DNA of 64,000 nucleotides from an uncultured Planctomycetaceae bacterium. Lineage in GTDB: Bacteria > Planctomycetota > Planctomycetia > Planctomycetales > Planctomycetaceae. The DNA is taken from the NCBI GenBank assembly GCA_963813715.1, contig CAWFAK010000005.1:32001-96000 (forward strand), in the 5' to 3' direction. The notes under the pieces are model-generated. The model searched no databases. It had not been told where the DNA came from and was given only the letters and a program-made list of their open reading frames with translations. The translations under genes were made by a program, and so were the position numbers. How positions within the stretch are numbered: the stretch's first letter is position 1; each line of letters starts with the position of its first letter. This document shows positions 1-64,000 of this stretch, in pieces.

Positions 1-2
1 GC

Positions 3-848
3 GGCGGCTACATCGGCATGGAGTTCGGACAAATGTTCCGCCGGTTCGGCAGCCGTGTGACTGTCGTCCAGCGCGAGCAGCAAATTCTCCCCCACGAAGA
101 CGCCGACGTCGCGGAAGCCTTGCAACAGGCCCTGGAGAGCGAAGGTGTCCGTTTCGTCCTGGGCGCCACGACGACTCGCGTCGGGAAGGAGGACGGCTGC
201 GTTTCCCTGAAAGTGGTCGTGGGGGCAAACACAGAAACTTTGCGCGGGTCGCATCTCCTGGTCGCCACTGGACGCCGACCCAATACGGACGACCTGGGAT
301 TGCAAGCCGCCGGCGTGCTGACCAATCAACAGCAGTTCATCGTCGTCAATAACCGGCTGGAGACGAACGTGCCCGGTGTCTGGGCCCTCGGAGACGTGAA
401 GGGCGGACCGGCGTTTACCCATATCTCCTTCAACGATTACCAAATCGTGTACGCCAATCTGATCGAGGGTAAAGCCCTCACCACCGACAACCGCCCGGTT
501 CCATATGCCGTGTTCACCGATCCCCAGCTGGGCCGCGTCGGTCTGACCGAGGAGGCGGCGCGGGCCGCAGGGCGACGGATCAAGGTCGGCAAAGTGCCGA
601 TGGCCTGGGTCGCCCGCGCCATCGAGCGCGACGAGACGGCCGGGCTGATGAAGCTCGTGGTCGATGCTGATAACGATCAGATTCTCGGCGCGGCCATCCT
701 GGCTGCGGAGGGGGCTGAGGTGGTTCAGATCCTCCACGCCGTGATGCTGGCCGGGGCTCCCTATACGCTCCTGAAGGGAGCGGTCTACATCCATCCGACA
801 CTCGCCGAGGGACTCTGGACCTTGATGGAAGCAGTTACGCCGGATTGA
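3..848 (+). CDS. Pyridine nucleotide-disulfide oxidoreductase (mercuric-reductase-like/dihydrolipoamide dehydrogenase family), 5' partial
   Basis: Begins GGYIGMEF (NAD-binding motif); contains ATGRRPN, WALGDV, AVFTDPQLGRVG and C-terminal HPTLAE. Lacks the C-terminal Cys-Cys pair of MerA. Confidence 0.85.
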   Translation, partial: GGYIGMEFGQMFRRFGSRVTVVQREQQILPHEDADVAEALQQALESEGVRFVLGATTTRVGKEDGCVSLKVVVGANTETLRGSHLLVATGRRPNTDDLGLQAAGVLTNQQQFIVVNNRLETNVPGVWALGDVKGGPAFTHISFNDYQIVYANLIEGKALTTDNRPVPYAVFTDPQLGRVGLTEEAARAAGRRIKVGKVPMAWVARAIERDETAGLMKLVVDADNDQILGAAILAAEGAEVVQILHAVMLAGAPYTLLKGAVYIHPTLAEGLWTLMEAVTPD

Positions 849-934
849 CACGATTATTTCGCCGGCGGGAATCACCACGGAACTGACTTGGGACGTAACG
901 CGTTGAACGAACGGATCTGCGAAAGGAGCTCGGT

Positions 935-1955
935 ATGCAACTCGGCATGATCGGCCTGGGTCGGATGGGCGCCAACATGGTGCGACGTCTGCAGAAGGCA
1001 GGCCACAAGTGCGTGGTCTTCGACAGGTCGCCCCAAGTGGTGGAAGAACTGGTCAAGGAAAAGGCAACGGGTGCGGCCTCGCTGCAAGACCTCATGAAGA
1101 AGCTCGACAAGCCGCGGGCAGTCTGGTTGATGGTCCCCGCGGCGGCCGTGGACAGAACCATTGCTGACCTCGTGGCCTCTTTGGAGCCTGGCGACATCCT
1201 GATCGACGGTGGGAACTCCTACTACGTGGACGACATTCGCCGTGCGAAGGAGCTTGCCTCAAAGCAGATCCATTACGTGGACGTGGGCACCAGCGGCGGT
1301 GTCTTTGGCCTGGAGCGCGGCTATTGCATGATGATCGGCGGTCCGGACCAGGCGGTCCGGCACCTCGACCCGGTCTTCAAAACTCTGGCACCCGGCGTGG
1401 GCGAAATTCCGCGCGACGCCGGGGCGCGAGAAGATGGGTGGCACCGCGGAGCAAGGTTACCTGCACTGCGGGCCATCCGGTGCCGGCCACTTCGTCAAGA
1501 TGGTGCACAACGGCATCGAGTACGGCATTATGGCCGCCTATGCCGAGGGATTGGGCGTCCTCCGCGACAGCAATATCGGCAAGCACGCAGACGAGATCGA
1601 TGCCGAAACGACGCCCCTGCGCGACCCCGAGCACTACCAGTACGACCTCAATCTGCGAGACATCAGCGAGGTCTGGCGGCGGGGCAGCGTGATCTCCTCG
1701 TGGCTGCTCGACTTGACCGCAGCCGCCTTCGCCAAAGATGCGACGCTCTCAGATTTCGCGGGCCGGGTCTCGGACTCGGGGGAGGGGCGATGGACGATCA
1801 AGGCCGCCATTGACGAAGGGGTGCCTGTGCCTGTCCTCACCACGGCGCTCTACGAGCGATTCACGTCCCGCGGCGAAGCGGATTTCCAGGACAAACTACT
1901 GTCGGCCATGCGTTTCCAGTTCGGCGGACACTTGGAGAAGGTCGCCGGCAAGTGA
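935..1955 (+). CDS. gnd: 6-phosphogluconate dehydrogenase, decarboxylating (short YqeC type); one frameshift near 1415
   Basis: [18 protein letters not shown] and DVGTSGG in ORF 935; [21 protein letters not shown] and MRFQFGGH in ORF 1434..1955. Confidence 0.93.
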
Positions 1956-1976
1956 CGGCGCAAAGGAGAGATCGCA

Positions 1977-3354
1977 ATGAACGAATCCCACTCTGACGCC
2001 CTGGTCTTTTTCGGGGCCAGCGGCGACCTCGCTTACAAAAAGATCTTCCCATCGCTTCAGGCGATGGTGAAGCGCGGCCACCTTGGCGTCCCGGTCATCG
2101 GTGTGGCCAAGATCCGGTTGGACAATCGACCAGCTCCGGCGCGGGCGCGGGAGAGCCTGGAGAAACACGGCGGAGTCGATCCGATCGCTTTCGACAAGTT
2201 ATGCGGATTACTGCGATATGTGGGCGGCGACTATGAAGACCCCGCGACCTTTCAGTCGATCCGCAAGGAACTCGGTTCCGCTCAGCGGCCGGCGCACTAC
2301 CTCGCCATCCCGCCGACGCTGTTCGGGTTGGTCGTGGAGCAGCTCGCCAAGTCGGACTGTATCCGGGGCGGTCGCGTCATCATCGAAAAACCTTTCGGTC
2401 ACGATCTCGTCTCGGCGCAGGAACTCAATCGGATCCTGCTGGCAACTTTTGACGAGAAGTCGATCTTCCGCATCGACCATTACCTGGGGAAACGGCCGGT
2501 GCATAACCTGACCTTCTTCCGCTTCGTGAACTCGCTCTTGGAGGCATTCTGGAATCGCAACTATGTCGAGAGCGTCCAGATCACGATGGCAGAAGACTTC
2601 GGGGTCCAGGGCCGAGGCGCCTTCTACGACGAAGTGGGCACGATCCGGGACGTCGTCCAGAACCATCTGTTCCAGGTGCTGGCAAACCTGGCGATGGAAC
2701 CTCCGGTCCGCACGGACAGCGAAACGATGCGGGATGAAAAGGTCAAGGTCCTGAAGGCCATCCCGCCGCTCGATGCGGGGAATCTTGTCCGCGGGCAGTT
2801 CCGTGGCTACCGCAACGAGAAAGGCGTGGCGCCGAATTCGCAGGTCGAAACCTATGTCGCGCTGCGGCTGGATGTCAATTCCTATCGCTGGCAAGGGGTC
2901 CCGTTCTATATCCGGGCGGGGAAATTTCTGCCTGTCACCTGCAGCGAGGTGGTGGTCCGCATGCGCCGGCCTCCGAGTGTCTTTCCCACGTCCTCCCAGT
3001 CGCCAAACTATTTCCGCTTCCGCATCAGCCCTGAAGTGACCTCCGCGTTCGGCCTAACAGTGATGGACCCGGAAGAGAAGATGATCGGTCAATCGGTGGA
3101 ACTGGTGGCAAGCCACCGCCCTGATGCAGGCGAGATGGATGCCTACGAGCGAGTGCTCGGAGACGCCATGGAAGGAGACGCCACCCTGTTTGCCCGCGAG
3201 GACTACGTCGAAGAGGCCTGGCGAATCGTCGATCCGGTGCTGAAGGCCGGGAGCCCGATCTTCGAGTACGAGCCAAAGACCTGGGGACCAAGTGAAGTCG
3301 ATAAGCAAGGTCGCGCCTCCCGGCGGCTGGCACAACCCCATCATGGCAGGCTGA
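1977..3354 (+). CDS. zwf: Glucose-6-phosphate 1-dehydrogenase; small indels near 2110-2140 and 3305
   Basis: GASGDLA, EKPFG and RIDHYLGK motifs, DVVQNH, WQGVPF. The true C-terminus [14 protein letters not shown] lies in a shifted frame ending at 3354. Confidence 0.95.
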
Positions 3355-3374
3355 TCGGGACTGGAGACCCTTCG

Positions 3375-3480
3375 ATGAAGATCGAAGTCCTCGCCGATGC
3401 GGTGCCCCACTAAGCGGCAGCGATCATCCGCCACTCAAGCTCGAGATGCGGTGATCGCGCGCGGGCGGTTCACCATAAAG
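3375..3480 (+). pseudogene. pgl: Remnant of 6-phosphogluconolactonase N-terminus
   Basis: GGAGA RBS, then [17 protein letters not shown].. and, in another frame, ARDAVIARGRFT, matching Pgl N-termini. It has an in-frame stop and is truncated before ndh. Confidence 0.6.
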
Positions 3481-3501
3481 GCCCATACGAAGGATTAGGG
3501 C

Positions 3502-4818
3502 GTGACAGAGCGAGCACCCAATGTCGTGATCGTCGGCGGGGGTTTTGGCGGCCTGGCGGCCGCGAGAGCTCTCCGGAAAACGCCGGCGCGGATCACGTTA
3601 ATTGATCGCGAGAATCACCATCTGTTTCAGCCGCTGCTCTACCAGGTGGCCACCTGTGTCCTGACCCCGGAGCAGATCGGTTCACCGATCCGCGGGATTC
3701 TGCGTAAGCAACGGAACACAACGGTGATCCTGGGAAACGTCACAGGCGTGGACAAGGAGCGACAGTGTGTATTCGCCGACACGGCGGACAGAGAAAAAGT
3801 GCCGTTTCAGTATGACTATTTGATCGTGGCGACGGGCGCGACCCACAATTATTTCGGGCACAACGAATTTGAGACGTTCGCGCCCGGCTTGAAGACCCTG
3901 GCGGACGCCGTCGCAGTCCGGAACAAGATTCTCCAGGCGTTCGAGCAGGCTGAGGCCGAAGAAGACCCCAGCCGTCACCGGGACCTGCTGACGTTCGTTT
4001 TGGTCGGGGCCGGCCCCACCGGCGTGGAGATGGCCGCCGCGATCGCCGTGCTGGTGCGCACGACGCTGCAATCGGAGTTCCGGCGAATTGATCTGGCGTC
4101 AGCACGTATTGTGCTCGTCGATATGGCAAACAGGGTGCTGCCCCCATTTTCGACATCTCTTTCCGCGGCCGCGAAGAAGCGGTTGGAGAAGCTCGGAGTG
4201 GAAGTACGCCTGGGGCAGGGGGTGGATCAGATCGACCGAGATGGCGCCGTCGTGGCCGGCGAGCGCATTGCATCCAAGACGGTGATCTGGACTGCGGGTG
4301 TGACTGCCTCGCCAGCAGGCAAATGGCTGAACGTGGAAACCGATCGCGCCGGACGGGTACGAGTTCAGAGGGACCTCACGGTGCCGGGGTACCCGGAGAT
4401 CTTCGTGGTCGGCGATACCGGGTCGCTCGATCAGGACGGGAGGCCGCTGCCGGGCGTGGCCCAAGTTGCCATGCAGCAAGGGCGATATGCGGGAAAGCTG
4501 ATTCATCGGCGAGTGACCGGCAAACCCCCGGCCGGCCCGTTTCGTTACTTTGACAAAGGGAGCATGGCCGTAGTCGGAAAGGGCTTTGCCGTATTGCAAA
4601 GCCACAAGATCCGCACGAGCGGATTTCTGGCATGGCTGGCATGGGCAGCCGTGCACCTCGATTTCCTGGCGCAATCCAATCTTCGGTTGAGTGTCTTCCT
4701 GCAATGGGTTTGGACTGGCGTAACTGGGCAGCGAGGTTCGCGGCTGGTTGTGAACGATCCACTGGCTCTGGAGAGCCATCCGGAGCTGCCGATCTGTCGA
4801 GAATCAGCTTCTGAATGA
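3502..4818 (+). CDS. ndh: Type II NADH dehydrogenase (NAD(P)/FAD-dependent oxidoreductase)
   Basis: GGGFGG, HLFQPLLYQVAT, VGAGPTGVE, WTAGV, AQVAMQQG, FRYFDKGSMA; intact ORF. Confidence 0.9.
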   Translation: MTERAPNVVIVGGGFGGLAAARALRKTPARITLIDRENHHLFQPLLYQVATCVLTPEQIGSPIRGILRKQRNTTVILGNVTGVDKERQCVFADTADREKVPFQYDYLIVATGATHNYFGHNEFETFAPGLKTLADAVAVRNKILQAFEQAEAEEDPSRHRDLLTFVLVGAGPTGVEMAAAIAVLVRTTLQSEFRRIDLASARIVLVDMANRVLPPFSTSLSAAAKKRLEKLGVEVRLGQGVDQIDRDGAVVAGERIASKTVIWTAGVTASPAGKWLNVETDRAGRVRVQRDLTVPGYPEIFVVGDTGSLDQDGRPLPGVAQVAMQQGRYAGKLIHRRVTGKPPAGPFRYFDKGSMAVVGKGFAVLQSHKIRTSGFLAWLAWAAVHLDFLAQSNLRLSVFLQWVWTGVTGQRGSRLVVNDPLALESHPELPICRESASE

Positions 4819-4965
4819 CGACAATCACATGGAAATCGAGTGAGTCCCACAATCATCGTCTCGGCCAACCGAGTCCCGTGCTTTGGATAGATCGTCTTCA
4901 ATACCCCTGATCCGGCGGTGAGAACTCACGCGAGGACGTGTGACCTGATGAGAAAGGTTACCTCG

Positions 4966-7483
4966 ATGGACACAACGAAGATGGCAGCGTCTCCGAAGTC
5001 AACTGGAACCCGCGACACAGCGAGCCTCCTCCGCCAATACGGATGCGGCCCATTTGAATTTTCGGGAAACGTCAACGCGCTCTACGACCGACACCTCGCC
5101 TTCGACAATGTCGTCAAGTTGACCGAGTCCCGCCCGCGCGAGCGATTTGAGGCCTTCGCCCGCTCCGTACGGGACATCCTTTCGCAGCGATGGGTGCAAA
5201 CCGAGGAGACGTACGAGCAAGAGAACCCGAAGCGCGTCTACTACCTCTCGATGGAGTTTCTCATCGGCCGCTCCCTGGCGAACAATGTCACGAACCTCTT
5301 TCTGGATCAACTCGCAACGCAAGCTGCCAAGCAGAAGAACATCGATTGGCTCAACCTGCTCGAACAGGAACCCGACGCGGGCCTGGGTAACGGGGGGCTC
5401 GGGCGTCTGGCGGCTTGCTTCCTCGACTCGATGGCCACGATGCAGCTCCCGGCCATGGGCTACGGCCTGCGTTATGAGTACGGCATGTTCCGGCAAACCA
5501 TCCAGGACGGTTGGCAGCAGGAACAGCCGGACAATTGGCTTCGCCGCCCCGACCCCTGGGAAGTCGCTCGGCCGCAAGAGCCTGTGGAAGTCAAGCTGAA
5601 CTGCTCGTTCGAGGTACGTGGAGGGACTCTGCGCGCAGTCGCTGGCAAGCCGTCCAGCTCTGATCGGCATTCCCTTTGATCGGCCGGTCGTCGGTTACGG
5701 CGGCAAAACCATCAATACGCTGCGGCTCTGGGCCGCGGCGGCGCCGGATTACTTCGACTTTCAGCGATTCAGCGGCGGCGATTTCGTCGGTGCGTTGGCC
5801 GAAACGCTCGATGCCGAATCCCTCACCCGCGTGCTGTATCCGGACGACTCCACGACTCAGGGGCAGGGATTGCGCTTCGTCCAGGAATATTTTCTGGTCG
5901 CCTGCTCCCTGGCTGATCTCGTGCGTCGCTTCCGGCGAGGCAACTCCGACTGGAACCTGCTTCCAGAAAAGGTCGCGATCCAGCTCAACGATACGCACCC
6001 CAGCACTGGCGGTGCCCGAGCTGATGCGGATCCTGCTGGACGAAGCGCATCTGGGCTGGGACCAGGCCTGGGATCTCACGCAAAGAACGCTCGCGTACAC
6101 GAACCACACACTCTTACCGGAAGCTCTGGAGAAATGGCCCGTCGCGTGGTTCGAGATCTTGCTGCCGCGGCATCTGGAGATCATCTACGAAATCAATCGC
6201 CGCCTGCTCGACGCGGTTCGGACCCGTTTTCCCGGGGACGAGGGCCGCGTCGCGCGTGTGAGCCTGATCGAGGAAGGCCCGACCAAGCACGTCCGCATGG
6301 CGAACCTGGCCATCGTCGGCTCGCACAGCACCAACGGCGTGGCCGCGATTCACACCCGGCTGCTGCGCACGACGACCGTCAAGGATCTGGCGGAGATGTT
6401 TCCCGAACGCTTCAGCAACAAGACCAACGGCGTTACGCCGCGGCGCTGGCTGTTGCTTGGCAAATCCGGTGCTGGCCCGCACGATCACCGAAGCCATCGG
6501 CGACAAATGGATGACGGATCTCGATCAATTGAGCAAACTGAAACCGCTTGCCGACGACAAGGATCTTCGCAATGCATTCCCTAAGGCCAAGCGCGAGGCC
6601 AAAGCGCGGTTCGCCGATTGGCTCAAGACAACGTCCGGCCAGATCGTAGACCCGGACAGATCTTCGACTGCCAGATCAAGCGCATCCATGAATACAAACG
6701 GCAACTGCTCAATGTGCTGCGGATCGTGGTGCTCTACAACCGACTGCGGGCGAACCCGGATCTCGAAGATGGCTCCGCGGACGTTCTTCTTCGCGGGCAA
6801 GGCGGCGCCCGCCTACCATCTCGCCAAGGTCATTATCAAGTTCATCAATAACCTGGCCGACACGGATCGACAGCGACCCCGTGACGAAGGGCAAAATCAA
6901 AGTCCTGTTCCTGCCCGAATATAACGTCAGTCTCGCCGAGCGGCTAATTCCTGCCAGCGACGTCTCCAATCAGATCTCGACGGCCGGTTACGAGGCCAGC
7001 GGCACGAGCAACATGAAGTTCATGATGAACGGGGCCCTGACGCTCGGCACGCGCGATGGTGCAACCATCGAAATGGCGGAGGAGGCCGGCGAGGACAACT
7101 TCTTTCTGTTCGGCCTGACGGCAGAACAGGTCGCGAGCAGCCGGGGCTGGTACAACCCCCGCTGGCACTACGAGCACGAATCGGAAACCCGCGCGGCGCT
7201 GGACCTGATTTTCTCCGACCATTTCAGCCGCCAATGAGCCAGGTGTCTTCGCTCCGCTGTACGAGACGCTCTGCTGACGAGCGGCGACTACTACATGCAC
7301 CTGGCCGACCTGAAGTCTTACCTGGAGGCCGATCAGCGGCTGGTCGAGCTCTATGCCGAGCCGGACGCCTGGGCCCGAAAGGCGATCCTGAATGTGGCCG
7401 GCTCGGGAAAATTCTCCAGCGACCGCACCATCGCCGAGTACGCGGCCGGCATTTGGAACGTGGAGCCATGTCCAATTCCCTAA
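4966..7483 (+). CDS. glgP: Glycogen/starch/alpha-glucan phosphorylase; multiple frameshifts
   Basis: [64 protein letters not shown] (PLP Lys) and KFSSDRTI, spread over consecutive frames. Confidence 0.93.
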
Positions 7484-7600
7484 ATCCGAGGTCAATGGCC
7501 AGTCGTAAACGGCATTAAACCGGATGGCTGATCGTGAAGGGCGATGTCGAGCCTCCGGGTAACTTGCGAGGTCTTTGCCTTCAACTTTGGGTGTCGACTC

Positions 7601-8196
7601 ATGAACGGGACACTTCCGGTCGTTTATCTGGCGAGGCACGGCGAAACCGCTTGGAGCCTGACGGGCCAGCATACGGGACTAACCGATCTGCCGCTGACGG
7701 AACGAGGAGAGCGCAACGCTCGCAGTCTGGGCGAACGACTCAAGGGGCTGACGTTCTCGATGGTCGCCACGAGCCCCCTGAACGCGCGGCCCGGACCTGC
7801 GAATTGTCGGGGTTCAAAGCCAAGGCCGAGATCGATCGCGATCTTCTCGAATGGGACTACGGCCAATATGAGGGCCGCCAAACTGTGGAGATCCATGCCG
7901 CGCGGCCCGATTGGCAACTTTTCCGCGACGGCTGCCCCGGAGGAGAATCGCCGGATCAGGTCGGTGTGCGAGCCGACCGCGTTGTGAGTCGAGTGCGCGC
8001 GATCCAGGGGGACGTGCTGCTGTTTTCCAGTGGGCATTTTTTGCGCGTGCTCGCCGCCCGATGGCTCGGTCTGGAAGCCGAGGCCGGAAAGTATTTCTTG
8101 CTGAGCACGGCAAGCCTAAGTGCGCTCGGTTACGAACATAACCGTTCTCAACCCGTGGTTCGATTGTGGGACGATACCCGTCATGTAGAGCTGTGA
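7601..8196 (+). CDS. Histidine phosphatase family protein (phosphoglycerate-mutase-like, SHB17-like); frameshift near 7780
   Basis: [47 protein letters not shown]. Confidence 0.85.
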
Positions 8197-8258
8197 CCAT
8201 TGCCGAGTATGCGACCGAGACGGTCGTGCTCGGCGTGGCAACTCAGAAAGGATAAATC

Positions 8259-9941
8259 GTGGCGATCTCCCCCCTCGCCGGTAAACCGGCGCCGAAGGAG
8301 TTGCTCGTCGATGTGACGCGGCTTGAACAAGAGTATTTCAAGCGCCGCCCTGAGATGAGTGATCCCAATCAGCGGGTCAGCTTCGGCACTAGCGGCCACC
8401 GCGGAACCCCGCTACGAGGCACTTTCACCGAGGCCCACATCCTGGCCATCACCCAGGCGATCTGCGACTACCGGCGCAGCCAGGGTGCGGACGGTCCTCT
8501 CTTCATGGGTAAGGACACTCATGCATTGTCCGGTCCGGCTCAGCGCACCGCGCTCGAGGTCTTGGCGGGCAACGGAGTGGAGACCATCATCCAGCGGGAC
8601 GACGGCGTCACTCCGACTCCGGTCATTTCTCGGGCCATCCTCGTCTACAACACCAAGCGCAGCGAACACTTCGCGGATGGCATCGTCATCACGCCGTCGC
8701 ACAACCCTCCGGAAGATGGTGGCTTTAAGTACAACCCAACCAACGGCGGACCGGCCGACACCGAAGTGACAAAGTGGGTCGCAGGACCGGGCGAACGAGT
8801 TGCTGCGGAACAGCAATGCAGCGGTGAAGCGAGTCCCTTTCGAAAGAGCGATCAAGGCACCGACCACGCATCACGAAGATTTGGCCCTCCCCTATGTCAA
8901 CGATCTGCGCAACGTCGTCGACATGGACGCCATTCGCAGTGCCGGTCTCGTGCTCGGCGTCGATCCACTTGGCGGTGCGGCGGTGCACTACTGGGAGCCG
9001 ATCAACGAAGTCTACGGCCTAAACATTCATGTGGTGAACCCTCAGGTGGATCCGACTTTCAAGTTCATGACGGTCGACCACGACGGCAAGATCCGCATGG
9101 ACTGCTCCAGCCCCTACGCGATGGCCCGGCTCGTTGCCCTCAAGGATCAATACCGCGTCGCTTTCGGCAACGACCCCGACTCGGACCGCCACGGCATTGT
9201 CACGCCGACCGCGGGGTTGATGAACCCCAACCATTACCTGGCCGTCGCCATCCAGTACTTGCTCACGCATCGCCCGCATTGGGCGAAGCAAGCCGCGGTC
9301 GGCAAGACGCTGGTCAGCAGCAGCATGATCGACCGGGTGGTGCAGAAGCTCGGCCGGCGGCTGAATGAGGTGCCGGTCGGTTTCAAGTGGTTCACGCCGG
9401 GCCTCTTCGACGGCTCGTGCTGCTTCGGCGGCGAGGAGAGTGCCGGGGCGAGCTTTCTGCGGCACGACGGCAACGTGTGGACGACCGACAAGGACGGTCC
9501 CATCATGGACTTGCTGGCGGCCGAGATCACTGCCCAGACGGGCAAAGACCCTGGCGAACACTATCGGGAACTGACGAGCGGAATTCGGCACACCGTACTA
9601 CACGCGGATTGACTGCGCCAGCGACACCGGAACAAAAGGCGCTGCTTCAGCGACTCACGCCGGAGGCCGTCGAGGAGTCGGAGCTGGCCGGCGAACCGAT
9701 AACGGCCACGCTGACTCGCGCCCCGGGCAACAACGCTCCGATCGGCGGCCTGAAAGTCGTGGCCGCCAACGGCTGGTTCGCCGCCCGGCCCTCCGGCACG
9801 GAAAACATTTACAAGATCTATGCGGAAAGCTTCAAAGATCAGGACCACCTCGACGCGATCGTGAGCGAGGCGCAGGAGATCGTGAGCAAGGCCCTGAACT
9901 CTTCCGAACCAGTTTCCCGGCAGACGGCAGGACGGCCATGA
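8259..9941 (+). CDS. pgm: Phosphoglucomutase (alpha-D-glucose-1,6-bisphosphate dependent); frameshifts near 8780 and 9580-9615
   Basis: [15 protein letters not shown] (phospho-Ser), DPDSDR, GEESAG, RPSGTE. Confidence 0.93.
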
Positions 9942-11527
9942 GCGACAACGGCCAGACGACGAGCTTATCCCCTTCCCGCCGGGATACCGCGCGTCCGGCG
10001 TGCTGCTGCATGTCACGTCGCTCCCCTCGCCATACGGTATTGGCGACCTGGGCCCGACCGCGCTCGCGTGGGTCGACCGTCTCTATGAGGCGGGCCAATC
10101 CTGGTGGCAAGCGTTGCCGCTGGGACCCACGGGGTACGGCAACTCCCCCTATCAATCCTTGTCCTCGTTCGCGGGAAATTGGCTCCTCATCAGTCCGGAG
10201 AGCCTGATGGCGGACGGTCTGTTGCGGGCGAGCGACGTCGCGGGCCAGTCCTTCTCGGAAACGGCTGTCGATTACGACGCGGTCATCTCGTTCAAACGTC
10301 GGTTGCTGGAAACGGCCTGGACCAACTTCAACGCCGGGGCCGGACGTGACCTTAAGCTCGCCTTCGAGCAATTCCGTAATGACCAGGCGCACTGGCTCGA
10401 CGATTACGCCTTGTTCCGGGCATCTGAAATCCAAATATCGCAGCGAGTCTTATCTCGAGTGGCCGGCCGAGCTGGTCCGGCGGAGCCCGGCCGCCCTGGC
10501 CGAGGCCCGGCGAGACCTGTCGAGCCAAATCGAACAGGCTTGCCTGGCGCAGTTCCTCTTGTTTCGCCAGGGGGAGCGCCTGAAGGAACATGCCCACGCC
10601 AAGGGAGTGACGCTTAATCGGCGACCTTCCCTTTTTCGTTTCTCCCGACTCGAGCGACGTGTGGGCCAACCCGGAGCTGTTCCTGCTGGACGAACAGCGC
10701 CGGCCGCGATTCGTCGGCGGGCGTCCCTCCCGATTACTTCAGCTCGCAAGGCCAGCTCTGGGGCAATCCCGTCTATGACTGGGAGGCGCATCGTCGGACC
10801 GGCTATCGATGGTGCATCGACCGCCTGCGTGCGTTGCTGGCTCACGTCGACCTGATTCGCCTGGACCATTTTCGTGGGTTCGCTGCCGCCTGGCACATAC
10901 CCGCCGGAGCGCCGACGGCCCAGTCGGGCCAATGGGTTCCCGGCCCGGGCGCCGAGTTCTTCAGCGCGGTCCAGAAAGAGCTCGGCGCTCTGCCGTTCAT
11001 CGCGGAGGACCTGGGGTTCATCACGCCGGACGTGTATGCACTCCGCGACCAGTTTCACGTGCCCGGGACACGAGTCCTCCAGTTCGCCTTCGACGGCAGT
11101 CCCGACAACCCGTATCTCCCTCACAACTACGTTCCCAATACGGTCGTGTACACCGGGACCCACGACAACAACACCACGCGCGGCTGGTTCGACGAGTTGC
11201 CCGATAACCAGCGGCAAAACCTGTGGAATTACCTCAAGCAACCCACGGGCGCGAGTGGCGAGGCCGCAGCGGCGTTGTTGCAACTGGCGTGGTCGTCCGT
11301 GGCGGCGCTCGCGCTGGCTCCTCTCCAGGATCTGCTCAACCTCGGGGCCGAGGCCCGGATGAACGTCCCGGGCCGCGTCGACGGGAACTGGCGTTGGCGC
11401 TGCACCGAGGACATGCTGTCCGCCTCCTCTTTTGAATGGTTGCGCGACTTGACGAAAAGCTCCGAACCGTTCGCCCGTCCACCAATCAAATCAGTTCTCT
11501 CTAGAAACGAGAGAGACGACAAAATGA
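9938..11527 (+). CDS. malQ: 4-alpha-glucanotransferase (GH77); several frameshifts
   Basis: [62 protein letters not shown]. Removing one base near 11465 gives a stop at 11525-11527 overlapping the tal ATG. Confidence 0.9.
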
Positions 11528-12609
11528 AAGCGACTCAAAAGCTCCATGATCTCGGCCAGAGTCTGTGGCTCGACAACATTACGCGTGACCTGCTCACCAG
11601 CGGAACGCTCCAACGCTACATCGATGAGCTTTCGGTGACGGGGCTGACCTCGAATCCGACGATCTTCGACCATGCCATCAAGAACAGCACCGCCTACGAC
11701 GGTGCGATTCGCAAGAAGCTCCGGGAAGGCAAGTCGGGGGAACAACTCTTCTTCGACCTGGCGCTCGAGGACATTACTCAGGCCGCCGATCTGTTTCGAC
11801 CGGTTTGGGAGAAGACAAACGGAGTGGACGGCTGGGTGTCGCTGGAAGTGTCACCCCTTCTGGCCCACGACACGGCCAGCACTCTGGCGGCGGCCAAGGA
11901 ACTGCATGCCCGCGCGGCGCGACCCAACGTCTTCATCAAGATCCCCGGCACCAAAGAAGGTGTTCCGGCCATTGAAGAAGCGATCTTTGCCGGGATCCCG
12001 ATGAACGTGACGCTCCTCTTCTCGCGGGAGCACTACGTAGCGGCTGCCGAGGCGTTCCTGCGCGGCATCGAGCGACGGATTGACGCGGGACTCAAGCCCG
12101 ACGTCGGTTCCGTAGCGTCAGTGTTCATCAGCCGCTGGGATGGCGCGGTCATGGGCAAGGTCCCTGAATCGCTGAACGACCGGTTGGGGATCGCCGTCGC
12201 CCAGCGCACCTACAAGGCCTACCGACATTTGCTCGACTCGCCGCGCTGGCAGCGTGCCTACAACGCCGGCGCGCGGCCGCAACGCCTGCTCTGGGCCAGC
12301 ACGGGAACCAAGGATCCCAAGGCCTCGGACGTCCTGTACATCAAGGCCCTTGCCGCCGCGTTCACGGTGAACACCATGCCGGAGGGGACGTTGAAAGCTC
12401 TGGCCGACCACGGTGAGATCGGCCAAATGCTTCCGTCAGATGGCGGCAACTGTGAGGCCACCTTGGCGGAGTTCGCCAAGTCCGGAATCGACGTCGGCGC
12501 CCTGGCCGCCCAGCTCCAGGACGAGGGAGCAAAATCGTTCGTGAAGTCGTGGAACGAACTGCTGGCGGTGATTGCGGCCAAGACCGCCTCACTCGCGAAG
12601 GCCGGTTAA
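11524..12609 (+). CDS. tal: Transaldolase
   Basis: [41 protein letters not shown] (Schiff-base Lys), NVTLLFS, WASTGTK. Confidence 0.95.
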   Translation: MKATQKLHDLGQSLWLDNITRDLLTSGTLQRYIDELSVTGLTSNPTIFDHAIKNSTAYDGAIRKKLREGKSGEQLFFDLALEDITQAADLFRPVWEKTNGVDGWVSLEVSPLLAHDTASTLAAAKELHARAARPNVFIKIPGTKEGVPAIEEAIFAGIPMNVTLLFSREHYVAAAEAFLRGIERRIDAGLKPDVGSVASVFISRWDGAVMGKVPESLNDRLGIAVAQRTYKAYRHLLDSPRWQRAYNAGARPQRLLWASTGTKDPKASDVLYIKALAAAFTVNTMPEGTLKALADHGEIGQMLPSDGGNCEATLAEFAKSGIDVGALAAQLQDEGAKSFVKSWNELLAVIAAKTASLAKAG

Positions 12610-12642
12610 CGAGGGTCGCCACGTATTACACCTGCAACGTGA

Positions 12643-15146
<2,504 letters not shown>

Positions 15147-15190
15147 AACTCGCCGCGTGCACAAACTGTTCTGAGAAAGAAGGAGGAGAC

Positions 15191-15671
15191 ATGCGTGTGG
15201 GAATTGCTTCCGATCACGGTGGATTTGTCTTGAAGGAGGATTTAGTCACGAAGCTCCGCGCAGCGGGACATGAAGTGGTCGATTTCGGCGCTTATCAACT
15301 GAGCCAGGGCGACGACTATCCGGACTTCGTCGTCCCTCTCGCCCGAGCCCTGGCAGCGGGGGAAGTTGGACCGGGGGACGGCGGTCTGCGGCAGCGGAGT
15401 CGGCGCGTCGATCTGCGCCAACAAGGTTCCGGGAGTCCGCGCCGCGCTGATCGAAGATCACTTCTCGGCTCGACAGGGGGTCGAGGACGATCACATGAAC
15501 CTCCTCTGTCTGGGAGGCCGCACCATCGGACCGGCCGTGGCCTGGGACCTCGTCCAGACGTTCCTGGCCGCCGAGTTCAGTCAGGCCGAGCGACACTTGC
15601 GTCGCTTGGGCAAGGTGGCTTCCTTGGAAGCCCACGAATCGACCGAGCAATCCCAAAGGAGAGGCCCATGA
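15191..15671 (+). CDS. rpiB: Ribose-5-phosphate isomerase B; frameshift near 15365
   Basis: IASDHGG, DDYPD, VCGSGVG, ANKVPGVRAA, ERHLRRL. Confidence 0.92.
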
Positions 15672-17762
15672 CGAACGAGCAATTGGATCAATTGTCGATC
15701 AATACCATCCGCACGCTGTCGATGGACGCCGTGCAGCAAGCCAAGTCTGGACATCCCGGCACGCCGATGGCGCTCGCGCCGATGGTCTACACGATCTGGA
15801 ACCGCGCGATGTCCTTCGATCCCCAGGACCCGATCTGGCCCAACCGTGATCGGTTCGTGCTCTCCAACGGCCATGCCTCGATGCTGCTCTGGTCGGTGCT
15901 CCATCTCACCGGGACCCAGGCGGTGAACGCGGACTACGAGCGGCTGGGGCGGCCGTCGGTTTCGCTCGACGATATCCGGCGTTTTCGTCATCTCGACAGC
16001 AAGGCTCCGGGCCATCCGGAGTATCACTGGGTCTCAGGCGTCGAGACGACGACCGGTCCGCTCGGACAGGGGATTGCGACCAGCGTGGGAATGGCCATCG
16101 CTCAAAAATGGCTTGCCCAGCGCTACAACCGGCCGGGCTTCGACATCTTCGACTACCACATCTATGCCGTTTGCGGGGACGGCTGCATGATGGAAGGGGT
16201 GGGGTCGGAGGCGGCGTCACTGGCGGGCCACCTGGGTCTGGACAACCTCTGTTGGGTTTACGACAACAACCACATCACCATCGAGGGAAACACGCGAATC
16301 GCTTTCACGGAGGACGTCGCGGCCCGCTTCCTGGGATACGGCTGGAACGTCCTGCGAGTCGGGGACGCCAACGACATCGATCGCATCGAACCACGCCCTG
16401 GAGGTCTTCCGGCAGACGAAGGGCCGACCCACCTTCCTCATCCTCGACAGCCATATCGGCTACGGTGCCCCACACAAGCAAGACACAGCGGAGGCCCACG
16501 GCGAGCCGCTCGGCGACGAAGAGATCCGCCTTGCCAAGCGCAATTACGGCTGGCCGGAGGACGCGAAGTTCCTGGTCCCCGACGGCGTCCGCGAGCACTT
16601 CGCGGCCGGCGTGGGCGCGCGCGGCGCGGAGGCGAGGCGCCGCTGGACCGAGCTGTTCGCCTCCTATCGAGGCAAGTATCCGGAACTCGCGGCCGAGGTG
16701 GACCAGATGGAACGGCGCGAACTGCCGACCGGGTGGGACCGCAACCTTCCCCTCTTTCCGGCCGACCCGAAGGGAATCGCCGGGCGAGAAGCCTCGGGCA
16801 AGGTGCTCAACGTGCTGGCGCAGAACATCCCGTGGTTCCTGGGGGGCTCAGCGGATCTCGGCCCGTCAAACAAGACCACGCTGAAGTACGACGGGGCGGG
16901 AGACTTCCAGGCCGACACCCGGGCGGGAAAAACCTGCATTTCGGTATTCGTGAGCACGCGATGGCGGCGATCGTGAACGGGCTCGCGCTGTCCAAGCTAC
17001 GACCCTTCGGGGCAACTTTCTTCATCTTCAGCGACTACGCACGCCCCGCCATTCGTCTTTCGGCCCTCATGGAATTGCCCACCCTCTTTGTCTTTACGCA
17101 CGACGCCATGGGTGACGGTGAAGATGGCCCGACGCATCAGCCGGTGGAGCAGCTCCTGTCGTTGCGCGCCGTTCCCGGGCTGGTCACACTTCGGCCCGGC
17201 GACGCCAACGAGGTCGTTGAGGCCTACCGCTACATCCTTCAGTTGCGGCATCAGCCGGCCGTCCTCGCGCTGTTCGCGCCAGCCGTTGCCCACCCTGGAT
17301 CGGAGCCGGTATGCGCCGGCCTCCGGAGTGGCCCGCGGCGCTTACGTACTCGCCGACGCCCCAGCGGGGAACCCTGAAGTGATCCTCATCGCTACAGGCA
17401 GTGAAGTCGCTCTCGCCGTCGAGGCCCACGAGAAGCTTGTGGCCGAGGGCGTTCGCTCGCGCTTGGTCTCGATGCCGTCGTGGGACATCTTCGAACACCA
17501 GACGCAGGAGTACCGAGACAGCGTGCTGCCCCCCGGAGTCAAGGCCCGCGTCGCCGTGGAACAGGCCTCCACGCTGGGATGGGAACGCTATGTTGGCCCG
17601 ACGGGCCGCGTCATCGGCATGAAGACGTTCGGCGCCTCGGCGCCGCTCAAAGAGCTCCAGAGGAAATTCGGCTTCGAACCCGACACGGTCGTGGCGGCCG
17701 CGAAGGAGCAACTGGGGAATAAGGATTCGTTCGTAAGTATTCCGCTGGAGGTCACCGCGTGA
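15668..17762 (+). CDS. tkt: Transketolase; three frameshifts
   Basis: SGHPGTPM, RDRFVLSNGH, TTGPLGQG, GDGCMMEG (TPP motif), GSADL, FGIREHAM, GEDGPTHQP, FGASAP. Confidence 0.95.
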
Positions 17763-18667
17763 ATCTCGCAAGCGTCCCACAGTTGGACCGCCGGTTTGGA
17801 ATTCCGGGCATCGCTCGAGTTGTCGAGGGGCACGGCGGCCTGGCAAAAGTAGAGATCACCACCCCAGCAGCCGCGGGCGAGATGTACCTTCATGGAGCGC
17901 ATGTGACCTCTTGGCAACCACAGGGCGTTGAAGAAGTGCTTTTCGTCAGCAGCCAATCTCGCTGGGAGGATGGCCGCGCCATTCGAGGAGGCATTCCCAT
18001 CTGCTTCCCGTGGTTTGCCAATAAAGCAGACGACCCGAGCGCACCGGCGCACGGATTCGTGCGCACAAAGTCTTGGCGGCTTGAATCAATTGTGCAAAAC
18101 GGCGATGCGGTCACGATCGCCATGTCCACCCAGAGCGACGCCGGCACGAAGAAATGGTCGCCGATTGACTTTCATCTGCTCCATCGCGCCACCTTTGGTC
18201 TCGAGCTGCAGCTTGAGCTCGTTGTGACGAACACAGGACCGACCGAACTGCGCTTCGAAGAAGCTCTGCATTCCTACTTCCGAGTGGGACAAATCGAGAA
18301 GGTTCGTTTGCAGGGACTGGACAAAGTCACCTATCTCGACAAGACGGACCTGAATCGTGAGAAGACGCAGCACGGGGCTGTTGCGTTCGGGTCGGAGACG
18401 GATCGTGTCTACCTGAATACGCGGCAGACGATCGATCTGGAAGATGACTCCTTCAATCGGCACATTCACATCGTCAAAGCGAACTCACTCACGACCGTTG
18501 TGTGGAACCCGTGGGTGCAAAAGGCCCGAAATCTGTCAGACTTTGGGGATGACGAATGGATGTATATGGTTTGCGTTGAGACCAGCAACGTCTCTGATTT
18601 CGCCGTGAAGCTCGCGCCAGGCCAAGAGCACACGATGCGAGCCATTGTCCGGACGAGTGATCGATGA
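17759..18667 (+). CDS. D-hexose-6-phosphate mutarotase (aldose 1-epimerase family)
   Basis: GAHVTSW, AIRGGIPICFPWF, HGFVR, ALHSYF, ETDRVY, VVWNPW, MVCVE. Confidence 0.9.
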   Translation: MNLASVPQLDRRFGIPGIARVVEGHGGLAKVEITTPAAAGEMYLHGAHVTSWQPQGVEEVLFVSSQSRWEDGRAIRGGIPICFPWFANKADDPSAPAHGFVRTKSWRLESIVQNGDAVTIAMSTQSDAGTKKWSPIDFHLLHRATFGLELQLELVVTNTGPTELRFEEALHSYFRVGQIEKVRLQGLDKVTYLDKTDLNREKTQHGAVAFGSETDRVYLNTRQTIDLEDDSFNRHIHIVKANSLTTVVWNPWVQKARNLSDFGDDEWMYMVCVETSNVSDFAVKLAPGQEHTMRAIVRTSDR

Positions 18668-18720
18668 ATCGGGCGTAACCTTGCCGAACAAATTCTACCG
18701 AAGCAGGTTCGAATCGCACG

Positions 18721-20810
18721 ATGAACGCAGCCTCCACCGCCGGCCAAAGCTCGCCGCTTGGCGCCACGGTCTGTTCTGCCGGCAGCCAACTTCAGCGTCT
18801 ACTCCCGAAGCGCTCAGGCGTGGAGCTGCTGCTCTTTGACCGCCAGGATGACAGCCGGCCCGGACGCGTCATTCCCCTCGATCCCGCGGTCAACCGCACA
18901 TACCACTACTGGCACACTTTCGTGCCGGGGGTAGCAGCCAGGCCAGATCTACGGCTACCGGGCTCAGGGGCCGTACGATCCCGCCGACGGGATGCGTTTT
19001 GACCCCACGAAAATCCTGCTGGATCCCGTATGGCCGGGGCGTCGCTGTTCCGAGGAACTACAATCGCGATGCGGCCCGCGGTCAAGGTGACAACGCCGCA
19101 ACAGCGATGAAGAGCATCGTGGTCGATCCCTCGACTTACGACTGGGAGGGGGACATGCCACTGAAACACCCCTCCTCGCGGACCATCGTCTACGAGACGC
19201 ACGTGCGCGGCTTCACGTACCACGCCAGTTCCGGCGTCGCTGAGGAATCGCGCGGCACGTTTGCCGGTCTGATCGAAAAGATTCCGTATCTCCAGCAACT
19301 CGGCATCACCGCGGTCGAATTGCTGCCGGTCTTTCAGTTCGACGCCCAGGATTGCCCACCGGGACTCGTCAACTACTGGGGCTATGCGCCCGTCTCGTTC
19401 TTCGCGCCGCACCGAGCGTACAGCTCGCGTCGGGATGCCCTTGGCCCGGTGGACGAGTTCCGCGACATGGTCAAGGCACTGCACCGAGCGGGCATCGAAG
19501 TGATCCTCGACGTGGTGTTCAACCATACCGCCGAAGGCGATCATACCGGGCCAACGCTCAGTTTTCGCGGACTGTGCAACGGCACCTACTACATCCTGGA
19601 GCAAGACCGCTCGCGCTACGCTAACTATAGCGGCACAGGGAACACGCTGAATTCCAACAATCCCATCGTCCGCCGGATGATTCTGGACAGTCTCCGCTAT
19701 TGGGTCCAAGAGATGCACGTGGATGGATTCCGTTTCGATCTGGCATCCATCCTGGAGCGGGGAGGATCAGGCCAATTGTTGCCGAACCCGCCGGTGCTCT
19801 GGGATATCGAGTCGGACCCGGCGCTCGCGGGCATAAAACTGATCGCCGAGGCGTGGGATGCGGCCGGCCTCTACCAGGTGGGCAGCTTCATCGGCGACAG
19901 TTGGCAGGAGTGGAACGGAAGATTCCGCGATGATGTCCGCAGCTTCTTTCGCGGCGAGGAGGGCTCGGTGACGCGCTTTGCGGACCGGATACTTGGCAGT
20001 CCCGAGATTTACGCTCATAAGGCACGCGAGGCGGAGCAGAGCGTCAACTTCGTGACCTGTCACGACGGCTTTACCCTGAACGATCTTGTCTCGTACGACA
20101 CGAAGCACAACGAGGCGAACGGCGAAAAAAACCGTGACGGCGCGAACGACAACCGGAGCTGGAACTGCGGGTTCGATGGCCCGACGGACGATCCCGCGGT
20201 CGAGAAACTGCGAAACCGGCAAGTGAAGAACTTCCTCACCACCACGTTGCTGTCGCTGGGTGTACCCATGATTGTCATGGGCGACGAAGCCAGACGCACC
20301 CAGCGCGGCAACAACAATGCCTACTGCCAGGACAACGAAACAAGCTGGTTCGACTGGACGCTGGTCACGAAGCACGCGGACGTGCATCGGTTCGTGACGC
20401 GGCTCGCTGCTCGCCGGCTCCTGCGATCCGCGGAGCCCGAGAGGCAGCGCGAGAGCCTCAGCCAGCTTCTCCGCGAGGCAAAGACGGTTTGGCACGGCGT
20501 CAAGCTCAACCGGCCCGACTGGAGCCCGTCATCGCACAGCCTGGCGCTCACCATCGAGGCAAAGAGAGAAAGGCTCCTCTTCTACACGATCCGGAATGCC
20601 TATTGGGAGCCGCTGGACTTCGATCTGCCACCGCTCGATCAGGAGTACGGACGCCTCTGGCGCCGATGGATCGACACCTCCCTGGATTCTCCAAACGATA
20701 TCGCCGAATGGCAACAGGCGCCGGCGGTTCCCTGCTTTACGTATCGGGCCGAGGCACACTCGGTAGTCGTGCTTTTTGCCGCGTCGGACGCTGAGCGGAG
20801 CGGTCCCTAA
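18721..20810 (+). CDS. glgX: Glycogen debranching enzyme / isoamylase (GH13); frameshifts in the 5' part
   Basis: [64 protein letters not shown]. Confidence 0.93.
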
Positions 20811-21195
20811 ATCTCAAACCTTTTCGCGGACGCCCCATCAAACGACCCATCTACGGGAATGTCGGTGACCACTGGATGGACCACGGCTGTTGTGTGCCGC
20901 ATAGCTTTTCGGGCCTGGGACACTCAGCTCGGGCAACCGGCGATCGGCAAAAACCCCGAGTGGGATCGCCAGAAGTCTATGCGGGCGTTCGCGTTGATTC
21001 CGGCTTCATTGCCTTGTCTGATTTCGGCGCCATTGGTTCAGCGAGGGCACCGATTTCAGGCAGCCTGATGAATTTCAGGTCTTAGAGACGGCGAAGCGAT
21101 GGCGACGGCATCGTCACTTAACTGCTTCCCTGCAAACAAGCGACTACTACTGATTTTGACCACGATCGCACCGCTGACGGCTAAAGAGAAGGCTC

Positions 21196-21225
21196 ACCGG
21201 GGCCGCCCCGAAGGGCGGCCCCGGT
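21196..21225 (-). terminator. 13-bp perfect GC-rich hairpin with C(UUCG)G tetraloop directly after the recombinase stop codon
   Basis: Minus strand reads ACCGGGGCCGCCC-TTCG-GGGCGGCCCCGGT, followed by GAGCCTTCTCTTT. Confidence 0.6.
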
Positions 21226-23755
21226 CATGCTGAGAGTCGCCGTCGGGATCGTCCATCCGGCCGGGTTTCGACCCTTAGAGGCGAACCACTCATCCAGCAT
21301 CTTTCGGACAGTCGTGATCGAGACCTGTAACTTCTGCTCTGCGATTTCCGTTATCGTGCAACCCGCCTCGTACAGGCTGGCCGCCAGCTCCACTTGCGTT
21401 TTGCGTCGGTCCTCGAACTTGGGCACAGGCAGATTGCGGCTCGTGTGCCACCACTCAATGGCGTTCCGCACGGTCATTTGGGTCGTCTCGAAGTCCCGGC
21501 CGATCGCGGACTCCGATTCTCCCGCCTCCCACCTCTGCTTCGCTTCATCAGCAATCCGCTTGTAGAGCGGGGTCTCGCGGACGCTTTCGTCTTAGGCCTG
21601 CTCGTCTCGGCTCTGGCAGCCGGCAGTCCACGCCGCTCGTGCCAGAAGTTGTAGAGCAGCGTAACGCGACTCGGATGAAGCTCCAGCTGTTCGGCGATCT
21701 CCCAGTTCGCCAGGCCCGTGCATCGTAAAGCTCCTTGACCTTATCGGACATCTCCAACTTCGGGTCTGGCTCTACGAAGTCGATCGCGATCTTCTCGCCG
21801 GCGCCGGCTTGCCTCCGGTAGCGTCGATTTCGTTTTCATCCAGCTGCGTGCCGTTGAGGGCGTCCGCGACTTTTCCTGTTCGCAGAACGAACTCACCCCG
21901 CAGAAACGGCCGCTTGCGGCCCGGTCGCGTGACCGCGCTGGACGACAACGTCGCCAATCAGGTTTCCCAGGGCGATGGCTGCGGCCGGGGTGCCGCTCGA
22001 CAAAACGCGGTGCAAGTTCTGGAGACCTTCGTCGACCTGCTCTGTCGTGAGCGCCTGAGGCCTCTGCGCGACCTGACGCTGCCACTTATCGATCTGCCGG
22101 CCAAGCTGGGCCTCGCTCATCCCTTCGCACTTGCAAGCGTTCCCTGACGTCGGCCGGAGCATTCCCCTCTTCGACTTGGTCAAGAAGATTGGCGATCTGG
22201 CGATCGAGTTCGCGAAGCTGATCCTGCGCTGCTTGCAAGCTCGCTCGGTACCTGGGACTGAGAGGTTTGCCATTCCCGCAACGCTGACTCGTGAACCTCC
22301 TTTCGCCATGCCGGGTCTTCAAGGATCCGCCGCCCAATCTCGGCGAGGATCAGTTTTTCGGCCAACTCTCGCGGCAACATCGTCCGGCGGCTGCAAACTC
22401 CGTCTCGAGCTCCCGGGCAAGCCAGCCCGCGCGTACCGGACACATAGAAGTACGCCCCGCACTCGCTGCAGCGGACCCGCCGCTGGAGCAAGTGCCGGGG
22501 ATGCGGCACGGTCCTTGGGCGATCCCGTGAACGTCCCCTCCTCTCCGCGAAAGTCGGCGCACTTCTGTTCGTTCTCGTCGAGGAGCTGCTGGGCTGCAGC
22601 AAAGACCTCCTCGTCAACGATCTTGAGCTCGGGCAGGTGGCGCACCCACTTCTTCCACTCGTCCTCGTCGCGAAGTTCCTTATAGATGTCGCCCGTCTCC
22701 GGATCTCGATGGTTTCGGCTGACTCCCCACTCCCAAATGCCGATGTACTTTGTCCGCCGCAGCAGATTGATGACTGCCGAGCGACCCCACTTCTTGCCCC
22801 GCGAACGCTTGTCTCTCGGTGCTTTGAGGCGATTGAGTTCGCACACGATCCAGCGGATGGGCCGCCGCTCCCGCACGAACCAATCGAAGATCTGCCTGAC
22901 CCAAGCCGCCTCGGTCTCGTTGATCACGTACTTCTTCGGAGGTCGTTCGTTGCGTCCACGGCGATGAGTCTCGACACCGGGGATCGGGACGGACCCGTAG
23001 CCGTAGGCCAGGTCGCCCACGCTATGCCCGTTAAGCAGGTTGCCGATCAGGCCCCGCATCACGTTCGCGCCGAGCGTCTTGAGATACTGCTCGTGCTGCA
23101 GGCCCAGGATCGTCGCCAGGGTAAACCAGTTATCGTTGTTCGAGTCGATCCCCTCGGTCAGGCTGACGACCCGCACTTTGTACTTGTGCACGAGCTTCTT
23201 GAGTGTCGTGGCGTTGATAATGCTCTCGCGGGCGAGCCGGCTCAGGTCGAACACGTAGAGGGTGTCGAACAGCCCCGCTTGCGCCGCGGCGAGCATCCGG
23301 TCGAAGCCGTCACGACGCAGCTTGGCTCCCGAGACGCCCTCATCAAAGAACTCGAGCTCTGTGGGAAGCTGGTTGCCGTCTCGGGCCGCGCGCTCCCGGC
23401 AGGGGCGCTGTTGGTCGCTGATGCTCTTGGGATCTTGCAGCTCGTCCGAGCTGAAGCGGGCGTACGAGGCGGCGACGTTTCGCCGGCGGGAGTCGTCGGA
23501 CTTTTTTCGGCGCCGGAGCCGCGGGTGGACTACGAAAGTCGGGGCGGAGAGTGAGAGCTCGACGGCCCCCGGCACCTGCGACTGTGCTGAAAGTGTGCTG
23601 AGAACGATGCCAAATAACGCCAAGCAACCGCAAACAACCGGTACTGACTGGAAGAGCCTAACTCGAAGCCTTTTTAGGCCTTTGGTCGCAAATCGGAGTC
23701 TGCGATGCAGGTTGCGAAAAACGCCCCGAACGAATCCCCCTCTCTCCGCTTGCAT
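21225..23755 (-). CDS. Large serine recombinase (resolvase + recombinase + zinc ribbon + coiled coil + 3 C-terminal HTH repeats); several frameshifts; start uncertain
   Basis: YARFSSD catalytic Ser motif, DEGVSG, DLSRLAR, YGY, KYIG, zinc ribbon CSECG..ACPGARDGVC, coiled coil QLRELDRQIANLLDQVE. Confidence 0.88.
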
Positions 23756-24308
23756 TTCATCGCTTTTCCGATCCGCAAGCTCTGTCTAGGCTTGCGATTC
23801 TCGGATTGATTGACACGGTCAATTGTGCCAAGACTGTGCCAATCAAACTGGCGGCCGAGCGTTGCGCTGTTGTGGCTCCTGCCTCATCATTTGCCTTCAT
23901 GCTCGGGCCGCCACGCTTCTCCGCAAGGGTCAACTTCGGCCTCGGCATCCTCCCTTTCGTAGAGTCAAGAATGCTCGCCAACGGCCACGCGGCCGCTGGC
24001 ATCACCAAAACAATCGATCCGCTGCATCTGACGTCGGTTTTCGTCATCGTGCAGATGAAAATAATGTCGAACTCATTTTCGAGCTGAAATACCCCAGCCA
24101 GGACATTGCCGTATGATCGGGTGTGCCGGCTTGCGCTGCCACACTGCGAAAGTAATGACGAAAGGAATGCAGGCGCCCGTGCTCGAAGCCGATGGTGCCT
24201 GTTGTCGTTGGGGATCACTCCTTCAATTTGTCGAGCATGTCGCGGATCAGATTAAATTGTTTGGGCTCGGTCGATCCAAATGGTACTTTGACGACGGCGC
24301 AAGCCGCA

Positions 24309-24457
24309 TGACGCATCCTGGTCGCGGGCCGGGAGCAGCTGCGTTGAAAGCACTCGGCGACTTATTTTTCAGAGTCCTTTTCGTTGTCGCGGTTCTGTAC
24401 GTTGTCCTCTGCCTGCTACGCTGGCTGACTGGCTGGAACATTTCGCTTCGCCCGTGA
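24309..24457 (+). CDS. Possible small membrane protein
   Basis: MTHPGRG..LFFRVLFVVAVLYVVLCLLRWLTG, a single hydrophobic helix; no family recognised. Confidence 0.3.
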
Positions 24458-24618
24458 GGCAGCCCGATGTCGAGGCGTGGAAACGCTCGGGTCAGCTGTG
24501 GTTCGGCCGCGAGAATGACGGCATGAAGATGATCGGAAAACCCTTTGGCGACGTCCTCTGGGACGTCTGCGCGGGGGTCTTTCCCGGCATCGCGAACGAG
24601 AACGCGAAGGGTGGCTAA

Positions 24619-24981
24619 GTGATTTCGTTCGACACAGTGCGGGAGATTGCCGGAGGGCTCCCCGGGGCCGTCGAGGGAACGTCTTACGGAACGCCGGCAT
24701 TTCACGTAGGCAAGACACTATTCGTCCGCCAACACCAGGACGGCGAGTCGCTGGTAGTCAGGATCGAGTCGGAGGAGCGTGCTGTGCGTGTTGCCGCTGA
24801 TCCTAAGACCTACTCGGTCACCGATCATTACGTCAACTACCCATGGGTCCTGGTGAGGATGGCAAGTGTCCGGCGACGGGAACTAAAGGAATTGCTCAAG
24901 GACGCATGGCGCCTCGGCGCGACCCAGGGTGACGTTGGTACGCGCAGGCCAAGAAAAGGACGCGGCCGCCGGGCCACGTAG
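24619..24981 (+). CDS. MmcQ/YjbR family DNA-binding protein
   Basis: LPGAVEGTSYGTPAF..LFVR..TDHYVNYPWVLVR..ELLKDAW pattern. Confidence 0.8.
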   Translation: MISFDTVREIAGGLPGAVEGTSYGTPAFHVGKTLFVRQHQDGESLVVRIESEERAVRVAADPKTYSVTDHYVNYPWVLVRMASVRRRELKELLKDAWRLGATQGDVGTRRPRKGRGRRAT

Positions 24982-25034
24982 CGTGGCGAGCAATGCATCC
25001 TGACGGCGCAGCAAACGAAGGAACGCAACGACCG

Positions 25035-25256
25035 CTAACCGCCGCTGCGCCGATAGTTGAAGGGCTGTTTCGTCTTTGTGGAAAGGGAATTGGTCTTGGG
25101 GACAGCCACGGCGGCAGTGAAGATGTTCGTCTTGCGACTACTCTTTGAGTTCTCGCCAGCGGTTTGATCCTGATCCCGCTTTTGGGCGGCGGCATGTTTC
25201 TTCTCGGCGACACGCCGCTCTCGTTCCTTCTTCTTCTGTTGTTTGTTCTTCGCCAC
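25035..25256 (-). CDS. Small basic hypothetical protein
   Basis: GGGAGA RBS and GTG start; Lys/Arg-rich MAKNKQQKKKERERRVAEKK; ends RRSGG. Confidence 0.55.
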   Translation of the reverse strand: MAKNKQQKKKERERRVAEKKHAAAQKRDQDQTAGENSKSSRKTNIFTAAVAVPKTNSLSTKTKQPFNYRRSGG

Positions 25257-25481
25257 TGGCTCGTCTCCCGCAACGTGACTGTCCCTTGATCGGCGTCAGT
25301 GTAACGTCTGGCGCTGAAGAATCGTAGCTCCGAGCTGCGGCGTTTTGGTCACCGAGTTGCAGCGCACCGTTCGCCCGCTCAGCCGGGCTTAGGGCGACAA
25401 GCGGCTCAGCATCGTCTAAAAGCCCGCTACCGGAAACAGAAAAGGACCAGAGCAAGGAAACTCGTCCGTGTCGCGAACCAA

Positions 25482-27854
25482 TTACGACCAGGAAAGGTTG
25501 TGATTTCTGATCGGCAGGTCGCGAATCCGCTTCCCGGTCGCGGCAAAGATCGCGTTGCAGAGAGCGGGTGCCGTCGAAGGAACGCCCGTTTCGCCCACTC
25601 CAGCCGGCGCAGCTTCGCTGGGAACAATATCCACAAGGATGTCTTTGGGCGCCTCGCTCATTTTGGCGACGTGGAAGGAATCGAAATTCGCCTGCACGGT
25701 GCGTCCCTGCTTGAAGGTCAGTTCCCCAAAGACTGCGTGGGAGCAAGCCATGACGGCTGCGCCCTGAACTTGAGCCGACACGCGGTCGGGGATGACGATC
25801 GTCCCGGAGTCGATCGAACACCAAACTCGATCGATGCTGAGTTTTCCATCGCGACTGACCGTGACTTCCACGACATGGCCGGTGTAACCCAGGAACGATC
25901 GACAGCACGCAATGCCCAGCCCACGCCCCTTTGGCAAAGATTTATGCCGAGACCAATCAGCGTCCTTGGCCACCCGCCGCACGACGTTCTTGAGTCGGCC
26001 AATATCGTAGGGGTAATCCTTGGCGTCTGCGCCGCGATTTGAGAGCTTGGCGGCGGCCAGGTCGATCATGCGATCGTCACCCAAGGCGTCGAGCAAATAC
26101 TCGAGGGGATCGCGACCGGCGGCATGGGCCAGTTCGTCGACGAATGATCCGACAGCGAAGTTTTGCTGGATGTGGCAGACCGAACGCAACCATCCGATGC
26201 GCGTGTGGGCCTTGGCACGACACACCTCCAACTGCAAGTTGGGAACGTCGTACGGCAAATCGGTATGGCCCATTTCGGCTTCAAAACCTGCGGGGCGGTC
26301 GGCTCCCTTGGAAAACGTGGAGCCGATGCTCGGATAGGCGACGCGTTGCAACCACGCTAGCGGACGTCCGTTGTCGCCAACAGCCGCTTCGCAGTGGATC
26401 GCCGAAATGGTGTGATAGTAATCGTGCTGTATGTCGTCTTCGCGGGTCCAAGTCATATGAACAGGGCGTTTCAATTCCCGCGAGAGCAAGGCCGCCTCGA
26501 CACAGTAATCGGGCTTGCTCTTTCGCCCGAAACCAGAGCCGAGCAACGTGACGTCGACTTCGACCTGGTCGTTAGGGATGCCCATCGCCGGGCCTACGGA
26601 TTGTTGGACCGCTTGCGGGTTCTGGGTCGCGGCCTGCAGGTAGCATTTGGTGACTTTGCCGTGGGCGTCCGTTCGCACATCCGCCACCGCGCAGGTCGTT
26701 TCCATCGAGGCGTGAGCCAGGTGCGGGACGGAGTAGTCCGCTTTGACGACTTTTGTCGCGCCGGCAATTGCCTTCGCAGCATCTCCCGAGGAACGCAGCG
26801 CGGTCCCCGGTCGATTGACCGTTTCTTTCAGCGACTTGGCAAACTGTGCCGTATCGTAGGACGCGTTTTCTCCGTGCTCCCATTCGATCTTGAGCGCCTC
26901 GCGACCCTGAATCGCGGCCCAGGTGCTGGTCGCGCACACGGCGACGCCGCCCAACGGTTGAAAGACCGGTGCGCCCTTGAAACCCGGCAGTTTGATTACC
27001 GCGACCACGCCAGCCATCGCTTTGGCAGCCGAATCATCCAGAGACTTCAGTTTGCCTCCGACGACTGGAGGGCGTGCCGCGACGGCAAAGAGTTGATTCT
27101 CCAGGCGGGCGTCGATTCCATAAACCGCGCGGCCGGTGACGATTTTCGTCAAATCGGTAATCGGCGCGTCCTTGCCGATATACCTCCACTTCTCACGCGG
27201 CTTGAATTTCACGCTCTGCTTCGCGGGAATCTCCAACTTCCGCGCAACCGCGACAAGGTCGCCGAACCCCAGCGATCTGCCGGTCCCTTTGTGTTTGACC
27301 CGATGCAGCTCGGCGTAACATTCGCTGGGATCGACCTTCCACTGTTGTGCCGCGGCCCGCTCCAACATCGTTCTCGCGATGGCCCCCGCGGTTCGCATCG
27401 TGTCGAAGAAGAAGCGAATGCTGTTGGAGCCGTCGGTGTTTTGATCGCCCAGCCGCTTGTCCCCCTGCGCCTGTCGAATGACGACACGAGACCAGTCCGC
27501 CTCCAGCTCGTCGGCCAGAACGCGGGGCAGACCCGTGCGAATCCCGGTGCCCATCTCTGAGCGATGCGCGAGAATCGTCACCGTGCCATCGGGCGCGATG
27601 GAAACCCACAAGTCCGGCGCGAACGCATCCGCATTGACTTTGGCGGGGTCGGCGACCTCGGCGGTGTTTGCCGCACCGACGCGGCACATCAGCAAGAGTG
27701 ATCCGGCGGAAAGTCCCGCCAGGAAACCGCGACGCGTAATTGGATTCGAGACCGCCGCATCGAGGACCGCTGACGGGGCCGGGCGGACTTCGGTCTTGAG
27801 ACGATTCTGCTCGATCAGTTCGCGAAGCGTGAGTTCGGAGATTGGCTTGCTCAC
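25482..27854 (-). CDS. Xanthine dehydrogenase family molybdopterin-binding subunit (IorB/aldehyde oxidoreductase beta type) with Tat-like motif
   Basis: [48 protein letters not shown]. The GTG start overlaps the stop of the small subunit (GTGA). Confidence 0.9.
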
Positions 27855-28309
27855 TTGCGCAGCTCCTTTCCGGCAGTCTTGATCGCGGCGCGAATCCGCG
27901 GATAGGTGCCGCAACGACAGATGTTCCACATCTGTGCTTCGATTTCCTGATCGGACGGATTGTTGTTCTTGCGCAAAAGCTCGGCCGCCATCATCATCTG
28001 GCCAGCCTGGCAGTACCCGCACTGCGGAACGTTGTGCTCGATCCAGGCTTTCTGGACGGGATGATCGCCGTGCTGCGAGAGCCCCTCGATGGTGACGAAT
28101 TTCGAGTTGCCGACGTCGGCCAGCGAGGTCACGCAGGACTGAACGGCAGCGCCGTCAACATGAACGGTACAAGCCCCGCACTCGGAGATGCCGCATCCGT
28201 ACTTCGTTCCGGTCAGCCCCAGGTGATCGCGGAGCACCCACAAGAGCGGGGTGTCGCCGGGGACGTCCTTCAACTCATGGTTTTTGCCATTGACGTTGAT
28301 TTTTGTCAT
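27851..28309 (-). CDS. (2Fe-2S)-binding small subunit (IorA type)
   Basis: [38 protein letters not shown]. Confidence 0.93.
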
Positions 28310-28384
28310 GGGACGCAACCCTCCAAGGCAGTCACGAAATGTTCGCGATTCCAATTCCGGAACATGATCTCGGCCGACAGGGCA

Positions 28385-29110
28385 TCACTCGAAAGTCCGC
28401 TCCGCACAATCGAGAAGGTCTGGGTTGATCGAGTGGGACGGCATCGCCGGACTGTTTTTCGCAAACAGGCGTGCGGCCGCGGCATACTCCTTCGGCGTGT
28501 CGATGTCGGCCATCTTTTCGGGTGATACGGGAAACTCCACGTTCACCGCGGCGGCGCGATCGACCAGGCAATTGATTCCCTGGTCCGCTCTCAATAATTC
28601 TATTTGACTGGCCATCGACCAGGGAAACAAGACCGGATGACCACGCCGTCCCTGATAGGTGGGCACGATCACGCGATCGCCTGGATCTGGTTCTCGCATG
28701 GCGTCGTGGCGTTCGGCTTCACTGATCAGGTGATCGATCAGGTCGGATGTGATTCCTGGGATATCCGCCGGACAGACAAAGAAGCGATCCCACGCCGAGG
28801 GCGAATAATGCTGAGCGAGGTATTTTAACCCCAGCATGCACGAGGCCTTCATGTCGCTCGGGTCATCCGCCATGACGATGTCGATACCATGGGACTTGCA
28901 AATCTGCTTGACTGCCGCGTCCGCATCGGTCCGAATGACGATGATTGTTCGCTGGACGCCGGATGCGGTCCATGCCTCTAAGACATGGTCGAGCAGCGTT
29001 GAGTTCGTGTCTCCGGTTCCTCGCCAGGATAACAACAACTTCGACCGGCCCATTCTTTCACTTCGGCCCGCCGCGGGGATAATGGCATAAGAGCTTGGTT
29101 GTCGACTCAT
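28385..29110 (-). CDS. mocA: Molybdenum cofactor cytidylyltransferase-like nucleotidyltransferase
   Basis: IPAAGRSERMGRSKLLL, PADIP, GRRGHPVLF, DIDTP; located beside xanthine-oxidase-family genes. Confidence 0.8.
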   Translation of the reverse strand: MSRQPSSYAIIPAAGRSERMGRSKLLLSWRGTGDTNSTLLDHVLEAWTASGVQRTIIVIRTDADAAVKQICKSHGIDIVMADDPSDMKASCMLGLKYLAQHYSPSAWDRFFVCPADIPGITSDLIDHLISEAERHDAMREPDPGDRVIVPTYQGRRGHPVLFPWSMASQIELLRADQGINCLVDRAAAVNVEFPVSPEKMADIDTPKEYAAAARLFAKNSPAMPSHSINPDLLDCAERTFE

Positions 29111-29168
29111 CGACAGGATCTCTGAGTGTTTGGGGCGCGAGAACGATAAGCGATCGAGAACGAAGAAG

Positions 29169-29984
29169 ATGAGTTACGATATTGCCGAACACTTGCAGGT
29201 CGCGGCCGATTTACTCGAACACGACGAATCGTTTGCAACGGTGACTTTGTTGGCGATTCGCGGAAGCGCTCCTCAAATTGCTGGCGCGAAGGCAATTGTA
29301 ACGGATCAGGGGATCGTTGCCGGAACCGTCGGCGGAGGAAAGATCGAAAACGCCGCGATCGAATATGCAAAGAAAACGCTATCGGAGTTTGACGGGCCAA
29401 CGACCGTGGTCGAAACCTGGAATCTCCAGACACAGATCGGCATGACTTGTGGTGGAGAAGTCACCCTGTTTTTTGAATTCCACCGGCGTGTCGCCTGGCC
29501 AATCGCCGTGTTCGGTGCCGGACATGTCGCCCAGGCGCTCATCCCACTGTTACTCAAACTCAACTGTCAGATCACGTGCATCGATTCGCGAAACGATTGG
29601 ATCGAAAAACTCCCCGACAGCCCCAGGCTCTGCAAGAGATGTCTTCCTGATCCAAAGTCGGTGCTGCCCGAGTTGGCCAGTAACACGTTCTTTGTTTTGA
29701 TGAGTAAAGGACACGCCACCGATCTGCCGGTGCTGGCTGAAGTCCTTCGCTCTCGCACTGCCCCCTATGTTGGCGTGATTGGCAGTGCACAGAAGGCGAG
29801 TGTTCTTCGGCGAGACCTGATGCAATTGGGAATCGGCGAGGATCGTATCGACAGTTTCCATTGTCCCATCGGATTGCCGCTGGGGAACAACACACCTGCC
29901 GAGATTGCCATCAGCGTAGCGGCACAACTGATTCAAGTTCGGGATCAACTCGGTGTGTTCGACCACAGAAGCAAGTCATTTTAG
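29169..29984 (+). CDS. xdhC: XdhC/CoxI family Moco maturation accessory protein
   Basis: GSAPQIAGAK, GTVGGG, GMTCGG, FGAGHVA, GHATD, GVIGS, CPIGL, PAEIAISVAAQL. Confidence 0.9.
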   Translation: MSYDIAEHLQVAADLLEHDESFATVTLLAIRGSAPQIAGAKAIVTDQGIVAGTVGGGKIENAAIEYAKKTLSEFDGPTTVVETWNLQTQIGMTCGGEVTLFFEFHRRVAWPIAVFGAGHVAQALIPLLLKLNCQITCIDSRNDWIEKLPDSPRLCKRCLPDPKSVLPELASNTFFVLMSKGHATDLPVLAEVLRSRTAPYVGVIGSAQKASVLRRDLMQLGIGEDRIDSFHCPIGLPLGNNTPAEIAISVAAQLIQVRDQLGVFDHRSKSF

Positions 29985-30199
29985 CCGCGAGGGGATTGCC
30001 TGTCGAAGGGTCAACCTTCGCGTATGGCTGAGGCGATGCGACGGATCCTGTCAGGTCTGCACACGTCAATTGGGCGTCGCAGAGACGGGCGAAGCTGTCG
30101 TGCTGGAGACAATCGGAGGTGACGCCGACTATGAGTCGAAACGTCGACGTAGGCGTCAGCTTGCACTCAGAGAAAACGCAGGTCCAGTCACGATCTCGA

Positions 30200-30823
30200 T
30201 CAGATGGTGCCTTTGCGCCGGGGTGCTCGGCTGACCGCTGAGCGGAGCTCGCCGAACAAGCGTACAAGACTGGCAAGCTGGTAGTGCGCGTTCAGGCCGC
30301 TCGGATTCGGCAACAGCCAGACGTGCGCGCCGCCAAATTGAGTCTGTTGCGGTCCGATCGCAGCCGACTTTTGATTGAATACGGCTTGATACGTCGAGAT
30401 TCCCAGGAAGGCCACCCAGTCGGGTCGATGACGACGGACTCTTTTCTCGAGGCGTTTGATGCCGGACGACAAATCCTCCAATGTCAATTCGTCGGCGCGC
30501 GCCGTGGCCCCATCGACAACATTCGTGATGCCGTAGCCGCGGTCGAGTAGAACTTTTTGCTCCGAGGGCGCGAGCAGCCGGTCGGTAAAGCCCGCCCCGT
30601 GGAGCGTCGGCCAAAAGCGATTACCGGGCCGCGCAAAGTGGTGGCCGACCGCCGCTGAATACAGGCTCGGATTGATGCCAACAAACAGGAGCCGCAAGTT
30701 GGGAGCGATGATGTCGGGAATGCTTTTACCATAGGCGACTCGAAGCTGTTCCGGAGTCGGCTGATGCCGCTTCGTTTGCTTAGTCGTCTGCGCGTTCCTT
30801 CGTTTATCACGTTTGGTCTGCAC
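30200..30823 (-). CDS. mug: G/U mismatch-specific DNA glycosylase
   Basis: FVGINPSLYSA, HHFARPGNRFW, LPNPSGLN; start position approximate. Confidence 0.9.
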   Translation of the reverse strand: MQTKRDKRRNAQTTKQTKRHQPTPEQLRVAYGKSIPDIIAPNLRLLFVGINPSLYSAAVGHHFARPGNRFWPTLHGAGFTDRLLAPSEQKVLLDRGYGITNVVDGATARADELTLEDLSSGIKRLEKRVRRHRPDWVAFLGISTYQAVFNQKSAAIGPQQTQFGGAHVWLLPNPSGLNAHYQLASLVRLFGELRSAVSRAPRRKGTI

Positions 30824-31154
30824 GGCCTCTGGCCGGCCGGCTGCCGATACTTATCAACTCGGTTCCCTCTCGCGGCCAGCCGCTTTTGAGCACGTCTCAG
30901 CATGCGCGGGCGGCGGTCGCGTCGACAACAGCGATGATCTTGTTAAGAAAACAGATCGTTGCCTCAGCTTCTCGCGGATCACCTTGGCTTTCAAGAGAGC
31001 CGGCGTTCGGAAACGTGGTGACCGCCCTTCGGAAGCCGGACGACGGGTCCCGTTGGCCCCCCCACGATCGCGGCAGGTGCCTTCGCGCACCGCTGCCGCG
31101 TATACTTCTGCATCAGCTGAGCAGAAAGACGGACCGTCGCATCGAGGGGGTTCC

Positions 31155-32797
31155 ATGTCTCTGAGTGAACAAACTGCGTTTCCCGAGCTGACCGCTGCGG
31201 AGATCGCGATTCTCAAGCCGCTCGCGACCGCCCGCGATTACGCGGATGGCGAAACTGTCTTCCGCGCTGGCCAGGCCGACATCGATTTTTTCGTCGTCGA
31301 ATCCGGCCAGATCGACATCCTCAATCCGGCCGACCGCAATCGGGTGATCGTCACGCACGACCCGGGTCAGTTTTCCGGCGACATCGACCTGCTGACCGGG
31401 CGGCCAGTCATTGTGACGGGCGTCGCGCGGGGAAAGTCGCGCGTTTGGTGCATGCCCGGAAGCAACCTCAGGGCCTTGCTCAATCGCGTTCCGAGTCTGG
31501 GCGAAAAGCTGATCATCGCGTTCACGCGCCGACGTGAGCTGTTGTCGCAGTTGGGGGTGCTGGGACTACGTGTCTTCGGCCCGGGCCGGTGCCGCGACAC
31601 GAACACCGTCCGCGAGTTTCTGTACAAGAACTTTGTGCCCTTCACCTGGTTCGATCCCGAAACCGAAGAGGGCCAGCGGGTCTTCAAGGAACTCGGCTCG
31701 CCGAAAAAGACGCCAGTGATCGGTTGCGGCGACGGGCAGATTCTGGTGAATCCCACCTTGATCGAGCTGGCCCGCGCCGCTGGGATTTGGAAATTCTGTC
31801 CCACGCAACAAGTTGATTTCGCCATCATCGGAGCCGGGCCGGCGGGGCTCGCCGCGGCCGTGTACGCCTCGTCGGAGGGACTGTCGACCTTGATGCTCGA
31901 CCGTCTGGGCCCGGGGGGCCAGGCGGGGGGATCGTCGCGAATCGAAAACTTCATCGGCTTTCCCGCGGGACTGAGCGGAGCCGACCTGGCGACTCGCGGC
32001 GTCTTGCAGATGCTTAAGTTCGGCGCTCGGATCGTCGCGCCCGTCAACGTCCAAAAGCTGACGCCGGCGAAATCCCCCGACGAGCAACACGTGCTGCACC
32101 TCGATTGCGGCGCCGAGATCCGCTGTCAGATGGTGCTGCTCGCGATCGGAGTCCGTTGGCGCAACTGGAGGCCGAGGGCGCCGACGAGTTCGCGGGGGCG
32201 GGCATCTATTACGCCTGCACGACGGTGGAAGCCGACCTTTATGACGGCACCGACGTGGCGGTCGTCGGTGCCGGAAACTCCGCCGGGCAAGCGATCATGT
32301 TCTTGTCCGAGTGCTGCCCGACGCGCAAGGTCCACGCGATTATTCGCAGCAAGCTGGGACCCAACATGTCGGAGTACCTCGCGAATCGGATCCGCGCCGC
32401 TCCCAATGTCGTGATCCACGAACAGACCGAGATCGACGCGGTGTTCGGAAACCATCATGTGGAAGAAATCGCGCTCAAAGGCCAAGAAGCCGCCCCGCCG
32501 CGTCGACTGCCCTGTTCGGCCGTATTCGTGTTCATCGGGGCAGAACCGGCGGGCGAGTGGCTGCCGGCCGAAATTGGACGCGACGACAAGGGTTACCTGC
32601 TGACCGGCAGCGACGTGGTTCGTTCGGGCCTTTGGCCACTCAAAGATCGCGACCCGTGCCCGCTCGAGACGACTCTGCCCGGAATCCTCGCCGCCGGAGA
32701 CATCCGCGCCGGGTCCACCAAACGGGTCGGTTTCGCGGTCGGCGACGGCTCGCTGGCAGTGACGTGCGCCCACCGCTTGCTTTCGATCCGAGCGTGA
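31155..32797 (+). CDS. cNMP-binding domain + thioredoxin-reductase-like FAD-dependent oxidoreductase; frameshift near 32160
   Basis: cNMP domain FFVVESG..GQFSGD; GAGPAGL, GGQAGGSSRIENFIGFP, GAGNSAGQA, AAGDIRAGSTKRV..AVGDG. Confidence 0.88.
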
Positions 32798-32817
32798 ACT
32801 CGTCAAAGGAACTGTCG

Positions 32818-34511
32818 ATGGCAGGACAGACCGCAGCGATCGCCGAACGCGGGCTACAGGAAGTCCGGCTGACCGGACGGAGCATTGCGCCGGGCTTGGG
32901 AATGGGGCACGCCTGGGTCGTCGGAGACGCGCTGCGATCGGACGGCGTTCCGCAAACGATTGGCGCCGAGGCCGCGGACGGCGAATGCGATCGCCTCGCG
33001 CATTCCTTCGCAGAAACGTTTGCCGAGCTGGACCAGTCGGCACAGCGGATCGAGTCGGAATTCGACTCGGCACTGGCGGGCATCTTTCGCGCGCATGGCA
33101 CAATGTTGCGAGGCCTGGTCGAATCGGGTGAATTCGAGCGGGAAGTCAGAACTTCGTTGTTGACCGCGGAGTGGGCCGTCCGCAGAGTTCTCAAGCGGTG
33201 GTATCAAAAATTCGAGGCGCTCGAAAACCAGACGCTGCGCCAGCGCGCCGACGACGTGCTCGACTTGGGACGAAACATCATTCGGCGGCTCCGCGGAGAA
33301 GCGAAGACCGGGCTCGAATCGATTCCCGAGCAGAGCGTCCTGGTCGTCGAACGGTTGTTGCCTTCCGACGTCGTGCGGCTGCCCAAGTCTCACGTGGCGG
33401 CCATCGTCGTCGAATCCCTGGGCCAAGGCTCTCACGCGGCCCTTTTGCGCGCGAGAAGGGCATCCCCACGATCACCGAGATTCCGGGAGTGCTTTCGCTC
33501 ATTGCCGGCGGCGCCGACGTCTTGGTCGACGGCCATCGGGGAACTCTGGTGCTGTCGCCCCAATCGGCGACCTGCGAAGAGTTCCAGGAGCGGCTCAAAG
33601 CGTGGCGGGCCACGCTCGTGCGCTGCAAAGACGCTTGTCGAAAGCCGGCCCGCACACGCGACGGCCAATTGGTCCGGGTCGAAGCCAATATCGGCATTGA
33701 AGAGGACGTCGACCTGGCTCTCGACAACGGGGCCGATGGTGTGGGTCTCCTGCGAATCGAACAGCTCTATTTTGCCCGGCAAGCCCCGCCGACGGAGGAC
33801 GAACTGTTCCTCGATCTGCAGAAGATGGTGACGCCCCTCGGCGACCGGCCGGTGACCGTGCGTCTGCTGGATATCGGCGGCGACAAACCGCTGCCCTTCT
33901 TGCCGCTGGCGCCGACCGCAAATCCGGTGCTGGGCCGACGGGGCGTGCGGGTCCTGCTGGAGTACGCGCAGCTGGTTCGCACGCAAATGGGGGCCATCTT
34001 GCGGCTTTCGCAGGAACATGCCGTACGCATGCTGATTCCGATGATCACGCTCGAAGACGACATGCGGAGAATGCGCGAAGTGTTCGAGGCGACGAGTGCC
34101 GAACGCAAGATCGCTCATCCTCCCGAATTGGGCGCGATGATCGAAACACCGGCCGCCGCGCTGGCGGTTCCGGCACTGCTGAAGCACGCCGATTTTCTTT
34201 GCGTCGGAACGAATGACCTCACGCAGTACACGTTGGCCGCCGCCCGGGACGACGCCTCCGTGAACGCGTATTTTCAAGATAGCCATGAGTCGGTGATCCG
34301 GCTCTTGCACATTGTCATGGCCGACGCGCGCGGGCGGCCGGTGACGCTCTGCGGGGAGCTGGCCGGTCGCGAAGCCTGGGTTCCGCGCCTGTTGGAAATG
34401 GGATTTCGCACGCTGAGCGTGGCACCAACCGCCGTTCCCACCACGAAACAAGCGATTCGCGCCGTCGATCTCGGAACTCTGGATAAGGCCGCAACTTCGG
34501 CGGCCTTGTAG
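32818..34511 (+). CDS. ptsI: Phosphoenolpyruvate-protein phosphotransferase (PTS enzyme I); frameshift near 33440
   Basis: SIAPGLGMG, GSHAALL (phospho-His), GVGLLRIE, RLLDIGGDK, NPVLGRRG, MIETP, GTNDLTQY, LCGELA. Confidence 0.88.
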
Positions 34512-34877
34512 ATGCTCGCGTTGGGCCACCGCCGGCACCGGAATGATCACTTCGATAGCCGCGTCAGCGGACGCAATCGGTGAGACGATGACGCGTTGAA
34601 GTTGGCGCGTGCCAAAGATTAATCCCGCGTCCTTCGCTGCTGCTTGGCTTCCCGGTGATTGGAGGGTTTCGTACCACAGACCCTAAGCCAAGCATATTTA
34701 TTTCGCGAGATCACCCCACCGCCGAAGCACTCCGATTCCGCTGAGGAACTATTTAGCTCGCGGCAACTGGCTGCTGAAATCTTGATGTCTGTGTCGTTCC
34801 CGGCGTGATAGACTGACGGCTCATCACCACCTCTTCTCCCTGACGAGTTTTTCCAGCACCAGCACGGAAGACGCCGC

Positions 34878-36329
34878 ATGAGCGACAACGGCACCACCAC
34901 GACGACGCGGAATCGCCGCGAGTTCTTGACGAGCACGGTCATGGCGGGAGGTGCGGCGGCTGTCGCGTCGGTCATTCCCGGAGACACAAGCGCGGCGATG
35001 GAGAAGCTGACTCCGGCGACGATCGCCCTCTTGCCGACGCCGGCGCAGATGCAGGATTTTATCGCGCTGCCCGACGATCATCCGATCGTGATGGTCAACC
35101 TGCTCAAGTTCAAACCCAACGGCGGGCAAGCCGAATACGCCAAGTACGCGGCCGCCATTCAGCCCATTCTGGAAAAGCTCGGCGCCAAGGTGTTGTTCGC
35201 CGGCAAGTCCGAGTACTGCCTGATCGGTAAGGCCGATTGGGACATGGTGGCGCTGGTGCAGTACCCGCGCAAGAAGACACTGTTTCAAATGTCGATGTCG
35301 CCCGAGTATCGGGCCATTCATCACTTTCGGGAGGCTGGGATCGTGGGACAAATCAACTATTGTGTTGCCCAAGTTCCGGCCAAGGCGGAGTCCCTCAGCG
35401 GTCCGGCAAGCGACGGCGGACCGAAGTCGGGCGTATTGCGGACGCCCGACGAGCGCTTCGCGCATCTGCCCGGCTTCGAGTTTCAGCCGCACTACCACGA
35501 GGTCGGCGGCTACCGCGTGCATTATCTCGACGAGGGTCCGCGGGACGGGCAGCCCATTCTATTGCTGCATGGCGAGCCGACGTGGTGCTACCTCTATCGC
35601 AAGATGGTTCCGCCGCTCGTGGCGGCCGGTTACCGCTGCATCGTGCCGGACCTGGTCGGCTTCGGCCGCTCGGACAAGCCGACCGATCGGACCGTGCACA
35701 CGTACAAGTTCCATGTCGACGAAATGGCCGGCCTCGTGACGGCGCTCGACTTGAAGAACAGCACATTCTTCGGCCAGGACTGGGGCGGTTTGATCGGCCT
35801 GCGGGTCGTCACCCAGAACGAAGGCCGCTTTTCGCGAATCGTGGTCTCCAATACGGGCCTGCCGACCGGCGAACAACCCATGACGCCCGCCTTCCTGATC
35901 TGGAAACGGATGGCGCAGGAGATGCTCGACTCCGGCGACATGCCCGTTGGCACGCTCGTCTCGACGAGTGCTCGCACTCCCAACTTGAAGGAAGCCTACG
36001 ACGCTCCCTTCCCGGACAAGCACTACAAGGCGGGCCCGCTGATGATGCCGCAGCTTGTCCCCACGACGCCCAACGACCCCGCCAAAGAGGCGAACAAACG
36101 AGCCTGGCAGGTGCTGCAGGAGTGGAAGAAGCCGTTTCTCACCGCCTTTGGCGATCACGATCCGATTACGGGCGGCGGCGACGCCCACTTCCAAAAAATC
36201 GTTCCCGGTGCGCACGGCCAGCCCCACACGATGGTCAAAGGGGCCGGCCATTTCATTCAAGAAACGCACGGGGCGGAGCTGGCCCAGATCATCATCGATT
36301 GGATTGCCAAGACCCCGCCGACGGCCTGA
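34878..36329 (+). CDS. Tat-signal + DUF1330 + haloalkane dehalogenase fusion
   Basis: Tat signal NRREFL; DUF1330-like IVMVNLLKF..WDMVALVQYP..SPEY; HLD motifs LRTPDERF, HGEPTW, GQDWGG (nucleophile Asp), AYDAPFP, DPIT, GHFIQE. Confidence 0.85.
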   Translation: MSDNGTTTTTRNRREFLTSTVMAGGAAAVASVIPGDTSAAMEKLTPATIALLPTPAQMQDFIALPDDHPIVMVNLLKFKPNGGQAEYAKYAAAIQPILEKLGAKVLFAGKSEYCLIGKADWDMVALVQYPRKKTLFQMSMSPEYRAIHHFREAGIVGQINYCVAQVPAKAESLSGPASDGGPKSGVLRTPDERFAHLPGFEFQPHYHEVGGYRVHYLDEGPRDGQPILLLHGEPTWCYLYRKMVPPLVAAGYRCIVPDLVGFGRSDKPTDRTVHTYKFHVDEMAGLVTALDLKNSTFFGQDWGGLIGLRVVTQNEGRFSRIVVSNTGLPTGEQPMTPAFLIWKRMAQEMLDSGDMPVGTLVSTSARTPNLKEAYDAPFPDKHYKAGPLMMPQLVPTTPNDPAKEANKRAWQVLQEWKKPFLTAFGDHDPITGGGDAHFQKIVPGAHGQPHTMVKGAGHFIQETHGAELAQIIIDWIAKTPPTA

Positions 36330-36430
36330 CGGATTTCGCGCCGTTAGCCCCCGCGACTCGTCCCTGACTTCACCGACGTCCCCGTGCACGGAGAGCGCGT
36401 CCCTACGAAAGAAAAGTTGAGACCTGCGCG

Positions 36431-38791
36431 ATGTCAGCTCCCTGCAGTTCCCGTGCGCCCGGTGTCACTGCCTCCTTTCTGGTTTCCTTCTTCACCGCGA
36501 TCCTGACGGCCGCCCCGTCGTTCGCCGACGACCCTGCCGGCAAGCTGCCGCGCGATCCGCCTCCGTTTCAGGGCGTGGTCGGCCGCACGATCAAGGATTC
36601 GAAGTCCGCTTATCCCGAGCCTGTGCGGGCTCCCAGAGACGCGCCCAACGTCGTGATCATCATGACCGACGATACGGGCTTTGGTCATGCGAGCACGTTC
36701 GGCGGGCCGATCCCCACTCCCACGCTCGACCGGCTGGCCAAAGGCGGTCTGCGTTACAACCGCTTCCACACGACGGCCCTCTGCTCGCCGACCCGGGCGG
36801 CCCTGCTCAGCGGTCGCAACCATCACTCGATGAGCGCCGGCATCGTCGAGGAATTCGCCACCGGCTTTCCCGGTTACGACTCGATGTTGCCCGCGAACGC
36901 CGCGCTGATCTCGGAGGTGCTCAAGGGCAACGGCTACAGCACGGCCGCATTCGGCAAATGGCACAACACGCCCAACTGGGAATCGGGGCCGACGGGACCC
37001 TTCGATCGCTGGCCCACCAACCTGGGCTTTCAGTACTTCTACGGCTTTCTCGGCGGCGACACGAACCAGTGGTCTCCCGGGCTGGTGGAGAACACAAAAC
37101 GGCTCGAGCCCCCCTACGATCCGCAGTATCACTTGATGACCGACATGACGAACCGGGCCATCGACTGGGTTCGCACGCAAAAAACCACCCAACCGAACAA
37201 GCCGTTTTTCGTCTATTTCGCTCCCGGCGCCACGCACGCACCGCACCACGCCCCCAAAAGCTGGATCGAACGCTTCAAAGGGCAGTTCGACCAGGGCTGG
37301 GACAAGGTCCGCGAAGAAACGTTTGCCCGCCAGAAGCAGCTCGGCGTCGTCCCGCCGGACACCATCAATACGCCGCGACACAAGTCGATCCCCGCCTGGG
37401 ACTCCCTGAGCGCCGACGATCGACGCCTCTATGCCCGCATGCAGGAGGTGTTTGCCGGCTTCCTCGCCTACACCGACAGCGAAATCGGCCGCCTGATCGA
37501 CACTATCGACCAGCTGGGTGAACTCGACAATACGCTCGTCTTCTACATCGTGGGCGACAACGGCGCGAGTCCCGAAGGAGGCGTGACCGGCACTGACAAC
37601 GAAGGCAAGCGATTTAACGGCATCTTCGATTCGGTCGAGGCGAACCGTAAGCTGCTCGACAAGTTGGGCGGCCCGATGGCCTACAACAACTACGCAGTCG
37701 GCTGGGCCTACGCCGGCAGCACACCCTTCAAATGGACCAAGCAGATCGCCTCGCACTTCGGCGGCACGCGCAATCCGCTCGTGATCTCCTGGCCCAAGCG
37801 CATCCGCGACAAAGGTGGCTTGCGGACCCAGTTCCACCACGTCGTCGACATCGCCCCCACGATTTATGAGTCCGTCGGCATCCATCCGCCTGCCGCCGTC
37901 AACGGCATTGCGCAAAAACCGATCGAAGGCGTCAGCCTGGCGTACACCTTCGATCATTCCGAGGCCAAGGGACGTCACGTCACCCAATATTTCGAGATGA
38001 TCGGCAGCCGGGCGCTATATCACGACGGCTGGGTGGCGGCCGCCTTTCATGGCCGCATTCCCTGGCTGGCCTTTGCGCTCGGCAGCGGGCCGGACATCGA
38101 CGAGGAGCCCTGGGAGCTCTATCACATCGACGAAGACTTCAGCGAAGCCAAGGATCTCACCAAGGCCAACCCCAAGAAACTGCGCGAGCTGCAGTCGATG
38201 TTCTGGATCGAAGCGGCCAAGTATCACGTCTTGCCGATCGACGATCGCACGGCCGGCCGCATGCTCAATAACCCGCAACCCCAAGTCGCTCCCGGCCGCA
38301 CGAAGGCGACGTTCTACCCGGGGATCATCTTGCCGGAAGCGGTCGCACCGAACTCCAAGAACCGCTCGTACGCCATCACGGCCTTCGTCGATCTGGCGAA
38401 ACCGGGGGCCGAAGGTGTGCTCGTCGCCCAGGGGGGCCGCTTCGGTGGGTACACGCTCTACATCAAGAACGGAAAGCTGGTCTGGCACTTCAATTTCTTG
38501 AATGCCTCCCGGTATACGATCACGTCGGATGTCGACGTGCCGCTGGGCAAGTCGCAGCTGCGGTACGAATTCGCGTTCGCCGGCGACGCCAACGGCGGCG
38601 GTCTGGGAAGGCTGTTTATCAACGACCGGCAAGTGGGCGAAGGAAAGATCGGTCGCACACCCCGCGGCGTCCTCTCGCTCGACGAAACGTTCAACGTCGG
38701 CGAGGACATCGCCACGCCCGTCTCGGAAGACTACCAATCTCCGTTCCGCTTCACCGGCGGCCTCGAGAAGGTGACGGTCCAGCTCAAGTGA
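36431..38791 (+). CDS. Arylsulfatase (formylglycine-dependent) with signal peptide and C-terminal beta-sandwich
   Basis: PNVVIIMTDD, CSPTRAALLSGR, GKWH, HAPHH, GDNG; hydrophobic N-terminal signal. Confidence 0.92.
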   Translation: MSAPCSSRAPGVTASFLVSFFTAILTAAPSFADDPAGKLPRDPPPFQGVVGRTIKDSKSAYPEPVRAPRDAPNVVIIMTDDTGFGHASTFGGPIPTPTLDRLAKGGLRYNRFHTTALCSPTRAALLSGRNHHSMSAGIVEEFATGFPGYDSMLPANAALISEVLKGNGYSTAAFGKWHNTPNWESGPTGPFDRWPTNLGFQYFYGFLGGDTNQWSPGLVENTKRLEPPYDPQYHLMTDMTNRAIDWVRTQKTTQPNKPFFVYFAPGATHAPHHAPKSWIERFKGQFDQGWDKVREETFARQKQLGVVPPDTINTPRHKSIPAWDSLSADDRRLYARMQEVFAGFLAYTDSEIGRLIDTIDQLGELDNTLVFYIVGDNGASPEGGVTGTDNEGKRFNGIFDSVEANRKLLDKLGGPMAYNNYAVGWAYAGSTPFKWTKQIASHFGGTRNPLVISWPKRIRDKGGLRTQFHHVVDIAPTIYESVGIHPPAAVNGIAQKPIEGVSLAYTFDHSEAKGRHVTQYFEMIGSRALYHDGWVAAAFHGRIPWLAFALGSGPDIDEEPWELYHIDEDFSEAKDLTKANPKKLRELQSMFWIEAAKYHVLPIDDRTAGRMLNNPQPQVAPGRTKATFYPGIILPEAVAPNSKNRSYAITAFVDLAKPGAEGVLVAQGGRFGGYTLYIKNGKLVWHFNFLNASRYTITSDVDVPLGKSQLRYEFAFAGDANGGGLGRLFINDRQVGEGKIGRTPRGVLSLDETFNVGEDIATPVSEDYQSPFRFTGGLEKVTVQLK

Positions 38792-38806
38792 GGGCGGCGC
38801 CGAAAA

Positions 38807-41545
38807 CTACGAACGAGCGGGGCGGTTGCTGCGGCGATACCAGTCTTCGAAGAAGTCGAGCCAGCGGCTGAGTCCCGGCTCCTGAAAGCACGACAAGTGA
38901 TTGTCGGTCTGGGGTAGCACGCACGACTCGATGCCCCCCGTTTCAATGCGGCGCCAACAGGCGGCATAGCTGGCGTGATAGGGCGCGCCCGCCACGAGAG
39001 CCACGCGTTGGCCGAGGGCGTGCAGGAAAGCGCTGTCGATATTCTGGACGTAGTGCGGATGCATGAAGTTCCACCGCTGCTCCGCGATCGAAGCCTCGGA
39101 AGAAATCATCTCGGCCTCGCCGCCTTTCGCCGCCACCTGACCGACGGGTGTGCGGCTAAACAGCAGGCGATAGAGGCTGCCGAGCCTTTGCCGCAAACGA
39201 ATCTTCCAGGGCAGGTCGCGGTAGGGCAGGGCGGGCTCGATCATCATCAGGTCGATGTCGAAGCCCTTGTTCAACAACTTGGCGGCCAGGCAATAAGCGA
39301 GAATGCCCCCATACGAATAGCCGATCAACAGCAGCTTCCGGCCGAGCACGTGCTGTTCGAGCTCGCGCACGTAGACTTGCAGCTGTTCCTCGAAACTAAG
39401 ATTGAGGGGCGGCCAGAATCTGCGAGCCGTCGAGCTTCAGATGAATGACGGGGCCGAGCGACGGCAATCGCTCCAACAGCAACGGAATGGGCTGCACGTG
39501 GCCGACGCACACGAGCGGATGTCCGTCGCCGCCAGCCCGCAATACTTCCAGAAAGTCGGTGGTTCCCGCGTCCGGTCCCCGCACCGCATGCTCCTTCTGT
39601 CCGCTGGGTGAAGAAGTCTCGCTGCGAGTCGCGCTGGTCGACGGAAACATCCGGGCGAGGCCGGCCGGAGTAGGGGCGACAAACAGGCTGCGCGTCGACA
39701 GCTCGACATGCAGCCGCTCGCGGATTCGCGAAACGAGCGTGGTCGCCAGCAGCGAGTGCCCGCCCAGGACGAAGAAGTTGTCGTGGATGCCGACCCGGGC
39801 GAGACCTAGTACGTCGGCAAAGATGCCGGCCAGCTCTTCCTCAATCGGCGTGCCGGTCGCGCGGAGACCGCGCTTCGGCTCGTTGCTGGCCTCCTGGTCG
39901 TTGATGATCGATTCGGGGGCGGGTAGTTGCTGGCGGTCGAGCTTGCCGTTGACGGTTCGCGGGAGCGCGTTGAGTGCGACGTACCGCGCCGGCAGCATGT
40001 GCTCCGGCAATCTCCGCTCGAGAAACCGGCGAAGCTCCGCGGCAGAGGGAGACATTGCGGACTTCGGTGCGACGAAGTAAGCCACCAGCCGTTTGTCGCC
40101 CGGCCGATCCTCGCGCAACTGTACAGCGCAGTCGGTAATTTGGGGGTGCTCCGCGAGCGTGGACTCGATTTCTGCCAGCTCGATGCGGAAGCCGCGCAGT
40201 TTGACCTGTTGATCGATGCGGCCGAGATATTCGAGATTGCCGTCCGGCCGCCGACGCACCAGGTCGCCCGTGCGATACAGCCGGTCGCCCGGCCGATCGC
40301 TGAACGGGTCGGGGAGAAATCGCTCCGCGGTCAGCTCGGGCCGGTTGAGATAGCCGCGGGCCAGCCCCGCGCCGCCCACGTACAGTTCACCAACCTGTCC
40401 GGTCGGCGTCGGCTCGCGGGATTCGTCGAGCACGTGCAGCCTGAGGTCGGGGATGGCCTCGCCGATCAGGCTGCTGCGCGTGGTGCGCACCAGCTCGCGG
40501 CTGAGCGGCTGGTAGGTCACGTGCACCGTCGTTTCCGTGATGCCGTACATGTTGACGAGCGTGGTCGCTTCGTCGGCGTGCCGCAGATACCAGTCTCTCA
40601 AGCGGGAGAAGTCGAGCGCCTCGCCGCCAAAGATGATGTATCGCAGCGCCAGCTCGACGGTGGTCGGGTTCTCAGCGTCGGCCTGCAGTAACTGGTAAAA
40701 GGCCGACGGGGTTTGGTTCAGAACGGTGACCCGCTCGTGGGCCAGCAGGTTGAGGAATTCAGCCGGCGAGCGAGTGATTGTTCGCGGGACGAGCACGAGA
40801 CGTCCGCCATGCAGCAGCGCGCCCACAGCTCCCAGACGGAGAAGTCGAAGGCGAACGAGTGGAACAGCGTCCACACATCGTCCGGGCCGAACTCGAACCA
40901 GGACCGCGTCGATTCGAACAAGCGCACGACGTTCCCGTGCGAGACGACAACGCCCTTGGGCGCGCCGGTCGACCCCGAAGTGTAGATGACGTAGGCTGCT
41001 TGTCCGAAATTGGGAGTTGCGACCCGCTCCGAGTCCGTCGGGTTGTCGTCCGCCGCGCGCTCGAAAGCCGTTCGCGTTTCTGGTGTATCGAGCAGCAGCG
41101 TTCTCGTGGCTTCCGGCAGTTGTCCGCGGAGCGCGCGTGTCGTGAGAACGACGATTGGAGCAGCATCCTCGACGATCACGGCCAATCGCGCGGCCGGATA
41201 CTCGGGATCGAGCGGCACGTAGGCTCCGCCCGCTTTCAAAATCGCCACAATGCCGATCACCATTTCGGGCGATCGGTCGAGACACAGGGCCACGAGTTTC
41301 TCGGGACCGACGCCGCTATCCCGCAGCACGTGCGCCAATTGATTGGCGCGGGCGTTCAACTCGGCGTACGTGATCCGCTGTTCGTCGCCGGCGAGGGCAA
41401 TGGCCTCGGGCGTGCGCGTGGCCTGCTCTTCGAATAGCCGATGCAGACCCTTGTCGGGCACTGACGGCGCGGCGGTCGAGCGAACTTTCTCTGCCCGCAC
41501 GGCCCGTCGCTCAGAATCCGTGAACAGGGGCAACTCGACCGTCAT
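38807..41545 (-). CDS. Stand-alone NRPS-like A-T-TE enzyme, Thr-type adenylation code; frameshifts near 40820 and 39415
   Basis: YTSGSTGAPKG, FDFSVWE, NMYGITE, YRTGDL, GKLDR; PCP FFVLGGHSLL; TE GYSYGG and late His (NHLS). Confidence 0.88.
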
Positions 41546-41777
41546 CTCATGCGCCCCGTGCCGGAAATACCTCTCGCCGCAAACATTAAGGAAAGTCCAT
41601 TTTGTGCACGATTTTGCGCGAAATGAGACCAGCTATTGTTCACGCTGGATTAAACCTGTCGACACCTCCACGGTTTGATGAACATTTTTTCATAATTTGA
41701 CGCGATGTGCAAGGACGTCGCCCGATGGAGTCGGCCTATGGACTGCTGCCGCTCGTCCGTCCACAGTCACGGCGCCT

Positions 41778-42332
41778 TCAAATGGCGTTCGCACTTTCGC
41801 AGGCGGGACGTCGAACGTCGGCAGTAAACAAATCTTTCGGCTCGGCCCCGGTCGCGCGACGCTCCGAGGCGAGCAGCCAGTGTTTCTTGTCGAGGCCGCC
41901 GGCATAACCTGTGAGCTTGCCGTTGGCGCCGATCACTCGATGGCAGGGGACGAGGATCGAGATCGGATTGCGGCCGTTGGCGTGACCCACGGCCCGCGAT
42001 GCGCTCGGCCTGCCGACGCGCCGCGCCAGCTCGCCATAGTGGATCGTCGTGCCGAACGGAATCCGCACCAGCTCCTGCCAGACACGCTGCTGAAACGCGG
42101 TGCCGACCAGTTTGATTGGCACATCGAACTGCTGTCGCTCGCCCGCGAAGTATTCGGCCAGCTGCCGCCGCACCGCTGCGAACGGCTCGTCGGCCCGTTG
42201 CCACGTGGGTTCCGGACCCGGCGAGCCCTTATGCGAGGGCATGAACAGACCCGTCACGAACTGGCCGTCGCCGCGAACGAACATCTGCCCCAAGGGGGAG
42301 TCGAAATACGTGAAGTAGGTGGTCACCGTCAT
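41778..42332 (-). CDS. ogt: Methylated-DNA-[protein]-cysteine S-methyltransferase
   Basis: GTAFQQRVW, IPFG, RAVGHANGRNP, PCHRVIG, GYAGG. Confidence 0.95.
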   Translation of the reverse strand: MTVTTYFTYFDSPLGQMFVRGDGQFVTGLFMPSHKGSPGPEPTWQRADEPFAAVRRQLAEYFAGERQQFDVPIKLVGTAFQQRVWQELVRIPFGTTIHYGELARRVGRPSASRAVGHANGRNPISILVPCHRVIGANGKLTGYAGGLDKKHWLLASERRATGAEPKDLFTADVRRPACESANAI

Positions 42333-42388
42333 GGGTTCTTACTCCGCCAAGTGTTGGAGAATGGGTGTGAGTTTGAGTGTTGGTGTGG

Positions 42389-43843
42389 TCAGTTCGAAGG
42401 CTCGTGCAGGCTTTCCCAGAGATGCATGGCGGCATAGGCCCGCCAGGGACGCCAGGGCTCGGCCGCGTGTTCCAGCGCGCGGGCTGACTTCAGCCGCGAC
42501 GCCTTTACCAGTCCCAGATCGCCGGCCGGAAACGCGTCGGGCCAGCGAAGGGCCCGCATCGCGATGTACTCGGCCGTCCAGGGGCCGATGCCGGGTAGCT
42601 TGACGAGGTCGGCGACGACTGCCGGCGGGTCGACTCCCGCTTCGAGATCGATCTCGCGGCGGACGACCGCGCGAGCCAGATTTCGCAGACTCTCGGCACG
42701 GGCCTTTGGCAGGCCCAGGCCGGCGAGCGTTGTCGTTCGCGCGGCTGCCAGCGACTCGGCCGTCGGAGTGACGCGGTTCAAGCAAGCCAGCGGTGTCTCG
42801 ATCACGTCGCCGAAACGGTGTGCGAAGCGGCCGGCCAGAGTTGAAGCCCCGCGCACCGAAACTTGCTGCCCGAGCAAGGCCCGCAAACCCAGCTCGAATG
42901 AATCGAACGCCCCCGGCACCCGCAGGCCGCGATGACGCTCGAGCGAAGCGGCCAGCAGCGGATCGTGTGCGAGATGCCCGGCGATGACGTCGGGCCGCGC
43001 GTCCAGGTCGAATAAACTTCGTAAACGGGCCAGGATCGACGGCAACGCCGGCGCGAGCGCCGTGGCCAGATCGACGACCAGCGCATGTCGATTGGCGAGC
43101 GGCGCGACGCTCAGCCAGCCTCGGTGTTCACCGACGCGAACGGTGCGAGAGTAAGCCTCGCTGCTCACGCACTCAATGCCCGGAATGGCCCGCGCCGCTA
43201 AAAAGCGGAGCATTGCGTCCCAGTCGAACGGCGGCCGGTACGCCAAGGTCAGCCGCAAGGAATCGGTCTGCGCCGGCTGTGCCGCCGACCGCCGCAGGGC
43301 GCTGGGCGTCAGCCGATAGTGGCTGCGAAAGAGGGCATTGAACCGGCGCACGCTCTCAAACCCGGCCGCAAACGCGACCTGCACCATCGGTAGTTGCGTC
43401 TCGGCAATCAACCGCTTGGCCAGGAGCAGGCGATTCGTCTGTGCGAGTTCGACCGGCGACACGCCCAATTCGGCCCGCACAGAACGGCGCAGCTGCCGCG
43501 AGCTGAGTCCCAGGCTTGCGGCCAAATCCTCCAGGCTGCCCCCGTCGTTGAGCGCACCGGCTTCGATCCGTGCCGCGGCCGCCCGGGCCATCGTGCGGGC
43601 GCTGTCGACGGGCGAATTTCCCGGCGCGAGTTCCGGGCGGCAACGCAAGCAGGGGCGAAAGCCCGATTGCTCGGCGAGTGCCGCACTCGTGAAGAAGCGA
43701 CAGCGCTCGCGTCGTGGCGTCTTCGCGGTACAGACCGGTCGGCAGTAGATGCCCGTCGTCTTCACAGCGACGAAAAACACGCCGTCGAAACGGTTGTCCC
43801 GCGCCGTGAGGGCTCGATAGCAGACGTCGTCGTCAATCGTCAT
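42389..43843 (-). CDS. alkA: Ada Zn-binding/AraC regulator fused to AlkA DNA-3-methyladenine glycosylase
   Basis: TTGIYCRPVC..FRPCLRCRP, AraC HTH AFAAGFESVRRFN, LGQQVS, HhH LPGIGPWTA, D-A-F-P-A-G-D, WRPWRAYA. Confidence 0.93.
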   Translation of the reverse strand: MTIDDDVCYRALTARDNRFDGVFFVAVKTTGIYCRPVCTAKTPRRERCRFFTSAALAEQSGFRPCLRCRPELAPGNSPVDSARTMARAAAARIEAGALNDGGSLEDLAASLGLSSRQLRRSVRAELGVSPVELAQTNRLLLAKRLIAETQLPMVQVAFAAGFESVRRFNALFRSHYRLTPSALRRSAAQPAQTDSLRLTLAYRPPFDWDAMLRFLAARAIPGIECVSSEAYSRTVRVGEHRGWLSVAPLANRHALVVDLATALAPALPSILARLRSLFDLDARPDVIAGHLAHDPLLAASLERHRGLRVPGAFDSFELGLRALLGQQVSVRGASTLAGRFAHRFGDVIETPLACLNRVTPTAESLAAARTTTLAGLGLPKARAESLRNLARAVVRREIDLEAGVDPPAVVADLVKLPGIGPWTAEYIAMRALRWPDAFPAGDLGLVKASRLKSARALEHAAEPWRPWRAYAAMHLWESLHEPSN

Positions 43844-43891
43844 GTCCGAATTGTAGCCGCCCTTCACGGAAGGGCTGGCCGTTTTCGGACA
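43843..43891 (-). promoter_or_regulatory. Probable leaderless promoter and dyad operator upstream of ada-alkA
   Basis: Minus-strand TACAAT 6 nt before the ATG; inverted repeats TGTCCGAA/TTCGGACA (43843-43850/43884-43891) and GCCCTTC/GAAGGGC. Confidence 0.5.
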
Positions 43892-44098
43892 CGTAAAACA
43901 GTCTGTCCCAAATTCGCTGGAGGGTATCCGGGCCGGCTGCCGCCCTGTCGAACGTCGACGTTTCAGGTGAATTCCCGCCGGCCGGAGACGACCCGCGACG
44001 GCTGTTAATCGCTCTCCCGTACGACCGCCAAGAAATGCTCAATTTGCCCAATCGCGCAAACCGATAGATTTTCTAGGAGACCAAGCGAGGGGGGACCC

Positions 44099-45013
44099 GT
44101 GCGCGAAGGATCCGCGCTTTCGAATCGAGCGCGCTATTGCGCCTCGAGCGGCCGGCTCGCGCGAGCGTGGTGGCCGATTCTGATTTGCCTGCTCGCGTCG
44201 ATCTCGGGCTGCCGCACGCACTTGAGTCTGCGCGACAATACGCTGCGCACGGCGGGCACGCTGACCGATCTCAACTATCAGCAAGTGCTCGATAACCTGG
44301 CTCGGTTTCACGACAACCCGGCGGCCATGCCTTCGTTCGCCGTCGTGAACGCGGGCACGGTGAACGTCGCCGATCAGACGTCATTCAACGCCAACGCGAC
44401 GTACTCACCGACGCTCACATTCGGCCAGCAACTGGGTTCGGGACTGCCGATCCTCAGCTTGCTCTTCAATCCGAGTGGCCAGCGCAACGTCACCGAGAAC
44501 TGGTCGCTGGCGCCGGTGACCGACATCGACAACTTGCGGCGGATTCGTTGTGCCTATCAACTTCTCGTGGCCGGCGGCACGCTCGACTCCAACTGCATTC
44601 CGTGCCAGGACCTGATCAAACGCTTTTATCTGGGCGAACAAGACGACCTCGACTGCGTCATTCCTAAGGGCTGGTACGGCGTGGGCTGCAAGAAGGACGT
44701 GCCCGAGTGCGCTTGCTACGTGGGGCATTTCGGCAAGACCTACGTCTGGGTCAACGCCGATGGTCTCGACGGCCTGACCCGCTTCACAATGACAGTGATC
44801 GATCTGGCGACCGGAAAGCCTCACGCTCCCACCAAGACCGTCGTAAGCACTTATGGCCCGGACGGCAAACTGCAGAACACGCAGGTCACGACCACGGAGA
44901 TCGACAGCGGGGCACTCAAAGAGATGCGCAAAGAGGCGGGCCAAACCGACCGCGCTCGGCAGTATCTCAGTCCGCCGCTCGTGAATCCGGGCCTGTTCTT
45001 CGTGCCGCATTAG
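44099..45013 (+). CDS. Hypothetical Cys-rich lipoprotein
   Basis: Lipobox-like WPILICLLASISG-C; QQVLDNLARF; several Cys in the C-terminal half; codon usage consistent with coding. Confidence 0.65.
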   Translation: MREGSALSNRARYCASSGRLARAWWPILICLLASISGCRTHLSLRDNTLRTAGTLTDLNYQQVLDNLARFHDNPAAMPSFAVVNAGTVNVADQTSFNANATYSPTLTFGQQLGSGLPILSLLFNPSGQRNVTENWSLAPVTDIDNLRRIRCAYQLLVAGGTLDSNCIPCQDLIKRFYLGEQDDLDCVIPKGWYGVGCKKDVPECACYVGHFGKTYVWVNADGLDGLTRFTMTVIDLATGKPHAPTKTVVSTYGPDGKLQNTQVTTTEIDSGALKEMRKEAGQTDRARQYLSPPLVNPGLFFVPH

Positions 45014-45162
45014 AATTGCGCCGCCTCGGAATTTCGTCCGTCGGCACTCGACGAGCACGTCGGGCGGAAGCGCGGCCATTGCGGTCGACAGTCGTTATGC
45101 TGTTTGACGGCGGCATTTTGCGGAAGACTGCGCGCTTGACGAGCTACCGAGAGACACACGCT

Positions 45163-46722
45163 ATGGCAGTTAACGATTCGGCGGCCGACAGCAGTCCGTC
45201 GCCCGCCGAGGTCTCGCGTCGGGATTTTCTGCGACAGGGAGCAACGGCCGGAGCAGCATTAGCGCCGGGGATCGTGCTCTTATCGAGCGGCGTGCCCACA
45301 CTCTTAGCCCTCACCTCGTCGCCCGCCGAATACGAGCTGAACGTCGGGTCGCGCGCAGCCGAGCCGGACGGCCGGCGGCGAAACATCTGGTGTTACAACG
45401 CGCAGCTTCCGGGGCCGCTCGTTCGCGCGCGGCTCGGCCAGACGTTGCGGATCAAGGTCACCAATCACCTCGCGGTGCCGACGTCCGTTCACTGGCATGG
45501 GTTGCATCAGCCGGGCACCTGGCGGATGGACGGCGTCGACCGCGTGTCGCACGCTCCCATCCCGGCGGGCGGCTCGTTCGTCTACGAATTCATCGCCACT
45601 CCGGCAGGCACGCATTGGTATCACTCACACGTCGGCGTGCAATACGGCAACGGCCTCTTCGGCCCGCTCGTGATCGACGAACCCGCTCCGCCCGCCCACT
45701 ACGACCGCGAAGAGATCCTCATAATCAACGACTGGTTCCTGCGACCGGCCGAGGAGATTCTGGCAGGACTCGTCGGCCCGCAGCACAGCCGTCCCATGGC
45801 GGGCATGAAGGGTCCGGCTATGAAAAGCCCGGCCATGAAGGACGCCGGGATGAACGGCGGAGCCATGACCGGTCGCGCCATGAAAGGCATGGACGGCAAG
45901 CCCGACATCGGCGATGTGCCCTTCGAGTCGGCCCTCATGAATGGGCGGGGCCGCTTCGCCGGCACCCATGCTCCGCTGACCAGCCTACGCGTGAAGCCAG
46001 GCGAAACTTTACGACTGCGGCTGATCAACGCTTCGAGCACCTACCAATTTCGCTTCCAGATCGACGGCCATCCGCTCACGCTCATCGCCGCGGATGGCGC
46101 GCCCATCGCACCGATCAAGGTCGACAATCTGGTCTTCAGCCCGGGCGAGCGGTACGACGCGATTGTGGTTGCCGATCAGTCTGGGTCCGCCTGGATTCGT
46201 GCGGCAACCCTGGCGGGTGACGAGGCACGTGCCGTTCTGAATTACGCCGACGCGCCCAACGCCGAGCCGGCGCCCCACTCCGTGACCTGGGGCAAAACAG
46301 GACTCGAGCCGACTTCGCTGAGATCACCCGCGGCCGTTTCGCTCGTCCCGCATTCGCGCGAGGTCGTGCTGCGACTGGGGGGAACCATGCGGCCTTACGC
46401 GTGGAACATCAACGACGAATCCTACCCGCACGCCGCGCCAATCGCCGCGGCCAAAGACGAATGGCTGAGGTTCGTCCTGGACAATCCGACCGGCATGGAC
46501 CACCCGTTCCATCTGCACGGGCACTATTTCTACGTGCTGGGCGCGCCCCAGCGGTTGAACCTGGTTGACCCGCCGCAGAAGGACACGGTCAACGTGCCGG
46601 CCCGCAGCCAGATCGTGCTGCTGTGGAAAGCCAACAACCCAGGCCACTGGTTTTTCCACTGCCATATCGAATGGCATGCAGCAACCGGGATGGCGCGGGT
46701 TGTCGAAATCGCAGATCGCTAA
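45163..46722 (+). CDS. Tat-exported three-domain multicopper oxidase with Met-rich insert
   Basis: SRRDFLR; HWHG, WYHSH, HPFHLHGH, HCHIEWHAATGM; Met-rich segment at 45796-45900. Confidence 0.92.
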   Translation: MAVNDSAADSSPSPAEVSRRDFLRQGATAGAALAPGIVLLSSGVPTLLALTSSPAEYELNVGSRAAEPDGRRRNIWCYNAQLPGPLVRARLGQTLRIKVTNHLAVPTSVHWHGLHQPGTWRMDGVDRVSHAPIPAGGSFVYEFIATPAGTHWYHSHVGVQYGNGLFGPLVIDEPAPPAHYDREEILIINDWFLRPAEEILAGLVGPQHSRPMAGMKGPAMKSPAMKDAGMNGGAMTGRAMKGMDGKPDIGDVPFESALMNGRGRFAGTHAPLTSLRVKPGETLRLRLINASSTYQFRFQIDGHPLTLIAADGAPIAPIKVDNLVFSPGERYDAIVVADQSGSAWIRAATLAGDEARAVLNYADAPNAEPAPHSVTWGKTGLEPTSLRSPAAVSLVPHSREVVLRLGGTMRPYAWNINDESYPHAAPIAAAKDEWLRFVLDNPTGMDHPFHLHGHYFYVLGAPQRLNLVDPPQKDTVNVPARSQIVLLWKANNPGHWFFHCHIEWHAATGMARVVEIADR

Positions 46723-46739
46723 TTGAGGCTGAGCGGTCA

Positions 46740-49700
46740 CTAGCCGTTGAGGATCTCGACGGCAGCCGAGAAGCCCGCCCACTGATTCTGGGAGTCGTCC
46801 GACGTGGACGTGGGGGGCGACGTCAGCGTGCCGGCGGTCTGCGGCTGAGAACCCGGCGAAGTGGGGCCGCTTGAGCCTACGGTCACCTGGATGGCGCCCG
46901 AAGCCGTGAGCGAATTTCCCAAGTCCGTGTAGCCGATCGCGATCGATGCCGAGCCGACGTAGCCCGTCAACGGCGTGAACGTGAGGTTCTTCAGGGCGTT
47001 GTTGAGGTTGGCCAGCGTACCCGTGATCGTCATCCCCGACGAGCTATTTGCGCCGGAGGTGAAGGTCAGCCCGGTCGTCGAACCGAGCTTGAGCTTGCCG
47101 TTGGTCGCGGAGAGCGTGACCTGTTCGATGCCGGTCCCCGCGTTGACGTCGGTGACGCTGATCAGGTCGTTGTTGGTCTTCGTGAACTGCACGGAGCCGT
47201 TCTCGGCGACCGACGCTGTTGACGGAGCCGTCAGCGTGGGCGCCAACGTAGCGATCGAAAGCGAGACGCTGGTCGAGGCGGACAAACCGTCCGGCGGATC
47301 CGAGACGGAAATCGCCAGCGTGTCAGCGCCCGAGTAGTTGGTGTTTGGCTTGTAGGTCAAGCCGTTGAGCGCGTTGTCGAGGTTGGTGACTGTCCCGGTC
47401 ACGGTGAAGGAGGCACTGCTGTTCTTGCCAGTCGTAAACGTCAAACCGCTCGTGCTGCCGAGCTTCAGCGTGCCGTTCGTCACGGAGAGCGTGAGCGATT
47501 CGGTCTTGATCGTGCCGGCGTTGCCGTCGGTAAACGAGATGGCGTTGCTGTTGGCGGCCGAGAAGACCAGCGTGCTGTTCTCGCTGAGCGAACCGGTCGA
47601 GGGAGCGGTGATTGTCGGGGCAGTGGCGGGTGAGATGGTGATCCCGACGTTGCTGGTGGCCGACTGGCCGTCAGTGGTGTCCAGCAGCGAAATCGCCAGC
47701 GTGTCGGATCCGCTGTACCCCGTCGTCGGCGTATAGGTCAGGCCGGTGAGCGCCTTGTTGAGATTGGCCAAGGTCGCGGCGATCGTGAAGGACGAGCTGC
47801 CGTTCTTGCCCGCCTTGAAGGTCAAACCGGGAGTCGAGCCGAGCGTCAGGATGCCGTTGGTGACCGAAAGGCTGAGCGTGCCGGTTGTCGAATTGGCGTC
47901 GGCGACCGTAATCGCATTGCTGTTGGTCGATGAGAATACGATCGTGACGTTTTCGCCCGTCGCGACGGACGTCGGCGCGGTAATCGTCGGCGGGCTGAGG
48001 GCGTTGATCGTCAGCGCCACGCTGGCCGAGGCTGACTGCTTGTTGACGCCATCGGCGACCGTGATCGAAAGCACATCGGTACCAACGTAGCCGGCGGTTG
48101 GCTTGTAGGTCAGGCCGGCCAGCGCCGCGTTGAGATTGGTCAGCGTCCCCGTCACAGCGATTGTGGCCGCGTTGTTCTTGCCGGTCGTATAGGTCAGCCC
48201 TGTCGTCGAGCCCAACGTCAGGATGCCGTGCGAGACCGACAGGGTCAGCGACTCGGTCTTGGCCGTGCCGGCGTTCACGTCGGTAAACGAGATGGGGTTG
48301 CCGTTGCCCGACGAGAACACGAGCGAACCATTCTCATTCAGCGAGCCCGTCGACGGTGCGGTGAGCACCGGGGGCTGGACGTTGACGGTGAGGGAGACGC
48401 TGGTTGCCGCCGAGTCGTTGTCGCCCGGATCGGCGATCGAGATCGCCAGCGAATCGGAGCCGATATAGGCGGTCGTCGGCGTGTAAGTCAAACCGTTGAG
48501 GGCGTTGTTCAAGCTGCTGACGGTGCCGCTGACGGTGAACGTCGCGGAGCCGTTGCTGCCCGTGGTGAAGGTCAGCCCGGCGGTTGACGCCAGGGTGAGC
48601 GTGCCGTGCGTCACTGCGAGGGTCAGCGAATCGGCACCGGAACCGGCGCCCGAGTCGGTGACAGAGACGGCGTTACTGTTGCCCGACGAGAAGACGAGTG
48701 AGCCGTCCTCAAAGAGCGAGCCGCTGGTCGGAGCGGTGATCGCCGGCGGGCTGAGTGCGACCACCGTCAGGCCGACGCTGGTCGAGGCCGACAGGGTGTC
48801 TGTGGTGTCGATGACGGAGATCAAAAGCGCATCCGAGCCGATGTAGGCCGGGTTCGGCTGATAGGTCAGTCCATTAAGGGCGTTGTCGAGATCGCTCGTT
48901 GCCCCCGTCACGGTGAAGGAAGAGGTGCCGTTGTTCCCGGAGGCAAACGTCAGACCCGAGGTGCCGGCCAACGTCAGCGTGCCGTGGGTTACGGAGAGCG
49001 TGAGCGAGTCGGGGCCGGCCGCCGAGTCCGTGATCGCAATGGCGTTGCCGTTGCCCGTCGAGAAGACGAGCGATCCATTTTCGCTCACCGAACCGGTGGC
49101 GGGCGCGGTCAAGGTTGGCGGCGCGTTGACCGTCAGCGACACGCTGGTCGACGCGCTCACGTTGGCGAGCGGATCGGAGAGCTGGACCAACAGCGAATCG
49201 GGGCCGGCGTAACCCGTGTTCGGGCTATAAGTCAGTCCGGCGACGGCGGCCTGCAGATCGCCGATCGTGCCGGAGACGGTCATCGAAGAGGAATCGTTGG
49301 CACCGGACGTGAAGGTCAGGTTGTTGGTGGAACCGAGCGCGAGCGTGCCCTGGTTGACCGACAGGGTCAGCGTATCGATGTTGGTGCCGGCGATCTGATC
49401 GGTGATGGTAATGGCGTTGCCGCCCGAGAAGACCAGCGAGGTGTTTTCGTTCGTCGACGCCGAGGCCGGGCCGGTCGCGGTCGGCGACCAGTTGATGTTC
49501 GTATTGGCCAGGTCGGGAACGAGCAGGTTGGCGATCGGCGTGCCTAAGCCGCTCACCAGGTCGTATCCAGGCGCCGCGTTGTAGGTGCCGTTGCCGCCAA
49601 CCGTGATATCGTGGAAGTCGGAGCTGGAAAGGTTGTACAACGTCGGCAAGGTCTGCGTGAGGCCGTTGAGACTTGGCTCACCGTTGAGGGCACGTCCCTG

Positions 49701-50831
49701 ATTGGCGATGGAGACGAGCGCGGCAGTCAACGGCGTGGCGAGGCTGGTGCCACCGACCTGGTACCATCCGCCCGAGTAGGTATCGAGGACGTAAACACCG
49801 GTGTCGGGATCCGCGTCCATCGAGATGTCTGGAACATTGCGATTGGTCGTGCTGGCGCCGTTAATACCGTTCAGCCCGTCCTGATAGGCCGGCAGCGGTT
49901 CGTACTGGCTGATGCCGCCGCCGGTGCCGTAACCGTTGTTGTTGTTCCAGACTGATTCGGAGATGTAAGTGCCGTCGGACTGGATCTGCAACGACGTGCC
50001 GCCGACAGCCACGACGTCCGGCGAGAAGGCGGGATAAATCGCAGGCGAATCCCAGTCGCCGGTTGCGGCCAGGAACGTCACGCCGCCCGTGCGCCCGGTG
50101 GGTGTGAGGTCGAAGGGGTCTTCCGACTGCTCGCCCTGGAATTCGTCCTCGCCCCAGCTCATTGACACGACCGAGACAGCCGGATTGGCGGCAGCGGTAG
50201 CCACGGCCTGGTCCATGTCGGGGTCGTTGTTGGTGTTCGACTCGTAGAGGATGATATTCGCCTGCGGGGCGATTGAGTGGGCCCACTCGACGTCGAGCGA
50301 TTCTTCGACGTCCCAGCCCTGTCCGTTGGTGGTCGGCAACGACGTGCCGCCGGTTTGATTGAGCACCTGGAAGGTCGGACCGCCCTGAACGTTGAACTGC
50401 GGCAGATTGAACGTGCTGCTGAAGTTCTGTGCGTCGGTGACGATGTTGGGGTCGTTGTACGCGTCGACGATGGCGATCGTCTGACCTGCGCCGGTGCCGC
50501 TGACGCCGTTAAACGAAATCTGGTTCACGCCGTAAGCAGTGGTCATTTGGGCCGGCGTGTAGGGGGCCGAGGCGACCGTCGTAGCCGGAGTGACGCCGTT
50601 TTTGCCGACGTTCGGCGCGGCAACCTGGCCGGCCACGATGATCGCCGGCTGATAGGCGGCGACGGCCGAGAGCATTTGCCGCGCTTCGAGGGCTTCGACG
50701 ACGGGCCCGCAGCAGACGGGCTGCTGCATGCGGTCAAGTTCTCGTTGATTTCGCCGGCGGGGCACCTTGCGGCCGCGGTAGGTATTTCCTCGGGTCTGCG
50801 AAAAAATCGACAGCCGGCGAGAGAACAGCAT
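46740..50831 (-). CDS. Secreted S53 (sedolisin) peptidase with 7 Ig/cadherin-like repeats
   Basis: Leader LEARQMLS; EESLDVEW (Glu/Asp), AATGD, GGTSLATP (Ser), YDLVSGLGTP (Ca site); seven ~115-aa repeats; C-terminal QWAGF motif. Confidence 0.88.
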   Translation of the reverse strand: MLFSRRLSIFSQTRGNTYRGRKVPRRRNQRELDRMQQPVCCGPVVEALEARQMLSAVAAYQPAIIVAGQVAAPNVGKNGVTPATTVASAPYTPAQMTTAYGVNQISFNGVSGTGAGQTIAIVDAYNDPNIVTDAQNFSSTFNLPQFNVQGGPTFQVLNQTGGTSLPTTNGQGWDVEESLDVEWAHSIAPQANIILYESNTNNDPDMDQAVATAAANPAVSVVSMSWGEDEFQGEQSEDPFDLTPTGRTGGVTFLAATGDWDSPAIYPAFSPDVVAVGGTSLQIQSDGTYISESVWNNNNGYGTGGGISQYEPLPAYQDGLNGINGASTTNRNVPDISMDADPDTGVYVLDTYSGGWYQVGGTSLATPLTAALVSIANQGRALNGEPSLNGLTQTLPTLYNLSSSDFHDITVGGNGTYNAAPGYDLVSGLGTPIANLLVPDLANTNINWSPTATGPASASTNENTSLVFSGGNAITITDQIAGTNIDTLTLSVNQGTLALGSTNNLTFTSGANDSSSMTVSGTIGDLQAAVAGLTYSPNTGYAGPDSLLVQLSDPLANVSASTSVSLTVNAPPTLTAPATGSVSENGSLVFSTGNGNAIAITDSAAGPDSLTLSVTHGTLTLAGTSGLTFASGNNGTSSFTVTGATSDLDNALNGLTYQPNPAYIGSDALLISVIDTTDTLSASTSVGLTVVALSPPAITAPTSGSLFEDGSLVFSSGNSNAVSVTDSGAGSGADSLTLAVTHGTLTLASTAGLTFTTGSNGSATFTVSGTVSSLNNALNGLTYTPTTAYIGSDSLAISIADPGDNDSAATSVSLTVNVQPPVLTAPSTGSLNENGSLVFSSGNGNPISFTDVNAGTAKTESLTLSVSHGILTLGSTTGLTYTTGKNNAATIAVTGTLTNLNAALAGLTYKPTAGYVGTDVLSITVADGVNKQSASASVALTINALSPPTITAPTSVATGENVTIVFSSTNSNAITVADANSTTGTLSLSVTNGILTLGSTPGLTFKAGKNGSSSFTIAATLANLNKALTGLTYTPTTGYSGSDTLAISLLDTTDGQSATSNVGITISPATAPTITAPSTGSLSENSTLVFSAANSNAISFTDGNAGTIKTESLTLSVTNGTLKLGSTSGLTFTTGKNSSASFTVTGTVTNLDNALNGLTYKPNTNYSGADTLAISVSDPPDGLSASTSVSLSIATLAPTLTAPSTASVAENGSVQFTKTNNDLISVTDVNAGTGIEQVTLSATNGKLKLGSTTGLTFTSGANSSSGMTITGTLANLNNALKNLTFTPLTGYVGSASIAIGYTDLGNSLTASGAIQVTVGSSGPTSPGSQPQTAGTLTSPPTSTSDDSQNQWAGFSAAVEILNG

Positions 50832-50901
50832 GCTTCGGGCTCCAACGGCTAATTGGGCAATGGGTTGTGATTCGGAGGGATGCTGCAAGCGCGACTCGAA
50901 G

Positions 50902-50995
50902 GGTGCTGGCCCAAGCACCGGGCGCGTAGGAAGAACTCCTGACGCCATTCGAGAGTCGTGCCTCACAGTTTGCCGTCGCGAGGAGCCGGTGACAA
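50902..50995 (-). promoter_or_regulatory. Promoter (TTGTCA-N17-CAAACT) and 5'-UTR hairpin GGTGCT-TGGGCC-AGCACC of S53 gene 1
   Basis: Same architecture upstream of all three S53 paralogs. Confidence 0.6.
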
Positions 50996-51218
50996 CGCGC
51001 CGGTCGCGAGATTTCTGTGAATTTTCTGAAGGGAAGCAGGCCGCTCTAAGAACCGAACGTCAATCGCGGCAGAAGTGGACAGACGAGCACGGTAAAACGC
51101 CAGAAACCATGCGCGCCCGGATGGTTTTCGACCGTCCCCGTAGCGCGCGCTGCCTTCCATCTGCGGCGCACCGGAGGTCACCGCGGAAATTCGTTCACGC
51201 GAACGACCGGCGCGGACG

Positions 51219-54200
51219 TTAGTTGATCAGGAACTCGAGGGCTTGGAGAAAGCCAGCCCATTGAGTCTGTGCGTCGATCGGTGTGGACGCGTCCCCGTCG
51301 GCGCTTCCGCCCGTCGTGGCGGGATTGGTCAGCGACAGGGTCGCCCCTCCGGTCACCGGCACAAACTGGCGGTCGCCTTGCACCGGAGCCGGCGTCACAA
51401 CGAGCGAGCGGGATGCCCGGCCGTTGCGGCTAACGGTGAGGGCGATGCTGCCTGTGCCTGTCAGGCCGTCACCCGCGTCCGTGTAGCTCAGTGAGATCGA
51501 GGCCGAACCGGTGAAATTTCGAGTCGGCGTGTAGGTGAGGCCGTTGAGGGCGTTGTTGAGATTGGTCAGCGTGCCGCTGATCGTCATCGAGGCAGAGCGG
51601 TTAGCCCCGGATGTGATCGTGATGCCGCTCGTCGATCCGAGACGCAGGGTGCCGTGCGTGGCTGTGAGCGTCAGCTTCTCGGTGCTGGTGCCCGCGCTGG
51701 CGTCGGTGATGGTGATCGACTTGGAGAAGGCGACGGAGCCGTTCTCGGCGACCGAGGCTGTGGCTGGAGCCTTGATCGTCGGCGCGACAGCCGCGTTCAC
51801 GGTGAGGGTCACGCTATCCGACGCGGACAAACCATCGCCCGGATCGGAAATCGAGATCGACAGCGAATCGGAGCCGGAATAATTGGTCGCCGGCTTGTAA
51901 ACCAGTCCATTGAGAGCCGCGTCGAGGTTGGCGATCGTTCCGGTCACCGTCACCGTCGACGAACCGTTCGCGCCGGCGGTGATCGTCAGGCCGGAGGTGG
52001 AAGCCAAGGTCAGCGTGCCGTGCGTGACGGCCAGGGTCAGCGAGTCGGTGCTGCCGGCGCTCGAGTCGGCGACTGAAATCGCGTTGCCGTTGGTCGACGA
52101 GAAGGTCAGAGAACTGTTCTCGTTGAGCGAACCGCTCGTGGGAGCGGTGATCGCGGGCGGGACTGGCGGCCGTAACGGTCAGGCCGATGCTGTCCGAATC
52201 CGAGAGGCTATCGCCCGGATCGGAAAGTGAAATCCCCAGCGTGTCCGAGCCGGAATAGCCGGCCGTCGGCTGATACGTGAGGCCGTTGAGGGCCGCATTG
52301 AGGCTGGACAAAGTGCCGGTCACGGTGAACGCCGCCGTGCCGTTGCCGCCCGTCGTAAACGTCAGCCCGGTCGTCGAGGCGAGCGTCAGAATTCCGTTCG
52401 AGACCGTGAGCGTGAGCGAATCACTGCCGCTGCCGGCGCTCGCATCCGTCAGCGTGATGGCGTTGCCCTTGCCCGTCGAGAAGACGAGCGAGGAATTCTC
52501 AGCGACGGTGGCCGTACTGGGAGCAGTGATCGTCGGCGGCGTGGGCGCGTTCACGCTCAGCGACACGCTGGCCGAGGCCGACAGGCTGTCGCCCGGATCG
52601 GTGACCGAAATCGCCAGCGAATCGGAGCCGGCATAACCCGCAGTCGGCTGATAAACGAGTCCGGCGAGCGCCGCATCGAGGCTTGAGACGGTGCCGGTCA
52701 CAGTGAACGAGGACGAGTCGTTGCTGCCAGATGTGAAGGTGAGTCCCGACGTGGTCGACAACGTCAACGTGCCATGCGAGACGGACAGCGTCAGCGAATC
52801 GGCGTTGGTGCCGGCGCTCGCGTCGGTGACGCTGATGGCGTTCCCGTTGGCCGACGAGAAGGTCAACGAGCCATTTTCGGCCAAGCTTGCCGACGCGGGG
52901 GCGCTGACGCTCGGCGGTTGCGTTGTGCCGTATCCCGCCAGGGCGGGGACGAGCAAATTGGCGATTGGCGTGCCCAGTCCGGTGACCAGATCGTAACCCG
53001 TCCCGGCCGAGTAGGTGCCGTTGCTGCCGGTTGTGATGTCGTGGAAGTCGGAACTGGGCAATTGGTAGAGCGTCGGCAGTGTTTGCGTCGCGCCGTTGAG
53101 GGATGAATCGCCCAAGAGGGAGCGTCCCTGGTTCGCGATGGCGATCAGGCCGCCCCACATCGGCGTCGCGAGGCTCGTCCCGCCGACCTGGAACCAGCCA
53201 CCGTCGTAGCTATCGAGGACGTAGACGCCGCTGTTGGGGTCGGCATCCATGGCGACGTCGGGCACGTTGCGATGCGTCGTGCTCGCACCGTTGACGCCGT
53301 TGAGCGAGCTTTGATAGCTGGGGATGGTCTCGTATTGGCTGATCCCGCCGCCCGTATCGGACCAGGCGCCCTCGGCGATGTATTGGCCGCTGCTGTTGAT
53401 ATCCAAAGTCGTGCCGCCGACGGCCACGACGTCGGGACTGAACGCCGGATATCCCGAAGGCGTGCCGTCATCGCCGGTGGCCGCCAGGAAAGTGACGCCC
53501 TGATGACCGTTGGGCGTGACGAAGTTGGAATCGAAGCCGGTCTCCGAGGAGCTTTCGCCGCCGTCCCAGCTCATCGACACGACCGAAACGCCGGCGTAAT
53601 CGGCCGCCGTGTCGACGGCCTGGAACAGGTTCGCGTCGGAGTTGGAAGAAGCCTCGAAGAGGATGATGTTCGCATCGGGGGCGATCGAGTGAGCCCACTC
53701 GACGTCGAGCGCTTCTTCAACGTCCCAGCCCCCCTTGGCCGCGTTGGCCGGCAGCGACGTGCCGCCCGTTTGATTCAGGACCTTGAGCGTGGGCTCGCTG
53801 CTGCCGTTGAACTGCGGCAGACCGAATTGGCTGCTGAAGCTATTGGCGTCGGAAATGATGTCCGGATCGTTGTACGCGTCGACGATGGCGATCGTCTGGC
53901 CGGCCCCGGTTCCTGCGACGCCGTTAAAGGAAATCTGGTTGATCCCGTAGGCCGCCTGCATCTGGGCCGGATCGATGGGGGCGGTGCCGGCCGTGACAGC
54001 CGGTTTGTTGGTCGCCGCGCCATGGGCCTCGAGAATAAAGGTCGGCGTGGCGACGGCGGTGAGGGCGGACGCGGCAGAGAGCATCTGGCGGCCTTCGAGC
54101 GTCTCGGCGGCCGGACCGCAGCAGACCGGCTGGCCGATGCGTGCCGCGTCGCGTCGACGTTTCAGCGGTCGACGAGAGCGGGAGGACGACGGGCGGACGA

Positions 54201-54237
54201 AGTTGGACAAAAACGGAAACCGAAGCGACAACAGCAT
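51219..54237 (-). CDS. Secreted S53 peptidase with 4 Ig/cadherin-like repeats; frameshift near 52160
   Basis: GGAGG RBS; LEGRQMLS leader; EEALDVEW, AATGDD, GGTSLATP, YDLVTGLGTP; repeats continue in ORF 51219..52007, ending QWAGFLQALEFLIN. Confidence 0.86.
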
Positions 54238-54304
54238 CCTACCGGCCTCCTGTGGCGGGTGAATTTGACCGTCAGGTGTTCGCCAAACACGAACTGAGTC
54301 AGAA

Positions 54305-54398
54305 GGTGCCGGCCCAGACACCCGTCCTAAAGAAAATCGTCGGACGATTTTCTGCCCAGTCACACCAATAGTCTGCCCGTCGGCGAACTGGAGATCAA
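54305..54398 (-). promoter_or_regulatory. Promoter (TTGATC-N17-CAGACT) and 5'-UTR hairpin GGTGTC-TGGGCC-GGCACC of S53 gene 2
   Basis: Conserved across the paralogs; also a perfect 10-bp inverted repeat AGAAAATCGT/ACGATTTTCT at 54331-54353. Confidence 0.6.
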
Positions 54399-54436
54399 CT
54401 TAGCCCAATTACGTCAAAAAGTGCTTCCAATCAACC

Positions 54437-57400
54437 TCAACCGGCCAGCACTTGCATTGCGGCCGCAAACCCCGCCAGCTGCGTTTCGGAGTCCGGAGGC
54501 AGGGTGCTGGTCGAGAGCGAGTTAGCCGAAGGGACGCTCGACGAGGCCGGTCCCGCGGGCGCGCCTGCCTGCAGGATCGTGCTCGACGAGACGGTGATGT
54601 TGGCCGTCACCGACTGGTTGGTTGCGAGGTCGGTGTAGGCCAGGGTGATCGTTGCCGCCTTCGCCTGCAGCGTATAGGTCATCCCGTTGAGGGCCAGATT
54701 CAGGTTGGCCAGCGTTCCCTCGATGGTCATCGACGCAGAACCATTGGCCCCGGAGATAAACGTAATCCCAGTCGTGCTGGCGAGTTGCAAGATGCCCGAA
54801 GTCGCCTTGATTGTCAGTTCTTCGGTGCTGCTGCCGGCGCTCCCGTCGGCAATGCTGATCGCATCTCCCTTGGCGGCGGAGAAAGTGGTCGTGCCGCCAA
54901 CTGTCGACCTGACGCTGGTCGGTGCGCTGATCGAAGGCGGGGCACTACCCGAAACGTTGATCGACACGCTGGCCGAGCCCGACAGGTGATCCGCCGAATC
55001 ATTGATCGCCACGGCGAGCGAGTCGGCACCCGTATAGTTGCTGGTCGGCTTGTAGGTCAGTCCGGCAAGCGCCGCGTTGAGGTTGGTGATTGACCCCGTG
55101 ACCGTGACCGTGGACGACCCGTTAGCGCCGGCCGTGATCGTCAGGCCCGAGATCGTCGACAAAGTCACCGTGCCATGCGAGACCGTCAACTGCAGCGAAT
55201 CCGAACCGCTTCCCGGCCCTGCATCCGCGACTGAAATCGGGTTGCTGTTGCCCGACGAGAAGACCAGCGAGCCGTTCTCAGGCACCGTAGCCGATCCCGG
55301 AGCTGAAACCGTCGGCGGGCTGTTGGCGTTGACCGTGATGGCCACGCTCTTCGAGGCCGACTCGCTGTCGCCGGGGTCCAAGAGAGAAATCGCCAGCGAA
55401 TCGGAGCCGGTGTAGCTGGTCGTCGGCGTATAGGTAAGGTTGTTGAGGGCCGCATTCAAACTGGTGACGGCGCCGGTCACGGTGAAGGACGCCGAGCCGT
55501 TGCTCCCGGCCGTAAACGTCAGGCCGCTGATCGTCGAGAGTGTGATCGTCCCGTGAGCGACCGACAGGGTCAGCGTATCGCTGCTGCTGCCGGCCGCCGA
55601 GTCGGCCACGCTGATCGCGCTCGAGGAGAAGATCAGCGAATTGTTGACGAGCACCGAGGCCGTCGCCGGCGCGGTAATCGTCGGCGCCGGCAAGGAGTTG
55701 ATGCTCAGCGAAACGTTCTTCGAGGCCGACTGGCCATCGCCCGGATCTTGGAGCGAAATCGCCAGCGTATCGCTGCCCGTGTAAGCGGCCGTCGGCTGGT
55801 AGGTAAGGCCGTTGAGGGCCGCGTTGAGGTTGCCGACCGTGCCACTCACTGTGAAGGTGGCCGAACCGTTGCTGCCGGACGTGAACGTCAGACCGGACGT
55901 GGTGGAAAGCGTCAGTTTGCCGTGCGCGACCGCCAGCGTGAGCGAGTCGCTGCCGGGATTGGCGTCGGCGAGCGAGATTGCGTTGCCGTTGCCGGTCGAG
56001 AAGGCCAGCGACCCGTTCTCCGTGAGCGAGGCCGAAACTGGCGCCGCGATCGTCGGGGCCAGCGCGCTGACTGTGATGGCCACGCTGCCAGAGCCAGTTT
56101 TGTTGTCGGTCGGGTCGCTGACGGAGAGGGCCAGCGTGTCGGAACCGGCGTAATTCGTCGTCGGCTGGTAGGTCGTTCCTACCAGGGCGGCGTTCAAGTT
56201 GGCTACGGTCCCCTTGACCGTGAAGGCGGCGGAGTCGTTCGAGCCCGAGCTGAAAACCAGTCCATTGGTGGTGCCCAAGGTCAGGGTGCCGTGGCTGACC
56301 GACAAACTCACCGAATCTGCGCCGAAGCCCAACCCGTCGTCGGTCAGCGAGATCAAGTTGCCGTTACCCGTCGAGAAGACGAGCGAGCCATTCTCCGCTA
56401 CGCTAGCCGTAGAAGGCGCCGTGAAGGTGGGGGCGATCGGTGCGACCGTGATCGAAACGCTGGAGGAGCCGGTCAGGCTTTCGCCTGGGTCGGTTAGCGA
56501 CACCAGCAGCGAGTCGGCGCCGCTGTAATACGTGGTCGGTTGATAGGTCAGACCGGAACTGTCCAGATCCGCGTTCAGGTTGGCGATGGTCCCGCTCACC
56601 GTGAACGAAGAGGAGCCGTTCGTCCCGGACGTGAACGTCAGGCCGGTGGTCGAGCCGAGCGTCAACGTTCCGTCGGAGACCGAGAGCGTGAGCGAATCGG
56701 CAGCACCGGCGGAGAACGGATCGGTCAGGGTGATCGCGTCGCTGTTGGCCGTCGAGAGTGTCGCCGACCCGTTTTCGGCCACGTTGAGCGTGGACGGGTT
56801 GCTCACGGCAGGCGCAGTCGAACCGTATCCCGCCAACGCGGGCACGAGCAGATTGGCGACGGGAGTGCCCAGCCCAGTGACCAGATCGTAACCCGGCGCA
56901 GCCGAGTAGGTGCCGTTGCTGCCGGTCGTGACGTCGTGGAAATCGGAACTCGGCAGGCTGTAGAGCATCGGCAGGGTTTGCGTGTACCCGTTGAGCGTCG
57001 ATTCGCCCGCGAGCGCCCGTCCCTGGTTGACGATGCCGATCATGCCGGCCCACAACGGAGAACTGAGGCTCGTGCCGCCCACCTGGAAGTAGCCGCCACC
57101 TTGCCCTTCGTTCCATGTGTCATAGACGTAGACGCCACTGTCGGGATCGGCGTCAGCCGAGACGTCGGGAACGTTACGGTTCGTGGTGCTCGAGCCGTTG
57201 ATGCCGTCGAGGTTGTCCTGGTAATAGGGCAGCGCTTCCTGCGTGCTGATGCCGCCGCCCGTGGCCCAACCATTGTTGTCGTTCCAAACCGATTCTGAGA
57301 TGTACGTGCCGCTGTTCTGAATCTGCAGGTTGGTGCCGCCCACGGAGACGACGTAGGGCGAGTACGCCGGATAGCCGGCGGGGCTGCCCGAGTCGCCGGC

Positions 57401-58183
57401 CGAGGCCAGGAAGGTGACCCCCTGGTGGCCGGTCGGCGTCTGGAAGTATTGGTCTTCGGAAGTCTCGCCGGAGAATTCGCCTTCGCCCCAGCTGTTGGAG
57501 ATCACGGAGACGCCGGGCCAACCGGCGGCGGTGACTTCGGCCTGGTCCATGTCCGGGTCGTTGGCCGTGGTCGACTCGAACAGGATGACGTTGGCCTCCG
57601 GCGCCATCGAGTGCACCCACTGCACGTCGAGTGATTCCTCGAGGTCCCAGTCGCCGACTGTCGTGTTGGTGTTCATCGGCAGCGTCGTGCCGCCGTTTTC
57701 GTTCAGCACCTGAAACGTCGGACCGCCGGAGTTGAATTGCGGCAAGCCGAATCGCGTGTTGAAGGTGGCCGTGTCGGAGACGATGTTCGGATCATTGTAG
57801 GCGTCGACGATGGCGATCGTCTGTCCGGCGCCGTTGCCGACAATTCCGTTGAAGGAAATCAGGTTCACGCCGTAGGCCGTCTGCACCTGCGACGGCGTGT
57901 AAGGCGCCGAGGCGTTGTCGGGCGAATTCGTGGGCTTCACGCTTCCAGGAGCCGCGACGCGGCCCAGGTTGATCAACGTCGGCACGGCGATGCCGGCGGC
58001 GGTGGCGGAAACGGCCGCCGAGAGCATTTGCCGCCCTTCGAGTTCCTCGACGGTCGGTCCGCAGCAAATCGGACCAGGAATGAATGCCGTGTCTCGTCGG
58101 CTGCGTCGACTCAGGTGCCGCTTGAACCGGACAGGCTTGGACCCGATTTTGCGCGAAATCGTGAGCCGCCTAGAAAACAACAT
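54437..58183 (-). CDS. Secreted S53 peptidase with 6 Ig/cadherin-like repeats
   Basis: LEGRQMLS leader; EESLDVQW, ASAGDS, GGTSLSSP, YDLVTGLGTP; C-terminal QLAGFAAAMQVLAG. Confidence 0.88.
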   Translation of the reverse strand: MLFSRRLTISRKIGSKPVRFKRHLSRRSRRDTAFIPGPICCGPTVEELEGRQMLSAAVSATAAGIAVPTLINLGRVAAPGSVKPTNSPDNASAPYTPSQVQTAYGVNLISFNGIVGNGAGQTIAIVDAYNDPNIVSDTATFNTRFGLPQFNSGGPTFQVLNENGGTTLPMNTNTTVGDWDLEESLDVQWVHSMAPEANVILFESTTANDPDMDQAEVTAAGWPGVSVISNSWGEGEFSGETSEDQYFQTPTGHQGVTFLASAGDSGSPAGYPAYSPYVVSVGGTNLQIQNSGTYISESVWNDNNGWATGGGISTQEALPYYQDNLDGINGSSTTNRNVPDVSADADPDSGVYVYDTWNEGQGGGYFQVGGTSLSSPLWAGMIGIVNQGRALAGESTLNGYTQTLPMLYSLPSSDFHDVTTGSNGTYSAAPGYDLVTGLGTPVANLLVPALAGYGSTAPAVSNPSTLNVAENGSATLSTANSDAITLTDPFSAGAADSLTLSVSDGTLTLGSTTGLTFTSGTNGSSSFTVSGTIANLNADLDSSGLTYQPTTYYSGADSLLVSLTDPGESLTGSSSVSITVAPIAPTFTAPSTASVAENGSLVFSTGNGNLISLTDDGLGFGADSVSLSVSHGTLTLGTTNGLVFSSGSNDSAAFTVKGTVANLNAALVGTTYQPTTNYAGSDTLALSVSDPTDNKTGSGSVAITVSALAPTIAAPVSASLTENGSLAFSTGNGNAISLADANPGSDSLTLAVAHGKLTLSTTSGLTFTSGSNGSATFTVSGTVGNLNAALNGLTYQPTAAYTGSDTLAISLQDPGDGQSASKNVSLSINSLPAPTITAPATASVLVNNSLIFSSSAISVADSAAGSSSDTLTLSVAHGTITLSTISGLTFTAGSNGSASFTVTGAVTSLNAALNNLTYTPTTSYTGSDSLAISLLDPGDSESASKSVAITVNANSPPTVSAPGSATVPENGSLVFSSGNSNPISVADAGPGSGSDSLQLTVSHGTVTLSTISGLTITAGANGSSTVTVTGSITNLNAALAGLTYKPTSNYTGADSLAVAINDSADHLSGSASVSINVSGSAPPSISAPTSVRSTVGGTTTFSAAKGDAISIADGSAGSSTEELTIKATSGILQLASTTGITFISGANGSASMTIEGTLANLNLALNGMTYTLQAKAATITLAYTDLATNQSVTANITVSSSTILQAGAPAGPASSSVPSANSLSTSTLPPDSETQLAGFAAAMQVLAG

Positions 58184-58242
58184 CCCCAGACTCCTGCAAC
58201 AGGTGCGCGATTCGGGCGGAAAAGCGAGAGGAAACACGGCCC

Positions 58243-58317
58243 GACGGTGCCGGCCCAGCGCCCGTCTGAAGAAATGAAAGGCGTCGCTAGTTTCGCCGAC
58301 GGCGAGGCAGAGATCAA
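58243..58317 (-). promoter_or_regulatory. Promoter (TTGATC-N17-GAAACT) and 5'-UTR hairpin GACGGGCGC-TGGGCC-GGCACCGTC of S53 gene 3
   Basis: Conserved across the paralogs. Confidence 0.6.
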
Positions 58318-58458
58318 GACTTAACGCGCGTCACTTATCCAAAATCCGCGCAGCACAATTAGTCCCCGTCAAAGTCCCCCGGCATCGGTCCCCACGGATG
58401 GTCTCGCGACCACGTCAGACACCCAAGCTGGGCGACTTCGGGCCGGGTGCTCGTGCGT

Positions 58459-61400
58459 TTAGACTTCGGAGTCGGGCGGGATGGAACTCGTTGCGGGGCC
58501 AGTTGTTGTGTTTGACGACGGCGAATTTCCCAGGGTCGTATTCCCGAAGAGGGTCACCGTGGTGGAGGACGTTCCCTGCCCTCCCGTCACCAGGTTGGTG
58601 TAGACCATCCCGATCGTCTGACTCTTTCCCGTGAGCGTATACGTCAGCGTGGCAAGGGCGGCGTTGAGGTTGGCCAGCGTTCCCTGGACGACCATCTGCA
58701 TCGAGTTGTTGGCACCTGACACAAAAGTCAGCCCGGTGGTCTTGCTCAGGTTCAGTGTGCCCCCCGAGTCCTTGATCAGGAGCTGTTGCACGCCAGTCCC
58801 GGCGCTCGGGTCCGTGATGCTGACCGCGTCGGTCCCGGTGAAGCTCACCGCGTCGGATCTCGTCAAGATGGCCGTGGGCGCCTTGATGGCCGGCGCCGTG
58901 CTGCCGGTGACACTTAACGTGACGTTGGCGGAAGCCGACTGCCCATCGGACGAATCCTTGATCGCCACCGACAGCGTGTCGGGACCTGTGTAGCCGGTCG
59001 ACGGCTGATAGACCAAGCCGTTCAAGGCCGCGTTGAGATTGACCAGCGAACCGGTGACAGTGATCGTGGTCGAGCCGTTCGCTCCCGAGGTGACGGTCAA
59101 CCCCGTGGTGCTTGCCAGCGTCACCGTGCCGTGGGAAACGGTGAGCGTCAGCAAGTCGGAACCGTTCCCGGGACCACTGTCGGCCACCGAGACGGCATTG
59201 TCGGTGGCCGGCTCGAAGACCAGCTCTCCGTTCTCACTGACCACGGCGCCGCTGGGAGCCGTGATCGTCGGGGGCAAGAACGCGGTAATCGTCAGGGCCA
59301 CACTGGTCGACGCCGACTCATTGTCTCCCGAATCGGAAATCCCAATCGAGATTGCAGCGGCACCCGAGTAACCGGACGTGGGACGATAGATCAGACCGTT
59401 GAGCGCGGCATTGAGGTTGGCAAGCGTGCCGGCCACGGTGAACGAGGCCGTGCCGTTGGTCCCGGCCGTAAAGGTGAGCCCTGTCGTGGAGGCCAAGGTC
59501 AACGTGCCGTGAGTGGCGGTGAGCGTTAGCGAGTCGGTGTTGGCGCCGATCCCCGTGTCGGCGACGGCAATCACATTGCCGTTCGTCGCGGAGAAGGTCA
59601 GCGATCCGTTTTCGGCGAGAGCGGCCGTGGCGGGCGCGGTGACGCTCGGCGGAGCCAGGCCGACAATGCTCAGCGACACGTTCGCGGAAGCGGACTTGTT
59701 ATCGCCCGTATCGGTGATCGTGATCGCCAGCGTGTCGGCGCCGGTGTAGCCCGATATCGGCTGGTAGGTCACGCCGTTGAGGGCCGCATCCAAGTTGGTG
59801 ACGGTTCCGCTCACGGTCATCGAGGCGGAGTCGTTGCTGCCGGCCGTGATCGTCAAGCCGGTCGTGCTGGCCAAGGTCAGCGTGCCGTGCTGCACCGAGA
59901 GCGCCAGCGAATCGGTGCCCGGATTGGCATCACTAACGGTAATGCCGTTGCCGTGGGAACTCGCGAAGGGCAGCGCGGTGTTCTCATTCAGCGAGGCGCT
60001 CGACGGAGCTGTGATCGTCGGAGCCAGAGCATTGACAGTCAGCGCGACCGACGCGGAACCCGACTTGCCGTCATTCGAGTCCACCACCGAGATCGACAGC
60101 GTGTCCGAACCGGCAAAACCGGTCGCCGGCTGATAAGTCAAACCGTTGATGGCGGCGTTGAAGTTCGCCACCGTCCCCTTCACGCTGAACGAAGAGGAGC
60201 CGTTGAAGCCGCTGACGAACACCAGTCCGTTGGTCGAACCAAGGGTCAAGATGCCGCTGGAGACGGACAGCATCTCCGTATCGGCGCTGGTGCCGGCGCC
60301 GTTGTCCGTCAGGGTGATCGGGTAGCTGCTGGTTGTCGAGAAGGTGAGCGTGCCGTTCTCGATGACGGCGGCCGTTATTGGCGCGCTGATCCCCGGAGCG
60401 GCGATCGCGTTGATGGTCAGCGCAACGCTGCTGGTGGCCGACAGGCCGTCCCCCGGATCGCGGAGCAACACGGTCAACGTGTCCCCACCGGTGTAACTGA
60501 AGTTGGGCTGGTAGCTCAGGCCATCGAGGGCGGCGTTGAGATTGCCGATCGGCCCGCTGACGGTGAACGAGTTGGAGCCGTTGGTGCCGCTGGTGAAAGT
60601 CAGGCCGGTTGTCGCTCCCAGCGTCAGGGTGCCGTTTGCCGCGGAGACGGTCATCGAATCGGAGCCGCTCGCGCCGAGGTCAGTCACGCTAATCTCGTTG
60701 CCGAAAGCCGAGGAGAAGGTGAGGGCCGTATTCACGGTCGTGCTGCCGGTCGACGGACCGCTCACGGTGGGTAGAGCCTTCACGCTGAGCGAGACGGAGG
60801 TCGCGGAGGACTTGCTGTCCGCCAGGTTGGTAATCGTCAGGGACAGCCCATCAGAGCCGAAGTAATTAGCCGTGGGCTGGTAGATCAGGCCGTCGAGCGC
60901 CATGTTGAGGTTGCTGAGCGAGCCGGTCACGGTGAACGAACTTGTGCCGTTCGTGCCCGACGTGAAGGTCAAGCCGAAGGTCGTGTGCAACGAGAGCGTG
61001 CCGTGCGTGACAGAGAGCGCCAGCGCATCGCCGCCAGCGTTGACGTCGCTGACGGAAATCGAGTTGCCGTTCCCCGTCGAGAAGACGAGCGACTGGTTGG
61101 CCCCGACGATGGCCGAACTCGGCGCAGAAACCAGCGGCGCCAAGGCGTTGACGATCAGCGAAACGGTCGTGCCGCCGGAGAGATTGTCCGCCTGGTCCTG
61201 GTCCGAGAGGCTCAGCGTGTCGGTGCCGTAGAATCCCGCGGTCGGCGTATATGTGAGGCTGGCCAGATCGGCGTTGAGGTTCGGCAGCAGGCCGGTCAGG
61301 ACGACGGTCGCGCTGTTGTTTCCCGTCACCGTCAGCCCGGTCGTCGTTGCCAGATCGAGCGTGCCGTCGCCGACCGACAGCGTCAGCTGCTCGTCCGAAC

Positions 61401-64000
61401 CGCTCACGTCGCCTACGGTGATCGCATTGCCGGCAGTAAAGGTCACACTGCCGTTTTCGGCGACGCTAATGCCGCCGGTGGGAGCCGTGATGGTGGGAGA
61501 CACCGGCACCACGGTGATTGACACGGTGGTCGTTCCCGTCAGACTGTTGCCGGTATCCGTGTCGGACAGCGACAGCACGTCGGGGCCGAGGTAGCCGGAC
61601 GTCGGCGTGTAGGTGAGGGTCGCCAGGTCACTGTTCAGGTTGGACAGCGAGCCGGTCAGCGTGAGCGAGGTGGAACCGTTGCCGACGACCGTCAGTCCGG
61701 TCATCGTCCCCAGAGTAAGGGTGCCGTTGGTCACCGAGAGGACCAGTTGTTCGGCCGTCCCACTGGGATCGACGACGCTGATCGCGTTGCCCCCGCTCAA
61801 CGTCAGGCTGCCGTTCTCGTTGACCGTCACGCCTGTGGGGACTTTGAACGTCGGCGCGACCGGGGTAATCGTGATCGAGACGCTGGCCGAGTTGATCAAC
61901 TCGTCGGTCGTGTCCTTCACGGAGAGCGACAGCGTGTCGGCGCCCAGGTAACCGGTGGTCGGCGTGTAGACGAGCGTGGGCAAGTCGTTATTGAAATTGG
62001 TCAGCGAACCGGTCAGGGTCAGCGTTTTCGTGCCGGCTCCGGACACCGTGAGGCCCGCCGTGGTGGTCAGGTTGAGCGTGCCATTGCTCACAGTGAGCAC
62101 CAGCTGCTCGGCCGTGCCGCTGGTGTCCGCAAGGCTGATCGCATTCTGCCCGTTGAAGACGAGAGTGCCGTTCTCGTTAACGCTGACGGCCAAGGGCGCG
62201 GTGATGGTCGGAGCGAACGCGGTGTTCGAGAACGGGTTGGAGGCGATACCGTCCGCGATGACGACAATCGTGAACGGGTCGTTGCCGATGGCGGCCGGCA
62301 GCACGACGTTGGCCGTTTCGGGCGTGCTGCCGGTGGCGACGCCGACCGAGCTCCAATCTGAGGTCGTCGCGTAGTAAACGGTCCCCGTGCTGGTGTCGAC
62401 CACCCGCACGATGGGATAGTTCTCCGCCATCTGGTTGTCGTCGCCGTAGGACGCCCCTTCGTCGAGTCCGTTGAGCTGCGTTCCCGTCAGCGTGTAGTCG
62501 TTGCCACTCTGCTGCGTGAAGCTGGTGATGGTCGGTTGCCAGGACGCCTGCGGACTCCCGTTGGGCGTGTAGACGGCGAGCTGATTGTTGTCGTCGGTCA
62601 GCAGCAGCTGTCCCGTCGGCAGGATGAGGAACGTATTGATAAAGCTGTTACTGTCACTGAGGAACGGATCGACGGTCGCCGAGGGCGTAATGTTCGTCCA
62701 GACGTCGGCCGTCGTGTTGAGGTCGTAGATATAGGTCGGCCCCGGGAATTGTTCCTCCCCGGTGTTGTCGATGTAGACCGCGGGCGAAAGCGCCAGCACG
62801 ACGTCCCCATTGGGCAGGATGGCGCCCGGCGCGTCGCCTGTCGTAAGCTGCGTCATGACGCCGTTGATCATGACAGAGGGCATCGTCGGGCCCTGCGTCC
62901 AGGAGTTCGTGCCTGGATTGTAGAGCGCGGTCGTGCCGTTGGTTCCAGTGAAGAGCGCGTCTCCATTGGCCAGCAGAAGCGCGGGGCCCAACTCATAACC
63001 CGTGCCCTCCGTCGAGAGCAGGGGAATCGTGCCGACCGTGCTGCTGGCGTCGGACCAGGTATTCGTGCTGGGGTTATACAGCTCGGCCTCGAACTTGTTG
63101 TCGGTGATGCTCGAGAAGAGGTCGTAGGTGAGGATGTCGCCGTTGGCCAGCTTCACCCACGCCTCCTCGTCGCTCTGGTCGTTGTGGACCTTGGTGCCGC
63201 CCGCGCTCCACGCATTCGTGGTTGGGTCGTAAATCTCGGTGCCGTTGTCTTCGATGTCGCCCACGAGGACGTTGCCATCCGGCAGGAGCTCGGTCGGTTC
63301 GTCCCCGACAATCGACTTCGGACTGCTCGCCACCATCGTCCACTTGCTGGTGACCGGATTGTAGATTTCGGCGGAATTCGAGAAATTCTCGTCGGTCGCA
63401 TACTCGCCGCCCACGACGAAGACTTCGCCGTTAGGCAGCACGGTGGACCCGAAATAAAGACGTCCGACATTCATCGAGCCCGCCACCGTCCAGGTCCCGT
63501 CGACGTAGCTGCCGGTGCTGTCGGGCGTGACCAGATACCAACTGGTAGAAGGGCCGTTGCCGCCGCCTCCATGCACGAAGAGTTGACCGTTGGGAAGCAA
63601 AAGACTCAACTGGCCCGCGTCCCCCTGCGGAACCGCGTTCGACATGGCGGTCCAGTTCTGCGACACCGGCGCGATGACGGTCAGCGGCACGGTCTTCGAC
63701 GCCGATTGGTTCGTCCCCGGATCCAGCAACGTCACCGACAGCGTATCGCCGCCCAAGTAATTGGTCGCCGGCTGAAAGGTCAGCCCGTTGAGGGCGGCGT
63801 CCAGGTTGGTGACCGTTCCGCTCACCGTGAACGAAGCCGAATTGTCGGTGCCGCTCGTGAAGGTGAGACCGTTGGTCGTCGCCAGGCTCAACGTCCCATG
63901 CAACACGGCAAGGGAGAGCGAGTCGGCATTGGTGCCGGCACTCGTGTCCGTGACATCGATGGCGTTGTTGTCGGCCGTGGAAAACGTCAGCAAGTTGTTT
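58459..64000 (-). CDS. Giant secreted repeat protein with Kelch-type beta-propeller domain and at least 11 Ig/cadherin-like repeats (5' end outside window)
   Basis: Kelch blades (LPNGEVFVVGGE..AEIYNPVTSKWT, LPDGNVL..EIYDPTTNAWS, LANGDIL..ELYNPSTNTWS, LANGDAL..LYNPGTNSWT); 10 repeats after the propeller and at least 1 before it; the frame is open to the window edge. Confidence 0.85.
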   Translation of the reverse strand, partial: NNLLTFSTADNNAIDVTDTSAGTNADSLSLAVLHGTLSLATTNGLTFTSGTDNSASFTVSGTVTNLDAALNGLTFQPATNYLGGDTLSVTLLDPGTNQSASKTVPLTVIAPVSQNWTAMSNAVPQGDAGQLSLLLPNGQLFVHGGGGNGPSTSWYLVTPDSTGSYVDGTWTVAGSMNVGRLYFGSTVLPNGEVFVVGGEYATDENFSNSAEIYNPVTSKWTMVASSPKSIVGDEPTELLPDGNVLVGDIEDNGTEIYDPTTNAWSAGGTKVHNDQSDEEAWVKLANGDILTYDLFSSITDNKFEAELYNPSTNTWSDASSTVGTIPLLSTEGTGYELGPALLLANGDALFTGTNGTTALYNPGTNSWTQGPTMPSVMINGVMTQLTTGDAPGAILPNGDVVLALSPAVYIDNTGEEQFPGPTYIYDLNTTADVWTNITPSATVDPFLSDSNSFINTFLILPTGQLLLTDDNNQLAVYTPNGSPQASWQPTITSFTQQSGNDYTLTGTQLNGLDEGASYGDDNQMAENYPIVRVVDTSTGTVYYATTSDWSSVGVATGSTPETANVVLPAAIGNDPFTIVVIADGIASNPFSNTAFAPTITAPLAVSVNENGTLVFNGQNAISLADTSGTAEQLVLTVSNGTLNLTTTAGLTVSGAGTKTLTLTGSLTNFNNDLPTLVYTPTTGYLGADTLSLSVKDTTDELINSASVSITITPVAPTFKVPTGVTVNENGSLTLSGGNAISVVDPSGTAEQLVLSVTNGTLTLGTMTGLTVVGNGSTSLTLTGSLSNLNSDLATLTYTPTSGYLGPDVLSLSDTDTGNSLTGTTTVSITVVPVSPTITAPTGGISVAENGSVTFTAGNAITVGDVSGSDEQLTLSVGDGTLDLATTTGLTVTGNNSATVVLTGLLPNLNADLASLTYTPTAGFYGTDTLSLSDQDQADNLSGGTTVSLIVNALAPLVSAPSSAIVGANQSLVFSTGNGNSISVSDVNAGGDALALSVTHGTLSLHTTFGLTFTSGTNGTSSFTVTGSLSNLNMALDGLIYQPTANYFGSDGLSLTITNLADSKSSATSVSLSVKALPTVSGPSTGSTTVNTALTFSSAFGNEISVTDLGASGSDSMTVSAANGTLTLGATTGLTFTSGTNGSNSFTVSGPIGNLNAALDGLSYQPNFSYTGGDTLTVLLRDPGDGLSATSSVALTINAIAAPGISAPITAAVIENGTLTFSTTSSYPITLTDNGAGTSADTEMLSVSSGILTLGSTNGLVFVSGFNGSSSFSVKGTVANFNAAINGLTYQPATGFAGSDTLSISVVDSNDGKSGSASVALTVNALAPTITAPSSASLNENTALPFASSHGNGITVSDANPGTDSLALSVQHGTLTLASTTGLTITAGSNDSASMTVSGTVTNLDAALNGVTYQPISGYTGADTLAITITDTGDNKSASANVSLSIVGLAPPSVTAPATAALAENGSLTFSATNGNVIAVADTGIGANTDSLTLTATHGTLTLASTTGLTFTAGTNGTASFTVAGTLANLNAALNGLIYRPTSGYSGAAAISIGISDSGDNESASTSVALTITAFLPPTITAPSGAVVSENGELVFEPATDNAVSVADSGPGNGSDLLTLTVSHGTVTLASTTGLTVTSGANGSTTITVTGSLVNLNAALNGLVYQPSTGYTGPDTLSVAIKDSSDGQSASANVTLSVTGSTAPAIKAPTAILTRSDAVSFTGTDAVSITDPSAGTGVQQLLIKDSGGTLNLSKTTGLTFVSGANNSMQMVVQGTLANLNAALATLTYTLTGKSQTIGMVYTNLVTGGQGTSSTTVTLFGNTTLGNSPSSNTTTGPATSSIPPDSEV

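Follow-up and report, generated by a model that had tools for sequence, protein, structure and literature searches.

Several sorting systems, namely PEP-CTERM/exosortase, LPXTG/sortase and GlyGly-CTERM/rhombosortase, depend on a lineage-restricted, short C-terminal homology shared by many unrelated secreted proteins, as outlined in excerpts of two reports (PMC1569441, PMC3237569). Their tags combine a signature motif, a transmembrane helix and a basic cluster, and are cut by a membrane enzyme. Dockerins are likewise small C-terminal modules behind a Pro/Thr-rich linker, common to many enzymes of one organism, with a duplicated calcium-binding fold of ~60-70 aa for which the cohesin is the receptor. 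Both dockerin-bearing and wall-anchored enzymes follow the layout of head, stalk, Pro/Thr-rich linker and C-terminal module. The C-terminal peptide of FtsZ follows a folded domain and a variable disordered linker, and this short conserved peptide becomes helical once docked in its partner. Regarding the large, acidic, cysteine-free adhesins built of Ig-like repeats (LapA, SiiE and MpIBP type), these carry a C-terminal type I secretion (T1SS) signal that remains uncleaved and is usually unconserved in sequence, and the surface display of LapA-type adhesins is controlled by c-di-GMP, as stated in an excerpt of PMC3032545. At the opposite end of the protein, large planctomycete surface proteins bear a phylum-wide 'cell surface signal peptide', RRLxxExLExRxLLA (PF07595), attributed to Studholme et al. 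2004 in the excerpted part of PMC8567305, where the N-terminal LExRxLL motif is merely 'thought to represent' an export signal.

A short, conserved C-terminal tail with the appearance of a novel address or docking label was found in the window, which is the whole stretch of 64,000 nucleotides analysed from an uncultured Planctomycetaceae bacterium. Three minus-strand genes end there with the consensus D-x3-Q-W-A-G-(L/F/V)-x-A-A-(V/I/L/M)-(E/D/Q)-x-L-x-x-stop, whose conserved core has ~13-18 residues (Q-W-A-G-L-s-A-A-v-E-i-L-n), gene 3 having Leu at the position usually occupied by Trp. Each tail is preceded by a Pro/Ser/Thr/Gly/Ala-rich stretch that differs among the three genes. The carriers are arranged as enzyme head, repeat stalk, linker and tag, the latter standing at the usual place of an anchor or sorting signal (Table 1). 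The mature parts of the window proteins have no cysteine and a pI of about 4.1, as exported proteins would be expected to look.

Table 1. Features of the tagged genes and of the neighbouring untagged gene in the window.
Feature	Positions	Strand	Evidence
Gene 1: LExRxLL leader, kumamolisin-like S53 peptidase, ~9 tandem-95/Big_9 repeats, linker, tag	46740..50831	(-)	kumamolisin E 3.1e-33
Gene 1 tail and stop, TSDDSQNQWAGFSAAVEILNG	46740-46805	(-)	direct read
Gene 1 C-terminal tag and stop, DDSQNQWAGFSAAVEILNG	46740..46799	(-)	sequence read and tail HMM
Gene 1 low-complexity Pro/Ser/Thr/Gly linker, differing among paralogs	46800..46880 (approximate)	(-)	direct read
Gene 1 leader motif EALEARQMLSA	50664..50696	(-)	read; PF07595 (Planc_extracel) weak, 12.0 bits, cut-off 25.5
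Gene 2: leader, S53, tandem-95, linker, tag, as gene 1	51219..54237	(-)	ORFs and family searches
Gene 2 tail and stop, PIDAQTQWAGFLQALEFLIN	51219-51281	(-)	direct read
Gene 2 C-terminal tag and stop, IDAQTQWAGFLQALEFLIN	51219..51278	(-)	sequence read and tail HMM
Gene 2 leader motif ETLEGRQMLSA	54073..54105	(-)	read; PF07595 12.8 bits, cut-off 25.5
Gene 3: leader, S53 peptidase, tandem-95 repeats, linker, tag	54437..58183	(-)	family searches
Gene 3 C-terminal tag and stop, PDSETQLAGFAAAMQVLAG	54437..54496	(-)	sequence read and tail HMM
Gene 3 leader motif EELEGRQMLSA	58016..58048	(-)	read; PF07595 12.9 bits, cut-off 25.5
Gene 4: S53, tandem-95, Kelch, tandem-95; no tag	58459..64000, past window end	(-)	family searches

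The probable start of gene 1 is the ATG of MLFSRRL, giving 1363 aa as in the database relative P0012, and gene 3 read from the same MLFSRRL has 1248 aa, the length of the entries P0030 and P0031. Gene 2 spans two frames in the present assembly (ORFs 51814-54363 and 51219-52007); as contigs of two DNA runs are one base shorter at 52159/52160, this frameshift is specific to the present assembly or strain. Genes 1-3 satisfy the leader pattern corresponding to RRLxxExLExRxLLA, and PF07595 aligns weakly at the expected place in all three (12.0-12.9 bits, the cut-off being 25.5). Upstream of the gene 1 leader motif lie a stretch rich in Arg and also a CCGP motif. The N-terminus of the gene 4 S53 domain lies outside the window, at L128:3-1157.

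In the organism's own genome (7.49 Mb), the tail motif exceeds chance expectation: a strict regular expression applied to the 70,502 six-frame ORFs with 60 aa or more gave 6 matches, five of which end 6 residues before the stop, the remaining one being internal and probably in a non-coding frame. A relaxed expression together with HMMs raised the total to 8 tails, the best tail-HMM match being gene 1 (E 6e-11 in one search, 1.6e-12 in another). All 60 HMM matches fetched, from 63 at E<1e-3 in 10 congeneric genomes, are C-terminal, with 0-2 residues after the match in 54 and 4-19 in 6; the tail is also terminal in 38/38 database proteins and in 13/13 pattern matches from genomes of this planctomycete group. 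Since the last two residues vary and small tagged proteins run on for 4-19 residues, a free C-terminal carboxylate is not needed.

Ahead of the tail stand S53 with tandem-95, PhoPQ_related with PKD, NHL with He_PIG, Big_3_5 and tandem-95, Kelch, PKD, or a leaderless PilZ-family protein; the tail is therefore modular and occurs on otherwise unrelated proteins. Thus, the view of the earlier note that this is a genuine, strictly C-terminal motif behind non-conserved linkers is supported by the window reads, the genome-wide pattern search and the 60 terminal matches. Nor did the HMM return paralogs alone, or internal or random matches, given the non-paralogous architectures and the terminal position. 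The proposed co-occurrence with LExRxLL leaders was also found: 26 of the 35 tail-carrying open frames with a length of 900 aa or more have such a leader, and in 3 of the other 9 the sequence stops at a contig end. The two labels are related as lineage-specific terminal motifs of large surface proteins; however, the tag occupies the other protein end, is restricted to one genus and marks a subset of the leader-bearing proteins (in the own genome, about 8 tails compare with about 30 frames that have the leader).

The columns of invariant Gly, Ala and Leu in 64 distinct tail-coding sequences draw on 4, 4 and 5 synonymous codons, respectively; the constraint thus applies to the peptide rather than to a DNA element. 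This codon variety shows purifying selection on the tail peptide across at least 11 species. It bears on the reading of the tail as a structural cap or an evolutionary passenger, in which a cassette of last repeat, linker and tail was spread by recombination among the C-termini of paralogs, and the tail, being merely its end, has no function of its own. Such a reading would suit the last repeat ahead of the linker, which is also alike in several carriers, and gene 4, which lost the tail while otherwise remaining an open frame: it ends in PPDSEV, the tag is absent precisely at the linker/tag boundary, and the DNA homology with gene 3 breaks off directly after the PPDSE codons. Nevertheless, the selection just described, the conservation of the tag while the adjoining linker varies freely, and its presence after unrelated domains, PKD modules and a PilZ-family core among them, make a mere passenger the most improbable of the explanations considered.

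The tail HMM matched 11/11 congeneric genomes, ten with 2-12 matches each at E<1e-3 and one weakly, with nothing below E 0.008 in 29 other relatives and none in 400 other genomes of the phylum. Moreover, there were 72 matches, 68 of them terminal, among 1.84 billion cluster representatives drawn from about 15 billion proteins. The tag is thus restricted to a single uncultured soil Planctomycetaceae genus, and the expectation of a Planctomycetota-wide signal was not borne out. A tag of one genus could also be a young, dispensable module; gene 4 has lost it.

The tail does not resemble the established C-terminal signals, in agreement with what had been claimed from the reads: PEP-CTERM, LPXTG, T9SS CTD, RTX and autotransporter models gave nothing at E<=0.01 on whole window proteins, the last 60 aa of gene 1 matched no Pfam or NCBIfam family even at E<=1, and NCBIfam gave nothing at E<=0.01 on five window ORFs. 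Despite the likeness to PEP-CTERM-type sorting tags, which invites a phylogenetic-profiling hunt for a dedicated processing partner, the tail has no transmembrane or membrane-length span and no basic segment. A PEP-CTERM/exosortase (or GlyGly-CTERM) type was rejected, as the tails end in AAVEILNG before the stop, with a Glu among ~13 moderately apolar residues and without an Arg/Lys cluster. A sortase substrate was rejected too, there being no LPXTG-like pentapeptide, hydrophobic span, positive tail or family match. The T9SS C-terminal domain (Por_Secre_tail) is a folded beta-sandwich of ~70-100 aa, whereas here the conserved part has ~18 aa behind a disordered linker and no Pfam or NCBIfam match; a type V beta-barrel would take ~250-300 aa, in place of which there are repeats, linker and an 18-aa tail without Pfam match.

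A classical type I secretion signal of the sort carried by giant repeat adhesins, which an ABC exporter acting with a membrane-fusion protein and TolC would recognize, has several features in its favour. The tail is an extreme C-terminal element, independent of the last residues and within the last 50-60 residues where such signals lie, the substrates are large, acidic, cysteine-free and rich in tandem-95/Big_9 repeats, and a PKD subgroup has GGxGND-like motifs shortly upstream of the tail by direct reading. However, the carriers have an N-terminal leader, normally absent from T1SS substrates, the tag is conserved, and the window proteins lack RTX repeats, with no GGxGxD motif in genes 1, 3 and 4 (common, not obligatory, in T1SS substrates) and no HemolysinCabind match. 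The curated models stayed below their cut-offs, with PrtD (TIGR01842) in 0/41 genomes, HlyD (TIGR01843) at best at 51.3 bits against 208.65, in the own genome, and HlyB (TIGR01846) at best at 319.3 against 725.55, in searches which divergent components could escape and with an own genome 82.6% complete. No transporter gene lies near the tagged genes, whose neighbours are unrelated (Ada/AlkA, MGMT, an NRPS-like adenylation gene, a multicopper oxidase and a thiolase-like gene) and include no partner candidate. Type I secretion is consequently regarded as highly unlikely. From the secretion, anchoring or oligomerisation signal that was initially proposed, the C-terminal modular motif stands, and the three roles are all candidates, no partner or machinery having been found.

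The same tag and the same domain-linker-tag layout occur on a small protein without leader, as judged from open frames rather than a mapped start, whose linker in one species contains seven SASLER repeats. PilZ domains are defined by the motifs RxxxR and D/NxSxxG. The small protein has RRFRR, followed by GMSVDG in place of D/NxSxxG (a degenerate second motif, GxSxxG), and only one of six orthologs matched Pfam PilZ (PF07238), at E 0.15. Its paralogs keep both motifs, and the PilZ paralog L132 (40% identity, E 3.7e-20) scores 23.6 bits over a cut-off of 22.5. The small protein is probably cytoplasmic and, from motifs and paralogy, a putative PilZ-family protein of the c-di-GMP receptor type, by which a c-di-GMP link may be suggested. 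Its structure model is poor (pLDDT 40), and it has no conserved gene neighbours.

This small protein weighs on the idea of a purely extracellular, non-covalent anchor, in which, after leader-dependent export, the tag would bind a surface receptor or scaffold in a dockerin-like manner while the repeat stalk distances the enzyme head. The order of head, stalk, Pro/Thr-rich linker and C-terminal tag, the cell-surface leader and the many-to-one pattern of one tag on many carriers, for which one common receptor is expected as with cohesin, all speak for it. On the other hand, the tag is a single predicted helix of ~18 aa and no cohesin-like partner is known for it, no dockerin or other anchor family matched, no scaffold candidate was found, and a PilZ-family protein without leader bears this tail too, which does not fit; such an anchor is accordingly considered rather unlikely. 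The dockerin itself (PF00404) was rejected by the lack of a Pfam match and of a DxDxDG-type loop.

Regarding its physical character, the tail is predicted to be helical with low confidence in both models: AlphaFold2 gives a separate helix at H79-104 (pLDDT 53-57) behind a linker below 50, and in the PKD subgroup the tail extends to a predicted helix of ~26 residues. The amphipathic helix of the earlier note was not supported, as the hydrophobic moment was reached by 59%, 13% and 77% of shuffles for the three tails. The helix is mostly apolar, with large residues (W, L, V, L) on one face, invariant small ones (A, G, A, A) on another and three polar positions only, which would suit it to burial in a partner. 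The same faces (W1, L4, V8 and L11 with A2, G3, A6 and A7) fit tight helix-helix packing, so that the tags might bundle into homo- or hetero-oligomers joining tagged proteins into complexes or fibres, in line with the oligomerisation proposed earlier; as ~13-18 residues are short for an autonomous coiled coil, this self-association seems improbable.

Tentatively favoured is the reading that the tail works as a docking or sorting peptide on a tether, with one genus-specific partner to which the cytoplasm probably has access. The tag would be an autonomous docking peptide on a disordered, freely varying linker, bringing unrelated proteins to one common binding partner present only in this genus, with its apolar and small-residue helix buried in a groove or bundle of the partner rather than lying on the membrane. 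Because the tag occurs both on leader-bearing surface proteins and on the leaderless PilZ-family protein, this partner would belong to an envelope export or retention route and be reachable from the cytoplasm. The tag may then act as a sorting label for export, retention or both, which the PilZ-family protein would use to reach the same partner. The small PilZ-family protein has exactly the domain-linker-peptide layout of FtsZ, although FtsZ-type peptides are cytoplasmic and belong to one protein family, whereas the tag is common to many exported proteins of different families.

A more specific version, which is speculative and appears unlikely, is that a genus-specific export or retention receptor reads the tag cytoplasmically and that the tagged PilZ-family c-di-GMP sensor competes for this receptor or gates it. 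If true, it would be a hitherto unknown coupling through which an entire set of enzymes and adhesins is displayed at the surface according to the second-messenger level, and a first handle on the exit of planctomycete LExRxLL proteins, which have no classical signal peptide. The export and retention of very large planctomycete surface proteins is an unsolved problem, and the tag adds to the leader another terminal label, sharply delimited, that marks a subset of LExRxLL proteins and is usable as bait for a sorting, anchoring or secretion partner, be it by phylogenetic profiling, by pull-down with the peptide or by predicting complexes. Confinement to one genus limits its generality, yet makes profiling unusually clean. 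In addition, contigs from numerous soil metagenome runs of 17 studies contain the window stretch, which RNA-library contigs of two studies also match, and the carriers therefore belong to a widespread soil population.

Three consecutive minus-strand genes, with a fourth extending past the window edge, encode large proteins, and the first three of them end in the short tail, or tag, considered here. The three tail sequences match exactly those transcribed in the earlier note, and the low-complexity linker before them is, as stated there, without conservation across the three window paralogs. This tail is more than chance. A strict regular expression, applied to the 70,502 six-frame open frames (60 aa or longer) of the own genome, matched five times at a C-terminus and once internally, in a probably non-coding frame, and relaxed patterns and HMMs brought the total to eight tails. 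A 20-column tail HMM run over 40 related genomes gave matches in 11/11 genomes of the same genus, ten with 2-12 matches each at E<1e-3 and one, 65% complete, with only a weak match (E 0.32); no match under E 0.008 was found in the 29 genomes of other genera. The C-terminal position, which the earlier note proposed to check for such matches, held for 60/60 fetched (of 63 at E<1e-3), all lying at the end of the open frame, 54 with 0-2 residues after them and six with 4-19, and two weaker matches that were inspected are likewise genuine terminal tails.

Features of the tagged genes, the tag and its carriers (window positions, unless a locus handle precedes the coordinates)
Feature	Position	Strand	Description
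Genes 1, 2 and 3	46740-50831; 51219-54237; 54437-58183	minus	paralogs
Genes 1-3, N-terminus		minus	basic, CCGP motif, E-x-L-E-x-R-Q-M-L-S-A
Genes 1-3, head		minus	S53 peptidase domain, kumamolisin/sedolisin-type (kumamolisin-As match, E 3.1e-33)
Genes 1-3, stalk		minus	several ~95-residue cadherin-like repeats (NF012211 tandem-95, PF17963 Big_9)
Genes 1-3, linker		minus	low-complexity Pro/Ser/Thr/Gly/Ala, differs between paralogs
Genes 1-3, C-terminal end	46740-46805; 51219-51281; 54437-54496	minus	tail after linker
Gene 4	58459 to beyond 64000	minus	S53, tandem-95, Kelch, tandem-95; last residues ...PPDSEV, then stop, without tag
End of similarity, gene 4 to gene 3	58459-58480; 58380-58460		directly after the PPDSE codons
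P-(V/I)-C-C-G-P motif	~50700-50715; 54110-54125; 58052-58067	minus	
Gene 2 frame split	51814-52178		indel at 52159/52160
Adenylation-domain gene	39396-41632		split
Other split genes of the genome	L004:4969-5468; L099:1501-1570		split
Large serine recombinase	22322-23785	minus	Resolvase + Recombinase domains
Small PilZ-family protein	L003:2061-2636		~190 aa; conserved beta-rich core, variable linker, tag, then 4-19 residues
Tag subgroup, tandem-95 giants			PPDA-x-TQW(A/Q/K)G
Tag subgroup, one S53 lineage			IDE-x-NYWAGL...NRP
Tag subgroup, PKD proteins			longer, G-x-G-L-K-N-x-x-Y-L-L-E-S-P-T-A-D-N-x-E-x-D-L-D-x-E-A-x-QWAGL...EILNA
Tag subgroup, small PilZ-family protein			FDEFAHWAGV...LLRA
Chance pattern match, Myxococcota MAG			region of ECF-sigma-like protein
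Chance pattern match, Proteobacteria MAG			internal site

With a 62-sequence tail HMM, another 400 genomes of the phylum, from 288 genera, gave no match at E<=1e-3, and over these and the 40 related genomes all matches at E<1e-3 are confined to one genus. Scanning 185,579 genomes, one per species, with a degenerate DNA pattern for QWAG(L/F)xAA(V/I/M)(E/D)xL returned 15 loci, 13 of which belong to Planctomycetaceae bacterium MAGs and have the stop two codons after the match; the two outside Planctomycetaceae were rejected as tags, both being internal and evidently chance. Regarding protein collections, a word-indexed library search with a 44-column tail alignment retrieved 38 proteins, the tail being terminal in every one, and when 1.84 billion cluster representatives were searched exhaustively there were 72 matches at E<=1e-3, 68 of them terminal and the other four consisting of three apparent read-through or frame-shifted ends and one low-complexity false match. 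A weak internal match at locus L129 was also discarded, as it is alpha-1 of a response-regulator receiver domain, a chance similarity to an ordinary helix. A tag-bearing frame of 1340 codons at L038 / L081 (G005:C2:2505558-2510626) is followed, ~200 bases downstream, by a 53-codon frame with another copy of the tag, which is either left over from a 3' end that was duplicated or a mini-gene of linker and tag alone.

Across 64 distinct sequences coding for the tail, four codons are in use for the invariant Gly (30, 16, 13 and 5 times), four for the invariant Ala and five for the near-invariant Leu. This synonymous variety shows that selection on the tag acts at the peptide level, and for this reason a DNA or RNA element at the gene ends was rejected as the cause of the conservation. 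The consensus is D-x3-Q-W-A-G-(L/V/F)-(S/A/T)-A-A-(V/L/M/I)-(E/D/Q)-(V/I/L/M)-L-(N/...)-x-stop, in which a single Gly and a single Ala never vary and W, A and L recur in 90% or more of the sequences, and its subgroups track the type of the upstream protein. Beside this constraint, a tag carried along as a passenger without function is the least probable of the explanations weighed.

The tail is covered by no Pfam or NCBIfam family and shows neither a hydrophobic span of membrane length nor a basic cluster, and for the latter two reasons tags of the PEP-CTERM, LPXTG and GlyGly-CTERM types are excluded; its length is also far below what a T9SS CTD, dockerin or autotransporter barrel would require. 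The lack of resemblance to PEP-CTERM, LPXTG, T9SS CTD and autotransporters, already claimed in the earlier note, is upheld on these grounds, as is that to RTX proteins, since GGxGxD repeats are absent from the window proteins. The missing repeats also speak against a classical T1SS signal, together with the N-terminal leader of the carriers and with the curated PrtD (TIGR01842), HlyD and HlyB models, which stay below cut-off: PrtD exceeds it in 0/41 genomes, HlyD reaches at best 51 vs 209 bits and HlyB 319 vs 726. TIGR01842 does match generic ABC exporters in all 41 genomes and does not discriminate, and a signal of this class is judged very improbable. No transporter, candidate receptor or secretion-related gene was found among the window genes, in the 18 kb beyond the window or in the flanks of the small PilZ-family gene.

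The description of the motif as an amphipathic helix could not be sustained, as the three window tails do not exceed their shuffled versions in hydrophobic moment and the helical wheel has one face made up of W, L, V and L and a second of A, G, A and A, with only S, E and N being polar. The segment has the appearance of a helix that a partner would largely bury. A helical tag is predicted by AlphaFold2 both in the small protein (six orthologs, helix H162-183, a poor model with a mean pLDDT of 40 that does not serve for fold searching) and in the C-terminal 105 aa of a PhoPQ_related+PKD carrier, where a small beta module (pLDDT 75-84) and a linker (<50) precede helix H79-104 (53-57), which is unpacked against that module. 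With the latter model, Foldseek retrieved nothing similar from the PDB (best E 0.45, TM ~0.16). Self-association of the tags is regarded as improbable. The PKD-type carriers (L001:6207-6400 and relatives in alignment A7) have a conserved module of ~60 aa ahead of the tag, DPFN-x-SQTALFVGGT-x-GNDTV...GPLIVFGQGGKDTV, containing two GGxGND-like motifs and modelled by AlphaFold2 as five short strands (pLDDT 75-84), for which neither a Pfam match nor a PDB fold match was found.

In the own genome, the tag is further carried by a PhoPQ_related (E 1.1e-92) + PKD protein and by an NHL + He_PIG + Big_3_5 + tandem-95 protein, and Kelch and PKD proteins are among the database carriers. A LExRxLL-type motif occurs in the first 250 residues of 26/35 open frames of 900 aa or more that carry the tail, in line with the co-occurrence with this leader raised by the earlier note, and three of the nine leaderless ones are cut by a contig end; leaderless database carriers start inside repeats and are thus truncated calls. 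The published counterpart of this leader is RRLxxExLExRxLLA, the 'cell surface signal peptide' of planctomycetes; according to PMC8567305, Tuwongella proteins that bear the equivalent motif were found for the most part in the envelope fraction soluble in SDS. PF07595 aligns with the three window leaders in the right place, scoring only 12-13 bits where the cut-off is 25.5. Since some of the 36 frames of the genome that match the leader pattern are clearly non-coding, the real leader carriers are estimated at ~30, vs eight tails, and the tag thus marks a subset of leader-bearing proteins.

The small PilZ-family protein shows no visible leader. Its core is present in 10/11 congeneric genomes and weakly in 2/29 others; the match to Pfam PilZ has an E of only 0.15, a paralog of 40% identity is above the PilZ cut-off (23.6 vs 22.5 bits), and its paralogs retain RxxxR and D/NxSxxG, the PilZ motifs. 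A profile search of PDB sequences with this protein found nothing (best E 1.3). It is probably a cytoplasmic signalling protein, and such a leaderless carrier is the main reason why the partner of the tag is thought to be reachable from the cytoplasm. A purely extracellular, dockerin-like anchor is considered unlikely. That the linker of the small protein evolves freely is directly evident from its seven tandem SASLER repeats in one species (L044, G003:C1:3380235-3381785) and its short and different form in others.

A folded part, a free linker and a strongly constrained peptide, found on unrelated proteins and with a dispensable free C-terminal carboxylate, form the signature of a docking motif, and the tag would be recognised by one shared partner while borne on a freely varying, disordered linker behind the folded part. 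In surface proteins it stands behind the stalk, the usual place of anchors and sorting signals, which would suit an export or retention label, and the PilZ-family carrier suggests that recognition may occur on the cytoplasmic side, possibly coupled to c-di-GMP. Docking to a shared partner in this manner is put forward tentatively as the preferred reading, with somewhat less than even confidence. No description of the tail was found in family libraries or in the literature; for the latter this is weak evidence that the tail is unpublished, because a sequence motif is not searchable by meaning. The tail belongs to a known kind of feature, the lineage-specific C-terminal tags on surface proteins; however, those include a membrane anchor segment, which is lacking here, and, unlike them, this tag is also found on a probable cytoplasmic signalling protein. 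Its narrow distribution limits its generality.

Gene 4 resembles gene 3 at the DNA level up to the PPDSE codons, immediately past which unrelated sequence takes over; the tail-coding piece was thus lost or replaced exactly at the linker/tag boundary. The Kelch proteins P0026, P0028 and P0040 of related genomes retain the tag, unlike the Kelch-bearing gene 4. The mature parts of genes 1, 3 and 4 have no cysteines and a pI of ~4.1. In the three S53 paralogs, P-(V/I)-C-C-G-P is conserved a few residues N-terminal to the LExRQML leader and is absent from the other leader proteins of the genome; its cysteines are the only ones in gene 1, and the GTG-started frame of gene 3 has two more, both ahead of the probable ATG start. 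The motif does not fit a lipobox. The large serine recombinase, ~23 kb from the tagged genes, possibly marks a mobile element.

Gene 2 is split over two frames in this assembly; at the indel, one base is absent from contigs of two DNA runs, and one RNA-library contig is on balance four bases shorter, so the shift is particular to this assembly or strain. Together with the further long genes split in two frames, the base absent from the DNA-run contigs indicates that the assembly probably carries single-base indel errors, or else strain-specific frameshifts. In 17 studies, 20 public runs, each with a soil or rhizosphere metagenome label, have contigs that contain the gene-2 stretch in whole or part. 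RNA-library contigs from two studies cover most of the gene, tail end included (run-contig set X16, record 15, 51200-52153); gaps in their cover (e.g. X16 at 52163-52269) carry no meaning, and as such libraries may contain DNA, the cover only suggests transcription of gene 2.

Follow-up and report, generated by a model that had tools for sequence, protein, structure and literature searches.

What does the short sequence repeated in front of three neighbouring peptidase genes of an uncultured Planctomycetaceae bacterium do, and is it read as RNA or as DNA? The genes lie on the minus strand of the window, the whole stretch of 64,000 nucleotides that was analysed. Gene 1 (positions 46740..50831, ATG at 50831) encodes 1363 aa, with an S53 peptidase domain followed by Big_9/cadherin-like repeats; gene 2 (51814..54237) is an S53 paralog read as an 807-aa ORF with an early stop; and gene 3 (54437..58183, ATG at 58183) encodes a further S53 paralog of 1248 aa that carries Big_9 repeats. 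A fourth S53 paralog of the tandem array, with Kelch and Big_9 repeats, is represented by its C-terminal part at 58459..63993 of the same strand. Their earlier assignment to S53 agrees with kumamolisin as the best solved relative (E = 5.9e-33), while Pfam at E 1e-3 reports Big_9/cadherin domains only. The repeat region of gene 2 resumes in another frame, in an overlapping ORF at 51219-52007.

An 11-nt core shared by S53 leaders in five genomes

The preliminary description had placed a conserved, covarying RNA hairpin with a UGGGCC loop between promoter and start of each gene, on the sense strand. What is conserved, we find, is an 11-nt core, TGGGCCNGCAC, present in 14 copies at S53 (kumamolisin-like) paralogs of five related uncultured Planctomycetaceae genomes (G000, G002, G003, G007 and G009). 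All 14 copies are in sense orientation, 70-92 nt from the ATG, and lie, as first proposed, 3' of a conserved promoter-like element and 5' of the Shine-Dalgarno sequence (SD) and ATG. UGGGCC and GCAC are invariant in 14/14 copies, stems and flanks vary, and protein identity between the clades sharing the core is only about 55-65%. By direct reading, the 'TTCTT' noted earlier ahead of each element in the window stands 7-14 nt upstream in 3/3.

Further instances in other genomes bring the three described elements to these 14 copies in five species. In a covariance-model search across 12 genomes of the genus, the known copies score at least 32.3 bits and the next match 26.7 bits; no further strong copy was found in those genomes or in 159 additional S53 loci, and the weaker matches inspected sit in long open frames, except for one degenerate copy 5' of an S53 gene. 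In the diverged paralogs L034, L045, L066, L067 and L129, a hairpin is retained at the equivalent place with an altered loop. As described, the element matches no Rfam family: there were no matches at gathering thresholds in the 64-kb window, and 17,820 bases from five loci gave only a chance H19_2 match (E = 0.59). The copies are few and non-independent, all descending from a single duplicated gene family within one sub-clade of the genus. This short, strongly conserved, hairpin-capable leader sequence, carried by genes for large secreted S53 peptidases of a handful of related soil planctomycetes, is probably a shared control site, and it would be a new, though unproven, leader motif of narrow distribution.

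Conservation beyond chance

Within the window, TGGGCCRGCACC with at most one mismatch matches 9 times against 1.12 expected, a number reached in 0/100 shuffles. Genome-wide, it has 14 exact copies compared with 5 for the reversed control; 3 of these exact copies are gene-upstream, and by reading the other 11 look coding. The short hairpins fold with energies no better than those of shuffles (z = 0.15, -1.16 and 0.76). What sets the element apart from chance is its conservation at the same position across orthologs and paralogs of other genomes. In the 300-nt upstream stretch of four gene-1 orthologs, the distal half is essentially unalignable and dense conservation is limited to a promoter-like block, the structured region described below and the SD region; because the flanks are unalignable, purifying selection is clear. 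Ortholog indels (-80 to -84) are not multiples of three, and the stretch is therefore non-coding. The earlier view that the rest of each untranslated region has diverged is mostly correct, but the promoter-like block and a second block adjoining the Shine-Dalgarno GGAG are conserved as well.

These alignments also bear on whether the core has any function of its own, or is a remnant of a duplicated ancestral upstream region or a sequence homogenised by gene conversion. The motif belongs to a single paralog family, in tandem within G000, and its covariation is not significant, as such an origin would allow. Flanks only a few bases away are, however, saturated with change in paralogs and orthologs alike while 11 nt stay invariant in 14/14, and conversion tracts would bring flanking identity, of which none is seen; we give this explanation very little credence.

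Sequence is conserved more strictly than structure

In gene 1, GGUGCU-UGGGCC-AGCACC (50919-50902, minus strand) is a perfect 6-bp hairpin, here called P3, with GGTGCT at 50919-50914, the loop TGGGCC at 50913-50908, AGCACC at 50907-50902 and the core TGGGCCNGCAC at 50913-50903. It forms one arm of a three-way junction (50892..50958, minus strand), in which P1 pairs CGACTC (50958-50953) with GAGTCG (50897-50892) and the P2 hairpin (50946-50921) combines AGGA/UCCU with a GGCG/CGCC base. In gene 2, GGUGUC-UGGGCC-GGCACC (54322-54305, minus strand; loop 54316-54311) likewise has 6 bp, one of them U-G, and joins an inner hairpin and a P1 of ACTGGGCAG (54360-54352) with CTGACTCAGT (54302-54293) in a junction spanning 54293..54360 of the minus strand. 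Both hairpins thus stand where they had been described, with their 6-bp stems and UGGGCC loop, and minimum-energy folds reproduce the outer stem and second hairpin proposed for both genes.

The gene 1 junction is the minimum-energy fold in 5/5 orthologs, and RNAalifold gives it 20 pairs, of which 5 have both sides changed. The loop-proximal pair of P2 is A-U, U-A, G-C or G-U across orthologs, and the P2 base appears as GGCG/CGCC, GGGCU/AGUCC or GCUGU/ACGGC, the sequence shifting with pairing kept. The junction segment beats shuffles in fold energy in 4/5 orthologs (z = -1.8 to -2.9); its antisense folds equally well or better in 3/5, so that fold energy does not pick the strand.

The sequence described for gene 3 is present (58243..58266, minus strand; core TGGGCCGGCAC at 58257-58247), but the proposed 9-bp stem GACGGGCGC/GGCACCGUC fails. 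Around GCGC-TGGGCC-GGCA, only the outer GACGG (58266-58262) with CCGTC (58247-58243) and a loop-closing C-G can pair; the inner positions are G.A, C.C and G.G mismatches, and part of the 'loop' becomes paired in the predicted fold. In gene 3 of G000 and G002, a 1-nt deletion relative to the orthologs breaks the inner stem with the core retained. An alternative predicted hairpin B (58237..58258, minus strand) pairs CTGGGCCGGC (58258-58249) with GTCGGGCCG (58245-58237) around an ACC loop; it is mutually exclusive with the outer stem, is followed by a T/C-rich tract, and is shared by the majority of gene-3-like copies, with a loss in L046. By reading, a second GGGCCG lies 14 nt 3' of the core in the gene-3 clade.

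Small three-way-junction aptamers are known from the purine riboswitch, and the preliminary description had offered a protein-binding site or a riboswitch-like element. Genes 1 and 2 carry a comparable 5' leader structure, a junction of about 70 nt with three helices and conserved loop nucleotides that is kept in the gene-1 orthologs. A ligand-sensing aptamer controlling expression would be new, given the lack of an Rfam match, and the two mutually exclusive hairpins of the gene-3 clade, followed by a U/C-rich tract, would suit such a sensor. Unlike the purine riboswitch, the junction is missing from some copies: the gene-3 clade lacks P1, which counts against an aptamer, and P2 differs wholly in sequence and length between clades. 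Furthermore, the element is confined to five species and one gene family, no recognisable expression platform reaches the SD, and none of the three hairpins coincides with a flagged terminator-like site. Ligand sensing is therefore highly improbable.

The hairpin gains little support from covariation. The closing pair takes three Watson-Crick forms (n = 12: C-G 8, U-A 2, G-C 1, unpaired 1), the adjacent pair is C-G in 5 and U-G in 4, and a near-identical strain (L117) shows a C-G to U-G change. Only that one closing pair varies in this way, however, and in a 14-sequence alignment of 8 pairs, 66.4% of cells pair and 139/500 shuffles reach the observed covariation score. With both the GCAC 3' arm and the 'loop' invariant, conservation falls more on sequence than on structure, and no covariation is possible in that arm. 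The invariant loop likewise lends no support by covariation to the earlier idea that it could pair with GCCC sequences nearer the ribosome-binding site in genes 1 and 3. UGGGCC is free in the loop in only 7/15 local folds. The conserved covarying hairpin first proposed thus holds as a conserved sequence, but as a uniform structure it does not, with the gene 3 stem broken and the loop free in fewer than half of the folds.

Such strictness would suit a DNA operator, an 11-12 bp duplex bound 3' of the promoter by a transcription factor which, as a roadblock or repressor, would control the paralogs jointly, the hairpin being incidental. The stricter conservation of sequence than of pairing, with TGGGCC and GCAC invariant, the core kept in gene 3 despite its broken stem, the loop free in only 7/15 copies, the absence of strand preference from fold energies and the second GGGCCG of the gene-3 clade all point this way. 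Yet the site is asymmetric with its centre most conserved, where a two-fold operator with a free spacer would differ. It lies anywhere from 31 to 53 nt past the promoter-like -10 and, by reading, about 60 nt or more from a TTGAAT-N17-TCCAAT block, both far for promoter occlusion. An operator would leave unexplained the upkeep of P1 and P2 by compensatory changes in gene-1 orthologs, wobble-compatible C-G to U-G changes are seen, and no regulator gene adjoins the cluster among 14 neighbouring ORFs scanned. We regard an operator as unlikely, though worth keeping in view.

Position in the predicted leader

The promoter-like elements follow TTGNNN-N17-NA(A/G)ACT, with a fixed 17-nt spacer, and their ends lie 31-53 nt 5' of the core across the gene-1, gene-2 and gene-3 groups. 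On the minus strand they comprise TTGTCA (50995-50990) and CAAACT (50972-50967) in gene 1 (50967..50995), TTGATC (54398-54393) and CAGACT (54375-54370) in gene 2 (54370..54398), and TTGATC (58317-58312) and GAAACT (58294-58289) in gene 3 (58289..58317); their promoter function is putative, and a strict sigma-70 scan flags none of the three. Gene-1 orthologs conserve TTGATA-N17-CAAACT or AATAAT. Transcription would probably start about 7 nt past this element, which would place the core motif 30-55 nt into a leader of about 110-135 nt. Four RNA libraries, from soil and rhizosphere, yielded assembled contigs across the three hairpins; such contigs run through entire intergenic regions too, and may derive in part from DNA or read-through.

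With P1 of gene 1 beginning about 8 nt past the promoter-like element, and P1 of genes 1 and 2 about 7-9 nt past the -10, the structure would stand at the extreme 5' end of long mRNAs (genes of 2.4-5.5 kb), much as the ompA leader carries a 5'-terminal stabilising stem-loop. The junction and hairpin could then act without a dedicated factor, shielding the transcripts against 5'-end-dependent decay or directing their processing, and the hairpin's persistence in place in diverged paralogs with changed loops is consistent with this. Stabilisers of the ompA type need no conserved loop sequence, whereas the 6-nt loop and GCAC are invariant in 14/14 copies while stems and flanks change, and in gene 3 and its gene-3-like counterparts the hairpin lies within the leader, away from the predicted 5' end. 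A purely structural role is accordingly rather improbable.

Long genes for surface or secreted products also invite comparison with ops/JUMPstart elements, which are read by RfaH, and with the leader hairpins recognised by NusG paralogs of the LoaP type. Similarly, the S53 element might be a recruitment or pause site for a specialised NusG paralog that would make RNA polymerase processive over such lengths, being an invariant, orientation-specific 11-12-mer in leaders of long secreted-protein genes at variable promoter distance. A second NusG-like protein of G000 (C7:1038503-1038691) has a NusG N-terminal match scoring 38.8 bits, the remainder of the frame being judged by reading; its gene lies directly 5' of a further gene for a giant secreted protein. 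The occurrence of this paralog does not follow that of the motif cleanly, however: it is found in 4/5 motif-bearing genomes and also in 3/7 motif-less genomes of the genus (completeness 65-98%), and it is encoded away from the S53 cluster. By the covariance model, the leader of the gene adjoining it contains no motif copy, P1 and P2 would go unexplained, and the element does not resemble the ops consensus in sequence. This explanation is quite improbable.

A candidate recognition site in structured leader RNA

Our best reading, which we hold tentatively and at somewhat less than even probability, is that the element would serve as a recognition site, sequence-specific and set within a structured 5' leader RNA, through which the S53 paralogs are regulated together. 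The leader would open with the three-way junction in the gene-1 and gene-2 clades, its P3 arm bearing UGGGCC and then GCAC, and in the gene-3 clade would present the same core inside the GACGG/CCGUC hairpin. A single trans-acting factor, most plausibly a protein, would likely bind the hairpin region sequence-specifically, since the 11-nt core is constant while its pairing partners, neighbouring helices and flanks change. The element would be read as RNA rather than DNA, and the factor might set mRNA stability, translation or elongation of all S53 paralogs jointly.

Iron-responsive elements offer a comparison in this respect: they are conserved-hexaloop hairpins in untranslated regions, including the 5' untranslated region of several co-regulated mRNAs, bound by IRP/aconitase. 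The S53 element similarly combines a conserved 6-nt loop and a short variable stem in the 5' untranslated region of several genes, and would likewise be recognised through its sequence together with its shape. It differs in its loop sequence, in its invariant 3' arm GCAC, in its restriction to one gene family of five bacterial species, and in that half of its folds hide the loop.

The fourth tandem paralog starts just past the window end, where a degenerate version of the motif, GGTC-TCGGGCCATT-GACC, also lies.

An invariant core in the leaders of S53 peptidase genes

Genes 1, 2 and 3, whose ATG codons lie at positions 50831, 54237 and 58183 on the minus strand, encode S53 peptidases: their N-terminal 440 residues match the structures of kumamolisin (E 5.9e-33; the kumamolisin-As similarity spans residues 90–438) and sedolisin (E 3e-16), and Big_9/cadherin-like repeats follow downstream of the peptidase part. 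A Pfam scan of these genes, with an E cutoff of 1e-3, gave no peptidase domain. S53 paralogs are present in 11 of the 11 other genomes of the genus, and proteins of different clades are only about 55–65% identical.

Upstream regions were read by eye at 70 loci and in the window's own genome (G000). An 11-nt core, TGGGCCNGCAC, is found 70–92 nt upstream of the ATG in 14 genes from five genomes: genes 1–3 in both G000 and G002, three genes in G003, four in G007 and one in G009. When the 300 nt upstream of four gene-1 orthologs are aligned, the distal half is unalignable. From these comparisons, purifying selection on the core is clearly the only reasonable reading, and survival as a neutral remnant, which the saturated flanks contradict, is hard to credit.

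Occurrence by itself is weak evidence, as copies of the 12-mer TGGGCCRGCACC are mostly coding-like. The 7.5-Mb genome holds 14 of them, against 5 for the reversed control, and 11 look like coding sequence by reading; a fourth exact copy in the window (14266–14277) lies antisense within the ORF at 12775–14328. A further pitfall for pattern searches is TGGGCCGGCAT, which recurs within the S53 catalytic domain at three loci (L032, L033 and L037), about 1.1 kb past the ATG; there it belongs to the codons of a conserved peptide (read as LWAGM) and has no relation to the leader motif. In genes 1 and 2 the reading frame stays open ahead of the ATG. A coding explanation of the leader was rejected, given that indels between orthologs are not multiples of three and that the Shine-Dalgarno (SD) sequence and the conserved MLFS.R N-terminus fix the start.

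Fold and covariation of the hairpin

The preliminary description had proposed a covarying hairpin with a UGGGCC loop upstream of all three genes. Its stems for genes 1 and 2 are exact, with 6 bp around UGGGCC in gene 1 and 6 bp including one U-G in gene 2. The 9-bp stem described for gene 3 is not complementary; pairing there is limited to GACGG/CCGUC and a loop-closing C-G, and the predicted fold pairs part of the 'loop'. The energies of the short hairpins are no better than those of shuffled sequences (z of 0.15, −1.16 and 0.76).

Covariation is weakly borne out. Across an alignment of twelve sequences, 81.7% of the cells of the 6-bp hairpin pair, compared with 31–65% when the 3′ partner is slid as a control, and the observed covariation score was reached in 3 of 500 shuffles. 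The closing pair does vary on both sides, as had been claimed, and is the only one to do so (C-G in eight sequences, U-A in two, G-C in one, unpaired in one); the pair next to it switches between C-G and U-G. The significance, however, is lost on a wider alignment with a longer stem, which also takes in a strain variant and two diverged copies of the gene-2-like kind (66.4% paired; 139 of 500 shuffles reach the score). The 3′ arm GCAC is invariant, and the left arm takes the forms GGTGCT, GCTGCC, GGCGTC, GGGCGC, ATGGT and TTGCG. The gene-3 clade fits a different register, built on the outer GACGG/CCGUC stem (79.8% paired), and local folding exposes UGGGCC as an unpaired loop for 7 of 15 copies. 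The hairpin is thus plausible, with the sequence conserved more than any single fold.

This primacy of sequence over fold would be accounted for by a DNA operator, which we regard as possible though unlikely. Palindromic operators of the dimer type have two-fold symmetric half-sites and a less conserved spacer, whereas here the centre, TGGGCC, is invariant and asymmetric; an operator also leaves the distance from the promoter and the compensated helices unexplained. By reading, the UGGGCC loop never varies (its candidate pairing partner is GCCC(G/A) further downstream, and GCCC is frequent in these G+C-rich leaders). An invariant loop is what a plain stabiliser of the 5′ end fails to explain, and we rate that reading as rather unlikely.

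A predicted three-way junction around the hairpin

In the gene-1 clade, the hairpin with the UGGGCC loop (P3) sits in a three-way junction with two further helices, P1 and P2, and the same junction is the minimum-energy fold in five of five orthologs. RNAalifold yields it as well; of its 20 pairs, 5 differ on both sides between orthologs. The loop-proximal pair of P2 is A-U, U-A, G-C or G-U across the orthologs, with pairing kept, and the base of P2 reads GGCG/CGCC, GGGCU/AGUCC or GCUGU/ACGGC. The junction segment folds better than shuffled sequences in four of the five (z −1.8 to −2.9); its antisense strand folds equally well or better in three of five, and fold energy gives no strand assignment. 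By these predictions, structure in the gene-1 clade has stronger support in the surroundings of the hairpin than in the hairpin itself. The idea that P2 sequesters the SD through its CU-rich 3′ strand was rejected, as the changes in G003 compensate inside P2 and not towards the SD.

A comparable junction occurs in gene 2, its P2 being unrelated in sequence. Leaders of the gene-3 clade are without P1; they can form either of two hairpins that exclude each other, with a U/C-rich tract behind them, and the second hairpin has been lost from one member (L046). This second hairpin (hairpin B), which excludes the GACGG/CCGUC stem, is together with the U/C-rich tract only suggestive of a terminator or attenuator. 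Intrinsic terminators and attenuators have a G+C-rich hairpin with a run of U immediately after it. Nothing resembling an intrinsic terminator was flagged near the hairpins of genes 1 and 3; the one terminator-like site (54358–54341; one found against 0.7 expected) lies in the inner hairpin of gene 2 and not in P3.

Promoter-like elements and transcription

The gene-1, -2 and -3 groups all keep a promoter-like element, TTGNNN-N17-NA(A/G)ACT, that ends 31–53 nt before the core; the gene-1 ortholog of G009 has TTGATA-N17-AATAAT. P1 of genes 1 and 2 starts about 7–9 nt after the −10-like hexamer, so that the junction would form the very 5′ end of the mRNA. A strict sigma-70 scan of the three upstream regions flagged no promoter, these sites included, and we therefore infer the promoter. 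Contigs of four soil and rhizosphere metatranscriptome libraries cover the three hairpins and the whole intergenic regions; they do not resolve strand, starts or ends, and may include DNA carry-over.

Readings of the upstream region as a sigma-54 promoter, an ECF promoter or an invertible element were ruled out on spacing and orientation (by reading). Sigma-54 promoters carry GG and GC elements spaced as TGGCAC-N5-TTGC; here, by contrast, no TTGC or GC follows GGCAC at the needed spacing, and gene 1 has AGCAC (by reading).

Another promoter-like block, TTGAAT-N17-TCCAAT, is very well conserved too; its spacer ends in GAATTA(A/C)TG, and it stands before gene-3-like and gene-4-like paralogs of several genomes (L035, L037, L051, L052, L053, L067 and, upstream of gene 4 in the window's genome, G000:C5 ~97560–97600). 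At L053 (G010) just 45 nt or so separate it from the ATG, with no hairpin after it. The two elements together provide a candidate promoter consensus.

Distribution and known classes

A covariance model was built from 12 copies. Searched against 12 genomes of the genus, it recovered 14 known copies at 32.3–51.3 bits, the next match scoring 26.7 bits. Twelve weaker matches were read by eye, and all lie in long open frames except a degenerate gene-2-like leader copy in G009. Among 80 metagenome loci encoding relatives, nothing was found beyond near-identical strain copies (L115–L119); matches of 21–23 bits at L120–L122 have the same sequence as the G010 match (L095), inside a long open frame. The 79 loci from species-representative Planctomycetota genomes gave the known copies and the degenerate G009 copy (20.1 bits). 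Since the strong matches are training sequences or near-identical twins of them, the searches give negative evidence only. By sequence comparison, the element is confined to this S53 paralog family in one sub-clade of one uncultured Planctomycetaceae genus; its reach is five uncultured species, and its structural support is modest.

Rfam 15 at gathering thresholds gave no match in the 64-kb window, and at E up to 1 the five loci searched (17,820 bases) gave only a chance match to H19_2, whose 19.1 bits fall short of the gathering score of 50, in agreement with the preliminary description, which had recognised no Rfam family. In CsrA/RsmA-type binding hairpins, GGA lies in the loop of a short hairpin that usually overlaps the SD; the leader loop, UGGGCC, differs in having no GGA and in lying about 50–60 nt upstream of the SD. 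Members of a riboswitch class share one multi-helix aptamer architecture and show significant covariation, whereas here the junction is found in the gene-1 clade (five of five) and gene 2 and is absent from the gene-3 clade, and the shared hairpin does not covary significantly. A riboswitch is highly improbable, as some copies do not have the junction. A full-text literature search, judged from the result lists, returned no account of this leader element. We consider it a candidate for a new leader motif, of a general kind already known, narrow in distribution and clearly under selection.

Possible regulators

The invariant, asymmetric 11-mer, its constant orientation and position in the predicted leader, and its variable partners amid compensated helices fit best with a site in a structured leader RNA that is recognised by its sequence. 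We tentatively favour this reading, at somewhat short of even chances: a trans-acting factor would bind the core in the leader RNA, and the paralogs would be regulated together.

An ops/LoaP-like site for a NusG paralog fits the great length of the S53 genes and the presence in G000 of a second NusG-like gene (G000:C7:1038503–1038691; open frame of about 175 aa by reading) beside another gene for a giant secreted protein. A second match to the NusG N-terminal domain occurs in four of the five motif genomes (G000, G003, G007 and G009). It was not found, however, in the fifth, G002 (87% complete), and it is also present in three of the seven motif-free genomes of the genus (G004, G005 and G006); we judge such a site improbable. 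The G000 gene lies about 2 kb upstream of the giant gene (C7:1040683–1049784) and not at the S53 cluster, and the pair may represent a specialised antiterminator with its target. The giant gene's product has an arginine-rich N-terminus and an LE.LE.R.LLS motif that resemble those of the S53 proteins. Among 14 neighbouring ORFs scanned for a dedicated regulator, regulatory domains were limited to an Ada/AlkA-type fusion and a cNMP-binding protein.

A bolder proposal, and a doubtful one, is that the UGGGCC-N-GCAC hairpin is the docking site of a dedicated putative regulator, for which an RNA-binding protein peculiar to planctomycetes or a specialised paralog of NusG would be candidates, and which would switch on a battery of giant secreted S53 peptidases together. 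If true, this would amount to a post-initiation regulon specific to the lineage, its RNA half being the leader with the three-way junction, of a kind that to our knowledge has not yet been described in Planctomycetota. We know of little work on gene regulation in this phylum, and of almost none on its leaders, promoters or RNA-binding regulators. A short motif across an expanded family of secreted peptidases might serve as a pull-down bait or reporter element, and could help show how soil planctomycetes control extracellular protein degradation.

Further features of the S53 cluster

A fourth tandem S53 paralog starts just past the window end (G000:C5:96054–97455), its C-terminal part corresponding to window positions 58459–63993, and the contig carries a fifth at another place. 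In the leader of the fourth the element persists in degenerate form, GGTC-TCGGGCCATT-GACC, with a stem that is more eroded in G002 (L052). The coding region of this paralog matches as two pieces abutting near C5:96870–96880, which suggests a frameshift there. Gene 2 ends early at 51814, and an overlapping minus-strand ORF with a Big_9 domain (51219–52007) carries on in another frame. A contig from RNA-library run X1 is without 3+1 bases at 52160/52164, a deletion that by frame arithmetic would fuse gene 2 and this ORF into one protein of about 1005 aa; G000 thus has a frameshift or an assembly indel here (window 51219–52164).

The paralogs share an unusual N-terminus (coding regions 50700–50831, 54100–54237 and 58050–58183), with MLFSRRL, an arginine-rich stretch, P(V/I)CCGP and E.LE.RQMLSA preceding the peptidase domain; this N-terminus may act in export or sorting as a signal particular to the lineage. 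A minus-strand region (22322–23755), at a distance of about 23 kb from the cluster, encodes a serine recombinase with Resolvase and Recombinase domains, followed by two small ORFs without Pfam matches, and may be a mobile element.
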